From Tubulanus polymorphus (lineage: Eukaryota; Animalia; Nemertea), in contig NC_134027.1 in NCBI RefSeq assembly GCF_964204645.1, forward strand, positions 18,810,560 through 18,874,559: DNA of 64,000 nt, read 5' to 3'. A program made the position numbers and the translations under genes. Shown here in pieces: positions 1 to 64,000 of the stretch (positions are counted from its first letter, which is position 1; every line of letters starts with the position of its first letter). The notes beneath the pieces were generated by a model. The model ran no database searches. It was not told where the DNA came from and worked only from the letters and a program-made list of their open reading frames with translations.

Positions 1-6
1 TTGGAT

Positions 7-184
7 TGAAGATTTGAACCTGTGATCTTATATTGAAAATTGTTACATCTGTTACATATCAAATTTTTGAGTTGATTTTTTTGTATAGCTGTTGCATAAT
101 AAAGCTGTTGATCAAATATGGAAGCAGGTGTTAGAGTCAGATAGATTAGTTTCCCTGATTCAAGGGCCAGTTTATAGTAGAACA
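7..184 (+). repeat. BEL-1 5' LTR
   Basis: TGAAGATT...AGAACA; direct repeat of 6149-6356 with a few substitutions and about 30 bp missing near its 3' end. Confidence 0.93.
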
Positions 185-189
185 TAAAA

Positions 190-207
190 TGGTGCCGAAA
201 CCCGGGA
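190..207 (+). promoter_or_regulatory. Primer-binding site, tRNA-Phe
   Basis: TGGTGCCGAAACCCGGGA is the 18-nt complement of the metazoan tRNA-Phe(GAA) 3' end (from recall); 5 nt after the LTR. Confidence 0.9.
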
Positions 208-318
208 ACACAAGAAAACTGTAAAGCGGGCTCATGAAATAGAAATAGAACATCAGAAACAGCAAGTTTAAACATCAGATAATTAGACTTCAGTAACTGC
301 TGACAATATTTCGCAATC

Positions 319-3300
319 ATGGCTGATGTTGATGCAACCGGAATTACTTCAAAACGTGGTTTAGGTGAGCTGAAAAAGCTTAAGAAAATAGAAAAAAGCA
401 CTTTGAGTAGACTCCTAACAAAATTGACAGCAAAGGTCTTAGAAAGTAAAGAAGATACTGATGGTAGTCAAGTATTAGAAATAATAGACAATATTCATGA
501 GAAAAGAGATTTAGTCCTGTCAGTACTAGATGAGTTAGAACAACTCCACTTAACAGAAAACAACAGTAAAGGCGTTCAGAATATTCAAGCTGAAGCAGAA
601 GAGGTTTTTAATTCAACAGAATATGAAATAGAAAAGGCTCGCTCTCTGTTATTGAATCGGTCGGTCAATGAATCTAATGACACGAGTAAAAAGAAAACGT
701 CCACTCCAAGAAAGAGAATTAGCCTTGAAGAAGATGAATCGTCGGTTACGGCAGCTGTTTCCAAACTTGAACGCATAAAAGTTCCTGTATTTGATGGAAA
801 TAAGTTGACATTCGACAGTTACTGGACGGCCTTCGTGAACGTAGTTGACAGTACAGATGAACCAGCAGCTAATAAAATGCTACGGTTGATGAACTCGTTG
901 AAAGGAAAAGCTATTGATACCATAAAGGGTTTCAGTTATAGCTAAGAGGAATACGAAGCGGCAAAAAAGTTACTCGTTCAGAAGTTCGGTGGTGATCGAA
1001 GGAAACTACAGGGATATTTAGATGAATTGGAAAAGTCAGAAAAGCCGTCAGTTTATGATATCGACAAATTAGAAATATTGTCGGATAATCTCGTCGTTGC
1101 ATTAGCAAAATTGAAAGCTGGAGGAAAAGGTGATGATCTCGGTGATGGTGCTTGGTATAGCATTGTATCTCGAAAGATTCCTGAGATATTGCTTGTACAG
1201 TACTATGACTGGTTAAGCTCGAGATCATGTGACGAAGGTCTAGCTTCCTTAAGTGAATGGTTTTCAGAAGTCGTTGCGCGAAAGGTGAAAGCTCGTGAAG
1301 CAGTTAAGGGTCTTCATGGAGTATCAAATGATTCGAAGACTGTTGATAGAAAATTACCGAATAAACGTAGTGGTACCTTCGTGGGTAATTCAGTAAAATG
1401 TAGCGTGTGTGGAATGGATCACACTGAAGTAAAATGCGACCGTTTCCGAAAGATGAAAATCGATGAACGTTGGACTACTGCAAAAAGGCTTGGTTTATGT
1501 TTTCGATGTTTACGTCCGTATCACCGTGGTTCGGATTGTAATAGTAGACGACAGTGTGGAGTATCTGGCTGTACTCTAACACACAGTTCGATGTTGCATC
1601 GACCGAAGTTTAAGAAATCAGAAACTTATGATTGGGAAAATAAAGATGATGAAACTACAGATCAAGAAACTATCCAGTCGTCATTAGAAACTGACGTAAA
1701 AAAGAATGGTTCGTTTATGGCGAAGCAGATATATGCTATAGATAGTTCAGTGAACGTTGGAATGAGAACTCTTCCTATCTATATTGGTGATGGTCATGAT
1801 AAACGTCAGATAATAGTTCTTCTAGATGAGTGCAGTGACATTAGTTACCTCAGTACTCACGCTGTATCGCATATGCGTAATTTGAAATATAACAATGAAG
1901 CTTTGACGGTTAAATTATTCGATGGTTCGGAAATTTCAACGAAATCGAAAGTTTGTGATGTAAACATAAGACATTACAACGGTTCAGATAAAATCTTAGC
2001 CACGCAGCGATTTTACGTAGTGGATAACGTTTGTGACAGTGTGGTGTCGGTTGCATGGTCGAAGATACGTAATCGGTGGACACATCTACAAGGTATACCC
2101 TTTCCAGATGTTGGTGTTAATTCTACAGTTGAGGGAATACTTGGAAAAGATTGTAGACATCTACTGTACTGTTTGAAAGAAATATGTGGTCCAAATCCGT
2201 CGGATCCAATCGCTCGTCTTTGCCCGCTCGGTTGGACGTGTATCGGTAACAATGTAAATCAGTCACATAACGTGAAGAAACAGACTCATGTAATCTGTCA
2301 AACGATTTTGGCTAATCGTGAAAATCCGAATGAAGAAGAAATTTCGTTAGATTCTACCCTAAAAGCGTTTTGGGAGATAGAAAGCGTTTTGGTCTCGATG
2401 AATCAAGATCCAAATTATCTGTTGACGAAGAAATAGCTCAGAAAAAGCTTGAGCAATCGTTGAAGTTCGACGGCAAGCGTTATGAAATTGGCGTTCCTTG
2501 GAAGGATGAAAGTCCCTATCTGGAAAATAATCAGTCAGTAGCGTTGAACAGACTTAAATTATTAATGAAGAAAATTGATTCCAATCCGGACATCAAAAAA
2601 TCGTATGAAGAAACAATCGCAGAATACCTGACCAAAGATTATATCGAATTCAAAGGTCCGTTAAAATCGTTCGAAAATGTTGATGCATGGTATTTACCTC
2701 ATTTTCCGATAGTTAAGCCAGATAGAGAAACAACAAAAGTACGTATCGTATTTGATGGATCGTCGAAGTACAATGGAAAAAGTCCCAACTCCGAAGCTTA
2801 TGCCGGACCGAAACTTCAAGCTGATTTATTTGAAGTTTTGATTCATTCAGAAGTGGACTCATAGCTATGGGTGCAGATCTTTCACAGATGTATTTGCAAA
2901 TAGAAATGAAGCCAGAAGATCGAAAGTATCATAGATTTCTCTGGAAAAATCAGATATCCGGTGAAATTGAAGTCTATGAATTTAAAAGGCATGTATTCGG
3001 TGGAACATACTCTCCTTGCTGTGCTCAGTATGTATGGCAGACTCATGCGAAAATGAAGAAAGAAGTTTATCCCCTTGCAGCTGATGCAGTTGATTCGAAA
3101 ACATACATGGATGACATCATTTGTTCAATGGATGACCCAGATGTTGCCATAGCCACCAGACAAGAGTTAACGGCTTTGGCTACAGATGGAGGATTTCATT
3201 ATAGAAAATGGATGTCAAATGACAGAACTGTCTTAGAAGATATTCCGGAATCCGATAGATTGAAGATTCAAGACAATTTGCTAAAAACCAAAGTTCTGGG

Positions 3301-5614
3301 TGTCTACTGGAAAGCAGAATCAGACACATTTGAATATCAAGTTAACGTACCAGAATACCACGACAGTATAACGAAACGTGAAGTTCTCAGTCATATCGCT
3401 CGGATATTTGACCCAATGGGACTTAAAACACCTTAAGTCCTTGAAGCGAAAATCATTCTGCAAGAAACCTGGCTGAAAGGACTCGAATGGGATGAGATTC
3501 TTACGTCACAATTACGTCAGAAATGGAAATTGTGGTGTGAAGATTTGTCATTGATCTCATGTCTCCACATACCAAGATGTTTGAAGACTCGAAAAGATGT
3601 AAAATCGTTGACTTTACATACATTCGGTGATGCTTCGATTAGAGCTTACTCCACAGCAGTGTATCAGTTAACTACATATGAAGATGGTTCAGTTACTGTC
3701 ACGCTAGTTACTGCAAAATCGAAGTTGGCTCCAACAAAGAGTATTTCAATTCCGAAGCTAGAGTTAATGGCTGCGGAAATTGGTATGCAGTTGACATGAC
3801 GAGTATGTAAAGTGCTGAAATTACCAATAGAAGAAGCTACTTTCTGGAGCGACTCTTATGATGTTTTGTTCTGGTTAAGAGGAGAAAGTCGAAGCTACAA
3901 GACTTTTGTTTCAAATCGTGTTGGTAAAATTCATGAAGTTACCTCTCCGTCTCAGTGGAGATACGTACCAACAAGCTGTAATCCGGCAGATGTCGCGTCA
4001 AGAGGCTGCAGTATAGTTCGGTTGAAAGATGAAGAGTTATGGTGGCACGGACCACAATTTCTATGTGATAACTCAGACTCGTGGCCAGAAACAGAGATCA
4101 AAATATCATCCAAAGCAATGGATGAAATTCGTAAAGATTGGAGGGATTATATTACTCATGAAACAGTCGAAAATCCAGACACAGAAAAACCTACTGGGTT
4201 TATGATTCGTGCATTGGATTTAAAAGTCGAAAATACAGAAAATCGCAAAGAAAATGATGAACTGAAAGCAGCGGAAGTAGAGTTAGTGAAAGTAGGTCAA
4301 AGAGAAGCTTTCAGTGAAGAAATAGTAGCATTAGAAAAGAAGAAACATGTATTACTCAGTAGTAAAATCGCAGGGTTGAACCCATACCTGGACGAAAATG
4401 GAGTTCTTCGATCGCGAGTCGAAAGATGCGAATTATTACCGGAAGAAACAAAATTTCCGATAATTCTGTCAAAGTCGAGTGACATTACAAGACTTTTGAT
4501 AGTACAGGCACATGATGATACTGCACATAGTGTAGGACCAGTACATATTCTTAACACTCTTCGTAGAAAATATCTGATTTTACAAGGGTCGACTGCGGTT
4601 AAGAAAATCGTAAACAACTGTGCGTATTGTCTTAGATGGTTACAAAAGAAGCGTCTCAGTTAACAGATGGCTCCTCTGCCTAGTATTCGAGTAAACCCAT
4701 CATGGAATGTGTTTTCAGAAATCGGTCTGGATTTCGCGGGTCCGTTTTCAGTTAAGATGGGCAGAGGTCGTACTAGGGCGAAAAGAAATCTCCTTTTGAT
4801 GGTCGATCTGCAAGTCAGAGCGGTACATCTCGAAGCTACTGATAGCCTGGATACAGATTCGTTCCTTTGCGCATTCTCAAGATTTGCGGCGAGGCGTGGG
4901 TGGCCTAAAAGATGCTTATCAGATAACGGTGGAAGTTTCGTTTCAGGAGAATCAGAGTTGAAGGAGCTCGTCGATTGTCTTGATAGTCTTGATCAAGATA
5001 AGATATCGAATAACTTAGCGAATAACGGAGTAAACTGGATTTGGAATCCACCTGTTAGTCCACATTTCGGTGGTGTATTTGAAACAATGATTAAAGCCGC
5101 AAAGCGTTTGATAAAAGCAATAATCGGAGGTAGCGAATTAAACGATGAGCAGTTTCGTACAGTCGTTACGTTAGTTGAAGGACTAATGAACTCGAGACCG
5201 TTGGTTGGTCAAGATATAAATGAACCTATGTTGACACCAAATCATTTTATCGTGGGACGAGTCAGCGGAGATACTGCGCCGAGTAGTGTAGACTGCATTC
5301 CGTTCAATTTGCGTAACAAGTGGCGACATAGTCAGGAAGTCGTTCGTCAGTTTTGGGGTAGGTGGATCCAAGAGATTCTACCCCAGTTGAGCGCGAGAAA
5401 GAAATGGTTGTCTCCAAATCAGAACATTGCGAACGGAGATATTGTGTTAGTTATCGATAAGGATCTTCCAAGGCGGCAGTGGAAATTGGGAGAAATCAAA
5501 TCGGTCTATCCAGGAAAAGATGGATTAATTCGTGTTGTTGATGTTGAAATCTCGAAAAAGGTTTATAAGCGTTCCATAGGCAACATCTGTCCTCTGGAAT
5601 TTAATTCAAAATAA
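319..5614 (+). pseudogene. BEL-1 gag-pol polyprotein, disrupted
   Basis: DUF1759-like FDGNKLTFDSYW, Cys/His knuckles (CFRCLRPYH...C...H), protease-like LLDECS, RT TYMDD, RNase H FGDAS, integrase GLDFAGP/SDNG/GGVFE. In-frame stops at 943, 3434, 3797, 4661; frameshifts near 2390 and 2845. Confidence 0.93.
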
Positions 5615-6137
5615 TATCAGTTATGCGTTGTATAAACAGTGAAACAATCATTCGAAAGGAAAAACCGAATTTGATGCGTAATTCATTCGTTGGTTGGAAT
5701 TAGAAATCAGCAAACATATATTGTCGCATAAATATGTTTGATTACTCACCGAAGAGTAATTTGTGTTAAAAGTCAATTTTGAGATTATCTAGTCTCAATA
5801 ATTCGTTTGCGGTTCGCGTGTTGCGTTGAAAGTTGAACATTAGATTTGTGTGACTACATTGTATTTAGATAATTGAGTTTAAGTGAAAATTGTTTTAAGT
5901 ATATGCTGCACATATAGAAATAGATTTAGATATAATTCATATACAAATCTTGGTAAAATTACAAAGAATCATTCCAATTAATGTATATTACAAGTGTTAA
6001 GTTTAGTAATTTCTTCAGAAAATTTATAGAAATAGTTTAGTTCTTAAAAGTTCAACATTAAGCTATAGTTAAGTTAGATTTTGTTTAATTTAGTGGATAT
6101 AGACTTAAGAGTAATTAAAGAGACAGGATGTCACTTT

Positions 6138-6148
6138 AGGGGGCAGGA
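6138..6148 (+). promoter_or_regulatory. BEL-1 polypurine tract
   Basis: AGGGGGCAGGA directly before the 3' LTR TG. Confidence 0.85.
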
Positions 6149-6356
6149 TGAAGATTCAAACCTGTGATCTTATATTGAAAATTGTTACATCTGTTACATA
6201 TCAAATTGTTGAGTTGATTTTTTTGTATAGCTGTTGCATAATAAAGTTGTTGATCAAATATGGAAGCAGGTGTTAGAGTCAGATAGATTAGTTTCCCTGA
6301 TTCAAGGGTTATAGTTTTATAGTTTAAACGCCAGGACCCGAGGATAAACAAGAACA
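6149..6356 (+). repeat. BEL-1 3' LTR
   Basis: TGAAGATTC...AGAACA followed by TSD TGGAT; contains AATAAA. Confidence 0.93.
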
Positions 6357-6437
6357 TGGATTGAATTCAAATGATGGGAGAAGACTGACTTTTTACAGAT
6401 AATTAGATGAAAATAAGGACGGAAAATATCAAGAAAA

Positions 6438-7003
6438 CTAGGGGTCCAGGGACACCATGCCCACTTGGGAAGTGGTTTCAAATGCTCAACAATCTAACAA
6501 TTTCAATTTTCAACGCCCCCTGGTGACCATATACAAAAACCAATGACCTTGAAACTCACCACAATCATAGAACATGTCAGCAGCTACGATTTTGTAATTG
6601 ACTGTGATAACAAAATATACCTTCTAACAAATTTAATAAGGAAATACTAAGTGAATCTACTATTCAACGCCCCCCTGGTGACCATATTCAAAACCCAACA
6701 ACCTTGCAACTCACCACAATCATTAAAAACCTTAAAAAGTTCCCTCAAAAATTTCAAAACGTGTAAAAAGTGATTTCGGTGAACAACAATGGCTGCCAGA
6801 GGGCCATCTTGATTCTGACAGGGGCTAGTTTTTGAGCTAAAGATGTGTCTAAGGTAGATACATGCATAAGCCAAATATCAAGACATTACCTAGAAGCATC
6901 TTCAAAACTTCCCAAAATAACTGGATTCCGTCTACGGACGACGGACGAAAAGTGAACACAATAGCCCAAGTCCCAAGTCCTAAAGTCCCAAGTGGGCTAA
7001 AAA
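6438..7003 (-). mobile_element. Helentron-associated (HINE/DINE-1/pearl-like) non-autonomous element, family 1 copy A
   Basis: Subterminal inverted repeats GCCCACTTGGGA (6459-6470) and TCCCAAGTGGGC (6986-6997); terminal GTCC/GGAC mini-hairpin; GGAC microsatellite; internal ~145-150 bp repeats (CAACGCCCCCTGGTGACCATAT...); A-run flanks. Confidence 0.75.
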
Positions 7004-7091
7004 TGGCTTTTTTCGAATTATGAATGGAAATGCATATGCCTACCTAAGTTTTTGGCAGAATTTCAGAGAATCCTTGCTCCAAGTAATCAAA

Positions 7092-8988
7092 CTAGGGTCC
7101 AGGGACACCATGCCCACTTGGAAAGTGGTTTCAAATGCTCAACAATCTAACAATTTCAATATTCAACGCCACCCGGTGACCATATACAAAAACCAATGAC
7201 CTTGAAACTCACTACATTTATAGAACATGTCAGCAGCTACGATTTTGTAATTGATTGTGATAACAAAATATGCCTCGCTACCAATTTAATATGGACATAC
7301 TAAGTTATTCTACAATTCAACGCCCCCTGGTGACCATATGCAAAACCCAATGACCTTGTAACTCACCACAATCATAGAACATGTCATGATCTACAACTTT
7401 GCAATTGATCATGGTAACAAAATATGCCTAGACGTATCGGCCCCACTCCGCGCGGTTGCGCCACCGCGCAGGATTTACGCGAAGCAGCAAACACAAACAT
7501 GGCCACTCTCTCAATTTTCAATGATAGAAATCGTGTGTGCATTTCAATTATTTCGGCTGTTAGGGTTTTAAGGCACAACATAAGTTGATGATGTGATATG
7601 GCAATGTTAATTAATGATAATTCCGCAGTGAAGCTAGTCACGAACGGTGCCGATTGAGTGTACAGCTGCCAAAAACACTGAAATGTGCGTAGTTGCGTAA
7701 CTATTTGCAGTGAATTGCAGACGAAACATGAAGCCTTAACGGCCATTTAAAAAAAAATTATACCAATCGCAATTGTAAAATAAAAATGAGATAGAACCTA
7801 ATTTAAAATTCTGGCCATTTCTAAAATGTTATTACTAATTCTTAGTCAGTGCCGAACGTTTAGTTTTCCAACAATAATGAGGGGTGGTAGGTAGTCATGC
7901 AATTCAAGTCATCATTTATTACATGTTACTTCCGTGCTGTTGAAAATCTCGCGAGTCCTGGACCAAACCCCATTGAACAATGTGATCTGTGTGCTGGCCA
8001 CAAATGCACACAGATCACACTACACTACCCATTACACACTCCAGTACCCACAGCTTTAATATATCCATCCAAATATTTAGAGTGTCTTTCTTCCTGGGTA
8101 CCACTATAATAAGGAAATACTACGTTATTCTACTATTCAAAGCCCCCTGGTGACCATATAGAATAACAAATGTCCTGAAAACTCACCACAATCATAGACA
8201 ATGTCATGAGCTACAATTTTGCAATTGATTGTGGTAACGAAATATGTATTGGTACAAATATAATATAGAAACACTAAGATATTGTATTATTCAACACCCC
8301 CTGGTGGCCATATACAAAAACAAATGACCTTGGAACTCACCACAATCATAAAACACGCTGTAAGCTACAACTTTCTAATTCATTGTGGTCACAAAACATG
8401 CTTAGGTATCAATATAATGTCGAAAAACTTTTTCCCACCTACGAATGAGTACTAACACCAAGATGGCCGCCAATTGCGTCATAATTGGCTGATCAAAAAT
8501 ACCTGTCTCAGGTATAAAACACCCCTTTCCAAAGAATAACCATTAGCAATTGCAATGAGAAATGGCAAACCAGTAGGAAGCTACAGGACTCAGAATTCGG
8601 GCCAAAATTAACATTTTAGGGCACTAAAAAGGTCCTAGGACGACCATCGTGAGTCCGATCGACCCAATTTTTGTTATGCTGATGGGCCCTGGGGGGTTCG
8701 AATATGAAGGAAAGGTCGAGGCGTCTGCAAAATTTCCCTCAAAAAGTTCAAAACGTGTAAAAAGTGCTGATTTTGGCGAACAACAATGGCTGCCAGTCGG
8801 CCATCTTGATTCTGACAGGGCCAGTTTTTGGGCTGAAGATGTGTCTAGGGTAGATACATGTATAAACCAAATATCACGACATTACCTTGAAGCGCCTTCA
8901 AAACTTCCCAAAATAACTGGATTCGGACGGACAGACAAAAAGTGAACGCAATAGCCCGCTGGAACTTAAGTCCCGAGTCGGCTAAAAA
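7092..8988 (-). mobile_element. HINE-like family 1 copy B
   Basis: Same end boxes as copy A, more core repeats, interrupted by the insertion at 7432-8097. Confidence 0.75.
7432..8097 (-). mobile_element. ~660 bp TIR-less mobile element, copy 1
   Basis: Splits the HINE core repeat GCCTAG|GTACCA; near-identical inverted copy at 17427-18080; GC hairpin GCGCGGT/ACCGCGC near the CTAG end. Confidence 0.85.
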
Positions 8989-9089
8989 TGGTCATTAAAT
9001 TTCTTTACAAACATGATTTCCTGAATTTTAAGGTTATTTTAGGGGCCTGTGGCATCAAAGCCAGAATTTTTGGGTATTTCTCCCCTAAA

Positions 9090-11153
9090 CAAGGGGTCCA
9101 GGGACACCATGCCCACTTGGGAAGTGGTTTCAGATGCTCAACAATCTAACAATTTCAGTATTCAATGCCCATCCAATGACCTTGAAAAAATCTAATGACC
9201 TTGAAACTCACCACAATCATAGTACATTTCAGCAGATACAATTTTGTAATTGATTGTGGTAAAAAATATATGCCTAGGTACCAATATGATATGGAAACAT
9301 GGAAAGTTATACTACCAGACCTGCCAACCTTGTGTCTGACTAAATCAGAACAATTTCATAAATTGTCAGTAATTTTTGAAGTTTTTCAGTAACAAGCATA
9401 CAATACTAAAACACTGTTATACTATTTAAATCATTTTATTAATCAACGAAAAAACAAAAGCGTCTCAGCCCGGATAGCGTCTATGTCAAGACCAGACGAT
9501 GCTGGAGTGAAAAAACGACTTATCTTACATGTTTTTGCGTTAGTCTTATGTTTTTTCATCTCCAAATGACGTTTTATGTCAGTTATACCGCCGTGCGCTA
9601 TCTATGTTTTATTCAAATTATAAGTCACACTAATTACAGCCGAGAACCGATGCGAATGGTTGGCGAAGGGAGATCGTGTTTGCAAATCTTTTATAATTTA
9701 ATTTGTTTATCATCGACCAAATAAATAAAGCAGAATCGTGAATTGATAGACGAATAAAATAACTTCAGTCGGGTTATTGCAAAAAATTCCGCGCTTGCAA
9801 GCAATGTTGATATATGTTACAACAGATGCGCTGTTGTGTTGTACTGTATAAATAGGCGCTAGCGCAGTATACGTTGCCACGGTGACAGCCGGCGCCAGGC
9901 GCGTGTATGTCGGCTCACACCAGCGGTCTGTGTACACAAACTGCTCGCGTGGCGTGCCGATAATTAGTGCCGCTTGAATTTTCCGTAGAACGTAATGAAA
10001 ATAAACTAAAATCGTAATTTTGAACACCCAATCGTAACATCGTAATTTGTAATGTCAATCCGTAACAATTACGGGAAAATCGTAACAGTTGGCAGGTCTG
10101 TACTACTATTCAACGCCCCCTGGTGACCATATGCGAAGCCCAATGACATTGACACTCACCATCATCATAGAACATGTCATAAACTACAACTTTGCAATTG
10201 ATCATGGTAACAAAATATGCCTAGGTACCAATGAAATAAGGAAATACTAAGTTATTCTACTATTCAACGCCCCCTAGTGACCATATAGAATAATTTATTT
10301 CCTTGAAACTTACCACAATCATAGACCATGTCATGAGCTACAACTTTCAAATTGATTGTAGTAGCAAAATATGCATAGATACGAATATAATATAGAAATA
10401 CTAAGTGATTGTATTGTTCAACGCCCCCTGGTGGCCATATACAAAAACCAATGGGCTTGAAACTCATCACGATCATAGAACATGTCATGAGCTACAACTT
10501 TGCAATTGATTGTGGTAACAAAATATGCTTAAGTATCAATATAATGTGGGAAAACCTTTTTCCACCTACGAGTGAGTTCTGATGACACCAACATGGCCGC
10601 CGATTGCCTCATAATTGCCTGATCAAAAATACCTGTCTCGGATTTAAAAGATCTCTTTCCAAAGAATACTCATCACAAATTGCAATGAGAAATGGCAAAC
10701 CAGTAGGAAACTACAGGACTCAGAATTCGGGCCAAAATTTACATTTTTGGGCACTAAAAAGGTCATAAGACGGCCATCTTGAGTGCGATCGACCCAATTT
10801 TCTCTTAAGGTGATGGGCCTTTGGGGGATTGAAATATATACGAAATATCAAGGTAATTGATTTAAGCGTCTTCAAAATTCCCTTCAAAAAGTTCAAAAAT
10901 GTGTAAAAAGTTTTGATTTTGGTGAACAAAGATGACTGCCAGTCGGCCATCTTGAATCTGACAGGGCCAGTTTTTGGGCTGAAGATGTGTCTAGGGTAGA
11001 AACATCTATGAACCAAATATCAAGATATTCCTTGAAGCGTCTTCAAAACTACTCAAAATAACTGGATTCCGTCTCCGGACAGACGGATGGACAGACGAAC
11101 GAAAAGTGAACGCAATAGCCCGCTGGGACTAAAGTCCCAAGTGGGTTAAAAAA
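9090..11153 (-). mobile_element. HINE-like family 1 copy C
   Basis: Same end boxes; (GGAC/AGAC)n at about 11077-11100; interrupted by 9316-10100. Confidence 0.75.
9316..10100. mobile_element. Non-autonomous hAT-like DNA transposon with 6-bp TSD
   Basis: Perfect 13-bp TIR CAGACCTGCCAAC / GTTGGCAGGTCTG; TACTAC duplicated at 9310-9315 and 10101-10106; subterminal CGTAA repeats. Confidence 0.88.
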
Positions 11154-11488
11154 GGAATCCCAAAATTTTAGGGTATTTTAGGGGCTGTAGGAACCATGAC
11201 TTTGATAACAGATGTTTGCCCTGGTGCCGATCTATTTGTCCGACTTCATTCTGACTGCTGCTGCAGCTGGTAACTGGCAGCCAGTGAACGGTATCTCGAT
11301 ATGACAACACCGCCCGATTCAACGAACTACTCTCCCAATTAGAGAGGACCCAGTTTTAGTCGTTGTTTAGGACCCGATTCAACTACTGCCAGGCCTGGTT
11401 CCTCTCAACGGTATGCTACAGGTTAAACTCATAAACTTATCGTCAGGCCCTGTTGTGTTGATCGAAGTTGTCTCTTTTGCACCGTGGA

Positions 11489-12575
11489 TAGGTATGTTCA
11501 TATCTGAGCAGTGCACCACTATCGATTGTGACGACCATTATTGATTAGGATTAAGTGTGATGCGCGTTTTGACATCGCGTAGTAAAATCATTCATAAAAA
11601 CTGTCTATCAATGCAAATGAGCTAACATCTATTGCAATCAACCAATAAGATCGATCTTTATCACTTGGGGGTTTAATTAGCGTATAAATGCGCATTTTAG
11701 TCAAAGGAAATAGAAATCGAAAAATACCCTTATTCAAGAACAAAATAAGCGACGAATCATCAGGAATCGGAAGGTTTAGGATCTTAAAATTCAAATACTG
11801 AAGACCGCATGATTTTATTTTGTGTCGGGGCTGAGTGATCGCTGCCGGAAAAGTCGATGTCTAAGTTTTCGTTGAAGCGAGCGATACAAAATGGCGACCG
11901 GCACTTGTTATTGAATGACGATGCGCCGTGCTGCTAGCAGTGAGATCAATATTTAATAATGTGAGATCAATAAATTTATTACTGATATAATATGATTTCA
12001 AGTGTTAAAATCGATAAGGAATAGATAAATATGATATATTTCATGTCATCTCGGTTGATCTCGGTAAAATACATCATCTCGGTAATAGGCCTAAGGTAAA
12101 ATACTTCATCTCGGTAATAAGGAGGACCGCTATATTTCTGAATATTAGGGATATTAGATCTGTAAAAAAGTTTTTTGCGCACGCGAACCGCCACTACGCT
12201 CCTGTCAGTAAAGCGGCTGTTGAAGCGTCTAATGGGATGAATTGAGGCTTGTGATGGGCAAAAATAGAGGCGCGTGATGGGACAATGAGGCTCCCGAGGG
12301 TATTTCCCAAAAGCAGAAAAATTGAACTATATATGAAATATTGTTGAAATCTAGGTCGGTAAAAGTGCAGATCCGCACCTCTCCACGTAAACGGTTCAAT
12401 CAATTACATTGTTTCAGATTTAAAATGTCATCAGCAATTCAGTACATTGCCATTGGTTAATTTTAAATCTTCACTAGAAAGATTTTAGCCTGGTTTCTGT
12501 CATTCAGTAGCACGAGAGGTGCGGATTTGCACTTTTACCTCTTCTAGCTAGGTCAAAACAAAACAAACGGATTTA
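11489..12575 (+). repeat. Unclassified interspersed repeat, copy 1
   Basis: TAGGTATGTTCAT...CAAAACAAAACAAA recurs as a direct repeat at 14085-14835, with a differing middle segment. Confidence 0.8.
12351..12547. mobile_element. Small MITE
   Basis: 26-bp inverted repeats GGTAAAAGTGCAGATCCGCACCTCTC (12358-12383) and 12514-12539; CTAG at both boundaries; absent from the sister repeat at about 14810. Confidence 0.75.
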
Positions 12576-12602
12576 GGTAAGATTCAAGAATAGGGGACTA
12601 GT

Positions 12603-12643
12603 GGTTAGGATTAGGGTTAGGATTAGGGTTAGGGTTAGGTTTA
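12603..12643 (+). repeat. Short degenerate (TTAGGG)n tract
   Basis: ggttaggattagggttaggattagggttagggttaggtttag. Confidence 0.8.
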
Positions 12644-12793
12644 GTTCCCTAATCATCATTAATTACTATATAAATTACTATCATTATATATCATCATTAT
12701 CAATTACTAATATTATTACTTGGTGCGATTCAAGAATAGGGGACTATAGCAATCATTAGTATTATTGCAATTAGGCCTATATTGCTCATTTTC

Positions 12794-14083
12794 CACAGGG
12801 ACTTGTCACGACTGATAATGGATGAGACCAATGATGGGGGTACCAGTATCCCTGCAACTGTATAATAAAATAACAAGGGTGGCAACAAATTTTCAATCTG
12901 ACAATGACTTCTCCACTTCAATCGACTGTAATTCCAAAAATTCTCAACCGATTCACATGAAATAAGCTTTAATACAACCTAGAAGACTTTCTGCTTCGAA
13001 CGAGCCTACAACCACCATTCTAGGACAATTATCTCACAACGAAATCACCTTTTTTTGACGAGAGATAGCTCAAAATGGAGGTGTACCGATTCTATGGTGG
13101 ACAGCAAAATGGTCGTTTTTTTCAATTCAAACGATGATTTCTATGTGAGATCTTAGAGCCCCAACAAACCATACATTTTTTAAAACTACGCGGTCATACC
13201 TGTACGCTTATCTCATTTATTTGTATAATCCACGCGATGGGTGAGCTCACAAGCTCAAAATCGAAAATGAGGACGAACACGGCATTCAACTTGTCATCAA
13301 CTGGGCGGCCATTAATCACGTGATATCGTAGTAACGGGCTAAATATTTCACGCGCATTGATTGGCTTAGAGATTTCGAAAAACATTACAAAATTTATTAA
13401 AAGTTCTGTTAATTAATAAAATATCCGTATTATGAAAATATAGTGCAACATTCGTCTGAGGGGTGGTATTATTAGCAAATATTTCCTTTTTTCAAGTCTA
13501 TAGACGTAGACTTGTCGCGGTTCTATTAACATAGCCCGAACCTGCACGTCACGTGATTAATGGCCGCCAGCGCGATAGTGCGAGGTGACTTTTTCGTATA
13601 TTTGTTCGATTTTGAGCTTGCGAGCTCACCCATCGCGTGGCTTATACAAATAAATGAGATAAGCGTACAGGTATGACCGCGAAGTTTTAAAAAATGTATG
13701 GTTTGTTGGGGTTATCTCTAAGATTTCACATAGAAATCATCGTTTGAAGTGAAAAATACGACCATTTTGCTGTCCACCATAGAATCGGTACACCTCCAAT
13801 TTGAGCTATCTCTCGTCAAAAAACGGTGATTTCGTTGAGAGATAATTGTCCTAGAGTGGTGGTTAAAGGTTCGTTGGAAGCAGAAAGTCTTCTAGGTTGT
13901 ATTAAAGCTTATTTCATGTGAATCGGTTGAGAATTTTTGGAATTACAGTCGATTGAAGTGGAGAAGTCATTGTCAGATTGAAAATTTGTTGCCACCCTTG
14001 TTTTTTATATTATACAGGGATAGTGGACCTGGTCATTGATATTGGTTTTATTCATTCACTATCAATTGTGACAAGTCCCTGTG
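12794..14083. mobile_element. Foldback-type element with ~530-bp inverted arms
   Basis: Arms 12794-~13323 and ~13549-14083, termini CACAGGGACTTGTCAC / GTGACAAGTCCCTGTG, ~225 bp spacer; no TSD found. Confidence 0.85.
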
Positions 14084-14084
14084 T

Positions 14085-14835
14085 TAGGTATGTTCATGTC
14101 CGCGCGGGGCGCCACTATCGATTGTGACGACCATTATTGATTAGGAAAAGTGTGATGCGCGTTTTTACTACGCGTTTTGACATCGCGTAGTAAAATCATT
14201 CATAAAACCTGTCTATCAATGCAAATGAGCTAAAATCTTTTGGAATCAACCAATAAGATCGATCTTTATCACTTGGGGGTTGGTTTAGTGTATAAATCTG
14301 CATTTTAGTCGAAGAAAATAGAAATCGAAATATACCCTTTTTCAAGAGCAAAATTCGTCAGCTTAGGACCCGGAATAAGCGACGAATCATCAGGAATCGG
14401 AAGGTTTAGGATCTTAAAATTCAAATACTGAAGACCGCATGCTTTTATTTCGTGTCGGGGCTGAGCGATCGCTGCCGGAAAAGTCGATGTCTAAGTTTTG
14501 CGTTGAAGCGAGCGATACAAAATGGCGGCCGGCACTTGTTTTTGAATGACGACGCGCCGCGCTGCTCGTGATGAGATCAATATTCAACAATTATTCATCG
14601 GTCTAGCGGTGAATTGTTGTATTTATTTTCCGCCCGGATCGCCACTACGCTCCCGTCGGTAAAGCGGCTGATGAAAGAGGGAGGCGTCTAATGGGATGAA
14701 TTGAGGCTTGTGACGGGCAAAAATAGAGGCGCGTGATGGGACAATGAGGCTCCCGAGGGGATTTTCCAAAAGCAGCAAAATTGAAATATATATAAAATAT
14801 TGTTGAAATTTAGCTCAAAACAAAACAAATGGATT
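14085..14835 (+). repeat. Unclassified interspersed repeat, copy 2
   Basis: Direct repeat of 11489-12575 lacking the MITE. Confidence 0.8.
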
Positions 14836-16312
14836 ATTATTTAGTTATTATTAGTAGTATTATTACTATTGCTTGGTTTATGTTTCTAAACTGATTGATT
14901 TTATTATGATATCATGAATATATTTCAAATTTCAGCGTTTTGAGCTAGGCCAAGCCTAATTTTCTGCTTTTCTTAACTAAAATTCATTTAGCAAATAATA
15001 TATAAAATTGGTATATTTAAATCAATTTGCAATAGGAGCCTATGGCTATAGACCTAACTGACAGGCCTTGATAATCATGTTTATTCATTTCAAAAATTAT
15101 GTAGTGAAAAAAATAATTTCATTTGAAATCATATCAATATTTCTCAATATTTCACATTTTTTCTTGCCGTTACCATGGAAACCTAATAATAATAATCTAT
15201 ATAATAATAGATATTCCTAGATAAACTTAGGGTAAACATAAACTATTGATAACTAGTTATTCTATCCCCTTTCTACATCATAACTTTTGATCAAACATCG
15301 ATATTTTCATTATTTTACCATTTTTCGGCTGGTTTCCATGGAAACCATAGACATTTGGAATCAGATAAAAATTTTGGGTCTTTCAACTGTCACCTGAAAG
15401 TGCTATGAGTGTATTGCTCTTTAAATTTCTAGTCTATCTCTTTTAGTTTAAGAGATATTGAAGTTTGTTTGAAATATTGCCTTCTTAGATCACAGTTTTG
15501 TGTATTGAAACATGAAGACACTTTTCGCTCAAATTTTCAAACTTCAATTTGCGATATCTCGAAAACTACTGAAGATAATTCAAAAAGCATATTGTTATTT
15601 GAGCCCTCCCCATTCCAACAAGCTTTCTTTCAGTAAGATTGGAGCTATTTGAATTTTTTATGGATATAGCTACCTGTGTCATTTTCGGAGAGAATGACCC
15701 GAGGCCCAGTGTCGAAAGAAAGCGAACGAAATCTACATTTGTCAATACTGACCTGATACTCGTTTTTAAACATTCTGAAGTAAGTAGTAACCTATGTTTG
15801 TTTCGCGTTCAGAGAGGCCTTAAATTGTAAATTGTTTGAAATTTGGTCGTCTTATGGCGCCCTCTCAACATATTTTCAAATTCAATTCAACATAGGACAA
15901 TAGCGGCTAGCTCCAAGAATATCCAAGTCAGGTTACCTTTTCAATTCAATTCAAAATATATTGTATCCGTATAATTACAAAATCAGGACACTCGGACAGA
16001 CACGGCAATCATTATGAGTTTTCCGATTTGCTCGGCTACCCGTACTGGCGGTGTAGTCTAGATAGGCCAATGAAAACTCCGGTTAGCTGAACAACCCCTT
16101 TTTACGGGGATGCGGTATGATGTCAAGCGGTTGGGTGTTTTAGTGCTTACAACGATGCTTTTTACTCAAGTTCATGTGGTACATGGTGGTTCAAAAAAGA
16201 GTTTCATAATAGAGAAGTGGTTGCTACGCTACAATGGATTTGTTTCAAATGTGATAGTGTAAATTGCGCTAGTTTCACTTTCCATAGTTTTGACTAGATC
16301 ATCTTCTAATTA

Positions 16313-16736
16313 GGGGCCGTCCATTAATTACGTACGCCTCGTTGGGGGAGGGGGTCTTAATAAATTGCATACATGTGCGTACAGAGGGGGTCTAATTCTG
16401 ATGCGTTCGGTACGACACCATAAACAAATCGTTAGTATTCCCTGTATACGTCATACATTGTCTATTACCCATATTGTACACTGGACTCATCCCAGTTCAA
16501 GTACTCGCGACTTTCAGTACAAACGTAATGAAAGTAGGTCCAATCAATAAAAATAATAGCCTTTCCTCGAGTCTTTCTTTATCTGTTAGACACACTCTGG
16601 GGGGGGGGGGGCGGGTAAATTTGAAGGTCAGTACGTGCGCAAAGGGGAGGGGGTAAATTATTTGCGTAAAAGTGTGTACAAGGGGGAGGAGGTCTGATTT
16701 TACCAACAATAATGCGTGTAATAAATGGACGACCCC
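16313..16736. mobile_element. MITE with TTA TSD (Zator- or PIF/Harbinger-like)
   Basis: TIR GGGGCCGTCCATTAATTAC / GTAATAAATGGACGACCCC; TTA at 16310-16312 and 16737-16739. Confidence 0.85.
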
Positions 16737-17368
16737 TTACTATTTTCCATTGACGGAATGCTCAATTGACTCTATCAACCCAATATTGCAACAGTTCTCT
16801 ATTCGCTTAAGTAGTCCGATAAGCCGGAAAGGTTCTACTGAAGCAAGCCGTAGGCGTTTGTCTAAGATTAATGTCAGTGAATTGTTAGGGACGGGTGAAC
16901 AAGACCGCTGAATTCTCAACTGTTCTTGAATACGCCAAACCGGACATCATCTGTGGTGGGAGTCGTGGCTTCACACCAACGTTAAATCAGGTGAAGTCTT
17001 CCCACCCAAGTATACGATTTTCTGCAAGGATCGAAGTTCTCTCGGGGAAGGCGTCTTCACACTAGTTCACAACAGCCTATTAACTTCAAGCGAAATCCCA
17101 GACTTCCAGGCGGAATCAGAATTACTATGGGTAAAAGTTGCCATCGACAAAAGCAAGAACCTAAATGTCGGATGGTTCTACATGCCCAAAGATGCCAGGA
17201 GGATGTCAGGGAACTCGCGTCAAACCTCCACCAACTGAACGCTACACCGAATTACAAACAAATATACTCCTAGCAGGTGACTTTAACTGCCCAGACATTG
17301 ATTGGGATAACAACACATCGTCAGCCCCGGAGCCAATTTAGTCCAACAAAATCTAGTTGATGCAGCTA

Positions 17369-18387
17369 TGTAGTTTAGGTTTGTATAATGGTCATATTTC
17401 TGACAGTTCTACTGCTCATGCTCAATCCAGGAAGAAAGACACTCTAAATATTTGGATGGATATATAAAAGCTGTGGGTACTGGAGTGTGTAATGGGTAGC
17501 GTAGTGTGATCTGTGTGCATTTGTGGCCAGCACACAGATCACATTGTTCAATGGGGTTTGATCCAGGACTCGCAACACGGAAGTAACGTGTAATAAATGA
17601 TGACTTGAATTGCATGACTACCTACCACCCCTCATTATTGTCGGAAAACTAAACGTTCGGCACTGACTAAAGATTAGTAATAACATTTTAGAAATGGCCA
17701 ATATTTTAACTTAGGTTCTATCTCATTTTTATTTTACAATTGCGATTGGTATAATTTTTTCTAAAACGGCCGTTAAGGCTTCATGTTTCGTCTGCAATTC
17801 ACTGCAAATAGTTACGCAACTACGCAAATTTCAGTGTTTTTGGCAGCTGTACACTCAATCGGCACCGTTCGTGACTAGCTTCACCGCGGAATTATCATTA
17901 ATTAACATCGCCATATCACATCATCAACTTATATTGTGCCTTAAAACCCTAACAGCCGTAATAATTGAAATGCACACACGATTTCTATCATTGAAAATTG
18001 AGAGAGTGGCTATGTTTGTGTTTGCTGCTTCGCGTAAATCCTGCGCGGTGGCGCAACCGCGCGGAGTGGGGCCGATACGTCTAGTGTATAATTGCTCATG
18101 TGTGAAATTGTATGAAATCTGCTGATCTGGTGATCTGTGTGTATTGAATTTGGCAGTTGGTGTACTGACGTTGTGGCTCTTACATGATTTTAATACTCTC
18201 AAATGTTCTGCAAGTTATTTGTTATTATTCGAATTTCTGGTTATTATTATAATATTTGTGTACTAATTTTGTGTTGTTTCTTGTCTTTAGAAACGGCATC
18301 GATGATAAATGATGGCAATAAATGTAAAGATGTCAGTTTAACATTGAGTGTTTTTCGACGTTCGCAAATTCGTGTTCGGAGTCTACA
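17369..18387. mobile_element. Solo LTR (~360 bp without its nested insert)
   Basis: TGTAG...CTACA termini; 5-bp TSD AGCTA at 17364-17368 and 18388-18392; removing it rejoins the LINE frame (LVDAA|TTAQLTQ). Confidence 0.88.
17427..18080 (+). mobile_element. ~660 bp TIR-less mobile element, copy 2
   Basis: Reverse complement of 7432-8097; CCAGG at the left end, CTAG at 18081-18084. Confidence 0.85.
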
Positions 18388-19177
18388 AGCTACGACAGCC
18401 CAACTCACCCAAATCCAGAAGGAACCTACAAGAGAGAACGCAATCTTAGACTTAGTATTCACATCCAACCTAACCCTTGTTAAAAACTCAACCGTTATAC
18501 CAGGGATATCGGACAACAGCATTGTCATCACGGACTTTAATATCAAACCAAATCGAATCCGACGGAAGCCACTCAAACTTTTCCAGTTCGGTCCAAGTCC
18601 AGTATAGCGTGAAATAGTTCCCCGCTCAAAGATACATTTAAAAAAGGAGTAATTCGGCTGTGCACTCAGTCTTCCACCAACATACCGACAAACCGACATA
18701 CTCATAGTCCCTCGATCCAGCCACGGGTAATCCACGGAAAAACACTGTCCCTCGATCCTAGCCACTCTATATAATGGTATTCCACGCAAACACCCAGCGC
18801 CTCGATCCTCTAGCCACTTTATAAAAGAGTTGAAACCACGAACTGGAATTGTATTATACCTATATATAGAATTCCTTATATAGAATACCAATAGACCTAT
18901 ATATTATAATCCAAGGCTTTACAGCACTTCGATGACCGCATTGTACTTGTCACGTGATTTTAGTAACAGCGGAAGTTTCGTTCCCTTACATCGTTCATTT
19001 ACGTGCAAGTCGCGGTAGGAGCTGCTTGGTAGATTTTGTTAGATCTTGGCAGAATCATAACGTGTCGTAAGTTTTACCTATAATTAATTATCATTCTGTT
19101 GTCTTCACATTCCGTTTAATAACTCGTCGTGTATCATGTACGCATTTCCAGTAAGATTTACAGCTAACATCTATGGC

Positions 19178-20529
19178 ATGGAAATACTGTCAAAATTAAA
19201 ATAGCATTTTTGATGCGTCAATCGACGCGTCAAACGACGCATCAAACGATGCGTCAAATTCTTATCTCATTTCATAATGCATTTGATAAAGATCTATATG
19301 GTCCAGATGGTTTGGGTTAAGGTTAGTTTGAGGGCTATGTGTAGGTAAAACATTCCACCTGTATTTGGCTGTCTCGAGCAGTATCACTGTGCTAGCGCTT
19401 GCAGGCCTGAGTTCGAATACTGTTCTTTTCTCTATGTTGTATTTTTTCTACAGATTTTTTGAGTCGAGGGATAAGTGTGGGATTCTAATCAGAGCAAATT
19501 ACTATGGACAAAATAGTGCCCATATATAACAGGAATAATGCCCCGTCGCTGATCCCTGTACCCAAAAACTGACCTGATCAGAATCAAGATGACCGCCTGC
19601 CGAAATCAGCAATTTTTACTCATTATTTTTCAATTTTCAAGGGAAATTTTGCAGCCATGCTTTGATTAATCAATCATTCTTATATTTGTATCTACCAAGT
19701 GCCCATCAGCTTATGAAATGGGTCTGTCGGACACAAGTCGGCTGTGTGTTACCTTTTTTGTTCCCAAAAAGGTCACCTTTTTTGTTCCCAAAAAGGTCGA
19801 CTGATTTTGGCTTCACCTTTTCGCTCTATACGAACCTTATCAGACACTACGTTTCGTGGTGTAATCCATGCAAGAATTCAGAGACCTTCATCCATTCCTT
19901 GCAAAGGTTTGATTCCCTACCGCTAACATAAACCCTTCAATGGTCAACCCTTCGATGGTCTAGTTATTGCCCAGGTTTCTTTAGACAGGTTGCTGCTACT
20001 AAGCGGCCACCAGTCTGTAATGTATATTATGTAACAATAACACATTGAATTGTAAAATCTGCCGCGAAACGAAGAGCTTTCGAAGCAGCGGCTGATCTAG
20101 GAACTGCGAGACCCGAGGGACCAGGGCCGCTTCCCCTCAAAGTTCCGAGCGTTTATCTCTTATTTCCCGAATACTGTCGAGCCCGGCTTGAGAGTTGTGT
20201 TGCAATAATCTACTCATTTCCTCTTGTATTAGTTCTAAAATGCAGGAAATTGCACAATTATGCACATCGAAATACATATCAGTCTGAAGATAACCCCCAG
20301 ATCCCCCACCCTCCGTTCGCGCCTAATACAAGACAGTCCCTAGAGATCCTCCCCTGCGAAGGACAGACAGAGCAACCAGAAGAGAAAAAAAACAATAGAT
20401 GCTTATAAAATGTATAATGAAATAAGATTAAATTTTGAATAAAGTGAATATGACGCGTCGTTTGACACGTCGTTTGACGCGTCGATTGACACGTCAAAAA
20501 TGCTTTTTTAATTTTGACAGTATTTCCAT
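19178..20529. mobile_element. Nested element bounded by ~80-bp inverted repeats
   Basis: ATGGAAATACTGTCAAAATTAAAA...(GACGCGTCAAAC)n at 19178-19260 and its reverse complement at 20445-20529; no TSD seen. Confidence 0.7.
20086..20356. mobile_element. Small MITE with 5-bp TSD
   Basis: Imperfect TIR CAGCGGCTGATCTAG / CTAGAGATCCTCCCCTG; CGAAG at 20081-20085 and 20357-20361. Confidence 0.55.
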
Positions 20530-22489
20530 CAGTTGTTGAATATTATTAATCATTGAATATTTTCGAAGTTTTGTCGGGTTGAGTAATATACTTTTGCCAG
20601 CTAATCCCGTCGTATTTGTATGCGTTCTGGGATTAAATACGTTTCCAGCGGTGTGTATAAATCATTCGTTCATACTGAACATTTTCAACTGAATGTCCAT
20701 ATTCTGGCCAGTGATATGTCGCTCGATCGTTATTTGGTCAAATTTGGTCATATTTATTAGCTAGCCTACCACTGATATCGGTTTCGGAGAACTTCCATTT
20801 CCGGTTAGGTTTTTTCGTAGGGAATTTCGGAGCATTTCAGCTCCAACCTATTACTGTACTTGGTATTTATATAAGGGTAATCCACGCCTGGGTTTGTCGG
20901 TATGTCGGTTCGTCGGTTTGTTGGTATGTCGGTTTGTCGGTATGTCGGTTCGTCGGTTTGTCGGTATGTCCGCACGTAATGTCGTAAGATTCAATCAGTC
21001 CTATATTGGCAGATTAATTACAAATACCAGTCCGATGTGATAAGTCTCTGCTTGAGTTATTTAATGCTATAATGGACTTGAGTTTCCAGTTCCACAAAGC
21101 TGACTGGAACCAGCTGAAAGAAGACTAAAATCTCAGATCTCTGATAAGATTCAACTGGATATTAACCAAGGCGAGGATGCTGAAACTCTATGGACCCGAT
21201 TCAAAACCACTATCTCCTGAGCTCGATAAATACCAACATACCTAACAGATAAGCCGTCAAATCAGAAACGTACCGTGGTTTAACTCATCAATCCGGAAGA
21301 AGATGAAACGTAAATGCAGGCTATATTCCCAAGCCAAGAGGACTGGAAACTGGAAGAATTATCGTCAACACCAGAAAGTTGTCTGCAGGGAAATACGGGA
21401 GACTGAGTGGAGATATCTAAATTCAACGATCGGAGAGAGCTTAGCACAAAATAACACTTAACCGTTCTGGCCGTATATCAAGCGGAAAACACAAGACAAC
21501 ATAGGGGCAGCCCCACTTCGCAGAGGCTCGGAACACGTGAGCGATGCGAAAGGTAAAGCCGAGCTAACCGCTAAGCAATTCAAATCGGTCTTTGATAATG
21601 ACAAATCCCCACCACCAGTTATCCAACCTCAATAAGAAGAGATCTCACAAATAACAGGAGACAACAAAGACGTCACCAAGCTGCTGAAAAACATAAAGGT
21701 AAGCGGCCCAGACGGTATACCAAATCTTGTGCTACGGAATTGTGCTGATGAATTAGCACCAGTACATCTACCAACGCTCACTGGACACTGGTACCCTACC
21801 CCACGATAGGCGAACCGCCACCGTATCGAGTATCTTCAAAAGCGGAGACAAGCACGACTCCGGGAACTAAAGGCCGGTATCTTTTACAGTAGTCACCTGT
21901 AAGTTCCTCGAACATATCATATATCGACATATCATGTGTCACCTAGAAGCCAATAACATCTTAACCCTTCTCAACCATGGTTTCAGAGCAGGTTTCTCGT
22001 GCGTAACCCAACTCCTCGCGATCGTCAAGTAATGGTGGATGAGCTTCAATGCAAAGAAGTGTCAGATTCTGTCCATACAGAATAAGCGCAGCTATCACTT
22101 CACTATCAGCAACTCTATCTTCAAACAGATTACCAGCTCACTGTACCTTGGCGTCCAGATTACTGATAACTCAAATGGCATACCCATACTAACAAAATCA
22201 CTAGTAGAGCCAATTCCACATTAGGATTACTCCGCCGTAATCTAAGAAGGTTTCCACAGGAACAGAAACGTACAGCCTACATTGCTTTGGTTCGCTTAAT
22301 TTTCGAATACGGATCCGTTATATGGGACCCATACATGAAATCGGACATTGAGCAGTTGGAAAGAGTCCAACGGAGCGCAGCCAGGTTCATCCTCAACGTC
22401 TACCGCTCTAGAACACCGTGATTGATGCACGACCGAAATGTTGGCAACCCTTGACCTGCCAAGCCAAGCTACACGGCGGAGGAACCAGC

Positions 22490-24540
22490 GCCTATATTGA
22501 TTCAATTTCTACGAGTTCTGTTGTAAATCCATACGATTTCAGTTCGTTGCGTAGCTTTTATGTTTCTGTTAGAAATTCCCTCATCACATTGAAACAAATG
22601 AATTATATGTCAGAAATTTGGAGCAGTGATTTGTTATTTTAAGTTACTAGGCGTATCCCAGTTGATAAACGTTCTAAATGGAATGATTTTGTACGTCGAA
22701 TTTCTAGAACTACTTATCCCACTCTATTTGATTTCAAGATTCTGTCGAGGCAGATTTTGGACCATTCTCGTTGCAAAATAAACCTAGGAAATCTAGTAAT
22801 CCTGTGAATGTCGTTAATGGTCCACGGAGACCACATGTATTTAATTCCAGAGCATGAACCTATAAAATGTATCGTTTGTTCGGATAGCCATTCTTTGAAT
22901 AATTGCAAGGCTTATCAAGATAAGTCTGTCATTGATCGATTCACAATTGTGAAAAAAGTATCGTTTATGTATCAATTGTTTGAAAACAGGTCATTTTCTT
23001 GCTGCCTGTGCTTTGCTATACGGTGCAGAGAGGCAGCTTGCGGAAAATGCACCATACCGTGTTACATCTTCCGTCCTAGAGTAGTCAGATTCCAAATAGA
23101 TCCATGTTGAATATTCCGTCGTCTGATAAATCGCGTCAAAATTAGTCCTTAGAACGTGGTGATTCTGCAATTATCCAAAATGCAATTTCAACTGAAACTT
23201 ATTGTAACAATGTGTTTTTCAGGTGTTGCCGGTCACAGTTCAGGGAAAAAAAATGGACGTCGTATTGCCACACATGCTTTGTTAGACTTCGGTAGCGATG
23301 TTACCTTAATTCATGAAGATTTGGCTGATGAGCTTGGGTTACCAGGTGAAAAACAATTATTTACAACAAGTACCCTCAATTTTAGTGTTGCACGTATATC
23401 TAGGTGTGTTACTTTTGCCGTTCGTGGCAATGATCCAGATTCGAAAGATGTTAACATTTCGCGAGCCTAGACTACTCATAACAATATAAATTGTCCCGCT
23501 CAGACGTTTTCTGAGGTTTTTCTCAATAATCTATCACATTTGAATGGTTTGTCCTTTACGGACTATTCGCCTTGTCAGGTTAAGATTCTAATTGGTGCAA
23601 ATGTGCCTCAAGTGCACGTCCAATTAGAGGTTAGGGAAGGCACCTCCCAGCAGCCTGCAGCAATAAAAACCAGACTCGGTTGGTGTTTGTTTGGACTTTA
23701 GATTTTAGCGAGTTACCAATTGAACGTACTTTAGGAATTAAGTGGAATGCTCAACAGATTGATTGTTTCGTTTATAGACCGGCAATTAAACCTGTCACAC
23801 CTACCAAGCGAGGGATTTTAAGCGCTGTATGTTCTGTGTTTGATCCTTTGGGATTTTTATCTCCATTTACGCTAAAGGCTAAATGTTTGATTCAGAATAT
23901 GTGGCATTGTGGTTTAGGTTAGGATAAAAAGATATCCGGTGATCTTTTTGAAACTTGATGCGCGTGGGCAAGACGAGTTGCTATTATTATACGATTTGAG
24001 AATCGCTCGACATCATTTGTTCTTGTCGCCTTCTGCCGAAACGTAGCAGCTAAATCTGTTCTGTGATGCATCGGAACGAGCATTCGGCTGTGTTTGGTTA
24101 TTTGTGTTATAACACGGGTGAGCTTTTTTCCTGTTCATTTCTTGCTTCTAAAACGCATCTTGCTCCCGTTAAACATCCTTGAGATCCGTGATGTTGTTTA
24201 TTGGACCGATTCTCAGACTGTTATACGGTATATATACAATGAAAAGAAGCGTTTAAAGACATTTGTTGCGAATCGTGTGAGCAAAATTCGTGAAAATTCA
24301 TCACCTAAGCAGTGGAAGTACGTTTCTTCAAATTCAAATCCCGCTGATGATTGTGCCCGCGGACTTTCTGCGGCCACCTTAACATCATCTCATAGATGGT
24401 TCAATGGCCCAGAATTTCTGCAACTAGCTGAAACTAGTTGGTCACCTGAACCTAATGTTGGTTCTATATCTTATCTAGATGAACATATAAAAGTTGCAAC
24501 AACCGTGAATCGAACTTTAGGGTCTTTTGACTGTGAGGCC
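22490..24540 (+). pseudogene. Heavily decayed BEL/Pao gag-PR-RH fragment
   Basis: CIVCSDSH knuckle, protease ALLDFGSD, FDPLGFLSP, WTDSQ, NPADD; most of RT deleted near 23700; resembles the outer BEL at 44772-56869. Confidence 0.85.
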
Positions 24541-25144
24541 GCTATTGATCTCAACGATCTATATGGACGACTTCCTCAAATCAGTCAAGATAGTTCTTGA
24601 AGCCATAGGGATGTTGTCACAGGTCTCTTCTACAGTTACCGTTGGCGGTTTTCGGCTTACGAAATATTTCAGCAATAGCCGTGAAGTCCTTGCTGCGATG
24701 GCTCCATCTGATGTTGCCATTGATGTCCAGAAGTTACCCGACGGTCAATTACCTAAAGAGCGAGTGCTGGGCGTACTATGGGACGCTGAAAATGATGTTA
24801 TTGGTATAATAGTTCGTGTGTTCGATGCTGCGTTGACGCGACGAATTCTACTGCGATTGGTATCTTCGATTTTCGATCCATTTGGTATCGCCGCACCGTT
24901 TCTTCTCCAAGCCAAGATACTCATTCAACTATCTTGGACTCGAAAGCTTGATTGGGATGCTGACTTACCTGGAAGAAGATGTACGTGATTGGAAGTTATG
25001 GTTAGATGTTTTAAAGTCGTTACCAGATGTTCACATTGTCCGTTGCTACAAGCCAACGGAAGATGAACCCGGTCGCCGCGAACTTCACCTGTTTTGTAAT
25101 GCGTCTACAAAGGCCTTTGGTGCAGTCGCATACTTCCGTTTAGT
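24541..25144 (+). pseudogene. Second BEL/Pao fragment (RT C-terminus to RNase H), left part
   Basis: IYMDDFL, RVLGVLWD, FDPFG, LHLFCNAS; frame continues at 36067 once the Gypsy insertion is removed (AYFRLV|MPDGD). Confidence 0.88.
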
Positions 25145-25762
25145 TGTCACTAACGGGATCTTTGAATTCCACTTGAGTGATAGAATGTTAACAAGCGTCC
25201 ACGAATAAACGAGTCGCAACACACAGAGTTCCTGTCTTCAAAATTACTTTTATTTCACGAACTGATCTCAACGATCTAAAAATTCCTAGCGGTCTCCCCC
25301 ACGGTCCAAAAACCCCAGTATATATAGTCAATTCTCCAACCCATCTCATTAGCGAACGACATTGCCAAAGCCCGTTAATTTGTCGTTAGCGCAACAGCGT
25401 TGCCCATAAAAATATCATTATTCAACCGAAATAATTACAAAAGGACATTATACGTGACAGTTTCCCATAAAAATGTAACATTAACTTTGAATTATGTTCT
25501 TCAGCGGCAGTCGTTGCTCGCAAAAGCAAATACTTACGAGCAACTGACGCGCATTAGTCGTAATTTTCCTAAGGTTCAATCTCAGTACAAAAAGTTATAT
25601 GAAAGCTGACGCTGGAACAAAGTTCGAAAGTTTTATCACGAAAGATGGCACTGTTGAATGAGTTGGATAATGAATGCGGAATAGTTTATGATATCGTTAG
25701 AAGATGGCAGCACTGCCTATGAATTGAGACTGCTGTTGAAACTCAACAATACCACTGTCACA
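25145..25762 (-). repeat. Gypsy-env 3' LTR
   Basis: Minus strand TGTGACAG...GTGACA; TATATATA at ~25319-25326 and AATAAA at ~25249-25254 on the minus strand. Confidence 0.97.
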
Positions 25763-25766
25763 TATA

Positions 25767-25776
25767 CCCCCCTTCC
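25767..25776 (-). promoter_or_regulatory. Gypsy-env polypurine tract
   Basis: Minus strand GGAAGGGGGG-TATA just before the 3' LTR. Confidence 0.88.
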
Positions 25777-26920
25777 GCAAAGGCCCTGTCCTCAGGGACT
25801 AGAATTGGATAATACAAATACAAGTCAAATGTTAAGTAAAAAATGACATAAGGTCATCATGATATGAGACAGGAAAAAAATTTCCATTCATCGATACAAC
25901 TACAACACCATTATGTAAAACATTAACATCCGATAATAATGGTTGCTTGGATACAGAGTCATAAATCTTGACTAATGGCCCTTAAGAGTAGCAAAGCATC
26001 ATACCGGCGCGCAACGGCAGATACAGCATACGCCATGGATTACAAGCGACCAACACAACCGTACAAACGGTAAGTAATTATTTTCTTATACATTATACTT
26101 ATATGTTTAAAATGAACAATATCTATAAGAATATAAGATGAAATCCACAATCCATGTGCATAATATATAATAGTAGGTATCATTATACGAAAATAGGTGA
26201 ACACAGCACACTATACCAAGACATTAAACACATCACAAAGAATGTTTGTTTGTTTTTTTTTTTTAACACATATACGTTATACACCTACATCATTATATAT
26301 CGTAAATACCAATAACCATACATGATTATAAGAGACACTATCAATTAGATATCTAATACAAGCCATTAAATGTAAACATTACAGATATAACTTCATAATC
26401 ACTACCATATCACACGCACATCCTCAAACATCAATTTAATTCCATTACAATAATCACACTACAATTTACGTACATACGTAACTTTTAATCTAAAAGCAGC
26501 CTACATCAGAGTCACGTAAGAGGTTACTAGCACATTACGTGAAGGCCGAACGGGTCATCCGCACCCAGCCTCTCAAAACACTTCTGCACCGCAAGAGCTC
26601 TGATGCTGCCTAAACGCTCGCCTAGATAAATACAATATTCAACATATAATATCATTTCATATTCCACTACAATTTATTCACTCAAGTAAAATACGCAGGC
26701 CTGACCTACACTATTACAAACATACAATCGAAATCGAGTACTCATTGCGCCTCTTCATTATAATATGCCTCTTACTATGACAAATATATTTATTTATCAT
26801 CCTTTATAATCCATTTCATATCATCGTCTAATTATCGAAACAATACATATAGACATTATCGCCTATATCGAAATCATCCCCCCTCCCAAAAATGTACGGA
26901 ATGAACCTCTCTACAACATC

Positions 26921-29632
26921 TTAAGGTCTTGATAACAACGAGGGGTACAGTAAATTGATGCCCCTCTGGGGTACCAATGGATTCGGAACACTCGGTGGCG
27001 AAGGAACCCGCGGGGATATAGCCGGAATGTTTCTATTAGTGGCTGCTTCGTGAGCCGCAATCTCGGCCTCCCAATCAGAATCATTGTTTCTGCGGAGCCT
27101 TCCGAGGCACCGTTCCTTTTTCACGGCCGGATCCCTCAGGAAATCCGCAATGCCTTTGACTGGAATCCTCGCTCCATTAAATTCAATCCAAAAAAACTGG
27201 CAAAAATCCTCCGCTAGGATCCTCCTTACAGAACTAAATTTAAGCCAAGGAATTGTGACCTTCGAAGGCAAATCCATCACCTTCTGGCCATCCACTATAA
27301 CCTCACTGTACATCGAAAATCTAAGTAATAGCGAAAAAGGACCATACAACCCCACTATTTCTGGATCTGGCAACATAAGACAAGAATATTCTATCTCTGT
27401 CGGATGATATGGACAATCGCCCAACGGTATCATAATCGACTCATTAACATTACAGATCTCTAAATAAATAACACAATGTAAATCAGAACGGTCAACACTA
27501 CTCCACGGAGAGCAACATCTCAGGATCGCGCGAATCAACCGAACGATATCCATGATCAAGACCCGTAAGACTAGAAAGGAACCCAAAACAAATATAACTT
27601 CCAACATGGGAATATCTGAAAGGTCAAATCGTTCGGTCACTACTTTAACTAAAACCGTTTCGTTGGCACCCCTATCAAGAGAATCCAGCGTTAGTTCATA
27701 CGATTTATTTGAAACAACGGTAAATGCCTTCGCTAGAGGCATGGCAGATGCCACCGCCATCATCCCCAAAACCTTCCTGGTTTTAATGAAGATAAAAAAA
27801 CACAATAGCATGCTAGCCGAAGACAGAGCGATGGCCACTATATTTAAGACACCTGGTGTATCGGAAATTGTCCATTCGAAGTCTTCGCGAGACTCGTCTG
27901 ACTTAGCGGCCAAAGCATCCGCCTTCGATGCATACATAGCGGTGTCATTCTTAATGTGATATACCATCCGTTTAAAATCCAAAGAAAACTTCTTATCTTT
28001 ATCAACTAGACCGGACCAGTTAGCCATGTTTAACTTAAAATGAGGGAGTTCCGTTTTTATAGGATCTGTAACCGTAGTGCCCCCAAAAATATTATCTAGC
28101 TGTTCCCGGTTATAAATTTGTGATACCACCGGAAGATTCATGCTATAATATTTTACAGGTGCGACATCACCCGCACAAGCCGTAATTCGTGGGCTAAGTT
28201 CAAAAGTATTAGACGTTAATCGGCACTTGCACGGCACTGATAACAAACAAAACAAACAACTTTTAATTGCTTGGACTGGTTTCCCTGGACAGGTTAAATC
28301 CCATGTCGCTGGCTTTCCCGACATCAAGTATAAACTGTCTTTGACCTGCACTGCGCCTTCGAACAACGCAGACGTCGGCTCGTATCTGATATCACACAAT
28401 TGCGATACCAACTTAGGCTCGTCCCTATAAATCGCCAATGCACAACTGGGAATATTTCGCGACTTCATCGACATCGCAGTCGAACAAGATTTCAGATATT
28501 TTCCTGAGCAAGATGAATAGAATTTGGACGAAAGCTCAGTATAAAACTGGCCATCGTCAGTTATACCAAAATAATCAGGTAACCCAGTTAACAACGTACT
28601 GCGAGTCGACGAGGAATTGCAAGGTACAGGAAAAGCCATCACGTTGTATAAGCCGAAGAAGGCGTTGGTCGAGGATAATGGGATATTAATTGTTATATAC
28701 AAATTATTGTCTGTCTTAGTGAATACAATATCTTGGGCCTGATAATAAAACCCTAACTCGTTATGCTGGATGGTGAAACCAACAAATTTGGCCTGTAACT
28801 CCTCTCGCACGTGTTGCAAAACCCTTTTTAAATCTTTTGGGGATACAAACTTCATGGGTAGATAGCCCTCTAAAACAGTCTGAGTTGCCAAAAGCCATTG
28901 TTGTGTGGTACGTGTTAAATCTATCATGGACTGATAGTCAAACATTAATTGTTTGATAACTAGTAAAATTAATCTATTGTAATAATTTTGGTTTTGAAAA
29001 TTAGACGCAACATCTTTCGCCAACTGGTCCATATTTCTAGAGTTATTCTTTACCCCAGCGACGACGTTGGTTATGCGAGCATCCGCAGATGACATGTACG
29101 AAGTCAGGTCGTCTGAAATCGTTTTTATTTGTTTCGTATTTAGCTTAGCCATATTTTCCACGTCAGTGATGTGCTTCGAAAGCTTTGCGAGATCCTCATC
29201 GGTCGCTAAGCCAAAGAGGTTTTTCATGAACTTTCCCATAAACGGGGCTAAAGCTCTCTTCGGGCGTCTCGACTTGGTTATCTCGGCTTTAGTTATAGTT
29301 ACCGGAATGAGATCTTTAATCGTATTAATATCTTTGACTATCTGACCAACCAATTCATTATGGTGATCCCTCATAGATGACATCAAATTGGAACCGACCT
29401 TACACATTTCATCCCCGCCTTTATGAAAATCACAGTCCGGAATTACGGCCTTATATTTCGGCACTTGCAAAAAGGGGACTACAAAGGTGTGCTTCCACGC
29501 ACTCGCACCATTGTCCACCACACCGATTTTTTGAAGTAACACGCCATATCCTGGGCGTATTACGGTGTCGGTCGCTAACGATCCCTGGATAAGAATCATA
29601 ACTAGTGTGGTCCCTGAAAAAGTACAGGACAC
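26921..29632 (-). CDS. env: Envelope glycoprotein, F-type class I fusogen, with long C-terminal extension (903 aa)
   Basis: N-terminal signal-like segment; furin site RRPKR126 then ALAPFMGKFMKNLFGLATDEDL, matching the errantivirus-Env/baculovirus-F pattern R-x2-R-x6-G-x3-K-x3-G-x2-[D/T]-x2-D; heptad region; Cys-rich region; TM at about aa 594-616. Confidence 0.9.
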   Translation of the reverse strand: MSCTFSGTTLVMILIQGSLATDTVIRPGYGVLLQKIGVVDNGASAWKHTFVVPFLQVPKYKAVIPDCDFHKGGDEMCKVGSNLMSSMRDHHNELVGQIVKDINTIKDLIPVTITKAEITKSRRPKRALAPFMGKFMKNLFGLATDEDLAKLSKHITDVENMAKLNTKQIKTISDDLTSYMSSADARITNVVAGVKNNSRNMDQLAKDVASNFQNQNYYNRLILLVIKQLMFDYQSMIDLTRTTQQWLLATQTVLEGYLPMKFVSPKDLKRVLQHVREELQAKFVGFTIQHNELGFYYQAQDIVFTKTDNNLYITINIPLSSTNAFFGLYNVMAFPVPCNSSSTRSTLLTGLPDYFGITDDGQFYTELSSKFYSSCSGKYLKSCSTAMSMKSRNIPSCALAIYRDEPKLVSQLCDIRYEPTSALFEGAVQVKDSLYLMSGKPATWDLTCPGKPVQAIKSCLFCLLSVPCKCRLTSNTFELSPRITACAGDVAPVKYYSMNLPVVSQIYNREQLDNIFGGTTVTDPIKTELPHFKLNMANWSGLVDKDKKFSLDFKRMVYHIKNDTAMYASKADALAAKSDESREDFEWTISDTPGVLNIVAIALSSASMLLCFFIFIKTRKVLGMMAVASAMPLAKAFTVVSNKSYELTLDSLDRGANETVLVKVVTERFDLSDIPMLEVIFVLGSFLVLRVLIMDIVRLIRAILRCCSPWSSVDRSDLHCVIYLEICNVNESIMIPLGDCPYHPTEIEYSCLMLPDPEIVGLYGPFSLLLRFSMYSEVIVDGQKVMDLPSKVTIPWLKFSSVRRILAEDFCQFFWIEFNGARIPVKGIADFLRDPAVKKERCLGRLRRNNDSDWEAEIAAHEAATNRNIPAISPRVPSPPSVPNPLVPQRGINLLYPSLLSRP

Positions 29633-29663
29633 ATGATGAGTACAACGTGCTTAGAAATTGGAA

Positions 29664-32600
29664 CTACTTCCGTCGTTTGTCCTTTCCTTGCTTCCGAAAT
29701 ATCTCCAAGGGCGTTTTATCAATAAAACTATCTTCGAATTCCCATGTGCAATCCTTCATGCCATAACCCTTCCATTTGACTAGAAATTGTTCATTGCCCC
29801 CTTTGTTAAAACGCGATTTCAAGATCTTTTCTACCGTATAGATATCATCTTCATCTTCCAAATTATCCCCGGAATCATCAGAATCGGATTGACCCCTCTC
29901 ATCCGCTTCGGGGTCAGGTAACGATTCGTTCTTATCTGATGGTAAATCGACTGGTCTGTCCCTTGGGTCTACGTATAACTTCATTCGATTACAGTGAACT
30001 ATTTTCGGAATATCATTACTCTTTCTCGTATGAACGAGTTTATAATTCACTGGCGAAGTCTGCTGTAATATCTTATAAGGTCCCAAATAGTGGTGCACGA
30101 ATTTCTTACAATGTCCTTTCGGGACGAAAGGGTTGTAAAGCCAAACTAATTGACCGACTTGAAAATCCGGTTCCTTACTACCCCGATCATAATAGCCTTT
30201 CATACGCGCTTGCGCTTTTTCGATATTCTGTCTAGCTATCTCATGAACGACCTTGATCTTGCTCACAACATTATCATAATATTCTTTATAGGAACCTGTC
30301 AAATCGGGTGTAGTAGAGAGCAAGGTCACATCGATCGGCAAAACTGCCTTCCTGCCATAAATCAATTCAAACGGCGAATATCCAGTGGATTCGCAAATAG
30401 ACGCGTTATGAGCAAACGTGATGCTTGGAAGGAAATCTGGCCAATCTCTATGATGTTTATCCGTATATTGAGACAGACTGTTGCAAATATTTTTGTTGCC
30501 TCGCTCAACTAAACCATCCGCTTGGGGATGATATGCAGACGTTCTGATTTTAGACGCGTTGCATAATTTGCATAATTCGTGTATCAATTTCGCGTTGAAA
30601 TTCGCACCTTGATCTGTTAATAAAGTTTTAAAACACGAATGTACGCAAACTATTTTATCAAATATGACTCGAGCGATTGTGATAGCGTCGATTTCTTTTA
30701 ATGCAAATGTGTGTGTCCATTTGGTTAAATATTCAGTACACACTAATATATACTGGTACCCTTCGTATGATTTCTTCAAGGGCCCTAATATATCCATAGC
30801 TATTCTATCAAACGGTCCACCTACTTTGATGGGAATCAATGGCGCTTTAGCTGATTTTGGAGGTTTCTTCCTCGTAGCACAATCTTCACAACTTTTAACC
30901 CAATAATCTATGTCTTTATACATACTATTCCAAAAGTATCTCTGTCTCGCTTTATGCAAGGTACGTGAAATGCCAAAATGCCCACTCAGTGTATCGTCGT
31001 GTAGCGCATAAAGTATTTCTGATCTTAATGGTTTCGGAATTACTAATTGATGACAGACGTTCGCCCCATTTACCCATAAATGATGCAGAACACCGTTTTC
31101 ATCCAGATAGTAATCTGGACTAGATATAACGATCTTTCTAGCATATTTATCGACCTCTGGTAGTTCTTCCTTTAATAAATAATTAATCATCGGACGCAAA
31201 TCATCATCTTCCATTTGCATCTGTAAAAGTTCCTCTGGTTGTAAGGTTATATTCTCATCTATAGTGCCCTTAGGGTCTACCCCATCTCTTTGAGGTATCT
31301 CCTCATTACCACCATCAGTATCATGTTCCTGAGTATTAGGAATATTTTTAGGAGTCTCTAAAGCATAGAGACCACTAGTTCCTAGTTGTAGGTTCATTCC
31401 GTTCATTCCATTGCGTGTATTATATTTCCCCTGTACATTTTCATTAATCCCTATTTCAGTTTCATTTATCTCTTCTTCATTTTTATTTATCCCCATGGGG
31501 TACAAGGTGTCTGTGTCACGTCCAGCGTTGACCACAGCCTTGCAATCATTTTCATTGGAGCTATTACTCCTTAATATATCCTCAGCGCTTAATTCATTAT
31601 TATTATTAGTTATCATTACGCGTGCGTCATCGCGCGCGTTATAGGCATCAGGAGGCGATTCAAAAGATAAGGAAAAACCCTTATTGTTAATATCAATAAT
31701 ATCATCTACACATCCACACTGAAAATCACAAGTACAAGTTTTACAATCATTTGTTTTTTCATTCATTTTACCACCAATTTCAATTTGAAACGGATATCCA
31801 TCCTCGTTACTACCAATAATTGTTGGGATTGAATATACCGGTCTCGACAAAGCGTCTGCATTTAAATGTTTCTTCCCCGCTCTATGAACAATATCAAAAT
31901 CATACTGAGACAATTTCATTGCCCAGCGAGCTAAACGACCGTTCGGATCTTTCATAGTCATTAGCCATTTCAAGGCACTATGATCCGTAACTACTTCAAA
32001 TTTCTGGCCATACAAATAGGGCTCGTATTTCTTTACACCATAAACTACCGCTAAACATTCTTTCTCACTGACAGTATAGTTTTGTTCGGCTTTATTGAAT
32101 AATCGAGTCCCATAGCATATAACTCGCTCTGGGTCTTTTCCTTGAGAAAGAACGAATCCAACGCTATAATTGCTAGCGTCAGTGTATAATATGAATTTTT
32201 CATTGAAATTTGGATATGCTAAGACTGGAGCTGTAGTCAAAATTTGTTTGCATTTTTCGAATGCCTGTTGACATTCCTCGGTCCAATTAAAAGGTTTACC
32301 CTTCTGAGTTAAAGCCGTGAGAGGTCTGATTATTTCGGAGAAACCCTTCACAAAAGCCCGATAATAGGACACAAGCCCAACAAAACTACGTATCTGTTTA
32401 ACTGTTTTAGGGGCTTTGTAGTTGACAACAGCCGAAATTTTTTCGGGGTCAACCTTAACACCTTCCGGTGTAACAATATGACCTAAGAATTTCAATTCTT
32501 TCTTCCCAAATTCGCATTTTCTAGACTTCAGCCTTAAGCCAGCCTGTCTAAGTCTTTCGAAAATTTGCCTTAAGTTATCCAAATGATTTTGCCAACTGGA

Positions 32601-34211
32601 GCCAAAACATATTATGTCATCTAAATATACAAGACATATATCGTACGTTAGTCTGTGTAAAACCCTTGACATTAATCTAGAAAATACTGCAGGGCTAATA
32701 CTACATCCCATAGGTAGAACAGTATACCGATATAAACCACGCGGTGTTATGAAACTAGTATAATCCCGACTCTGAGGATCAATTTCGATCTGATGAAAAC
32801 CCGAGAAAAGATCTAAACTGCTATAAATAACCGGCTTTTTCTGACCTAACTTACTCAACAATGAATCAATTAATGGAAGTGGATAATGATCTTTACGCAT
32901 TCGAGAATTCAAGGCTCTAAAATCTACAACGAACCGATATGTAGAGTCCTTCTTCTTAACCAGAATACAAGGACTACTCCATTCGGACGATGATTCTTCA
33001 ATCAATTTCATTTCCATCATGTCGTCTAATTGTTTTTCTAATTCCGTTTCTAAAACAGGAGCCAATCGATAGGGTCGTGATTTAATTGGTGGCCCTTCAA
33101 TTTCAATTTTTGGTGTAATTAGATTTGTACGGCCAATTTCTCGAATATTATTAGCAAAAACGTCCCTGAATTCCATGCATAAATTCATTAACTCAATTTT
33201 CTGTACATCAGTTAAATCTGAATCTTCTAAATCGATATCAGGACTACCCGGTAATTCATCAGCGGATAAAAACGGTTTAGCGGTCTGTTTAATTTCCAAA
33301 CCATTCACTGTTACAATTTGATTCGACGAATCTACTTTCGATTCCCCATTATTTCCGCTACATATATCAAAAGCAGGTTTTCCTTTATCACCAAATTGTG
33401 GCAAGAAAAATGCTAATTTTTGATCCGAATGAATAATTATATCATCATCAGTGCAATTCAACACGAGCATCGGTACTGTATTAGCCGTTACTGTGCATAA
33501 TGATTTACCAACCAATAATTGATCATGGTATTTGTGCAATAAACCAGGATATCCCTCTATCATTCCAGTGGTTCCGTCTGGAAGTGATTCACATAATTTA
33601 ACCGGTAGAATAACTTGTGATAATTTTGGAATAGATAAATCAGTCATTACTTTCAATTTTACAGCACCACACATATTATGGATTCCGTTTATAGCAACCG
33701 AAGTCTCACCCTTTATGAAAATTCGTTTGTCTTCAAAACTAATCAAAACTTTATATTTTTCCAGAAAATCTACACCTAAGATAATATCTTGAACCAATCC
33801 TGGAACCACATAGAATTCGTGAGAAAATGGTTTCCCGGAGACCTCGATCGTTAATTCTACAATACCGGCCAAGCGAAATGAATCACCCTTGACAGTGTGC
33901 GCATTTGCATATTTTCCTGGAATTAGCGAAGGCTTTTCATTCAATGAATCATACAGTGATTGGCTAATACAACTAACACACGCGCCAGTATCAACAAGGA
34001 AACTGGTGGAATTACCATGAATCTTTCCAGGAACTGCTAATGCAACAGTTGCTAAAATTGGAATAGAATTAATAGTCTGATCGTTTGTACTGGAAGTAAA
34101 GCCTGGAAATATTTCGTTCTTTATCAGTTTACTCTTACCACAATGAGATGGGGATTTAATTTCTAATGGCTCGGAATCATCCCCTAAAATCCGGGCCTGG
34201 GGTTGTTTCCC
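29664..34211 (-). CDS. pol: Pol polyprotein PR-RT-RNaseH-IN-chromodomain, reached by -1 frameshift
   Basis: Frame is open upstream of the ORF-track start and includes protease FLVDTGA (~33990); RT YLDD; RH TDAS; IN H-H-C-C, DILGP, TDQG, VER, GPY; C-terminal YTVEKIL...FLVKWKGY...TWE. Confidence 0.96.
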   Translation of the reverse strand, partial: GKQPQARILGDDSEPLEIKSPSHCGKSKLIKNEIFPGFTSSTNDQTINSIPILATVALAVPGKIHGNSTSFLVDTGACVSCISQSLYDSLNEKPSLIPGKYANAHTVKGDSFRLAGIVELTIEVSGKPFSHEFYVVPGLVQDIILGVDFLEKYKVLISFEDKRIFIKGETSVAINGIHNMCGAVKLKVMTDLSIPKLSQVILPVKLCESLPDGTTGMIEGYPGLLHKYHDQLLVGKSLCTVTANTVPMLVLNCTDDDIIIHSDQKLAFFLPQFGDKGKPAFDICSGNNGESKVDSSNQIVTVNGLEIKQTAKPFLSADELPGSPDIDLEDSDLTDVQKIELMNLCMEFRDVFANNIREIGRTNLITPKIEIEGPPIKSRPYRLAPVLETELEKQLDDMMEMKLIEESSSEWSSPCILVKKKDSTYRFVVDFRALNSRMRKDHYPLPLIDSLLSKLGQKKPVIYSSLDLFSGFHQIEIDPQSRDYTSFITPRGLYRYTVLPMGCSISPAVFSRLMSRVLHRLTYDICLVYLDDIICFGSSWQNHLDNLRQIFERLRQAGLRLKSRKCEFGKKELKFLGHIVTPEGVKVDPEKISAVVNYKAPKTVKQIRSFVGLVSYYRAFVKGFSEIIRPLTALTQKGKPFNWTEECQQAFEKCKQILTTAPVLAYPNFNEKFILYTDASNYSVGFVLSQGKDPERVICYGTRLFNKAEQNYTVSEKECLAVVYGVKKYEPYLYGQKFEVVTDHSALKWLMTMKDPNGRLARWAMKLSQYDFDIVHRAGKKHLNADALSRPVYSIPTIIGSNEDGYPFQIEIGGKMNEKTNDCKTCTCDFQCGCVDDIIDINNKGFSLSFESPPDAYNARDDARVMITNNNNELSAEDILRSNSSNENDCKAVVNAGRDTDTLYPMGINKNEEEINETEIGINENVQGKYNTRNGMNGMNLQLGTSGLYALETPKNIPNTQEHDTDGGNEEIPQRDGVDPKGTIDENITLQPEELLQMQMEDDDLRPMINYLLKEELPEVDKYARKIVISSPDYYLDENGVLHHLWVNGANVCHQLVIPKPLRSEILYALHDDTLSGHFGISRTLHKARQRYFWNSMYKDIDYWVKSCEDCATRKKPPKSAKAPLIPIKVGGPFDRIAMDILGPLKKSYEGYQYILVCTEYLTKWTHTFALKEIDAITIARVIFDKIVCVHSCFKTLLTDQGANFNAKLIHELCKLCNASKIRTSAYHPQADGLVERGNKNICNSLSQYTDKHHRDWPDFLPSITFAHNASICESTGYSPFELIYGRKAVLPIDVTLLSTTPDLTGSYKEYYDNVVSKIKVVHEIARQNIEKAQARMKGYYDRGSKEPDFQVGQLVWLYNPFVPKGHCKKFVHHYLGPYKILQQTSPVNYKLVHTRKSNDIPKIVHCNRMKLYVDPRDRPVDLPSDKNESLPDPEADERGQSDSDDSGDNLEDEDDIYTVEKILKSRFNKGGNEQFLVKWKGYGMKDCTWEFEDSFIDKTPLEIFRKQGKDKRRK

Positions 34212-35149
34212 GGCCTGAATCTATTAGGATTGTCGTTGGAACGATTACCGAAATTATTGTTAGAATTATTAAACCGTCTATCCGGCCGATAACTACCGTT
34301 CTGCCTAAAACAATTACGTTCGTGATGCCCAACTCGATTGCATCTACCACAAACTACAGATCCGGAAGCAGATCTGAAATTTCGTGGCGGCAGGTTATTA
34401 TCCTGCCTCCGGACCTGTACCTGAAGTCTCGAGACTTCCCGGCTCAAATTCCTGATTTCATCCCTGAGATCCGAAATTTCATTTCGGTTCTCAGTGGATG
34501 ATATGATGCCGGCAATTGGAGGCGGTTTCGCCTGCAGCGCCAACACGGATTCATACAAGCGCGCGTATTGTTCGGCTTCGTCCATAGTTGTTGGTGATCT
34601 AGATACGACAAACGCTCTCAAATTGTCCGCCAAGCCATTGATAAATAGGACCATTAAATCATGATCGTTCTTTTCAAGAGCCGCCGAACGTATTTGGATG
34701 TCTTGAAGATAGACGTCCAACGATTCCCCCGGTAATTGTTTTCTGTTCATTAAACTTTGCTCACGCACCCATTTCATTGATCCAGAATCGAATTTCTTTT
34801 TGAATTCCCTTTCAAAGTTGTCAATATCTGATAAGATACTATTCGCCGTTGTCTTAACGGTTGCGTCTTTTGACTTGCTTGCCTCGACCACGGTCCAATA
34901 CCAAGCCGAAGCAAGTCCATCTAAAAACAGCCCCACTGCTTTAAGTTTCTTTTCGTTGGTCCAGCCCATGAAAGTAGAATATTGGGTGAACCGCCGCCAC
35001 CAAATATTAGCGTCTTCGCTTACCGTACCGGTAAACTGTGGCGGTTGTAGACGAGTCATGCCCATTGGCTTATCGTCAATTTTGGCTGTCATTTCAGCTA
35101 GTCTATCTGCCAATGCGCGGTCCATTCCAGACCTCGTTTCGACCGGCAT
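34184..35149 (-). CDS. gag: Gag (capsid plus one CCHC knuckle), about 321 aa
   Basis: First ATG at 35149 (MPVETRS); PPQFTG capsid start; MHR-like KQLPGESLDVY; CGRCNRVGHHERNC. Confidence 0.93.
   Translation of the reverse strand: MPVETRSGMDRALADRLAEMTAKIDDKPMGMTRLQPPQFTGTVSEDANIWWRRFTQYSTFMGWTNEKKLKAVGLFLDGLASAWYWTVVEASKSKDATVKTTANSILSDIDNFEREFKKKFDSGSMKWVREQSLMNRKQLPGESLDVYLQDIQIRSAALEKNDHDLMVLFINGLADNLRAFVVSRSPTTMDEAEQYARLYESVLALQAKPPPIAGIISSTENRNEISDLRDEIRNLSREVSRLQVQVRRQDNNLPPRNFRSASGSVVCGRCNRVGHHERNCFRQNGSYRPDRRFNNSNNNFGNRSNDNPNRFRPGNNPRPGF
34205..34211 (-). promoter_or_regulatory. -1 ribosomal frameshift slippery site G GGA AAC
   Basis: XXXYYYZ heptamer in the gag frame inside the ~36-nt gag/pol overlap; pol is in the -1 frame; GC stem starts 7 nt downstream. 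Confidence 0.88.
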
Positions 35150-35420
35150 ACACAAATTCAATCAAATAATTTCTAGGTTCTTCAATATTAAGTCAATTAA
35201 ATGTACGATAGACCGAAGGAGACAGCAAAATATTCGGTCTATCCACAGAAAATTGTTCTACGCACACGACGAAATCAAAATTAAATAACAAGTATTGTTC
35301 AATATTTACCAAAATCCATTTTCCGTGCGTTTTCTCGAGTTCCTACTTCCTGTGTTGTTCCAGCGAATTATCTTTGTTTCCGTTGGTTTGTTAAATAGCT
35401 CGATACCTCACTCAAGTAAA

Positions 35421-35442
35421 ATGCCCGCCAGGTTCTCCACCA
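35421..35442 (-). promoter_or_regulatory. Primer-binding site, tRNA-Ala(AGC)-like, bulged
   Basis: Minus strand TGGTGGAGAA-CCTG-GCGGGCAT versus the recalled tRNA-Ala complement TGGTGGAGAA-T-GCGGGCAT; 2 nt after the LTR. Confidence 0.75.
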
Positions 35443-35444
35443 TT

Positions 35445-36062
35445 TGTCACTAACGGGATCTTTGAATTCCACTTGAGTGATAGAATGTTAACAAGCGTCC
35501 ACGAATAAACGAGTCGCAACACACAGAGTTCCTGTCTTCAAAATTACTTTTATTTCACGAACTGATCTCAACGATCTAAAAATTCCTAGCGGTCTCCCCC
35601 ACGGTCCAAAAACCCCAGTATATATAGTCAATTCTCCAACCCATCTCATTAGCGAACGACATTGCCAAAGCCCGTTAATTTGTCGTTAGCGCAACAGCGT
35701 TGCCCATAAAAATATCATTATTCAACCGAAATAATTACAAAAGGACATTATACGTGACAGTTTCCCATAAAAATGTAACATTAACTTTGAATTATGTTCT
35801 TCAGCGGCAGTCGTTGCTCGCAAAAGCAAATACTTACGAGCAACTGACGCGCATTAGTCGTAATTTTCCTAAGGTTCAATCTCAGTACAAAAAGTTATAT
35901 GAAAGCTGACGCTGGAACAAAGTTCGAAAGTTTTATCACGAAAGATGGCACTGTTGAATGAGTTGGATAATGAATGCGGAATAGTTTATGATATCGTTAG
36001 AAGATGGCAGCACTGCCTATGAATTGAGACTGCTGTTGAAACTCAACAATACCACTGTCACA
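35445..36062 (-). repeat. Gypsy-env 5' LTR
   Basis: Identical by eye to 25145-25762, offset exactly 10300. Confidence 0.97.
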
Positions 36063-36066
36063 TAGT

Positions 36067-36920
36067 AATGCCCGACGGTGATCTACACTGCAGTTTCGTG
36101 ATGAGTAAAACCCATGTAGCTACATTAAAGATGATGTCAATTGTCCGATTCGAACTTCAAGCTGCTGTCCTCGCTGTTCGTTTGGCTGAAGCTACCAAAA
36201 AAGAAGTTACATGTCGAATCGACGAAACTGTCAACTGGATCGATAGCAAGGTCGTCTTAGGCTACATAATGCATGAGAGCAGGCGTTATCATGTCTTTGT
36301 TGCTGTGAGAATATCCGAGATCCACGACGCAACTACACCTGATCAATGGCGCAACATACCGGGCTGCGAGAACTCTCTGCAGAAGATTGCTCAAGAGGTG
36401 TTTCGGCTGCTAAGTTAACAACGGATTGTACTTGGCTGACTGGTCCAAGTTTTCTATGGAACTCCGTCGAATCATGGCCTGAAGACATTCCGACAGAAGA
36501 GCTCGTCAGCGTTGATGACCCTGAAGTAAAGAAGAACGTTTGTCTTATATCCGTTAGACGTGCTGTACTGCCAGATCCATCCAAGAAGTCGTCCTGGGTC
36601 GAGTATATACGAATTACAGCATGGATGCTTCGCTTTATCAACAACTTCGTTTCTACACACCGAAAGGTTAAGTTGGAAGTTTGTCGTGATGGTCCGTTAT
36701 CTGCTAGAGAATTCAACGAGGCTGAATTGTTGATTTTAAGTACCCGGTACTGATAAGCGACAGAAGTTCCCTATGGAGTATGCTGCCTTGAAGTCTGCAA
36801 AAAACTACCGTCGTCAAGCAAGCTGCTGCAACTAGGTAGATCCGGAATCAGATGCATCAGGTGTGATGAGAGCTCGTGGCAGGCTGATGAACGCAAATAT
36901 ACTGCGTGCACTACGGATCT
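36067..36920 (+). pseudogene. Second BEL/Pao fragment, right part (RNase H and linker)
   Basis: VMSKTHVA...RFELQAAVL, WIDSKVVL, QWRNIPG, WLTGPSFL, RITAWMLRF. Confidence 0.88.
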
Positions 36921-38174
36921 GCGATGATACCTTCCTTTCGGCTGAATTTGACCATATATCTAACTCTCTTAAAAGTTGGCTTACCCAGATCACATTTTGA
37001 AAATTGTTATTTCTAAGGCTAAACGTACTTTCTTTAATTCTAAATCTCCAGAAAATTTAAAAAAAAACACATTAGAGTTCATTGTAGTTCCGTATGTACC
37101 TGTTTTGGTAAAGTTTCGTCTCTCTCTCCCTTTATTGGATAATTAAATCATTTTCACGTATGAAAACAAAATTAGTAAGACTTTGGTTAAATACCATCAA
37201 TCTTAACCTTTGGACAAAGAGTTTACAAAATTCCTTGTTTTGGCTGTGATAAAATTTACTTTGGAGAAACTGGTCGTGAATTAAAGACTCGAATTTCGGA
37301 AAATAAAAAGGATATATATAATAAATCATAAACCGGCTAGTGGCGTAGCCAATCACGTTTGGAACACTGGTCATCGTTTTTATCATCTCGGGCGAAGCCC
37401 GAGATGTTGTAACGGGTCCAAAAATCGAATTTTTGCTAACAAATGAGGTTATAACTTTGACACGAAGTCATGCAATCTACTACGTTTATGTTCAACATGT
37501 ACCTTGATCATGCGGCTAAAATCTGTGAGAAATGGAATTTTGAATTTCGCGTTCATTTTAGAGCAATCGACGAATTTGTGGCGATTTTTTAAAAAATTCG
37601 AAGGAGCATTTTGTTTCATAAAACATCTAGAAGGCCGTTGTACATCGTTAAATTAATGTAAAATAAATGCTCCCTGCAGTTAGCTGATCTCCCGCAATCG
37701 ATCAACGTAAGGCCATATTCGATAATACGACGCAGACAAACCGGTCTATTAATCTGCTCGAATATTGGTGTGCCATTTCATAGGATTTACTTTCTCATTT
37801 CCCAGTCATTGGACAGTCTTATTATATGTTTATTTTAAATTTCATAGTCTTCGTATTGTTTCCGTCTCCCTATTGTATTATGAAAAAAACGGAGATTCAA
37901 TCGATCCGCTACATCGTCGTGGCGCGCACAATCGAATTGGCCCAGACCCGGTGCCGCGCTGATTGACATCAGACTGTTAGATTTTCTTTCGATTTAGCGT
38001 TTATTTTACGCAGTAAGTAATTATTTATATCGTAGAGTGCTGATGATATAGTTTACAGGATGAAGAAGTTAAGGTACACTGTCATATAGACCGTAAAACT
38101 ATCATGAATTGTGCGTTTACTCGCGCGATGTGTTTCAATTCAATTTATCCAATCAATCGCCGTGGCGTGTGTAT

Positions 38175-39032
38175 CACCAGGCAGTCGCCGATGGGCTTGG
38201 GATACAGTTGCTGGGGTTTTTGATAGTGTATTTGTGTTTTCATTCGTTATTCTGCAATAAATCCGAGAAAAAACGTCTTGGTACTGATACGTTTAGAAAG
38301 ATAATGGCCGCTGGATCCACACACGGCGACCTCACAAAATACTGAACAAACTTCGTTTTTCAATCTAAAATCAAAACTTTTATTTTATATGACACTTACT
38401 AGTGATATGACAGTTATATATCCTATTATTCCATCCGACTGTGAGACACTATCAATTTGTGAAACGTCTTTAGTAATATAAAAGAAAAGGTAGTTGACGA
38501 AGCGTGAGCGTATAGGAAAAACTTTACAGGCGTTGAGACGGCAACACTAGGTCACACGGGCACCTGCTACAAGTATTCCCCTTCTATATTCAAATAAAGC
38601 GGGATTTCGTTATGACGTCACTCAGCGGTTGAACGACGTTCGGTGACTAGTTAGTTGCCGTCTCAACGCCTGTAAAGTTTTTCCTATACGCTCACGCTTC
38701 GTCAACTACCTTTTCTTTTATATTACTAAAGACGTTTCACAAATTGATAGTGTCTCACAGTCGGATGGAATAATAGGATATATAACTGTCATATCACTAG
38801 TAAGTGTCATATAAAATAAAAGTTTTAATTTTAGATTGAAAAACGAAGTTGGTTAGTGTTTTGTGAGGTCGCCGTGTGTGTGTGGAGCCAGCGGCCATTA
38901 TCTTTTTAAACGTATCAGTACCACCAAGACATTTCTTCTCGGATTTATTGCAAAATAACCACTCAAAACACAGATACACTATCAAAAACCCCAGCAACTG
39001 TATCCCAAGCCCATCGGCGAGTGCCTGTGGTG
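38175..39032. mobile_element. Foldback element with ~370-bp inverted arms
   Basis: 38178-38545 is the near-perfect reverse complement of 38652-39028; ~105 bp spacer. Confidence 0.88.
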
Positions 39033-39984
39033 TACTGTTAATTTACAGGGCTTTCAAAATACTCGTTCAAAATAAGCCGTCGGTCATCGCATCCGACTGT
39101 TAGTAAGAATCCTGCGACGGCTATGAAATATCTCGTCTGATATCAACGATAGTATGAAAGCTGTGATCAGTGGATATATTTAAATGTAGGCCTACTGCAG
39201 TCAGTGTGCATCGCATGAAAATTTGCCTCAGACGCTTGGCCTACTAGTAGTTTAAGTTTCCAGGAAATGGGCTCCCTTCATATAACAACTGCCAATCATA
39301 CTAGCGACTGCCTGTGTTTAAGGAGTAGTGTCTATTCGATGAATTGTCTCATTTTGAGCACAGATGCAGAAGGTGAAAACTTTGTTCGGTGAACTCACAG
39401 AGACAATTAGTTTTTGGGTAGCCTAATAGCATCAATGTGCTCTTAAGCTGGCTGCTTAACCAATCAACAGTTACTAATTGCCATCACTGCAGTCAATTAC
39501 ACTAGCAAATCAATTAATTTGATATTTTTAAAAATCAAAATATGCAATTTCATGTAACCTCAACATAACTAATTATGAGATAGCTAAATATTGCTGTGAA
39601 AAAAGCACTGTGTCAGTGGTCGGGGAAAAGATTTTGCAACTGCTATTTCTTTGTCTGCAACTGGTATCTTTAAATCAAACTGGTGTGGTGGGTTTATAAA
39701 AAAAAAATCAAACGAATTTTACCAACCGAATAAATAATGGCCGATCCCTATTTTAATATCAAAAGAACGGAAAACAGTGATAGGGTTTGGGGTTGACAAT
39801 CGTTTTGTTATCCGATTTTAACCAGTGCACAATAAAATCTTTAATAGGCTGCGTAATCGGCATTCACTATAGGTTTCACTTGTCTTTGTATTTTTTCAAT
39901 TGTGACCAGGTTAAGCGTCCCTTGTCTGTTTTATGCGTCGACGATTCATATTGCTTTCCATTTCCAATTTACTGTGGACCTCTT

Positions 39985-40460
39985 TCCACATGGCCGACTT
40001 ATGACTTACTTTTGACACAGGAACTCTCCGTGTACACGAAAAATCAAACACCGTTTGACATGATTTCATGAAATTGTTATGGTATGTGCATGTATGGTAG
40101 TATGGTGGGGAACTCTTTTAGGGAATCTAATATTCAAGATGGCCGAATTATGACCTACTTTTGACACGTGTACGTGATAACTAAAAAATCGTTTGAGAAA
40201 ATTTCATGAAATTTATATTAGATGTGTATGATAGTATGATGTAAGGCCTTATTGTTTTGGGGACTTCTCCGATTCAAGATGGCCGACACCATCTACTTTT
40301 GACACAGGAACTTTCCGTATACACGATAACTCGAAAACCGTTTGGGATATATCAATGACATTTTTATGGTAGGCCTATGTGTATGATAATATGAAAAGGA
40401 ACTGTCTTGTTCTCGGAACTTCTCCAATTCAAGATGGCTGACTTATGACCTACTTTCTGT
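39985..40460 (+). repeat. ~140-150 bp tandem repeat (3+ units) inside HINE family 2
   Basis: (CAAG)ATGGCCGA...CTACTTTTGACAC recurs at about 39990, 40135, 40275 and 40430. Confidence 0.85.
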
Positions 40461-41229
40461 TCAAAATGGCATTTTTTGAACTTATTATTGTTACGCTGTC
40501 TTCTGTACTTATTGTAGATGGTTCATCTGTTTCTTCACTACCTTGGGATTTTGTGATTAAAGCTGCGTGTATGAGCGTGCATTTTGACACAACTATGTTT
40601 ATTTTCTACTTGGGTCAATAGCACAGAAATCAGAAAGTTGTGTGCGTGAACCGGGCATAGCAAACTCTGGTGCGTGGCGAATGTCTTTTACTGCCATATT
40701 GCCAATAGTGATGTGTACGCAACTACGTATTTACACTGTTCCTTTATCAACTGTTCATTAGCCCCACAATTCATTCCACATCCCAATGGTCCCACATCTG
40801 ATTAGTTCAACGTCTAAATGGTCCCTCAATTTTTTCATTTTACTTATTGCGCCCGAGATATAAAGATCCGTGGATCTCTTGTTATTTTGATAAAGCCGAA
40901 ATTATTTATACTTCCAGCAATCGCACTAAACGCCACATAGCTGAGTCAGCCTTAATTATTCGTCACTCAGATATTAGTACCAATTTAAATAATGGCTTTT
41001 CTCCGCACAATTCTCTTCTTTCTAAGTATATTACTTCATGCCTTGCCAAACACTAATTATTTACTCACTCGCCAATTTACTCAATTAACCTGTTGTCCCC
41101 TGTATATATACCCCTGTTTTAAGTCTATGATCTTTATCTTATGAAACATATTCAATTACTGAATTTATCTTATGAAACATATTCAATTACTGAACTCAGA
41201 TAACGGTGACTTAAGATAATGGTGCCAAA

Positions 41230-42398
41230 AATCCTAAAATATTTTATACAGTTTTAGGTAGTTTAGAATGGGATGAAAAAATAATAAATATTCTTGAAAC
41301 TCCTTTTAATGAAAGAAATGATTATTTAATACTTTCTAACGGTTACAATGATGTGATAGACTTAAGAATTGAAAAACGACAATTTTATTATTTCAAGCTT
41401 GATTATAAACAAATTATTTATAATAAAAATTCATCAAATATTGGTATTCAATGTAATTTAGATAATGAATTTTAAAAAATGTGATCCTAATGAAAAAATA
41501 TATTGTTATTGCGGAGGTAAAGACTTAAATCACATTAGACTTAGATCACATAAATCAAAGCATTATCAAACAACTAAACATATCAATAATGGAAAGAATG
41601 ATAATTCTATATTGAAATAAGATTAAGCTGTATGTTTCAAATATATAATAGTTTAATATTTTGAAATTAGTTAATGAATAACTGCTAAATTGTTGAAATG
41701 ATAAATCGTTAGACTGTGGAAATGTTAAATTGTTAGACTGTAAGTTTAATTGTTATCTGATTTAATCATTTAAAAGTTTAATGTTTTAAAAATGATTATA
41801 AAATATCAAATTAAAAACTTTTAAATATTTATTAATCTTTAATTTTTTTTTTCTTAAATAAATGGATGGTTTCATTCCAACCGGAAGTTATTTAATTGCT
41901 GGAGGATTATATTGCTGCGCTATACTTTTATTATGAGAATATTAGTAAAGATCTGATTAATGAAAATATGAAATTGAGTAAGAAATTAAAGATGTTGAAT
42001 GGAAACGGGCATAAAAAATATAATCAAAAAGTTATTGAAACAGATTAACTAATGAATTAATTAAATGAATTTTTTCAATTAAATGAGTGAAAGTAAGGTA
42101 TTAGAAATATTACATTTTATATATAAAAATCAAGAAAATATTAAGTCAATTATTATGATGTCAGGATTATTATCTGTTTCAATTTACTCATTAAAACAGT
42201 TATTAGAATTTTATGATACTTGTAATATTAAATATATAGCATTAAAGAATAATATAAATTAAAATATAATCAGATAGATTAAATAATATTAAGTGTTGTG
42301 AAATATGCAATAATAAGTATAAAAATGATAAGAGATTAAAAAATGATAGAAATATTCACGACCTAAATGATAAATTATATGATACAAGAAATAGACTG
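41230..42398 (+). other. Very AT-rich decayed coding-like tract, possibly a DNA-virus/Polinton-type relic; continues at 44300-44771 and 56870-57040
   Basis: EKIYCYCGGK...HKSKHYQTTKH at ~41492-41581; several short hydrophobic ORF remnants; TAAATG starts at 41859 and 44743. Confidence 0.35.
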
Positions 42399-42402
42399 TT
42401 AA

Positions 42403-44120
42403 AGGAGTACTAGAAGTTGCTAATCAACTTATCATAAAACTTATCATATAACAAATCATAATTCATAACATAAAACCACCTTAATAAAGTTGCGCGATAT
42501 ATCAGATTAAAAAGACTCACGGTTAATGAGTAATTAATGGTTTTATCATAGTTGTTATTTTGAAAATACCGCACTTGTCAATGACTTGTCATGTGACCTA
42601 ATGACGTAGTAGGTTGATTGTTCGCGCAGCGGAGAACCCGGAAGAAACTATATACTACACGTAGACAGCTGTCAAAACTCATGAATAAAACTACGATATA
42701 GCTCATTTATCATGGTAAAAAGTGTGTGGAATACGGTTGCTCTCACTCACATCGATATCATTACACAATTTTCCAAACCCTACTACGAAAAAAATTCGGT
42801 ATAACGAATGGAAATGCCAGATAAAAACGTACACGGCAAGATTGGGTTAGTCCATCACTCCCGTATGGATCGAGTGCTTGAAAGTCGTGATTGTTTTTCG
42901 GTTTAAAACTGGGTAGCAGTTTCCATCGGCTACAAACAAAAAATCTCTGAAAGGTGATGCCATCCCAACAATTTTCAAGCGCAAAACTGACTCACTCCGT
43001 CCCCATCAACCTCGAAAAGATAAGCCTCACAAACTTGCACGTAGAAGGGTAAATAACATTTTAACTTTCTCTTAAAACAGATTATGAAATCAAATGTTGA
43101 TTAACTCAGGCTACAAAATGATAGTGTTGACTGAATTGTTAAACCAGGGTGCCATGACTTGATTCTAGGCCTACTCATTTCTGCAGTAAATTTGAGAAGT
43201 GATAGATATTGAATTCAGAGGTAGCCTGAAAGTTTTGAAGTGAAATGCGTTGAATTTTAATGACAGTGACCATAAATATTTCGTTTCGTTCATTTCAGTT
43301 GATTACCTCACTTACTCACCCACCAGCAAAGAGGCCTACCCCAACGTCACCACCCGTAGAATCCGATGTTGAATATCCCACAAATAACATGGATGAGAAT
43401 GAGACTTCTTCAAATTCAATCGGCACTCAAAGCCAATTTCAAGGAAAGGAAACCACAAACTTATAAACGAAGGTAATCAGCCTAATTGGAATTTTTGCTC
43501 TGTCAAACTCTTTGTACAATCTGTAATTATGTATCCTTACAGGTATTTCAGTAAAACCAAAAACGAGAGAGGTGTCGACACAGTATCCACCAGTTCCTCG
43601 ATGAAAATCTACGGATACGAATTTTGATAGTGAAACTAACACTTAAAACGATGATGATGGTGATGGTGGTGGCGGTGGCGGCGGCGGCGCCGACGACGAT
43701 GAGGGGGATGGTGATGGTGGTGGTGGCGGTGACGATGATAAAATTTATGCTGGAATTTAAATTGATTACGACAAAATCTTTATTTTAGCACTGAGTCATT
43801 GCAACATGGGGAGAAATTTTATTTAGTGTCCGGAAGTGCTTTGATGTCTTTTTTTCGAATCCGTCCTGTGTGCCTCACTGAGACCGATTGTACCATCAAT
43901 ACCACCAATGGCACTGCAATACCTGCAAAGCAACAGTGTCAGTCCAGATTTCGCAAAGCAAATAGAATTTAATTTAATTTAATTTAGATAGGCAACACTA
44001 GAGTCAGAAACATTTCGCTTGGAGCCTCTATTTTATTTGCTGGATTAGCGCCAGCAAAAGCTTTGAGAATGCTGCAACATATGAATGTCCAATGTATGAG
44101 TTGTGATACATTCATGAAAG
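42403..44120 (+). mobile_element. Truncated THAP-transposase DNA transposon relic, Kolobok-like
   Basis: TTAA|AGGAGTACT left end; THAP remnants MVK-KCVEYGC...LHNFP...W...DW and DAIPTIF (42712-42977); GT-AG intron-like gap ~43049-43298; NISLGASILFAG...LRMLQHMNV...TF at ~44008-44118. Confidence 0.62.
43650..43740 (+). repeat. Compound GAT/GGT/GGC microsatellite
   Basis: gatgatgatggtgatggtggtggcggtggcggcggc... Confidence 0.9.
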
Positions 44121-44146
44121 TAATTGGATAATAGTTGTTTCAGATC

Positions 44147-44299
44147 AAAGGTCGAAAGGTCGAGAGGTTGTATATTCCAAAATTGTAATTTTCTAAAATA
44201 AATCAATTGTTCGCTCCGCATTTGCTATACGCTCACAACTGATTTATTTCAAAAAATTACAATTTTGGGAATATACACCCTCTCGACCTTTCAACCTTT
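44147..44299. repeat. ~150-bp imperfect palindrome
   Basis: AAAGGTCGAAAGGTCGAGAGG...AAATAAATCA pairs with TGATTTATTT...CCTCTCGACCTTTCAACCTTT; ~62-bp arms. Confidence 0.85.
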
Positions 44300-44771
44300 A
44301 ATTTTGAAAAAACTATTATCCAATTACTCCAGTAATTCCATAGATATGAAAATAATATTTATGAATATTATATTAATGAAATCAATTTTGATAAAAAATT
44401 TGTTATTAAAATGGAGAGTAAACAAGTACACAGTGAGAACAACAAATTATTCCTAGCTAGAATCAAAGATACTTCCAATGCTAAATCAGTAGATTATAAA
44501 TTCAAAAATCTGACTGAGTTAACAATTCATAAGAAATAAATACTTACTAATATTGAAACAATTACTAATAGTAACAAGTAAAAAAAAATTACAGGTATAT
44601 AAACCAACAATATCAGATTATTATACACCAGTAATGAACCGAAGAAATATGAAATAATTTGGATTTTAGGTGGAACGATTATTGTTATATTTGTAGCATA
44701 TGAATTTACAAATTATTTATACATTATTTTTTGTGTGTGAAATAAATGGATAAAGTTGATAATATTGATAT

Positions 44772-45286
44772 AACGAACAAACAACCCACGTTTGGTTAAC
44801 GGACTTGTTTTTAATTTTAAGCGTCGATAATCGAAAAGTCGTTGACTACAAATTACAAAAAAAACAGCAATAATAAGTATTTCATTACAAAATAGTTACA
44901 TTACTAGACAAGTAACGACAAGTGCATATTTATGGCAAATTATAACGCATTAAACTTACTAATAAACTAGACCAAATTTTAGGCCAAACTACGCCAAATA
45001 CCAAGTAAATGAAATGGCACATAAAGCTTACATTTACATCATGAAAGTTAGATTTCATCATACAGAAATGAGATATATAACACATTTTTGCGAAACTTAC
45101 AACTATATCCGCTGTTACCAGTAAAATGAGTACTTCTCGTCTACCGACCTAAGTGTGTACTACCACAAAACTGTGCGTAAGGCACGGAGTAAATTCAGTA
45201 ATAAATCGATAATAGAGGATTAAACTCGACACCCGAATGCAAAATTCACAAACCCCAGCGACACAAAACCCACCGGTCTGGAAACA
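44772..45286 (-). repeat. Outer BEL 3' LTR
   Basis: Starts TGTTTCCAGACC on the minus strand directly after the PPT. Confidence 0.88.
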
Positions 45287-45538
45287 GCGCCCCCTTGACA
45301 TCTCAAACTTCAAAAGATTAATTTTTGTGTACACACAGACCGCAATTAAGTTGCAGTTATAAACTAGAATAATATTTTACATCATACGAATGCTATAAAC
45401 CATCGTTCAATATCGACAAATCGAGAAAATCACGCTTTAACACTACGTATTTTAGTTTTCACGACCTTAATTTAACTAGCAGCAAGATAACACACAAATA
45501 TTTACATTACCACTAGATATAATCACAACTCTGACTCC

Positions 45539-48500
45539 TCAAGAAGACAAACATTGGCTATTGGCTACTGGACGAACATATTCGCCCTTTCGAGTTTTAA
45601 TTTTGACGGTCCTCACCCCATCCTCATGCGGATAAACCTCCAATATACGGGCAAGGGGCCATTTACCACGGGGCAAATTCTCGTCGATGAGAACTACAAC
45701 GTCACCGATACGAAGATTTCTTACCTCAATTTTCTGACGCTTATTTAGAGTTTGCAAATACTCCTTGGTCCATCCCTTCCAGAAATGGTCAGCTTTTACC
45801 TGAGCCTGCCGCCATTTTTGACGACTATTAACGACAGAAGAACTTACCTCTGCTGGAGGGTTCACACTAACAGCGCCCCCGTAGAGGAAATGACTGGGCG
45901 TAATTGCTTTAAAATCGTTTGGGTCTGAACTACTGTACGTTAAAGGGCGACTGTTGACCGCAGCCTCGACCTCGATTAGATAAGTACGCAAGACACTATC
46001 TTTCACTACCTGACCTTTTAAACAGGACTTAAGGGCGTGTTTAGTACTTCTTACCAACCTTTCCCATACTCCTCCAAAGTGTGGGGCCTGGGGAGGGGAA
46101 AATTGCCAATGCACGTTCCTCTGCAACGAAAAGTTATGTACCTTCCCCTGATTCCAACGAGTTATAGCATCCCGTAATTCTCTTTCCGCACCTACAAATT
46201 TGTGCCGTTATCACTATATATATGCTGCGGCTGTCCCCTACGACCAATAGAATTTCTTAACACCAGAATGAAGTCATCGGTTTCCAAGGATTCAGCCAGC
46301 TCTAAATGAACAGCTCTGGTGACCAAGCAGGTGAACAAACATCCCCATCGCGTTAAACGACAACGTCCTTGCTTAATCTCTATAGGAACGAAATAATCAC
46401 AACCAGTAAAACAACAAGGCTGAGTGTAACCGGAAACCCTGGACGAAGGAAGATCAGACATCATCGGAACCTCAGGCCACAAATAATAAAGACGACAATC
46501 AGAACAGAGCCTACGCGTACTATATGCCATAGAACGCGCTTTAATGGGCCAATATTTTTGACGAACCTCCGATATTATCTGCTCCGGACCACAATGAGCA
46601 TTACAATCGTGAATACTTCTAAGGATAAGACGTGTCACATGATGTCCAAAGGGCAGAAGATTCTGATGTTTTGCCTCAAACGGCAATTGAGCCTTTGACA
46701 AGCGTCCTCCAACTCTCAGAAATGAACCATCGCTAAACGGGGCTAACGATTGAATTGTACTCATCTTAGACACTACAAACCCTGATGCCAAACACGCAAT
46801 TTCATCTGGAAATTTCTCAGACTGGGCAAACTTAACTAGACAGTCTTCTGCTTGATGGACCTCGGAAGGAAGCAAAAACTCACTAGGACAAACTTTGGGA
46901 AACTGCAATCGACTTCCTGCAAATTTACGAACAGCTCGTAGTATCCCAGCAACATGACACTTTAGTTTTATCCAGCAAGAAAACCGATTAACATCGATAA
47001 GACCGGTAAGATCTAAGTCACTTACGACCAATTTCCGTACGACATCCACATTGTTCACACACTTTGTCCTGCGAACATTCACGTCATCCTCTGAAATAGA
47101 CCCTGAAACACCAAGTTGATCAGGCCACATGGATTTATCTTTCAAGAATGCAGGACCAGAGAGCCAAAAATCCGAATTACAAACCTTCTAGGCCGACATT
47201 CCACGGGTACAAGGATCTGCTGGATTCAGATTTGTGAGAACAAACTGCCATTGATCAGGTGATGTGCAACTATGGATCTCCGACGGACGATTGGCCACGA
47301 AAACTTTAAACCGGGTTGTAAAGTTGTTGATATACCGTAGGACCGTCATAGAATCAGTCCAAAACATGACTCGAGAAATATGCAACGAGCTGAGCTCCCT
47401 TGTCAATGTTTGGTACGGACGAACAGAGAGGACAGCTACCTCCAGTTCCAACTTAGGGATAGTTAACCTCTGCCGAAACGCCACCAGAGAAGAACATGAA
47501 CCTCCGGAACCAAACGAACCACGTAAATAGCATGCGGTAGCAAAACCACTTTCTGACGCATCCGAAAAGAAATGAAGCTTCACACACTGGGGGTGAAATA
47601 CTAACGCAGGATGATACCTAGGAACTTTAAATTCACGAAGAAACTCCAGGTCAGATAACCAGTCGGTCCATTTCGACAATAAATCATCACTTAATTCATC
47701 ATCCCAATCCAAACCAAATTTCCAAACATCCTGCATCAAAGTTTTTGCGCGAAAAGTGAAAGGAGCGAGAAACCCGATTGGATCAAAGATGGAACTAACC
47801 GACCTAATCACACAATGCTTTGTGGGGGGTCCCTCCTTGTTAAACGATTTGAATACGAAACTATCACGTTCACTCCACGTTCCATCGAACTCCTAGGGCC
47901 CGCTCGACGGGTAAGTTATCCAAGTCCAAATAGGTTTAGCACGTTTCGCCTTGTAAATCCTAGACAAAACCTCCCTCACATTACTCATCATCTACATAAA
48001 AATCATTTAAGATGCTATCTGTACATAAAGACGAACAAAAATCCTGACTATCGATAGCTGACCGTTGCAGGGCATAATGGGCGATACAAGGGGAATCGGC
48101 CGCTCCAAAAATAGAGTCGGGTTCAGAATCCTGAGTCAAATCATCCTGCCACAAAAACCTCCTCAAAGAATCTGAATCATCCTCTGGGACCCGTACCTGA
48201 TGAAACATGACCTCAATATCAGATACCATGGCGACCGAGTTTAAACGAAAACGCTGTAAAACTCCAAACAAACTGTTGAGTAAATCAGGACCGGTCATCA
48301 ACATGCTATTTAAGGAAACACCCTTACATTTGGATGCAGCATCAAAGAGTACACGGGGCTTAGGCTTGTTTGGGTTAATAACGCAATGATGTGGAAGATA
48401 CCAAGTCCTATTAGAAGTACGAGTAACCTCATCAGGCGTCAAATTTCGAGCAAACCCATTCGAAATATAACCATTCATGGTATCGCAATACCCAGACATA

Positions 48501-50735
48501 AGATTGGAATCCTTACTCAACTTCTGTTTCAAATTCCTAAACCTCACCTTAGCCACATGGCGATTATCAGGCATTTGGAGATGTGGATCCCGCCAGAGCA
48601 TCTATCTCATAATGACCATTGACTATCTTACATGAACTATTTAACAACTCGAGACTTTTTGTCTTCAACTGAATCACCTAAAGTAGGGGAAAACAAATTA
48701 GTAGACTCCACCTTCCAGAACAGCTCCACTTGAGCCTTCTCTTCCTGAGCATAAGCCTTAGCCAGATAACTAGATACGCGCCCTGCTCATCTGAACCTCC
48801 CATAAGACTCAAACCAAGAGGGGTTTTAATTGCGAATAGATAAGAATCATCAGGACCGGGACGAACCTCCAACTGCAGGTGTGCCCTTTGAACATTGGCA
48901 CCAATCAATATCCTTGACAAATGTATGACAAATCTCATCGAGAGGGACATGAGTGAAATAACTAAAATCTCTTTTAGTCTGTGACGAACAATTAAAGTGC
49001 CCATGACGTGTTCAGGCGCCAACAACATTAATAAGTTGGTTACCATACTGGCTGCCCTTAGAAAGTGATACTAACCGGGAGCGTTCACTACCCTCGGAAT
49101 TAAGTGTACATATTGTGAGTTCACCTTCCCTACCTTTTAAACCCAGTTCCCGCGCTAGGTCCGATTCAATGAGACTTACATTGCTAGCAGAATCTAGTAA
49201 AGCATGTGTGGAAATCTGCCTTCCGTTTCTACCATATACTATAACCGGTAACATTTGAATTTTTTCCTTCGAAGACGATTCTGACAACACACCAATCTGA
49301 TTCACCGCGGATTTAGGTTTGTCTGGTTCGACGGTAGTTTCTAACTAAGTTTTGGTCTGAACAATCGCAGGTGGGCGTGCAATGGGTGAGGCCCATGAAC
49401 GGTGTTGTATGGTGTTTTTTACCGCAGTTTCCCTGCATGTACCCTTCGAAGAACAGGTTGCAATAACATGACCCGAAAAAAAGACAATTGATACACAGGT
49501 TATGACCTTTTACAAACGGAAACCTTTCCGAGACTGACTTAACTAAATATTCTTTACGCTTTGAAAGGTGATGCAATTGTTTACACAGAGGACAAACATT
49601 TTGTTTACTATTAACATTATTACATGAACCAACTGTATTTCTAACACTGACGTTCTGTGTAGCTTGTTTTTTTATTTGGAATCACAAATGGACCACAGTC
49701 TGAGTCAACACAATCTTTTAACCAGTTCATCATTTCAACTAGCGACGGATTTTGATACCTTTTTACGTAATCATTCCATTTTGATCGTTTTTCCATCGGA
49801 ATACGACGTGATGCCTTTAACACGACTTCACCGCTACCTCTATTTCATACTGATAGTTTAAACGAATCAACGTGGCTACACAATCCCGGACTTCGATATA
49901 AAGGTCTCGAAGGGCTATAGAGTCATAGGAAGGTACTTGGCCCCCACCTACACCTAAAGCATCAATATACGCCCTACTTATACCTACACGATGTGCAGAT
50001 GCAGATTTCAACTCTTTTAAACAATCTGCATAATTGGTCGCCGAGTATCCCATTCCTTGAATCAGTTTCTTGGCTTCGCCCATGACGTGGGATTGCAACA
50101 AATCCATTCGACGGACATCACTGATACCCGGCCTGTCGTGGATTTGGGTATGAAACAATTCGATGAACCTCGGCCACAGTAAAGGGGATCCATCGAAAAC
50201 GGGGAATTCAACTTTCGGCAAGTCTCTGTCAACATATAATTGGGATAGAGCTAACTCGATACTTACATCATCTCCGGATGACTGTTTCACTGCCGGATAC
50301 CAACTCGTCGATCCAACCGTCGATATCGGAAGTGACTGACGAACTGGACTATGATATGGACGCGGAAGACTGCGTAGACTGTGCCGTTGACCGAGTCGAC
50401 TCTCTCATAGACTGCGTCGTTGCTGTAAATGCTGTCGCGTTCGGATTCAGCGGCGGTGACGATTCAGCAGTCTTCTCCGCAAGGTCTTGGAGAGCTTTCA
50501 TAGTTTTATCGTGGTACGCCTCGAACCAGGTTTCTTCGTTTTCGATTTCGTTCTCCTCCAGCTGTACAACAAATTCGCCCTGTACTTTCTGAAGAGTGTT
50601 GAATTGCTTCTTAATCTTTTGAGCCAGGATATCGACCCCTGGACGCGATACTGTTTCCACCCTGGCGATACTCTTCGTGAGCCAACCCGCTAACCCGTGA
50701 CTAGCCCGCGATTTCCTGAGCAGGTCGGTAGACAA
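45539..50735 (-). pseudogene. Outer BEL gag-pol, many stops and frameshifts
   Basis: FDGSPLLWPRF, ALLDSASN, WYLPHH, FYVDD, FSDAS, WTDSM, GCDYF, SDNGTN, FGGVWERLV. Confidence 0.92.
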
Positions 50736-51013
50736 TGGGTTGACGGACTTGTATTCCCTCGGTTCCTGACGAAAGCAACTCAACAAACACACGTTCGAAC
50801 TATATGGCATTTCCATTTATTACTCCCCAAAATCTCAAATTCACATGATATGATATGTAACCATGAAACTAGTACAGTGAAGATTATATATAGCTGACGC
50901 GACACGTGACAACTTGTATTCATAAGATATTCACGATACAACATGGACATAATACATCAATACTAACAGTACTGTATTTGAGTTTAACAAATCAAGTATA
51001 TTTACAAACAGTT

Positions 51014-54000
51014 TTAGATTTCAGAGTCCTCCCGGCACAAGATATCACTGATACGACGTTCTGCAGCCGCCGCTGCGGAACATTTCGCAGGTCGTTCCTT
51101 AATCTCAACGTCGCCACTCTTTTCCTCGGATTTGACGCAATTTCGAACATCCGCTGCGAATACCTCCAAAGGATATAACTTCGATACTGGTCGTGAGGTA
51201 ACACCTTTGGCGGTTTTAAGCGTTGCGGATCGCGCTCCCGGATGAACGGATATTACAATAGCGAGATTCCATTTTAAACGAGATGTTCCGTCCTCGTGAA
51301 TTTGAACAATCGCTCCTGGAACTATGTAATTAGAACTCCCGGATTTCTTATGTGATTCTCGCAACGACACTAAATATTCGTGTTTCCAACGTATCCAAAA
51401 CGAGCGTAACACAGATTCTAAGTAGCGTTTTCTTTCGACGATATCAGTAATAGTCGGCTGGTAGTCATCTAGATCGAATTCTAGATGTGGTAATACACAT
51501 AATTTCCTGCCGATGAGTAGATGAGAAGGTGTTAGCGGATTTTCATCGTTTATATCACCGGATACATAAGTTAACGGCCGATCGTTTAAACAGGCCTCTA
51601 TCTCAGTTAACAAAGTACGTAATTCATCGAAAGAACAAAGTGAACGACCTAAACCCTTTTTAATTCCGGTTTAGTTAATCCCACCATGCTCTCCCAAAAT
51701 CCACCATGCCAGGGGGCTCGTTTAACTATAATGCACCATTGTATGCCCTGTGTCGTTAACTCGTGCCTTAAATCTGGCGATCGAAGTAACCGCATCAACT
51801 CTTTCTCTGCACATTCGAAAGTTGATGCATTGTCAGATAATAAAATCTTCGGTAATGACCGTCGTGCAACGAATCTACGAAAAGTTAACATAAAATCAGG
51901 CGTAGACAATGAACTGACGAGTTTCAAATGGACAGCACAAGTAACGGCACAGGTGAATAGGCACCCGTAATATTTTTTAAGATCAGAATTACTTTTGGCA
52001 TACATAGGACCGAAGAAATCAACTCCCGTGTGATAAAAAAGCTGGCACATCAATTACGCGGCATGGTGGGAGGGGTGGTGGGTCAGGCAAACGGTACGGT
52101 AATGATGCTACGATGCGTCATGTTACACATCTTCTTATAGTATTCTTTTAGTATCATTTGTCGCGCAAACGGAACCCAGTAGGTGTCTCGAAGTTTTGTT
52201 AATGTAGCACCCACTCCAAAATGGAGCGTTTCATAATGAGTTCTAGACTGATGTCGTCGTCGTGAACATTGTTGCCTAACTCACCTCATTTGTTATCTCA
52301 TCAGAAAGTACTGAATTCACAGAAATATCAGTCGGCCAATCAGTCCTGGAAAGTAGCCAAGAAGGGCCTTGTTTCCATAATTCAGAGTCTCTTATATCTT
52401 TTGCAGTCAAGCCTCTAGTCAATAAATCCGACGGATTATCTGCTGAGCGACAGAATCGCCAGAGAGAACCAGCGGTTAAATTGTTGATGTGTCCAACTCG
52501 ATTCGAAATAAAGATAGAACCGGCTTTAGTAGGGGGGATTTAAGCCAGCCTAGTACAATTTGACTGTCTGTCCAATAATGTACGTCACAATTACATCCCA
52601 TTTTCGTAACCTTGCTGATGTCGTAGCAGCCATCAGTTCTAATCTCGGAAGAGTCATTGGATATATCGGAGCAACCCTTGACTGAGACAAAACTAACACT
52701 GAGTTTGTATTGGAGACCAAATTATCAGTGGAACCGTAGGCTTTCTGACTGACATCTCCAAAAACATGAATGTTACAGTCATCAGGAGTAGTGGAAATCG
52801 CTGGAAAATACTGTCTCGGTATAAACAAATTAGACATAGCATCATGGATATCTTGCTGAATTGATTTCCACTCAGTACCGATAGAAACGTGAATCCCAAT
52901 CAAACTTTGCAGACCATAACCTTTGTAGAAGTATCTTAGCCCGTATAGGGACAGGTCTTACTAAGCCCAAAGGGTCAAAAACCTTTGCGATTTGTTGTAA
53001 TATAGAACGCTTTGTAGTAGGTTCAGAATAGAAAACGTCGTTTACAGGAAAAAGGAGCGTATCTTCGATAGCATTCCAAGGAATACCGAAAACCTTAGCT
53101 GTAGTGGAAGATTCCTTTACGCCGTCGTTGTTAGCTAGTTGCATCACTGTGTCCGAACTGGATAACCAACATCGGAGATTAAAATTGACAATAGTCATTA
53201 ATTCACGAGAAGCCAAGTAAAACTTAACTAATTCATCTTCCGAAAAGAAACTTGAAACAATGTTGTCAACATATACGTCATGTAATATTTTCTGAGCAAC
53301 TGGAGAATCTGAATTACGTATATGATGTATCAATGTGCTATTGAGTATAAAGGGACTTGATGTGGCACCAAACAATACCCGTTTAAAACGATAGATATCG
53401 AAATCACTTTTTGGATCATGACGATCTCTCAACCAAAAAAATCTAGTCATGTCTCTATCATCCTCGTGAAGCCCTACACTAAGAAAAGCTTTTTCAATAT
53501 CGGTAATGGCTGCGTAGGGACCAAGACGAAATCTTATAAGAATGTCTACGATGTCCTTTTGTAATGCTGGACCAGACTCCAAGCAGTCATTGAGAGAAGG
53601 CATACTAGGTGATTGAGAAAAACTGCAATCAAACACTATGTGGACGGGCATAGTAGACTGGGTGATGTGGAATGTAATGAACAATATCGGAAAAATATGG
53701 AAATTCTATCTTCTCGATAAAATCACGTGTAAGTTGTTCGTCGATAATGTCACCGTAAACCTGAAATAAATGTGGTGATAAAGCCAGTCTGTTGATAGTT
53801 GAACGTGTTCCGCGCCACCAATTCAATATTACTAGGTGATGGTGGATGGTTATGCTTCCATGGGAGTCGAGCGTAGTATAAACCATCTGAAAACGTTATG
53901 GAATTCTCGCAATAGTTATCAAGAAAACTGACATTGTAGTCACATGGAGGTTGAATTCCAATAGTTTCCAAAGCCCAAAATTGGCTTAAGTCGGTTTTGT

Positions 54001-55938
54001 TAGATTCAGTAATTGCTGATAAAATAGTTGGCAGCGGAGTCGTCGATTAAGGGGCCGCAAAAAATGTAGCCCAATTTGGAGTCAACGATAACTGGACCGT
54101 CGTTAGATACTCGCCTAATCTTTCCGTCAATAAAATTATAGTAGTAGTCTGTGCCTATAAGTAATGTAACGTCAAATATATCTGAGTTTCCTGATACATG
54201 ACTCTGAGGGTGAGTTAATTCGTCTTGATTCAAACCGAGACCTTTGGATAAATCAGTCGGTACTTTTAATGGGTTGGTTATGTTTGGGAACACCAATGCC
54301 TCAATCGCAAATTTAGAGTGATCATTACACATAACTTCTGACTTTATCCAAAATTCTACATTTACGTTCGTTAGAACCAAATATTGCAATATTTAGATTT
54401 ACCTGCCCAATGTGGTGTAAACCTAAATCTTGCACAAGCCCCTTTGAAATGAACGTATGTGTCGAACCATCGTCAAACATTATGTGAGCGGTGGAAAAAT
54501 TTCCATTCTCACTGCAAACATCGGCAATAGCAGTTTTTAACAATATACATTTTGACTGTTCACAGGACTGAGACGTAGCTATACACTGATTACTAGAATT
54601 GCCTGAATTAGTTACGTTCTCCCGACTATTAAACTCTTCGGAATGGTTCTTAAACAATGGAGCTAATTTATTTCCAAAAGGAGCGACAGATGAATTATTC
54701 GATTGTGAACCGGAACACGTGTTAAAACGTTCATTGCAAATACTAGTGTGATGTTTTTTCATACATTTCAAACATCGTTTAGGCGATCTACATTTTACGG
54801 CTTTATGATTATACCTCAAGCAATTATTACACAAACATTTCTTTGCTATTACGTCTAATCTCGATTGAAGATCTTTGACCACAGGACAATCTGTCGAATA
54901 ATGACCATTCATACAATAAGAACATTTTATTGAATACCTATTTCTACCCTGTTGCCTATTACCGTTAACACCGTTGCCTGAACATAATAACTGGGTAGCA
55001 GTACCGTAATCGGGCGTTCCATCTGACTGATCGATTGTCATGCATGATTCCATTATTTTTACGTCCCTCAAAATAAAAGTCCTAAGATCATTGATATCCC
55101 ATTCACAATCCCCATGTGTTTTTGCTAAATCTCGTTTTATTTCTACTGGTAACTTTTTCATCAAAATGGGAACGAGAATAGTTCCGTTGGAATCGGGTTT
55201 CTTATTCAAAGATTCAAGAGTGCGAATGTGAGATTCAATTGTGTCGTAAAATCGACGCATAGATTTAACCGTATAATTTGGTCTTTGAATATCTATTAAA
55301 GTTTCAATGATATTTTCTACGATCTTATGAGGACGACCGAAGCGATCAGTCAGCAGATCTACTGCCGTTTGATAATTTTCATGAATTAAAGGAAGGCCGT
55401 CGATCGTTAACTTCGCATCACCGAACAGAACACTTTTTAGGTGCGAAAATTTTTGAATGTTATTCAAATTGGTATTGTTGTGAACGCAGGATTCGTACAG
55501 GTCCCAAAAAGTTTTCCATTCTAGGACATTCCCGCCAAATTTCATCAACTGAATTTTCCGTAACTTTATCGAATATTTCATAGAACTTTGTTCTGAGGTT
55601 TTTTGAAAGTTCTCACCGCTACGCGACTGAAACGATAACTCTTTAACCGCCAGATCCATCTCATATATCGCACTAGATAAATTCGAATTATATTCGTCGC
55701 TCTCAATTATGAAAGATTCGAGCGAATACTCCTTTTTGAATTCTGCGTAATTCACAATTTTCTGAACGATTTCTTCTAATTGTTTAATCTTGCGTCGTAA
55801 ATTCAGTAGGGTCGAATTAGATTTAATGATGTTACCTTTACTAATGTAAAATTCGCATTCTCGCAATAACGTTGTGCACCGACCTCTGTGTCCTCTACGG
55901 ATATTTTTCTCCTTTTCGACGTCGAATTCTGTCGCCAT
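51014..55938 (-). pseudogene. Inner BEL gag-pol, disrupted
   Basis: 542-aa gag-PR ORF (FGGNVLEWKTFW, Cys knuckles, FDDGS); RT VYVDN; RH FGDVS; IN GVDFFGP/SDNA/GGFWE; deletion between RH and IN. Confidence 0.92.
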
Positions 55939-56038
55939 GTTGACAAATTTCAATTTTCTGAATTCTTCGAATTTGTTGAATTAACTCTTCGTCTTCTTCT
56001 AACGTTTAACGATTAACTGGTAGCATTTCTCACTTCTC

Positions 56039-56054
56039 GCGGTTCGAGGGACCA
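56039..56054 (-). promoter_or_regulatory. Inner BEL PBS, tRNA-Tyr-like
   Basis: Minus strand TGGTCCCTCGAACCG versus the recalled tRNA-Tyr complement TGGTCCTTCGAGCCG. Confidence 0.7.
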
Positions 56055-56364
56055 AAATGTGTTGACGGACTTGTATTTCCTCGGTTCCTGACGAAAAGCA
56101 ACTCAACAAACACACGTTCGAACTATATGACATTTCCGTTCATTACTCCCCAAAATCTCAAATTCACATGATATGATATGTTCACGTAACCATGAAACTC
56201 GTACAGTGACAACTTGTATTCATAAGATATTCACAATACAACATGGACATAATACATCAATACTAACAGTACTGTATTCAGTCACGACAGACATAGGTGT
56301 AGCTTCTTCGACGAATAGTTTCAACTTTTGTCTCCAACGATATGGGACAATCCGAAAGAAACCA

Positions 56365-56869
56365 AACGAACAAACAACCAACCGTTAGTTAACGGACTTG
56401 TTTTAATTTTAAGCGTCGATAATCGAAAAGTCGTTGACTACAAATTACAAAAAGCAGCAATAATAAGTATTTCATTACAAAATAGTTACATTACTTTAAA
56501 GACAAGTGCCTATTTACGGCAAATTATAGCACATTAAATTTACTAACTAGACCAAATTTTAGGCCAAACTACGCCAAATACCAAGTAAATGAAATGGCAC
56601 ATGAAGCTCACATTTACGTCATGAAAATTAGAATTCATCATACAGAAATGAGAGATTTAACAAATTTGCGAAACTTACAACTATATCCGCTGTTACCAGT
56701 AAAATGAGTACTTCTCAACTACCAACCTACGTGTGTACTACCACAAAACTGTGCGTAGGGCACGAAGTAAATTCAGTAATAAATCGGTGACCGAATAGAG
56801 GATTAAACTCGACACCCGAATGCAAAATTCACAAACCCCAGCGACACAAAACCCAGCGGTCTGGAAACA
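56365..56869 (-). repeat. Outer BEL 5' LTR
   Basis: Diverged direct repeat of 44772-45286. Confidence 0.88.
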
Positions 56870-57069
56870 GCTATATCAATTGGTGTGCTAGGTTTAAGTT
56901 CAAAATTCAATATAAAAAGTAATAAAGAAAAAACTAAATCTAATAATAAAGCAGCAAAGCAGTGATAACGGGTTTTCTGCACAGTTTTAGAATCCCGTTC
57001 AATGGCTAATAAGCCCGGTTAATTAGTAATCAATTTTATAAGAGGAAGGTCGACAAAAAGTCAATTAGA

Positions 57070-57485
57070 CAAACTTGAAACCATGGAAAACTGGACCAGA
57101 TGGACCTGTTTGACTCTGGAAAATCGACTGTTCGGCCATAATTACTCTTTATGATTTTGACAAAGCATTTGATAAGGTACAACATCAGCCATTACATAAA
57201 TTTAAGGAAACAGTATCAATAATAGGTCGCTCTAATGGCTCAGCAGTTATCTCTGAACGAAAACATGTGGCCGAAATCAACGGAACGCCACATCTTGGAA
57301 TAAGTCGGTCTAACTAGTGGAGTCACGCAAGGTAGTATCTTAAGTAGTCTTCTCTTTAATGTACTGATAAAGGACATACACAGTAATCTAAAATGTACCG
57401 GAACGAATAAATTTCCAAAACGACCTTAACACGCTTTGTTCCGTACATGGCCAGAAACAAGGAAGATGGGCTTCAATCTGAAAGG
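57070..57485 (+). pseudogene. LINE reverse-transcriptase relic
   Basis: YDFDKAFDKV, TSGVTQGSILSSLLF and MGFNLK remnants. Confidence 0.75.
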
Positions 57486-57888
57486 CATGATATGGATATT
57501 GGACACGAAAGAAAACTGTAGTAAAATTTCCGGTTTCGCCAAATTTTGGCGCTTATTTCAAATCACCTTTCTCCCGGATTTCAACGCTCCGTGTTTATTG
57601 TGTATATATCCTGTTTAATGCCCTTTTTCTTTAATGCCCTAATGTCCGGTTTTTCCGGGTCCTTGTGTATTTTCTTTAACCCTTCTGGTTGGATTGTATT
57701 TATAATTATTTTGTATACCTTTCGGAGTGCGGGGGTTCGACCCTTCTAACTATTTTTCCTAGAACATATTTTTTTGCTTATGTATATAGCATTTATTTAC
57801 CCTTTTTATAATAGTTTTTGTTTTGTTTTTTCTCGTGTCCGCCGCGACCTTTTGTAGCTGGAACCTCGAAATCACGTGGCACGCGTGA

Positions 57889-57938
57889 CCAATGTTCCAG
57901 CCAATGAGAGCGCGGGGGGACAATCGCGCTCTATAAAA
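57889..57938 (+). promoter_or_regulatory. Putative LTR promoter (two CCAAT boxes plus TATAAAA)
   Basis: CCAAT at 57889 and 57901, TATAAAA at 57932, in a GC-rich context upstream of gag. Confidence 0.6.
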
Positions 57939-58254
57939 GGCGAGCGGCGCGCGAGATTCAACAACAAACCGTTCACTCGGACTGTCCGGGCTACTTCAAG
58001 CGCCGCCAGAATAGGACGCTAAGTCGATATCAGTTACGCTTTCCAGCTAAGTCAAAATGTAAGAACCGTCGTCCGCGTGATCCCGTGTCCACCTCTGGAC
58101 ACCGCGTATGCTCGCCTTGCGATAGAACATGTAAATTATCCCCGGGTTCATTGCTTATTGATGTCCGGCCTGCGATCGACGTTGTCCCCGGCGGACATGG
58201 TTGTCCCCGGAACCCGCGGATTCGTTGTCCGGGAGCCTAGTGTAAATAGTCATA

Positions 58255-59510
58255 GTATAGTTTAGTTTATTTTTCATAATAGATTGATTGATACAAAGAT
58301 GTGTAATTATACAATACGATACAGTATGAAAATATAATAACAATCAATCATTGTAGCAATAGATTATGCGAGGAATTAGGGAAAGCCAAAGTTGGCTTAA
58401 ACTAGTCCTAATCCCTCGTCCATTCACTCCCACATGCACACCCTCATTCACTCTCATGTGCACACGTTTCCAAACAAATGGTTACATACATACATTCAAA
58501 ATGGAAGAACAAGCTAGTAGCACGCAAAGGGTATCAATCAATATCTAGAACTAAGGAAATGATGAAGACTATTTTTAAAAGCTGATGGAGATTGAGGGCA
58601 TTTAAGGCTTGTGCTTAAACTGTTCCAGAATTTGGCCCCTTGGATTTTGACAGACTTGTATTTGTAATTGGAGTTAGCAAATGCTATATGTAGGTCCCGC
58701 GGCCTGCGAGTCGGCCTACATAAATATTGGTTCTAAAGTTAAAGAAATGATTGAAAATTTCAGGTAGGCGATGGCTAACCTGTTGGAAGACAGAATAACC
58801 AATTTGGAATTTGTAGATATCTTCCAGTTTTTGTAGTTTGCGAAATATTGGAGAGGTGTGTTCAAGCCAATAAGATTGAGTAATGGTTCTAAGGGCCCTT
58901 TTTGTAGTTTAAATCAAGGTTGTAAATATGATGTACAGGCGTTACCCCAAACAAGATTTGCATTCTGCAAATGCGAGTGGACCAAACAATGATAGAGATT
59001 TTTGAGAATATCGAATGGCAGGAAGTTTTTGAGTCTATTGATTATTCCAATCCCCCGAGAAACCTTTTTACAGACAGACGATATATGATCTTTCCATGTT
59101 AAATTACGATAGAAAATTACACCTAAAAATTTCGCACTATCAACACGATTAATGATTTTATCTTCAAGAAAGATATTAAGTCCTAGGTGGCCCCTATTGC
59201 CAAATACCATATACTGAGTTTTATCTATATTAACAGATAATCTATTGGCTCTAAACCACTGTAATAAATTTGATAGTTCCGAATTTGATGTATGCTCTAA
59301 TTTTTTTTTGGGTCTCGATCACTGTAAAAAAGTTGCTGTCATCTGCAAATAGTATTGATTGTAAAGGCTTACAAGAGGATGGACAGTCATTGATATAAAT
59401 AAGAAACAGCGGGGGATCTAAAATAGACCCCTGTGGGACTTCGGGAGTAATAATTTTGTGGTTAGATAAACAATTATTAAACTTTACAGCTTGATGTAGA
59501 ACGACTGTGA
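58255..59510 (-). mobile_element. 5'-truncated LINE (L2/Crack/Daphne-like)
   Basis: PQGSILDPPLFLIYIND, ILFADDS, KFLGV...LTWKDHI; minus-strand AATAAA followed by an ACTAA/ACTAT tail; candidate TSD TCATA. Confidence 0.85.
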
Positions 59511-62500
59511 TCATATAATAATAATGTATATTTAGAAATTATCACGAGGTACAACGCCGGATTTAATCCGTCTGCAAAATAAATGTACACACAGTTACTA
59601 TTTCAAATTAAGAATGCCGTTTTTGAGTTGTCGTGGACGTTTGGAGTGAGGAAGAGAGTTAGAGTCATAACTTTTTAGGGCACGAGGAATCCGGTCAGTT
59701 GAGGAGAGGCCGGAGTCACGCTACCGACATTTTATCCGGCAGAGGGTTCCAGCTGAATTACTTCAAGAGGAGGACGAGTGGACCCGGACGTACCCGCCAA
59801 CGGTGAAGAGGCACGAAATAGGGGACGACGAGATGACGGACAATTCTAAAGAGACGACCGAAATGGACGGAGAGGCTGAGTTTACGGTGACCAGCCTTCC
59901 TCAAGGTGGAGACGGACCCGAACACGAAGACGACTTGTCATCGGACGACGAGGAGATGGGCATCGCGATCGTAGAAAACGATGAGGTCGACGATCATCCC
60001 GAGTGAGGAGATGGATCCCACGTGCAGTTTAGACTTCCGGCAAGTGCGCCACGAGCGAGAAGACCGGAACCATGTCGACCAGAAACGGTGCCAGATAGAT
60101 ACGATGGAAATGCGAGCTGGACAGACTTCGAGGTCCACATCGAGTCCGTGGCCAGTCTGAACCGAAGCGACGACGATGAAAAAGCGACATATCTCACCGT
60201 CAGCCTCAAGGGCAAGGCCCAACAAGTTTTGCGGGAACTGACAGTCGAAGAGCGCGAAGATTTTTGAAAGCCTGTGTTCAGCGTTGCGGTTGAGATTTCA
60301 AGTCCGAGAGGAGCTATATACGGCCGAACTCAGAGCCAGAATCAGAAAGCCAGGCGAGAGTCTCCCGGAGCTGGAGACAGCGTTCGGGAAACGACAACGC
60401 TCCGGTTCCAAGGGGCACCAAACGGAGATACTAAGCGAGATCGATCGGCCCCAACACGACCCAGTGGGCAATAATCTCGAGCAAAGCATACACCGCTATA
60501 CCAGAATCGTACCGACCTCGGCTCAAACCAACAACTCCCAGGCTACTCGGGGCCGACGGTGGCGATCTCTCTGTTGACGGATGAGCGACGGTTTCGTTGA
60601 CGTTTGGACAACGGAAGTTTCGGATGAGTATTATCGACGCGGGCATCGGAGAAGATGGAATTCTCGGCATGGATTTCTTGAAGAGAACTAACTCATTCCT
60701 CGACTTCGGAAATTCACTTCTCATCTGGGAAAACGAAGAGATTGTCCTCTATCCGAAGAGATTAATCGAACCCGATTCCTCGCGAGAACACTGGACAGCG
60801 TAGAGATACCCCCACGTCACCAAGCTACAATTCCTGTAACCGTTTCGGGCGATCGAGGGATACCGATGCTAGGCGTCGTCGAGGGAACTTCCAGATATGA
60901 GGGCGGTGACTTGGCAATTGCCAGAAGGTTAATCGACACCAGAACTGGGGACACAGCAAATTGTCTGCGTCTCATGAACTTGGGAGTTGAATCAATTGTT
61001 CTCCCTGGATCGACAGTGCTTGGTCGACTAACCGCTGTTTCAACAATCCGCTCGATGGACTTAAATACAGAAAACACTTGTCCAGGAGACGGAGACCCTT
61101 AGACAAGCGTCCCCGGTCACGTGCAACAACTGTACGAAACCAGCATCGAACATTTGAACCTGACGGAGGTCACGCGGCTTGCGGAGCTTTTAACTAAGCA
61201 CTCGAACGCTTTCTCCAGGACTGACGAGGACCTGGGAAAAACGGACCTCGTGCAACACGAAGTAAATACAGGGTACCACGCGCCAATAAGACAACCACCC
61301 AGGCTACCGCCACTCAGTAAACGGAAGGAGACCGAAGACTTGGTACAGGACATGTACCGGCGAGGCGGGCCCCGTTCCCCATGGTCCTCTGCGGTCCTAG
61401 TGACTAAGAAAGACGAAAGCACGCAGTTTTGTGTAGACTACAGGCGTCTAAACGACGTGACTACGATTGAAAGCGTCACCATCCCCAACATTAATCGGTC
61501 GCTAGAATGTCTAGGTGGAGCCATGTGGTTTAGTACCCTAGATTTGAACTCCGAATACTGGCGGGTTGAACTGAATGAAAGTGCCAAGGAGAAATCCGCT
61601 TTCAGCACCCAGAGTGGCCTGTGGCAGTTTACCGTTTTACCGTTTGGTATGTCCGGAGCTCCTGGAACGTTCGAACGACTTATGGAAATGGTACTTGTCG
61701 GTCTACAGTGGGAGGTCTGTCTAATTTACTTAGACGATATATTGATATTCAGCAACACCGTAGATGAGATGATCGAAAGGCTGGACTTAGTCCTCGCCAA
61801 ATTGGAAGAAGCGGGGCTCAAATTGAAACCTCAGAAATGCTCCCTGTTTCAACAGTCGGTGGCCTTCCTCGGTCACGTAGTCAGCGCAGCCAACACCCTC
61901 CAACGTTAGAGAAGTCCAAAGTTTTCTCGGTCTCGCCACCTACTATCGACGATTCGTCCCGGGGTTTGCAAAAATAGCCAGCAGCCTTCATCATCTGACC
62001 GCCAAAGACCAGAAATTCGTTTGGACGGAGGAACACGAGTCGGCGTTTCGCAATCTGAAACACAGGTTGACTAGCGCACCTATCCTAGCCTACCCGAATG
62101 CTATTGACCCTAATGTCCTAGACTGCGACGCGAGTGCTTTTAATATTGGCGGCGTTTTGAGCCAAGTACAGGAGGGCGAGGAAAGACCAATTGCCTACGG
62201 AAGTTGGACGCTAAATAGGGCCAAACAGAACTACTGCGTAACACGTAGGGAGTTGCTGGCCGTAGTATACTTCGTTAAGTACTACAAACACTTCCTGACC
62301 GGCCAGACTTTCCTGAAACGAACCGACCATAGCGCCCTCCGGTGGCTGATGAGCCTCAAGGAGCCCGAAGGACAAATTGCTCGCTGGCTGGAGTCTTTAT
62401 CGTCATTCCAATTACAAATCTAATACCGCAAGGGAACACAGCACGGAAACGCTGACGGACTGCCACGCATTCCCTGTCGTCAGTGCGACAAAATTGGCTA

Positions 62501-64000
62501 CCTCACGTGGTCCAGCACACGGAGGACGCGGTTCGGACGACGAATCGATAGACACCGAACTACACGTTGCAGCTCGTTCGCCGCAACGTCGGCATATCCG
62601 AGTGACTAACTCGACATTCGGCGAAATCCCCGAGCCTTGGGACCTGACAGAGCTGAAAACGACGAGGATCTGGGGTGGCTCATTGAACTTCAGCGCGAAT
62701 GAAAACCAAGACCTCATTGGCAAGACGTATCACCAAAAAGCACTCAAGCGAAACGCTATTGGTCCGAGTGGGACTTACTTCAGATCAAGGATGACATACT
62801 TTTCCGCGAGTGTAGACCTCACCGAGCTGGGTTTTCCCAACTAGTTGTCCCCCCACCATTCCGCCGGACCGTATTCAACCAACTTCATTCTGGCAGCGTC
62901 GGGGGTCACCAAGGAATCGAGAAAACGCTGTCCAAGGTGCAGCAACGGTACTCCTGGCCAGAGATGCGTGACGACATCGATCTGTGGGTAAAACAATGCG
63001 AGGTGTGTCCCAGGAAGAAACCGCCACCGAAAAGATATCAGGCGGAATTGCAGTCGTACAATGTTGGATCCCCCATATGGAAAGAGTAGCGGTCGATATC
63101 ATGGGCCCTCTGCAGGAAACCACGGCAGGGAACCAATACATCATAGTCATAACTGACTACTTCACAAAATGGGTGGAATGTTACGCTGTACCGGACATCG
63201 AGGCCAAGACGGTAGCTGACAAGCTTGTGACCGAATTCTTTAGTCGTTTCGGAGTGCCGAGGGAGCAACACTCAGACCAAGGCTCGAACTTCCAGTCCCA
63301 CCTTTTCCGCGAAATTTGTACCCTGCTGGGGATGCATCAAACCAGGTGCAGCCCCTACCGTCCACAAAGCGACGGCATGGTGGAACGTTTCAATCAGAGC
63401 CTTAAAGCAATGTTGTCCCTAACAACGACTGACGACCTTTTTGATTGGGACTTACAACTTCCCTTCGTCTCGATGGCTTATCGTTCGGCCCGTCACACCA
63501 CTACGAAAGCGTCGCCGAACTACCTGATGCTTCTGAGAGAGATCGATCTACCCTTAGAGACTTGATCGTCGGACTCCCTCCGATCGGTATCCATCGATAA
63601 ACGACTACACTGCCAGCGTACGAACCCGAATGGAAACGGCACACAGAGATGCTCGGAAGGCGCTCCTGAAGAACACATCGCGACAGAAAGCACTTTACGA
63701 CCAAAAACGGCACGGGAAACCCTACAACGCTAGCGATCGGGTTTGGCTCTACCACCCCAATTGACGGACGGAAATCCAACCCGCAAACTCCAGTTGAACT
63801 GGACCGGGCCGTATACCGTAATGAAACGACTCAGACGCCCTGTATGAGGTCATGACAAGCTGTCCAGCGCTCCAAAGATCGTGCACTTTGATCGACTAAA
63901 ACCGTAGTTAGGAGTGCAATACCGATCTCTACTGACAGTCGTGCCCGAAACAGACGAAATGACGATGACAGACGATAGAGAGGCTAGACGTAAACTCAGC

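Follow-up and report, generated by a model that had tools for sequence, protein, structure and literature searches.

A young, intact Ty3/gypsy element of Tubulanus polymorphus with an F-type env and a predicted matrix-like module behind the fusogen

A minus-strand Ty3/gypsy element of 10.9 kb, with gag, pol and an F-type env all open, was found at positions 25145–36062 of the window, the whole stretch of 64,000 nucleotides from Tubulanus polymorphus that was analysed. The element bears a chromodomain, is intact and was inserted recently. With moderate confidence, we read its env as a polyprotein in which a class I F fusogen would be followed by a second protein, anchored in the membrane, which combines a domain predicted to be matrix-like with a likely motif for ESCRT-dependent budding.

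The features of the element are shown in Table 1. Alignment of the two LTRs revealed 618 identical positions out of 618, and the TAGT duplication was located on both flanks. The complement of the primer-binding site is presumably the acceptor-stem end typical of tRNA-Ala, and a search for the tRNA gene serving as primer found none. The insertion splits a decayed BEL/Pao element in its Peptidase_A17 region, and the BEL/Pao frame reads on beyond the insertion. Neighbouring BEL/Pao and gypsy elements of the window are broken into short ORFs. Two LTRs without difference, a clean TSD, three uninterrupted ORFs and decayed neighbours had been described in an earlier sequence-only reading of this stretch, and its anatomy was borne out in these respects, with gag, pol and env stop-free on the minus strand; the chromodomain, the degenerate dUTPase and the C-terminal env module had been overlooked. 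The same reading had placed the DNA in a probable non-insect invertebrate, in agreement with a CpG o/e of 1.07 and with telomere arrays of TTAGGG at 3 of the 19 contig ends examined and of the TTAGG type at none, a pattern that we take to fit a non-arthropod invertebrate.

Table 1. Features of the element and its insertion site (window positions; aa, residues of the env ORF).
Feature	Position	Strand	Remarks
Target-site duplication TAGT, left copy	25141..25144	+	
Target-site duplication TAGT, right copy	36063..36066	+	
Decayed BEL/Pao host element, left part	24067..25140	+	resumes at 36067
5' LTR	35445..36062	-	618 bp, TG...CA; TATA-like box near 35626
3' LTR	25145..25762	-	same sequence as 5' LTR; AATAAA near 25254
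Primer-binding site (PBS)	35425..35442	-	starts 2 nt past 5' LTR
Polypurine tract	25763..25778	-	adjoins 3' LTR
Predicted env leader exon	35309..35319	-	ATG at 35319, donor GT at 35309, phase 1
gag	34184..35149	-	Retrotrans_gag, one CCHC knuckle; ORF 34184–35161, 325 aa stop to stop
Slippery heptamer G GGA AAC, gag frame	34205..34211	-	predicted -1 frameshift into pol
pol	29664..34220	-	1518 aa; PR, dUTPase-like, RT, RNase H, integrase (HHCC, GPY), chromodomain
Degenerate dUTPase-like domain	33411..33656	-	between PR and RT; Pfam E 0.0015, under cut-off
Chromodomain	29718..29840	-	C-terminal to integrase; Pfam E 5e-13
env ORF	26921..29650	-	909 aa stop to stop
Predicted splice acceptor	29614..29630	-	pyrimidine tract and CAG, AG ending at 29614; phase 1
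Furin site R-P-K-R (aa 129–132) and hydrophobic fusion peptide	29195..29266	-	
F membrane anchor, aa 604–622	27785..27841	-	
Predicted internal signal peptide, aa 623–642	27725..27784	-	basic, hydrophobic, A-x-A
Second membrane anchor, aa 685–703	27542..27598	-	after a luminal piece of about 40 aa with an N-glycosylation sequon
Cytosolic beta-rich domain, aa 723–827	27170..27484	-	predicted matrix-protein-like fold
LYPSL late-domain-like motif, aa 901–905	26936..26950	-	in disordered tail

An LTR search of the genome yielded at least 49 matches, 30 loci of which were examined. A second full-length copy on contig C8 has open ORFs and is 99.1% and 99.5% identical in two stretches, and the other loci examined include six solo LTRs, a gag-only fragment that has been duplicated, and two copies with internal deletions. 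The 4-bp TSDs differ between copies, and the LTR pairs carry 0, 0, 0 and 1 base differences; the family has made several independent young insertions. The window's LTR pair contains two letters that are private among the 16 LTRs compared. In X6, a sequencing run of another sample with the same species label, these private LTR letters were found in 0 of 145 and 0 of 142 reads, and two private env letters in 0 of 31 and 0 of 24 reads. One heterozygous copy would give about 10 reads (flank depth 9.5; P 5e-5), and the element family itself is present in X6 at about three times the flank depth. The private alleles are missing from these reads, and therefore the window insertion is very likely polymorphic. 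As evidence for an empty allele, an X1 contig bridging the site was rejected, as it carries alleles of paralogous BEL copies. The claim of a young insertion held, with identical LTRs and private alleles absent from X6, and objections that the sequence-only reading had raised against itself fell away: an assembly collapse behind the LTR identity was rejected because haplotype and TSD are distinct for every LTR pair in the assembly data, and a fixed, single-copy insertion does not agree with the second full-length copy and the probable polymorphism.

Eight further F-env gypsy families (L047, L048, L055, L056, L063, L079, L081 and L090) were detected in the genome, with open env ORFs of 819–899 aa. 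Some of them have 3–5 copies at 97.7–99.9% identity, and chromodomain-like ends were observed in all six of the pol ends examined. The window element is not exceptional within its own genome.

The pol ORF lies in the -1 frame behind the G GGA AAC heptamer, which is also present in two of the eight other env families, with a variant heptamer in two more; a hairpin 3' of the heptamer was no more stable than shuffled sequences. The RT matches Ty3 RT with an E-value of 1.9e-79 and MLV-type RT with 7.8e-39. Judged by its sequence, the element falls within Ty3/gypsy (Metaviridae) and not among the retroviruses, having the PR-RT-RH-IN order, a Ty3-like RT, TG...CA LTRs, PBS, PPT and a short TSD, and lacking the retroviral RT and the SU/TM env of Retroviridae. 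Between PR and RT, the dUTPase-like stretch aligns with a viral dUTPase (E 2e-4) and was matched in 13 of 120 related Pol proteins (E<1e-3). Active trimeric dUTPases carry an RSG in motif 2 and a catalytic Asp in motif 3, and both motifs are gone here. In the chromodomain, all three aromatic cage positions are presumably occupied. RNase H and integrase are separated by an Asn/Glu-rich insert of about 200 aa (window 31100–31800, pol aa ~800–1000), which contains a small group of Cys residues.

The env matches Pfam Baculo_F with an E-value of 4.6e-15, and its ectodomain has a sequence match to a solved fusion protein and a fold match to RSV/hMPV F. The furin site, fusion peptide, heptad helices, F fold and anchor of a class I F fusogen were all found, and among 56 env homologues the furin motif is present in 37 and the fusion-peptide motif in 48. 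Of the label "endogenous retrovirus-like Gypsy element with F-type env" in the sequence-only reading, the gypsy part and the F-type env stood, with the third ORF folding like F in the model, and the kinship with retroviruses did not. Only nine residues of a signal peptide are left after the first env ATG. Within the leader, a single donor-like site was found, the GT at 35309; the leader ATG and donor are kept together in three of four relatives at 88–93% identity, and the donor alone in all four. The acceptor is in frame with the leader exon and is also kept in relatives at about 90%, and an acceptor-like site lies ≤20 nt before an early ATG in six of the nine env families. These sites suggest splicing of the env mRNA, with a short leader exon completing the signal peptide. 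The env also appears to be under purifying selection in all its regions, with synonymous changes exceeding non-synonymous ones in each region against a relative at about 90% (80:48, 23:14, 17:11 and 14:8).

Behind the F anchor, all nine intact families have 230–310 further residues. A module profile made from 12 sequences was run on 1.84 billion proteins and matched 516 clusters; among the 150 matches listed, all 51 long ones share the F ectodomain, each in one ORF, and of 30 proteins looked up (28 env and two Pol), those with a name were all from Mytilus. Searches of Pfam, PDB sequences and the ESM Atlas with the module gave no match, those of IMG/VR with env none, and word-index protein searches with env none or one protein. 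No description of the module was found in the literature covered, with subscription journals and bioRxiv supplements lying outside that coverage. By these alignments, the C-terminal module is a conserved part of env, and it apparently went unrecognised until now.

The order of segments in the module bears on whether it is released from F. In 74 aligned sequences (nine from this genome and 65 of the 150 listed profile matches), a basic-hydrophobic-AxA segment lies behind the F anchor in 64, by a rule set after seeing the data; the same rule is matched after the last anchor in five of the 74 and, over 500 shuffles, at most 14 times. The segment is followed by an S/T/P-rich piece (S/T/P fraction 0.34 vs 0.20) and then by the second anchor. 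A true matrix homologue that remains joined to F in a single protein crossing the membrane three times, with no signal-peptidase cut, would suit the single ORF in 51 of 51 long homologues and the weak middle hydrophobic segment, which gives no hydropathy peak at the 1.6 threshold and has a model pLDDT of about 40. This alternative is nevertheless quite improbable, as the basic-hydrophobic-AxA order is so widely kept and the S/T/P-rich stretch next to it resembles a mature luminal N-terminus.

In its predicted structure, the cytosolic domain has Mononegavirales matrix proteins as its best matches (BDV M, paramyxovirus and pneumovirus M, and filovirus VP40), aligned over 97–99 of about 105 residues; the top ranks of two structural searches are all taken by matrix proteins of five virus families, which turn up again in a third. 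A homodimer prediction of the domain without alignment, with the fold uncertain, scored 0.00 and spoke neither for nor against a dimer. VP40 has late motifs beside its matrix domain, and late motifs lie next to the predicted matrix-like domain here too. There are 43 instances of YPxL, which binds ALIX, among 3,302 tail residues and one among 27,351 ectodomain residues; for P[ST]AP, which binds TSG101, the counts are 12 in tails and none in ectodomains; the YPxL motif lay outside the module profile. One such motif is present in the predicted disordered cytosolic tail of this element, and the motifs are optional, being found in four of nine families in the genome and in 42 of 90 tails. In the element's Gag, no late-domain motif was found, and across the nine family Gags, YPxL or P[ST]AP was found in none and PPxY in one. 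The alternative of an ordinary errantivirus of the ancient type whose Env tail is long and multi-pass, with the domain serving trafficking or folding, a convergent matrix likeness and YPxL as a sorting signal, seems unlikely in view of the agreement among the structural searches and of two distinct late-motif types enriched in the same tails. It is very improbable that the element moves within the cell only, with env intact merely through youth or with LTR identity as an assembly artefact. In its favour, the deleted copies, which have lost env and integrase, also have near-identical LTRs; against this stand the purifying selection over all env regions, the same env architecture kept in eight other families, the own haplotype of each LTR pair and the single base by which one pair differs.

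Under the polyprotein reading, Gag-Pol would be made by a -1 frameshift, and the env mRNA would take the start of its signal peptide from the short leader exon. Signal peptidase would cut behind the F anchor and release the second protein, the matrix-like domain of which would coat the inner membrane face and collect capsids and F trimers. LYPxL/PSAP would then recruit ALIX/TSG101 so that the particle is pinched off, the env module thereby supplying budding functions missing from Gag. The furin-primed F would fuse the particle with a neighbouring, probably germ-line, cell, and the chromodomain would direct integration to methylated chromatin. The LTR elements form a nest in the window, which agrees with chromodomain targeting as far as one window goes.

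To our knowledge, Ty3/gypsy capsids have no retroviral matrix domain. If the polyprotein reading is true, the second membrane protein of env would explain how such elements become wrapped in membrane and exit the cell, and a matrix-like, ESCRT-recruiting protein inside env offers a testable answer to envelope acquisition for hundreds of invertebrate elements; in PMC13524379, the transmission mechanism is called elusive outside Drosophila. It would also extend to retroelements a fold known from Mononegavirales. Searched against BFVD, the whole env gave as top matches chu-like virus glycoproteins and an abalone herpesvirus protein, with E-values of 1e-28 to 1e-20 (Hubei myriapoda virus 8, Shayang fly virus 1, hymenopteran chu-related virus 126 and the 801-aa abalone protein). 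With the domain only, several chu-like glycoproteins were on top (prob 0.85–0.99, E-values not significant), and neither the abalone protein nor Hubei myriapoda virus 8 was among the best 50 matches. These viruses share the long F-like glycoprotein with the element, but are exogenous RNA or DNA viruses. We know of no annotated M gene in chu-like viruses, and the polyprotein reading, if true, hints at where they keep M and bears on where F and M came from. The accessible part of PMC12583693 notes the class I proteins of aliusvirus and herpesvirus as unusually long, and nothing further. As a tentative proposal that may or may not hold, a widespread marine-invertebrate retrotransposon lineage would carry F, a tethered Mononegavirales matrix homologue and ESCRT late domains in one ORF, with the same F-M polyprotein in chu-like RNA viruses; the matrix gene of Borna, measles and Ebola viruses would share an ancestor with the retrotransposon env tail, and budding would be driven by Env and not by Gag.

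The description of env-bearing non-insect relatives as little characterised is outdated, as 1,512 intact env-bearing Ty3/gypsy elements across metazoans, 1,386 of them multi-copy, are catalogued in PMC13524379 (Chary & Hayashi, eLife 2026). With these and the eight more env families in the genome, the F-env element therefore belongs to a described kind. That paper defines an errantivirus operationally by intact gag, pol and F- or gB-type env and at least two copies >98% identical, and the window element has the intact ORFs, the F-type env and the C8 copy. By description, it shares with the ancient errantiviruses of that paper the gag-pol-env order, an F-type env with furin site and fusion peptide, multi-copy young insertions and a non-insect host. 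It also has in common with their chromodomain-bearing clade, known from cnidarians, molluscs and annelids, the chromodomain after integrase, an assignment made by domain content. The env analysis described there is confined to the ectodomain, from signal peptide to first anchor, and the main text contains 0 uses of "matrix", "ESCRT", "budding", "late domain", "cytoplasmic", "splic" and "dUTPase". In PMC5408684, bdelloid rotifer TelKA/Juno/Vesta retrotransposons have a dUTPase domain between PR and RT, which in the window element has lost its catalytic motifs; TelKA has an F-type env as here, but of about 600 aa with one anchor and no chromodomain. Among insect elements, neither the insect host nor the Ser/Lys/Leu primer of errantiviruses applies here. 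Drosophila gypsy has an F-type env, a 4-bp TSD, spliced env and a -1 frameshift; the first two are shared by gypsy/ZAM and the window element, and the latter two are predicted for it. It differs from gypsy/ZAM in its non-insect host, chromodomain, Ala-type PBS and 909-aa env with an extra module of about 290 aa. Infectivity is established for gypsy; this element is a candidate for activity and possibly for infection, as the sequence-only reading proposed.

The two internally deleted copies, G000:C6:14495331-14502010 (L033) and G000:C3:23278876-23285260 (L034), lack integrase and most or all of env, have LTR pairs 0 and 1 base apart, and were possibly mobilised in trans. Both break inside the Asn/Glu-rich insert region of pol, and splicing as their origin was rejected, the breakpoints bearing 5–11 nt of microhomology and not GT-AG ends. 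The C3 deletion joint was seen in 8 X6 reads, with an X6 allele at 34955 that differs from the G000 copy. On C8, the regions 4203000-4222000 and 2649500-2668500 of G000 (L035-L040) are 99.4–99.8% alike along roughly 19 kb. Each contains a 5' LTR-gag fragment plus a piece of LTR in inverted orientation, and the pair represents either a segmental duplication or an uncollapsed haplotype. The haplotype flanking the element is strongly different between the assembly sample and X6, with many fixed differences at window 21500–24700 and 36070–36900 and loose ends at 23694–23698. At window 304–5614, 45539–55980 and 61103–63565, there are several BEL/Pao elements in decay and a single broken gypsy element. 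An AT-rich non-coding stretch of 1.15 kb separates env from the 3' LTR (25779–26920), and a MITE- or foldback-like long inverted repeat with 201-bp arms, 99% complementary, was observed at 38178–39027.

Follow-up and report, generated by a model that had tools for sequence, protein, structure and literature searches.

An LTR retrotransposon in the genome of Tubulanus polymorphus carries an env frame that runs past the membrane anchor of its F-type fusogen into a second module. This post-anchor module is real, conserved and apparently undescribed. It is probably a separate product, predicted to be cut free from the fusogen by signal peptidase and likely to act as a membrane-anchored, ESCRT-recruiting matrix protein. 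The analysis started from a window of 64,000 nucleotides, to which all coordinates refer.

The element and its env frame

The element lies on the minus strand between a 5′ LTR (35445..36062) and a 3′ LTR (25145..25762), both of 618 bp (TGTGAC...GTGACA) and exactly identical. Sequence inspection revealed a 4-bp target-site duplication on both sides. A putative primer-binding site (35434..35443, minus strand) begins with TGG, 2 nt after the 5′ LTR. The gag gene (34184..35150, minus strand) gave a Pfam match to Retrotrans_gag (E 4e-5), with the capsid starting ~30 aa past the Met and a zinc-knuckle-like motif close to the end. The start of pol (29664..34220, minus strand) overlaps the end of gag in another frame. 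From Pfam, Pol has a protease, a weak dUTPase-like stretch, a reverse transcriptase (RT; RVT_1, 7e-35), an RNase H, an integrase and a chromodomain (Chromo, 5e-13). The dUTPase-like stretch occupies Pol aa 189-270, in the interval between protease and RT, and its Pfam score was below the cut-off (E 0.0015).

Gag, Pol with its C-terminal chromodomain and the F-type Env were all recognized as open frames in the Pfam scan. The element thus has the LTRs, the gag and the PR-RT-RH-IN order of pol found in Ty3/gypsy errantiviruses, and its third ORF is F-homologous, with a furin site, a fusion peptide and a TM. The identical LTRs, a contig of run X2 that joins both flanks without the element, and a second copy with 99.25% identity (contig C8) indicate that the insertion is young. 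Judged by its sequence, the element is a young, intact chromodomain Ty3/gypsy with an F-type env. Its 3′ untranslated region (25763..26920, minus strand) is AT-rich, ends in a polypurine tract and is unusually long (~1.15 kb from env to the tract); it could possibly hold an export or packaging element. The element is nested in a decayed BEL/Pao-like element (window 22800-25144 and 36063 onward), and further remnants of BEL/Pao and gypsy elements, also decayed, were seen at 45500-56000 and 61100-61900; these labels are presumptive, based on motifs. A ~154-bp repeat family, 60-90% alike, forms several clusters at 6400-11200.

The env frame (26921-29650, minus strand) has 909 aa from stop to stop. 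Residues are numbered here from the Met at 29599, which gives values 11 lower than those of the first-pass annotation of this DNA. A splice acceptor (pyrimidine tract plus CAG) likely lies just upstream of this Met, and inspection of the region around the start of gag gave no canonical splice donor. The ectodomain (27842..29650) is an F-type class I fusogen, with matches to Baculo_F (Pfam, E 4.6e-15) and, by profile, to the solved “fusion protein” 9w4d (E 2.6e-17). It has a furin-type RPKR (29255-29266), followed by a fusion-peptide-like stretch.

The fusogen anchor, TM1 (27785..27841, aa 587-605), was recognized by hydropathy, as was TM2 (27551..27607, aa 665-683), using the Kyte-Doolittle and Hessa scales. 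Between them lie a signal-peptide-like segment (27725..27784, aa 606-625) and a predicted luminal linker (27608..27724, aa 626-664) with the sequons NKS 631 and NET 646. The segment starts with the basic KTRK (606-609), continues with a hydrophobic core of ~8 residues and a polar end, and has A-K-A at -3/-1. TM2 is followed by a basic, Cys-containing stretch (27485-27550; RCC at 694-696), a conserved beta-rich domain of 111 aa (27152..27484, aa 706-816), which is predicted cytosolic and resembles the Mononegavirales matrix fold, and a low-complexity tail of 76 aa (26924..27151, aa 817-892). The tail carries a basic patch, PSPP (26993-27004, aa 866-869) and LYPSL (26936-26950, aa 884-888).

All the features that the first-pass annotation had listed after TM1 were found in this minus-strand frame. 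The “~190-aa domain” described there exists as a region, but really consists of the ~111-aa folded domain (706-816) plus the 76-aa low-complexity tail. A second genomic copy is identical across 289 aa of the post-anchor read-through, and therefore the read-through is not an assembly slip.

Conservation and predicted topology of the module

In a full HMMER scan, 2285 proteins matched with E<=0.001, and the best 150 of these were analysed. The domain was held by 91 of the best 150 of 2285 (E<1e-5), counted with a profile that was itself made from the long-tailed rows. In 22 of the remaining 59 the protein stops cleanly, on basic residues, just past TM1; four are long without a clear domain, and the others are apparently fragments. 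Only two of the 20 representatives looked up are named, both molluscan (Pinctada and Littorina). Several other env families in the same T. polymorphus genome have the same layout. The 97-row statistics given below combine 90 representatives, the window protein and six env frames of this genome. Many F-type env families with open frames of 800-900 aa are present in the genome, and several of them exist as near-identical copies; some of the frames stop right after the domain, without a late motif.

The first-pass annotation had named conservation among homologues as a test of its reading. The homologues keep the extension, the A-x-A site and TM2, and about a third have YPxL/V/I; every computational test named there by which that reading could have failed favoured it. 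From these sequence comparisons, the post-anchor module is a widespread trait of a non-insect F-type Env family, and not special to one element.

In a FastTree ectodomain tree (119 rows, midpoint rooting, no outgroup), the 22 short-tailed proteins grouped in a single clade (support 0.996), nested among the proteins that bear the extension. Because the tree has no outgroup, it just suggests that this clade arose by module loss. Late motifs were scattered across many clades. The short-tailed clade (P0036, P0063, P0091 and 19 others) has F proteins of 676-788 aa, mostly with a longer N-terminus, and two of its members are on contigs of ~42 kb. A separate matrix ORF may be present near the short-tailed F genes.

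A short-tailed homologue as query found no relatives among the metagenome contigs, and in the T. polymorphus genome it matched long-type env frames only. The search of viral contigs gave no relatives and there was no phage match. A search of the T. polymorphus genome for an env of gB/Monjiviricetes type was likewise negative, with a control that matched nowhere either. Word-indexed homology searching gave no match with residues 560-892 and one already known protein each with the domain and full-length profiles. The ESM Atlas returned no usable match for the extension and, with the domain of a homologue as query, a single weak row (0.75). A short C-x3-C-x2-C cluster immediately following the domain, possibly a zinc site or an acylation patch, was seen in P0023, P0028, P0031, P0037, P0072, P0084, P0105, P0108, P0116, P0129, P0137, P0138, P0140 and P0147. 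Upstream of one env-bearing element there is a 202-aa frame (L067:318-923) that resembles a polinton-type gene.

With respect to cleavage, K/R directly follow TM1 in 85/101 rows. The aligned -1 column has Ala in 66/97, Ser in 16/97 and Gly in 6/97, and the -3/-1 rule of signal peptidase holds at the aligned site in 80/97, vs 7.6% elsewhere in the region. Half of the signal-like segments are exactly 20 residues long, and an alignment-free count peaked at offset 20 (35/97; next highest 22). The mean profile of the segment shows a basic start, eight hydrophobic residues and a polar end, so that the n/h/c structure of an internal signal is present together with small residues at -3/-1. A signal-peptidase site is predicted after A625.

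With respect to topology, the K/R count per 15 residues averages 3.3 after TM2 vs 0.6 before; more K/R follow TM2 than precede it in 91/97 rows, equal numbers in six and fewer in none. From this bias we infer a luminal linker and a cytosolic position for domain and tail. The linker has a median of 32 aa, is S/T/P-rich and is net acidic in 73/97, and a Cys is found at or after the end of TM2 in 56/97. The two sequons pointed out in the first-pass annotation were confirmed, and near relatives have them too (L011), but over the 97 rows linker sequons are at chance (30 seen vs 29.9 expected). They therefore add nothing beyond the near relatives, and N-glycans were discarded as a family-wide argument that the linker is luminal.

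Predicted matrix-like fold and late-domain motifs

The AlphaFold2 model of the domain (706-816) had a pLDDT of 85. Its best structural matches, by VIA-align and Foldseek, were Mononegavirales matrix proteins, in line with the “matrix” guess of the earlier annotation. The match was replicated with the model of a homologue at 15% identity, and five matrix families, mutually <40% identical, held the top ranks for both models. The matches of these predicted models span 90-105 of ~111 residues, with an identity of 6-18%. Modelling thus predicts for the domain a twisted beta-sandwich such as that found in bornavirus M, filovirus VP40 and paramyxo/pneumovirus M. Pfam had no family for it in the 12 isolated domains scanned, and no sequence homology to matrix proteins was detected, the profile matching just an unrelated PDB sequence (E 1.2). 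Foldseek searching of the PDB returned mostly HIV-protease rows (TM score about 0.2), which were rejected as noise. The net charge of the domain is positive in 85/97 and -6 in the window's own. The domain is in frame with F and behind TM2, and is not a soluble peripheral product of its own gene; its function may resemble that of M, but it differs from a standard M protein.

In BFVD, the top matches of both domain models were long glycoproteins from viruses related to chuviruses, Aliusviridae among them (A0A7U3NVC9, A0A455LK50, A0A0B5KT86, A0A1L3KMZ8 and others). The named viruses are assigned here to Aliusviridae and are not known to have a separate M gene. In the text of Viro3D, Aliusviridae glycoproteins are among the unusually long class-I fusogens (PMC12583693). 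The BFVD matches, together with this unusual length, raise the prospect that the long glycoproteins of aliusviruses and chu-related viruses may contain an unrecognized matrix domain, in the same F-plus-matrix fusion.

In the tails, YPxL was present in 28/97 (shuffle mean 0.83, maximum 5 in 1000), P[ST]AP in 14/97 (0.3 in shuffles) and PPxY in 7/97 (0.95 in shuffles). These are three known late-domain classes, as described in the text of PMC8402826. Counting YPx[LVI], 42/97 tails have any late motif and 55/97 have none. In the homologous tails, no pattern of the same form is commoner than YPxL and no 4-mer commoner than PSAP, and PSAP lies <=12 residues before YP in seven tails, vs 0.01 expected. 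The YPxL motif is located in an exposed stretch, inferred to be cytosolic, and is conserved beyond chance, as for a YPx(n)L late domain. A motif scan of the element's Gag found no YPxL, P[ST]AP or PPxY, and of nine related Gag frames (from 12 related stretches) a single one carries PPxY, located within its capsid region. BRO1-domain genes were found at three host loci.

Two alternatives accept the cytosolic position of the domain. If no cleavage took place, Env would be a three-pass protein with the matrix-like domain as a permanent cytosolic tail, much as the Gn tail of bunyaviruses stands in for a matrix protein. The signal-like segment begins just four residues past TM1, and nine homologues have an 11-12-residue version of it, both compatible with an uncut protein; however, a core of ~8 residues followed by a polar stretch is too short for a stable helix, and the small -1/-3 residues in most rows have no obvious reason to persist uncut, which makes this reading improbable. 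It is likewise unlikely, though slightly less so, that the module is cleaved and cytosolic but is an unrelated beta-sandwich, a trafficking or accessory factor with motifs for sorting to endosomes or exosomes and not for capsid budding. The agreement of five divergent matrix families on both models argues against an unrelated fold. Against sorting, the enrichment is specific to the proline-containing YPx(L/I/V), co-occurring with PSAP, and YxxPhi without proline is not enriched (3 vs 14), so that a generic YxxPhi or dileucine sorting signal was not supported.

A third alternative reverses the topology: the segment after TM1 would be cytosolic and amphipathic, TM2 would cross outward and the domain would be a second luminal or surface domain. 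In the window's protein, the domain is acidic, with several Cys and one sequon (NES), as might be expected in the lumen. On the other hand, K/R dominate after TM2 in nearly all rows (91/97) and the residues ahead of it are acidic, motifs of the late type could serve no purpose on the luminal side, and domain sequons are near chance over the family (83 vs 72.7), leaving this topology very improbable.

Proposed budding route and comparison with known systems

The anchored, cleaved matrix-like product is the reading we favour, from the observed layout, conservation and motif enrichment and from the predicted cleavage, topology and fold. The fusogen would be anchored by TM1, and segment 606-625 would re-enter the ER as an internal signal, cut after A625, in accordance with the -3/-1 and positive-inside rules. 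By the latter rule, TM2 would leave domain and tail in the cytosol, and the second product would be a small type I membrane protein whose cytosolic part has a matrix-like domain and a tail that recruits ESCRT. By analogy with established late-domain biology, LYPxL would bind ALIX and, in relatives, P[ST]AP would bind TSG101 and PPxY NEDD4-type ligases. The domain may line the inner membrane face and link the capsid to the fusogen-bearing membrane, and the polyprotein would give fusogen and matrix in a fixed 1:1 synthesis. The module would thereby supply budding functions missing from Gag, which is without late motif and without a matrix-sized N-terminus. Considering the matrix-like fold and the budding-type motifs, the elements likely wrap themselves in membrane like Borna, Ebola and measles viruses, and not like retroviruses.

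How a Ty3/gypsy capsid, with a Gag lacking the retroviral matrix and late domain, gets its envelope is a gap in the errantivirus model. The module, present in most of the closest F-type Envs sampled, is a concrete, testable answer to it. A full-text literature search, covering mostly open-access journals and, for PMC13524379 and Viro3D, passages of the main text, found no description of a matrix-like or late-domain module in retrotransposon Env or chu-related glycoproteins. A true Mononegavirales matrix fold would be the first in a retroelement, as far as this search reaches. A link of the module to the matrix proteins of negative-strand RNA viruses is plausible from the models; if the fold is truly the matrix fold, the origins of M and F would be connected, and the very long glycoproteins of some chu-related viruses might be accounted for.

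A wider reading has four parts, which we hold jointly and tentatively, as possible more than probable. Ancient env-bearing Ty3/gypsy elements would carry an F plus an anchored matrix, released by signal peptidase and homologous to Ebola VP40 and Borna M. The same F-plus-matrix polyprotein would survive in aliusviruses, matrix fold and F having been exchanged or inherited together before the Cambrian between negative-strand RNA viruses and retroelements. The elements would bud by a matrix-driven route wholly separate from the Gag-driven budding of retroviruses. Free M genes may have arisen later, by the splitting of such an F-plus-matrix precursor.

In the envelope polyproteins of alphaviruses, flaviviruses and bunyaviruses, an anchor is followed by an internal signal, at which signal peptidase frees the membrane protein that comes next. 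In those viruses the freed product is in most cases another luminal glycoprotein, whereas here its bulk is predicted cytosolic. Retroviral Gag, with MA and late domains (YPXL of EIAV p9, HIV p6), has the same three motif classes (text of PMC8402826), but in retroviruses matrix and late domains are in Gag, whereas here they are in the env frame and Gag is without late motifs.

Mononegavirales M proteins (single-domain Borna M, filovirus VP40, paramyxo- and pneumovirus M) are the best structural matches (compared with the text of PMC3887258), and most domains of the env family, though not the window's own, are basic like theirs. VP40 and rhabdovirus M have their late motifs in an unstructured arm, as here (text of PMC8402826). 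Mononegavirales M is a soluble product of its own gene, whereas the env domain sits on a TM helix inside a glycoprotein precursor.

Insect errantivirus Env-F and baculovirus F share the homologous ectodomain (Baculo_F), and the env is likely expressed from spliced RNA; the text of PMC12992720 describes a signal peptide, an ectodomain, one TM and a cytoplasmic tail, and mentions no second membrane protein. Closest by description are the chromodomain-bearing “ancient errantiviruses” with F-type env from Cnidaria, Mollusca and Annelida (Chary and Hayashi, PMC13524379). The element matches their description: it shares the gag-pol-env order, the furin site and fusion peptide in an F-type env, the chromodomain after the integrase and the young, multi-copy insertions. 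In that study Env is trimmed to the ectodomain between signal peptide and TM, and its main text does not contain the terms “matrix”, “ESCRT”, “budding”, “tail”, “polyprotein”, “cytoplasmic” or “late domain”. The post-anchor module is thus absent from the main-text description of these elements and sets the Env reported here apart from it.

What the first reader, a model, noticed from the sequence alone, without database searches (positions are those of the whole stretch)
29720..29840. Chromodomain with intact aromatic cage on the integrase of an env-bearing element
Seen: YTVEKILKSRFNKGGNEQFLVKWKGYGMKDCTWEFEDSF keeps the Y/W/Y positions of the HP1-type methyl-lysine cage and follows a GPY motif and an acidic linker. 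Known: chromodomain integrases typify chromoviruses, which lack env, and classic insect errantiviruses lack chromodomains. Inference: an unusual combination that may steer integration to H3K9me chromatin, consistent with landing inside a dead BEL in a gene-free TE nest.
Basis: partly seen in the sequence, partly recalled or inferred. Interest (0 to 1): 0.7.

Follow-up and report, generated by a model that had tools for sequence, protein, structure and literature searches.

The report
Histone-reader-tipped enveloped retrotransposon, known type
This is a young, intact virus-like jumping gene of a mollusc/annelid-type animal whose integrase ends in a real chromodomain that likely reads methylated histones and may bias where new copies land; the pairing with an envelope gene is already published and is the rule among its relatives in this genome.

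Summary
An intact Ty3/gypsy element (identical 618-bp LTRs, 4-bp target duplication, gag-pol-env with F-type env) ends its integrase in a canonical chromodomain: Pfam Chromo E=5e-13, cage Y1461/W1483/Y1486, model about 1 Å from solved chromodomains. It splits a dead BEL gene.

The claim of novelty fails. Chary & Hayashi (eLife 2026, PMC13524379) report chromodomain-bearing errantiviruses; by my count 28 of 139 rows of their table, and all six I looked up carry F-type env. Hox genes point to a lophotrochozoan host, inside their range.

Targeting stays open. Young copies avoid gene-rich regions (9 of 11 versus 37% random), but chromodomain-less gypsy elements do too (16 of 24; all chromodomain elements 25 of 31, p=0.35). 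The clasp residues are hydrophobic (CDYL2/Polycomb-like), so H3K9-only specificity is not supported. Sister lineages here have lost the cage, a natural control. No earlier scan note held this combination.

The parts
29685..29840 (-). Chromodomain at the C-terminus of integrase (pol residues 1461 to about 1512); cage Y1461 (29838-29840), W1483 (29772-29774), Y1486 (29763-29765); clasp I1460/I1500; Phe1495 where Pro is usual
29664..34220 (-). pol, 1518 open codons: protease, dUTPase-like segment, RT, RNase H, integrase (zinc finger, core, GPY/F-SH3), acidic linker, chromodomain, basic tail
29979..31040 (-). Integrase zinc finger, core and GPY-containing C-terminal domain
   Evidence: PF17921, PF00665, PF22938, PF24626
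33411..33656 (-). Degenerate dUTPase-like segment between protease and RT
   Evidence: E=0.0015, below cut-off; E=2e-4 to a solved dUTPase
26921..29650 (-). env, F-type fusion protein, 909 open codons; RPKR furin-type site at residue 129, two hydrophobic stretches near 598 and 677, no full signal peptide in this frame
29614..29625 (-). Candidate splice acceptor (pyrimidine run plus AG) at the start of env; inferred, no RNA evidence
   Evidence: sequence
34184..35149 (-). gag (capsid, CCHC knuckle)
34205..34211 (-). Candidate -1 slippery heptamer GGGAAAC in the gag/pol overlap; inferred, motif class recalled
   Evidence: sequence
35445..36062 (-). 5' LTR, 618 bp, TG...CA
25145..25762 (-). 3' LTR, 618 bp, identical to the 5' LTR
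35422..35442 (-). Primer-binding site starting TGG, 2 nt after the 5' LTR; tRNA-Ala-like by recall, matching tRNA gene not found
25767..25776 (-). Polypurine tract
25141..25144 (-). Target-site duplication ACTA (3' copy)
36063..36066 (-). Target-site duplication ACTA (5' copy)
24521..25140 (+). Frameshifted BEL/Pao element, left part of the interrupted Peptidase_A17 domain
36067..36418 (+). BEL/Pao element, right part of the interrupted Peptidase_A17 domain

Best explanation
This is a recently inserted, intact F-type-env Ty3/gypsy element of the published chromodomain-bearing 'ancient errantivirus' kind, and its integrase chromodomain likely binds methylated H3 tails (K9, possibly K27 too) and would tether integration to silent, gene-poor chromatin. 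Shown: structure, domains, cage residues, recent multi-copy spread, and gene-poor location of copies. Inferred: gag-pol by -1 frameshift, env from a spliced RNA, methyl-lysine binding, and tethering. My odds by step: identity about 0.92, methyl-histone binding about 0.75, a real effect on where copies land about 0.5.
For: Three open frames between identical LTRs with TSD, PBS and PPT. RT-RNase H is closest to Ty3 among solved structures, E=2e-85. A second copy on C8 is 99.3% identical with pol and env of the same length; young LTRs at 11 independent sites, 9 of them with a readable 4-bp TSD. Full cage and canonical fold. A full Y-or-F/W/Y-or-F cage in seven divergent env-bearing families of this genome (window, L074, L078, L081, L083, L118 group, L132 group), which suggests the cage is kept by selection. 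MAGGY's group I chromodomain binds H3K9me2/3 and was proposed to target heterochromatin (PMC3350952, passages; the primary paper was not held). 9 of 11 family sites have no marker gene within 1 Mb against 37% of random points, p=0.003; chromodomain elements 25 of 31 against young BEL 18 of 37, p=0.011 at 1 Mb.
Against: Chromodomain elements are not significantly more gene-avoiding than chromodomain-less gypsy elements (25 of 31 versus 16 of 24, p=0.35; p=0.28 and 0.59 at 0.5 and 2 Mb), and the contrast with BEL is not significant at 0.5 or 2 Mb (p=0.069, 0.33). By a second measure, broken-BEL cores, there is no difference at all (19 of 32, 11 of 24, 18 of 37). Flank repeat content is only weakly above evenly spaced control sites (0.37 versus 0.17, p=0.042; p=0.084 without the window's own site). 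Sister env-bearing lineages with long open pol frames have lost cage residues (L124, L125), so the cage is dispensable for some. This domain has Phe where Pro is usual and Asp-Ser-Phe for Glu-Asn-Leu. In Tf1 the chromodomain restrains integrase activity and sharpens substrate specificity (PMC3350952). No binding or chromatin data exist here.
Confidence: 0.6

Rival explanations
1. Same element, but the gene-poor location comes from selection against insertions near genes, not from the chromodomain; the domain binds methyl-lysine for another purpose (integrase activity, nuclear retention, cDNA binding) or hardly matters.
For: Chromodomain-less gypsy elements are also depleted near genes (16 of 24, p=0.003 versus random) and do not differ from chromodomain elements. 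Cage-less sister lineages sit in the same cores, 3 of 3. Tf1 and MAGGY chromodomains affect integrase activity and transposition efficiency.
Against: The cage is kept in seven divergent families. One young BEL family of identical score is spread over gene-rich arms, so young insertions there can persist.
Confidence: 0.3
2. It is a chromovirus that recently captured an env gene.
For: Group I chromodomain after a GPY motif; the published chromodomain clade sits basal to chromoviruses.
Against: All env-bearing loci fall in one RT clade of this genome's elements (SH 0.79) with homologous env at 25-40% identity to this one, which points to an old association. The PBS is tRNA-type and not Met-like by recall, whereas chromoviruses use tRNA-Met or self-priming (PMC6317226).
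Confidence: 0.06
3. The chromodomain was captured recently from a host CDYL/CBX/HP1 gene and is peculiar to this family.
For: Best solved-structure hits are CDYL/CDYL2, about 40% identity by fold search.
Against: Its best matches in the genome stretches examined are chromodomains of other gypsy integrases (E 2e-13 to 2e-9), ahead of host-like loci (E 5e-5 or weaker). The domain or its remnant runs through the whole clade.
Confidence: 0.03

Closest known systems
Chromodomain-bearing 'ancient errantiviruses' with F-type env (Chary & Hayashi, eLife 2026, PMC13524379), e.g. Gmag_4, Mvir_1, Ofus_3, Llon_3, Dlin_6, Pfla_1
   Same: LTR-gag-pol-env order, F-type env (all six rows ENV_F), chromodomain after integrase, lophotrochozoan hosts, multi-copy and intact; Gmag_4 has an Ala-type PBS.
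   Different: The paper's main text has no occurrence of 'aromatic', 'H3K9', 'heterochromatin', 'integration site', 'splic' or 'dUTPase', so cage state and targeting were not examined there. Exact clade placement and whether this very family is in their tables were not determined.
Chromoviruses with group I chromodomains (MAGGY, Tcn1, Sushi)
   Same: GPY/F integrase followed by a chromodomain with all three cage aromatics.
   Different: They lack env; they prime with tRNA-Met or by self-priming. This element has env and another tRNA-type PBS.
Insect errantiviruses (gypsy, ZAM, Idefix)
   Same: Three ORFs, baculovirus-F-related env, short TSD; spliced env recalled for these and only inferred here.
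   Different: No insect row of the published chromodomain table is positive; they carry a pseudo-RNase H in the bridge region, which was not tested here.
CDYL/CDYL2 and Polycomb CBX chromodomains
   Same: Cage positions, fold (rmsd about 1-1.6 Å) and hydrophobic clasp.
   Different: Host chromatin readers, not integrase domains; Pro-to-Phe and other changes before the helix.

Membership tests
Ancient errantivirus (env-bearing Ty3/gypsy) | Ty3/gypsy pol order PR-RT-RH-IN | tested here: met
Ancient errantivirus (env-bearing Ty3/gypsy) | Intact gag, pol and env between LTRs | tested here: met
Ancient errantivirus (env-bearing Ty3/gypsy) | F-type or gB-type env | tested here: met
   Baculo_F E=4.6e-15; solved fusion protein 9w4c E=2e-5
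Ancient errantivirus (env-bearing Ty3/gypsy) | RNase H plus 'mini' domain in the bridge region | not tested
   defined in PMC13524379 section 7; no fold of this region was run
Chromodomain clade of errantiviruses (Cnidaria/Mollusca/Annelida) | Chromodomain C-terminal to integrase | tested here: met
Chromodomain clade of errantiviruses (Cnidaria/Mollusca/Annelida) | RT placement with the published members | not testable with these tools
   published sequences not available as tool inputs; my tree holds only this genome's elements and unnamed homologues
Chromodomain clade of errantiviruses (Cnidaria/Mollusca/Annelida) | Host within the reported range | tested here: inconclusive
   Hox cluster with Lox5-, Lox4-, Lox2- and Post2-like genes indicates a lophotrochozoan (labels recalled); phylum not resolved
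Chromovirus | Integrase chromodomain | tested here: met
Chromovirus | No env gene | tested here: not met
Chromovirus | tRNA-Met or self-priming | tested here: inconclusive
   tRNA-type PBS starting TGG, Ala-like by recall; no matching tRNA gene in 5 of 15 pattern loci scanned
Chromovirus | RT in the chromovirus branch | not testable with these tools
   no reference elements on hand
Group I (canonical) chromodomain | Three cage aromatics (HP1 Y24/W45/Y48) | tested here: met
   Y1461/W1483/Y1486
Group I (canonical) chromodomain | Three-stranded sheet plus C-terminal helix | tested here: met
   predicted model
H3K9me-selective readers (CBX1/3/5, CDY1) | Charged or polar clasp pair | tested here: not met
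   Ile1460/Ile1500 align with CDYL2 L6/L46; the HP1 chain 9baq_B also has a hydrophobic pair, so the clasp is a guide only
Group I (canonical) chromodomain | Binds methylated H3K9 or H3K27 | not testable with these tools
   needs a binding assay

The most novel reading that the evidence does not exclude
Enveloped retroelements of invertebrates use a built-in histone-mark reader with a CDYL/Polycomb-type clasp to aim integration at H3K9me and H3K27me3 chromatin, and the cage-intact and cage-lost sister lineages living in this one genome differ in where they land.
Probability: 0.4. Interest if true: 0.55.

Novelty: new member of a known kind. Interest (0 to 1): 0.27.

Why it matters
As an architecture it is ordinary since 2026. 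What is still open is function: my searches and the key paper turned up no test of methyl-histone binding or targeting for an animal env-bearing gypsy chromodomain. If targeting is real, a potentially cell-to-cell mobile retroelement limits harm to its host by reading silent-chromatin marks. This genome holds young cage-intact, cage-shifted, cage-lost and chromodomain-less gypsy families side by side, which makes the question testable without touching the elements themselves.

Tried and rejected
Chance or artefact: rejected (a second near-identical copy; reads of another sample, X5, cover all 30 bins). Expression: no RNA holder listed and run X7 laid nothing; no evidence either way. Host by mitochondrial code: no COX1 in the assembly. 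PBS tRNA: first pattern found nothing; second found 15 sites, and ARAGORN found no tRNA in the 5 that are not family copies. Splicing as origin of the two internally deleted copies: rejected, the junctions show short shared sequence and no GT-AG. Placement against chromoviruses: no references, so the tree (FastTree, 92 RT-RNase H sequences, loci with under 330 aligned residues left out) only shows the env clade within this genome. Gao et al. 2008 was not held; it is cited through PMC3350952 and PMC6317226. A complex prediction with histone H3 was not sent: methyl-lysine cannot be modelled and a pass would only echo solved structures. The first flank test was inflated by two sites that are one insertion in a segmental duplication; it was redone without them. 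The L121 env hit lies upstream of that locus's integrase and belongs to a neighbour, so it was dropped from the count.

Full report
Observation. The flagged peptide is real and lies at the end of a 1518-codon pol frame on the minus strand. Pfam gives protease, RT, RNase H, integrase zinc finger, core and C-terminal domain, and Chromo at residues 1461-1501 with E=5.3e-13. Against solved structures the last 68 residues hit 67 chromodomain sequences, led by CDYL, CDYL2 and an HP1. Y1461, W1483 and Y1486 align with CDYL2 Y7, W29 and Y32, the cage named in bioRxiv 10.1101/820647 (passages). An AlphaFold model from an 8-row alignment has mean pLDDT 83.7 and matches CBX, CDY, Chp1 and HP1 chromodomains at about 1-1.6 Å.

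The element. It spans 25145-36062 between two identical 618-bp LTRs, with a 4-bp target duplication ACTA, a tRNA-type primer site and a polypurine tract. gag overlaps pol in the -1 frame across a GGGAAAC heptamer (inferred frameshift site). ORF3 has 909 open codons, matches Baculo_F (E=4.6e-15) and a solved fusion protein (E=2e-5), and has an RPKR site and two hydrophobic stretches. It starts with a pyrimidine run and AG rather than a full signal peptide, which suggests a spliced env RNA (inferred; no RNA data). The element splits the Peptidase_A17 domain of a frameshifted BEL.

The family. An LTR search gave 49 matches from 40 of 45 candidates scored. Those at 96% identity or more mark 12 places: the window, a 99.3% identical full-length copy on C8, two internally deleted copies, two 5' fragments that are one insertion inside a segmental duplication, and six solo or partial LTRs; 11 independent sites. 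Nine have a readable 4-bp TSD. Raw reads of another sample under the same species label cover the whole stretch laid and show one of the deletion junctions in 8 reads. The family was active recently.

Host. A Hox cluster on C6 holds Lox5-, Lox4-, Lox2- and Post2-like genes (labels recalled), so the host is a lophotrochozoan. I went no further.

Prior art. [quoted passage not shown] I count 28 of 139 rows of their table as positive, including a nemertean, a hemichordate and a rotifer; the six I looked up are all ENV_F. The main text never mentions the cage, H3K9, heterochromatin or integration sites.

How common it is here. The genome has 148 Chromo matches among the best 150 of 939 candidates. 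Of the top 30, 22 have a gypsy integrase just upstream and 17 of these have env just downstream. Among 49 element loci examined, 18 had an env hit; one belongs to a neighbour; 16 of the other 17 have a chromodomain at E<=0.01 (five of them are in or identical to the profile's training set), and the last, L152, shows a remnant by eye. In an RT-RNase H tree all env-bearing loci fall in one clade (SH 0.79) with chromodomain-bearing metagenome proteins. Seven divergent env families keep the full cage; one group (L117, L149, L150) has the third aromatic shifted by one; L124, L125 and L152 have lost cage residues.

Specificity. The CDY paper ties H3K9me3 selectivity to a charged or polar clasp (CBX1/3/5, CDY1) and broader K9/K27 binding to a hydrophobic clasp (CDYL2 L6/L46, Polycomb CBX). 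Here the pair is Ile/Ile. One HP1 chain also has a hydrophobic pair, so this only weakens the H3K9-only claim.

Targeting test. I used 194 hand-thinned kinase and homeobox positions (from 143 and 115 hits) as a gene map of the 12 large contigs. With no marker gene within 1 Mb: random 37%; this family 9 of 11 (p=0.003); all chromodomain elements 25 of 31; long-frame gypsy without a detected chromodomain 16 of 24; long-frame BEL 18 of 37. Chromodomain versus chromodomain-less gypsy: p=0.35 (0.28 and 0.59 at the other radii). Versus BEL: p=0.011 at 1 Mb, 0.069 and 0.33 at 0.5 and 2 Mb. A second measure, cores defined by 73 broken BEL hits, showed no difference between groups. Flank repeat content at 10 sites was 0.37 against 0.17 at 40 evenly spaced controls (p=0.042; 0.084 without the window's site), and one more copy, on C6, also sits in retrotransposon coding sequence. 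Limits: sets are the best-scoring 150 of 529 BEL and of 771 integrase candidates; copies of one family are not independent; BEL was assumed to lack chromodomains; L128 was counted as chromodomain-less but has a remnant; three weak-domain loci, one tandem duplicate and unplaced contigs were left out; selection was not separated from targeting. The trend fits targeting and does not show it.

Mechanism. Most likely the mature integrase carries a methyl-lysine reader on an acidic flexible linker, as described for MAGGY (PMC3350952 and PMC6317226, passages), which would tether the integration complex to methylated H3 and bias insertion to silent chromatin. The main rival is that selection alone explains the distribution and the domain tunes integrase activity, as in Tf1.

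Verdict. A correct observation and a clean new member of a published kind; interest is modest and rests on the untested targeting question. Two look-ups of earlier scan notes found none with this combination; one note on another genome names the same paper, which I had already found.

Noticed in passing
window 33411-33656 (-); L077, L080, P0004, P0005, P0012, P0016: A degenerate dUTPase-like segment lies between protease and RT (Pfam E=0.0015; solved dUTPase E=2e-4); the catalytic Asp motif looks absent, and homologous segments occur in related gypsy elements. The eLife paper's main text does not mention dUTPase.
   Followed up: partly
L061 (C6) and L062 (C3): Two independent internally deleted copies keep gag-PR-RT-RNase H and lack integrase, chromodomain and env; different breakpoints with short shared sequence, own TSDs, LTR pairs 100% and 99.8% identical; the L062 junction also appears in run X5. 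Possibly non-autonomous copies moved in trans.
   Followed up: partly
L124, L125, L128, L147, L152; P0006, P0011: One RT subclade (SH 0.89) carries chromodomain remnants with cage residues lost, several still with env and long open pol frames.
   Followed up: partly
L080, L014-L016: A chromodomain-bearing gypsy family inside the env clade has no F-type env but a short hydrophobic-looking third frame of about 190 codons behind pol.
   Followed up: no
L115, L116, L119, L131, L138-L144: Chromodomain-less gypsy families carry a third ORF of about 160-590 codons right behind integrase that does not match F-type env.
   Followed up: no
L021-L026: A multi-copy repeat with a near-identical chromodomain in a short 74-codon frame and no gypsy integrase upstream; element type unknown.
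   Followed up: no
L210-L213 (C8, 2.65 and 4.21 Mb): A segmental duplication of at least 20 kb at 99.7-99.8% identity holds a 5'-only fragment of this family; may be real or an assembly duplicate.
   Followed up: partly
window 6442-11070: Degenerate tandem repeats of a roughly 154-bp unit with higher-order spacing.
   Followed up: no
window 7428-8097 and 17427-18084: Long inverted repeats (97-98%) about 9.5 kb apart, probably the ends of a DNA transposon; shorter MITE-like inverted pairs at 12868-14006, 19178-20529 and 38178-39027.
   Followed up: no
window 7-6308, 44965-56871, 60000-64000: Further BEL/Pao elements, one nested in another, and a GC-rich frameshifted gypsy at the right end.
   Followed up: partly
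G000 BEL hits of 174 bits: One young BEL family with about 1812-codon frames is spread over gene-rich arms, unlike most LTR elements here.
   Followed up: partly
G000:C6 5.32-5.63 Mb (L087-L092, L097, L100, L107, L110): Compact, ordered ten-gene Hox cluster on one strand.
   Followed up: partly
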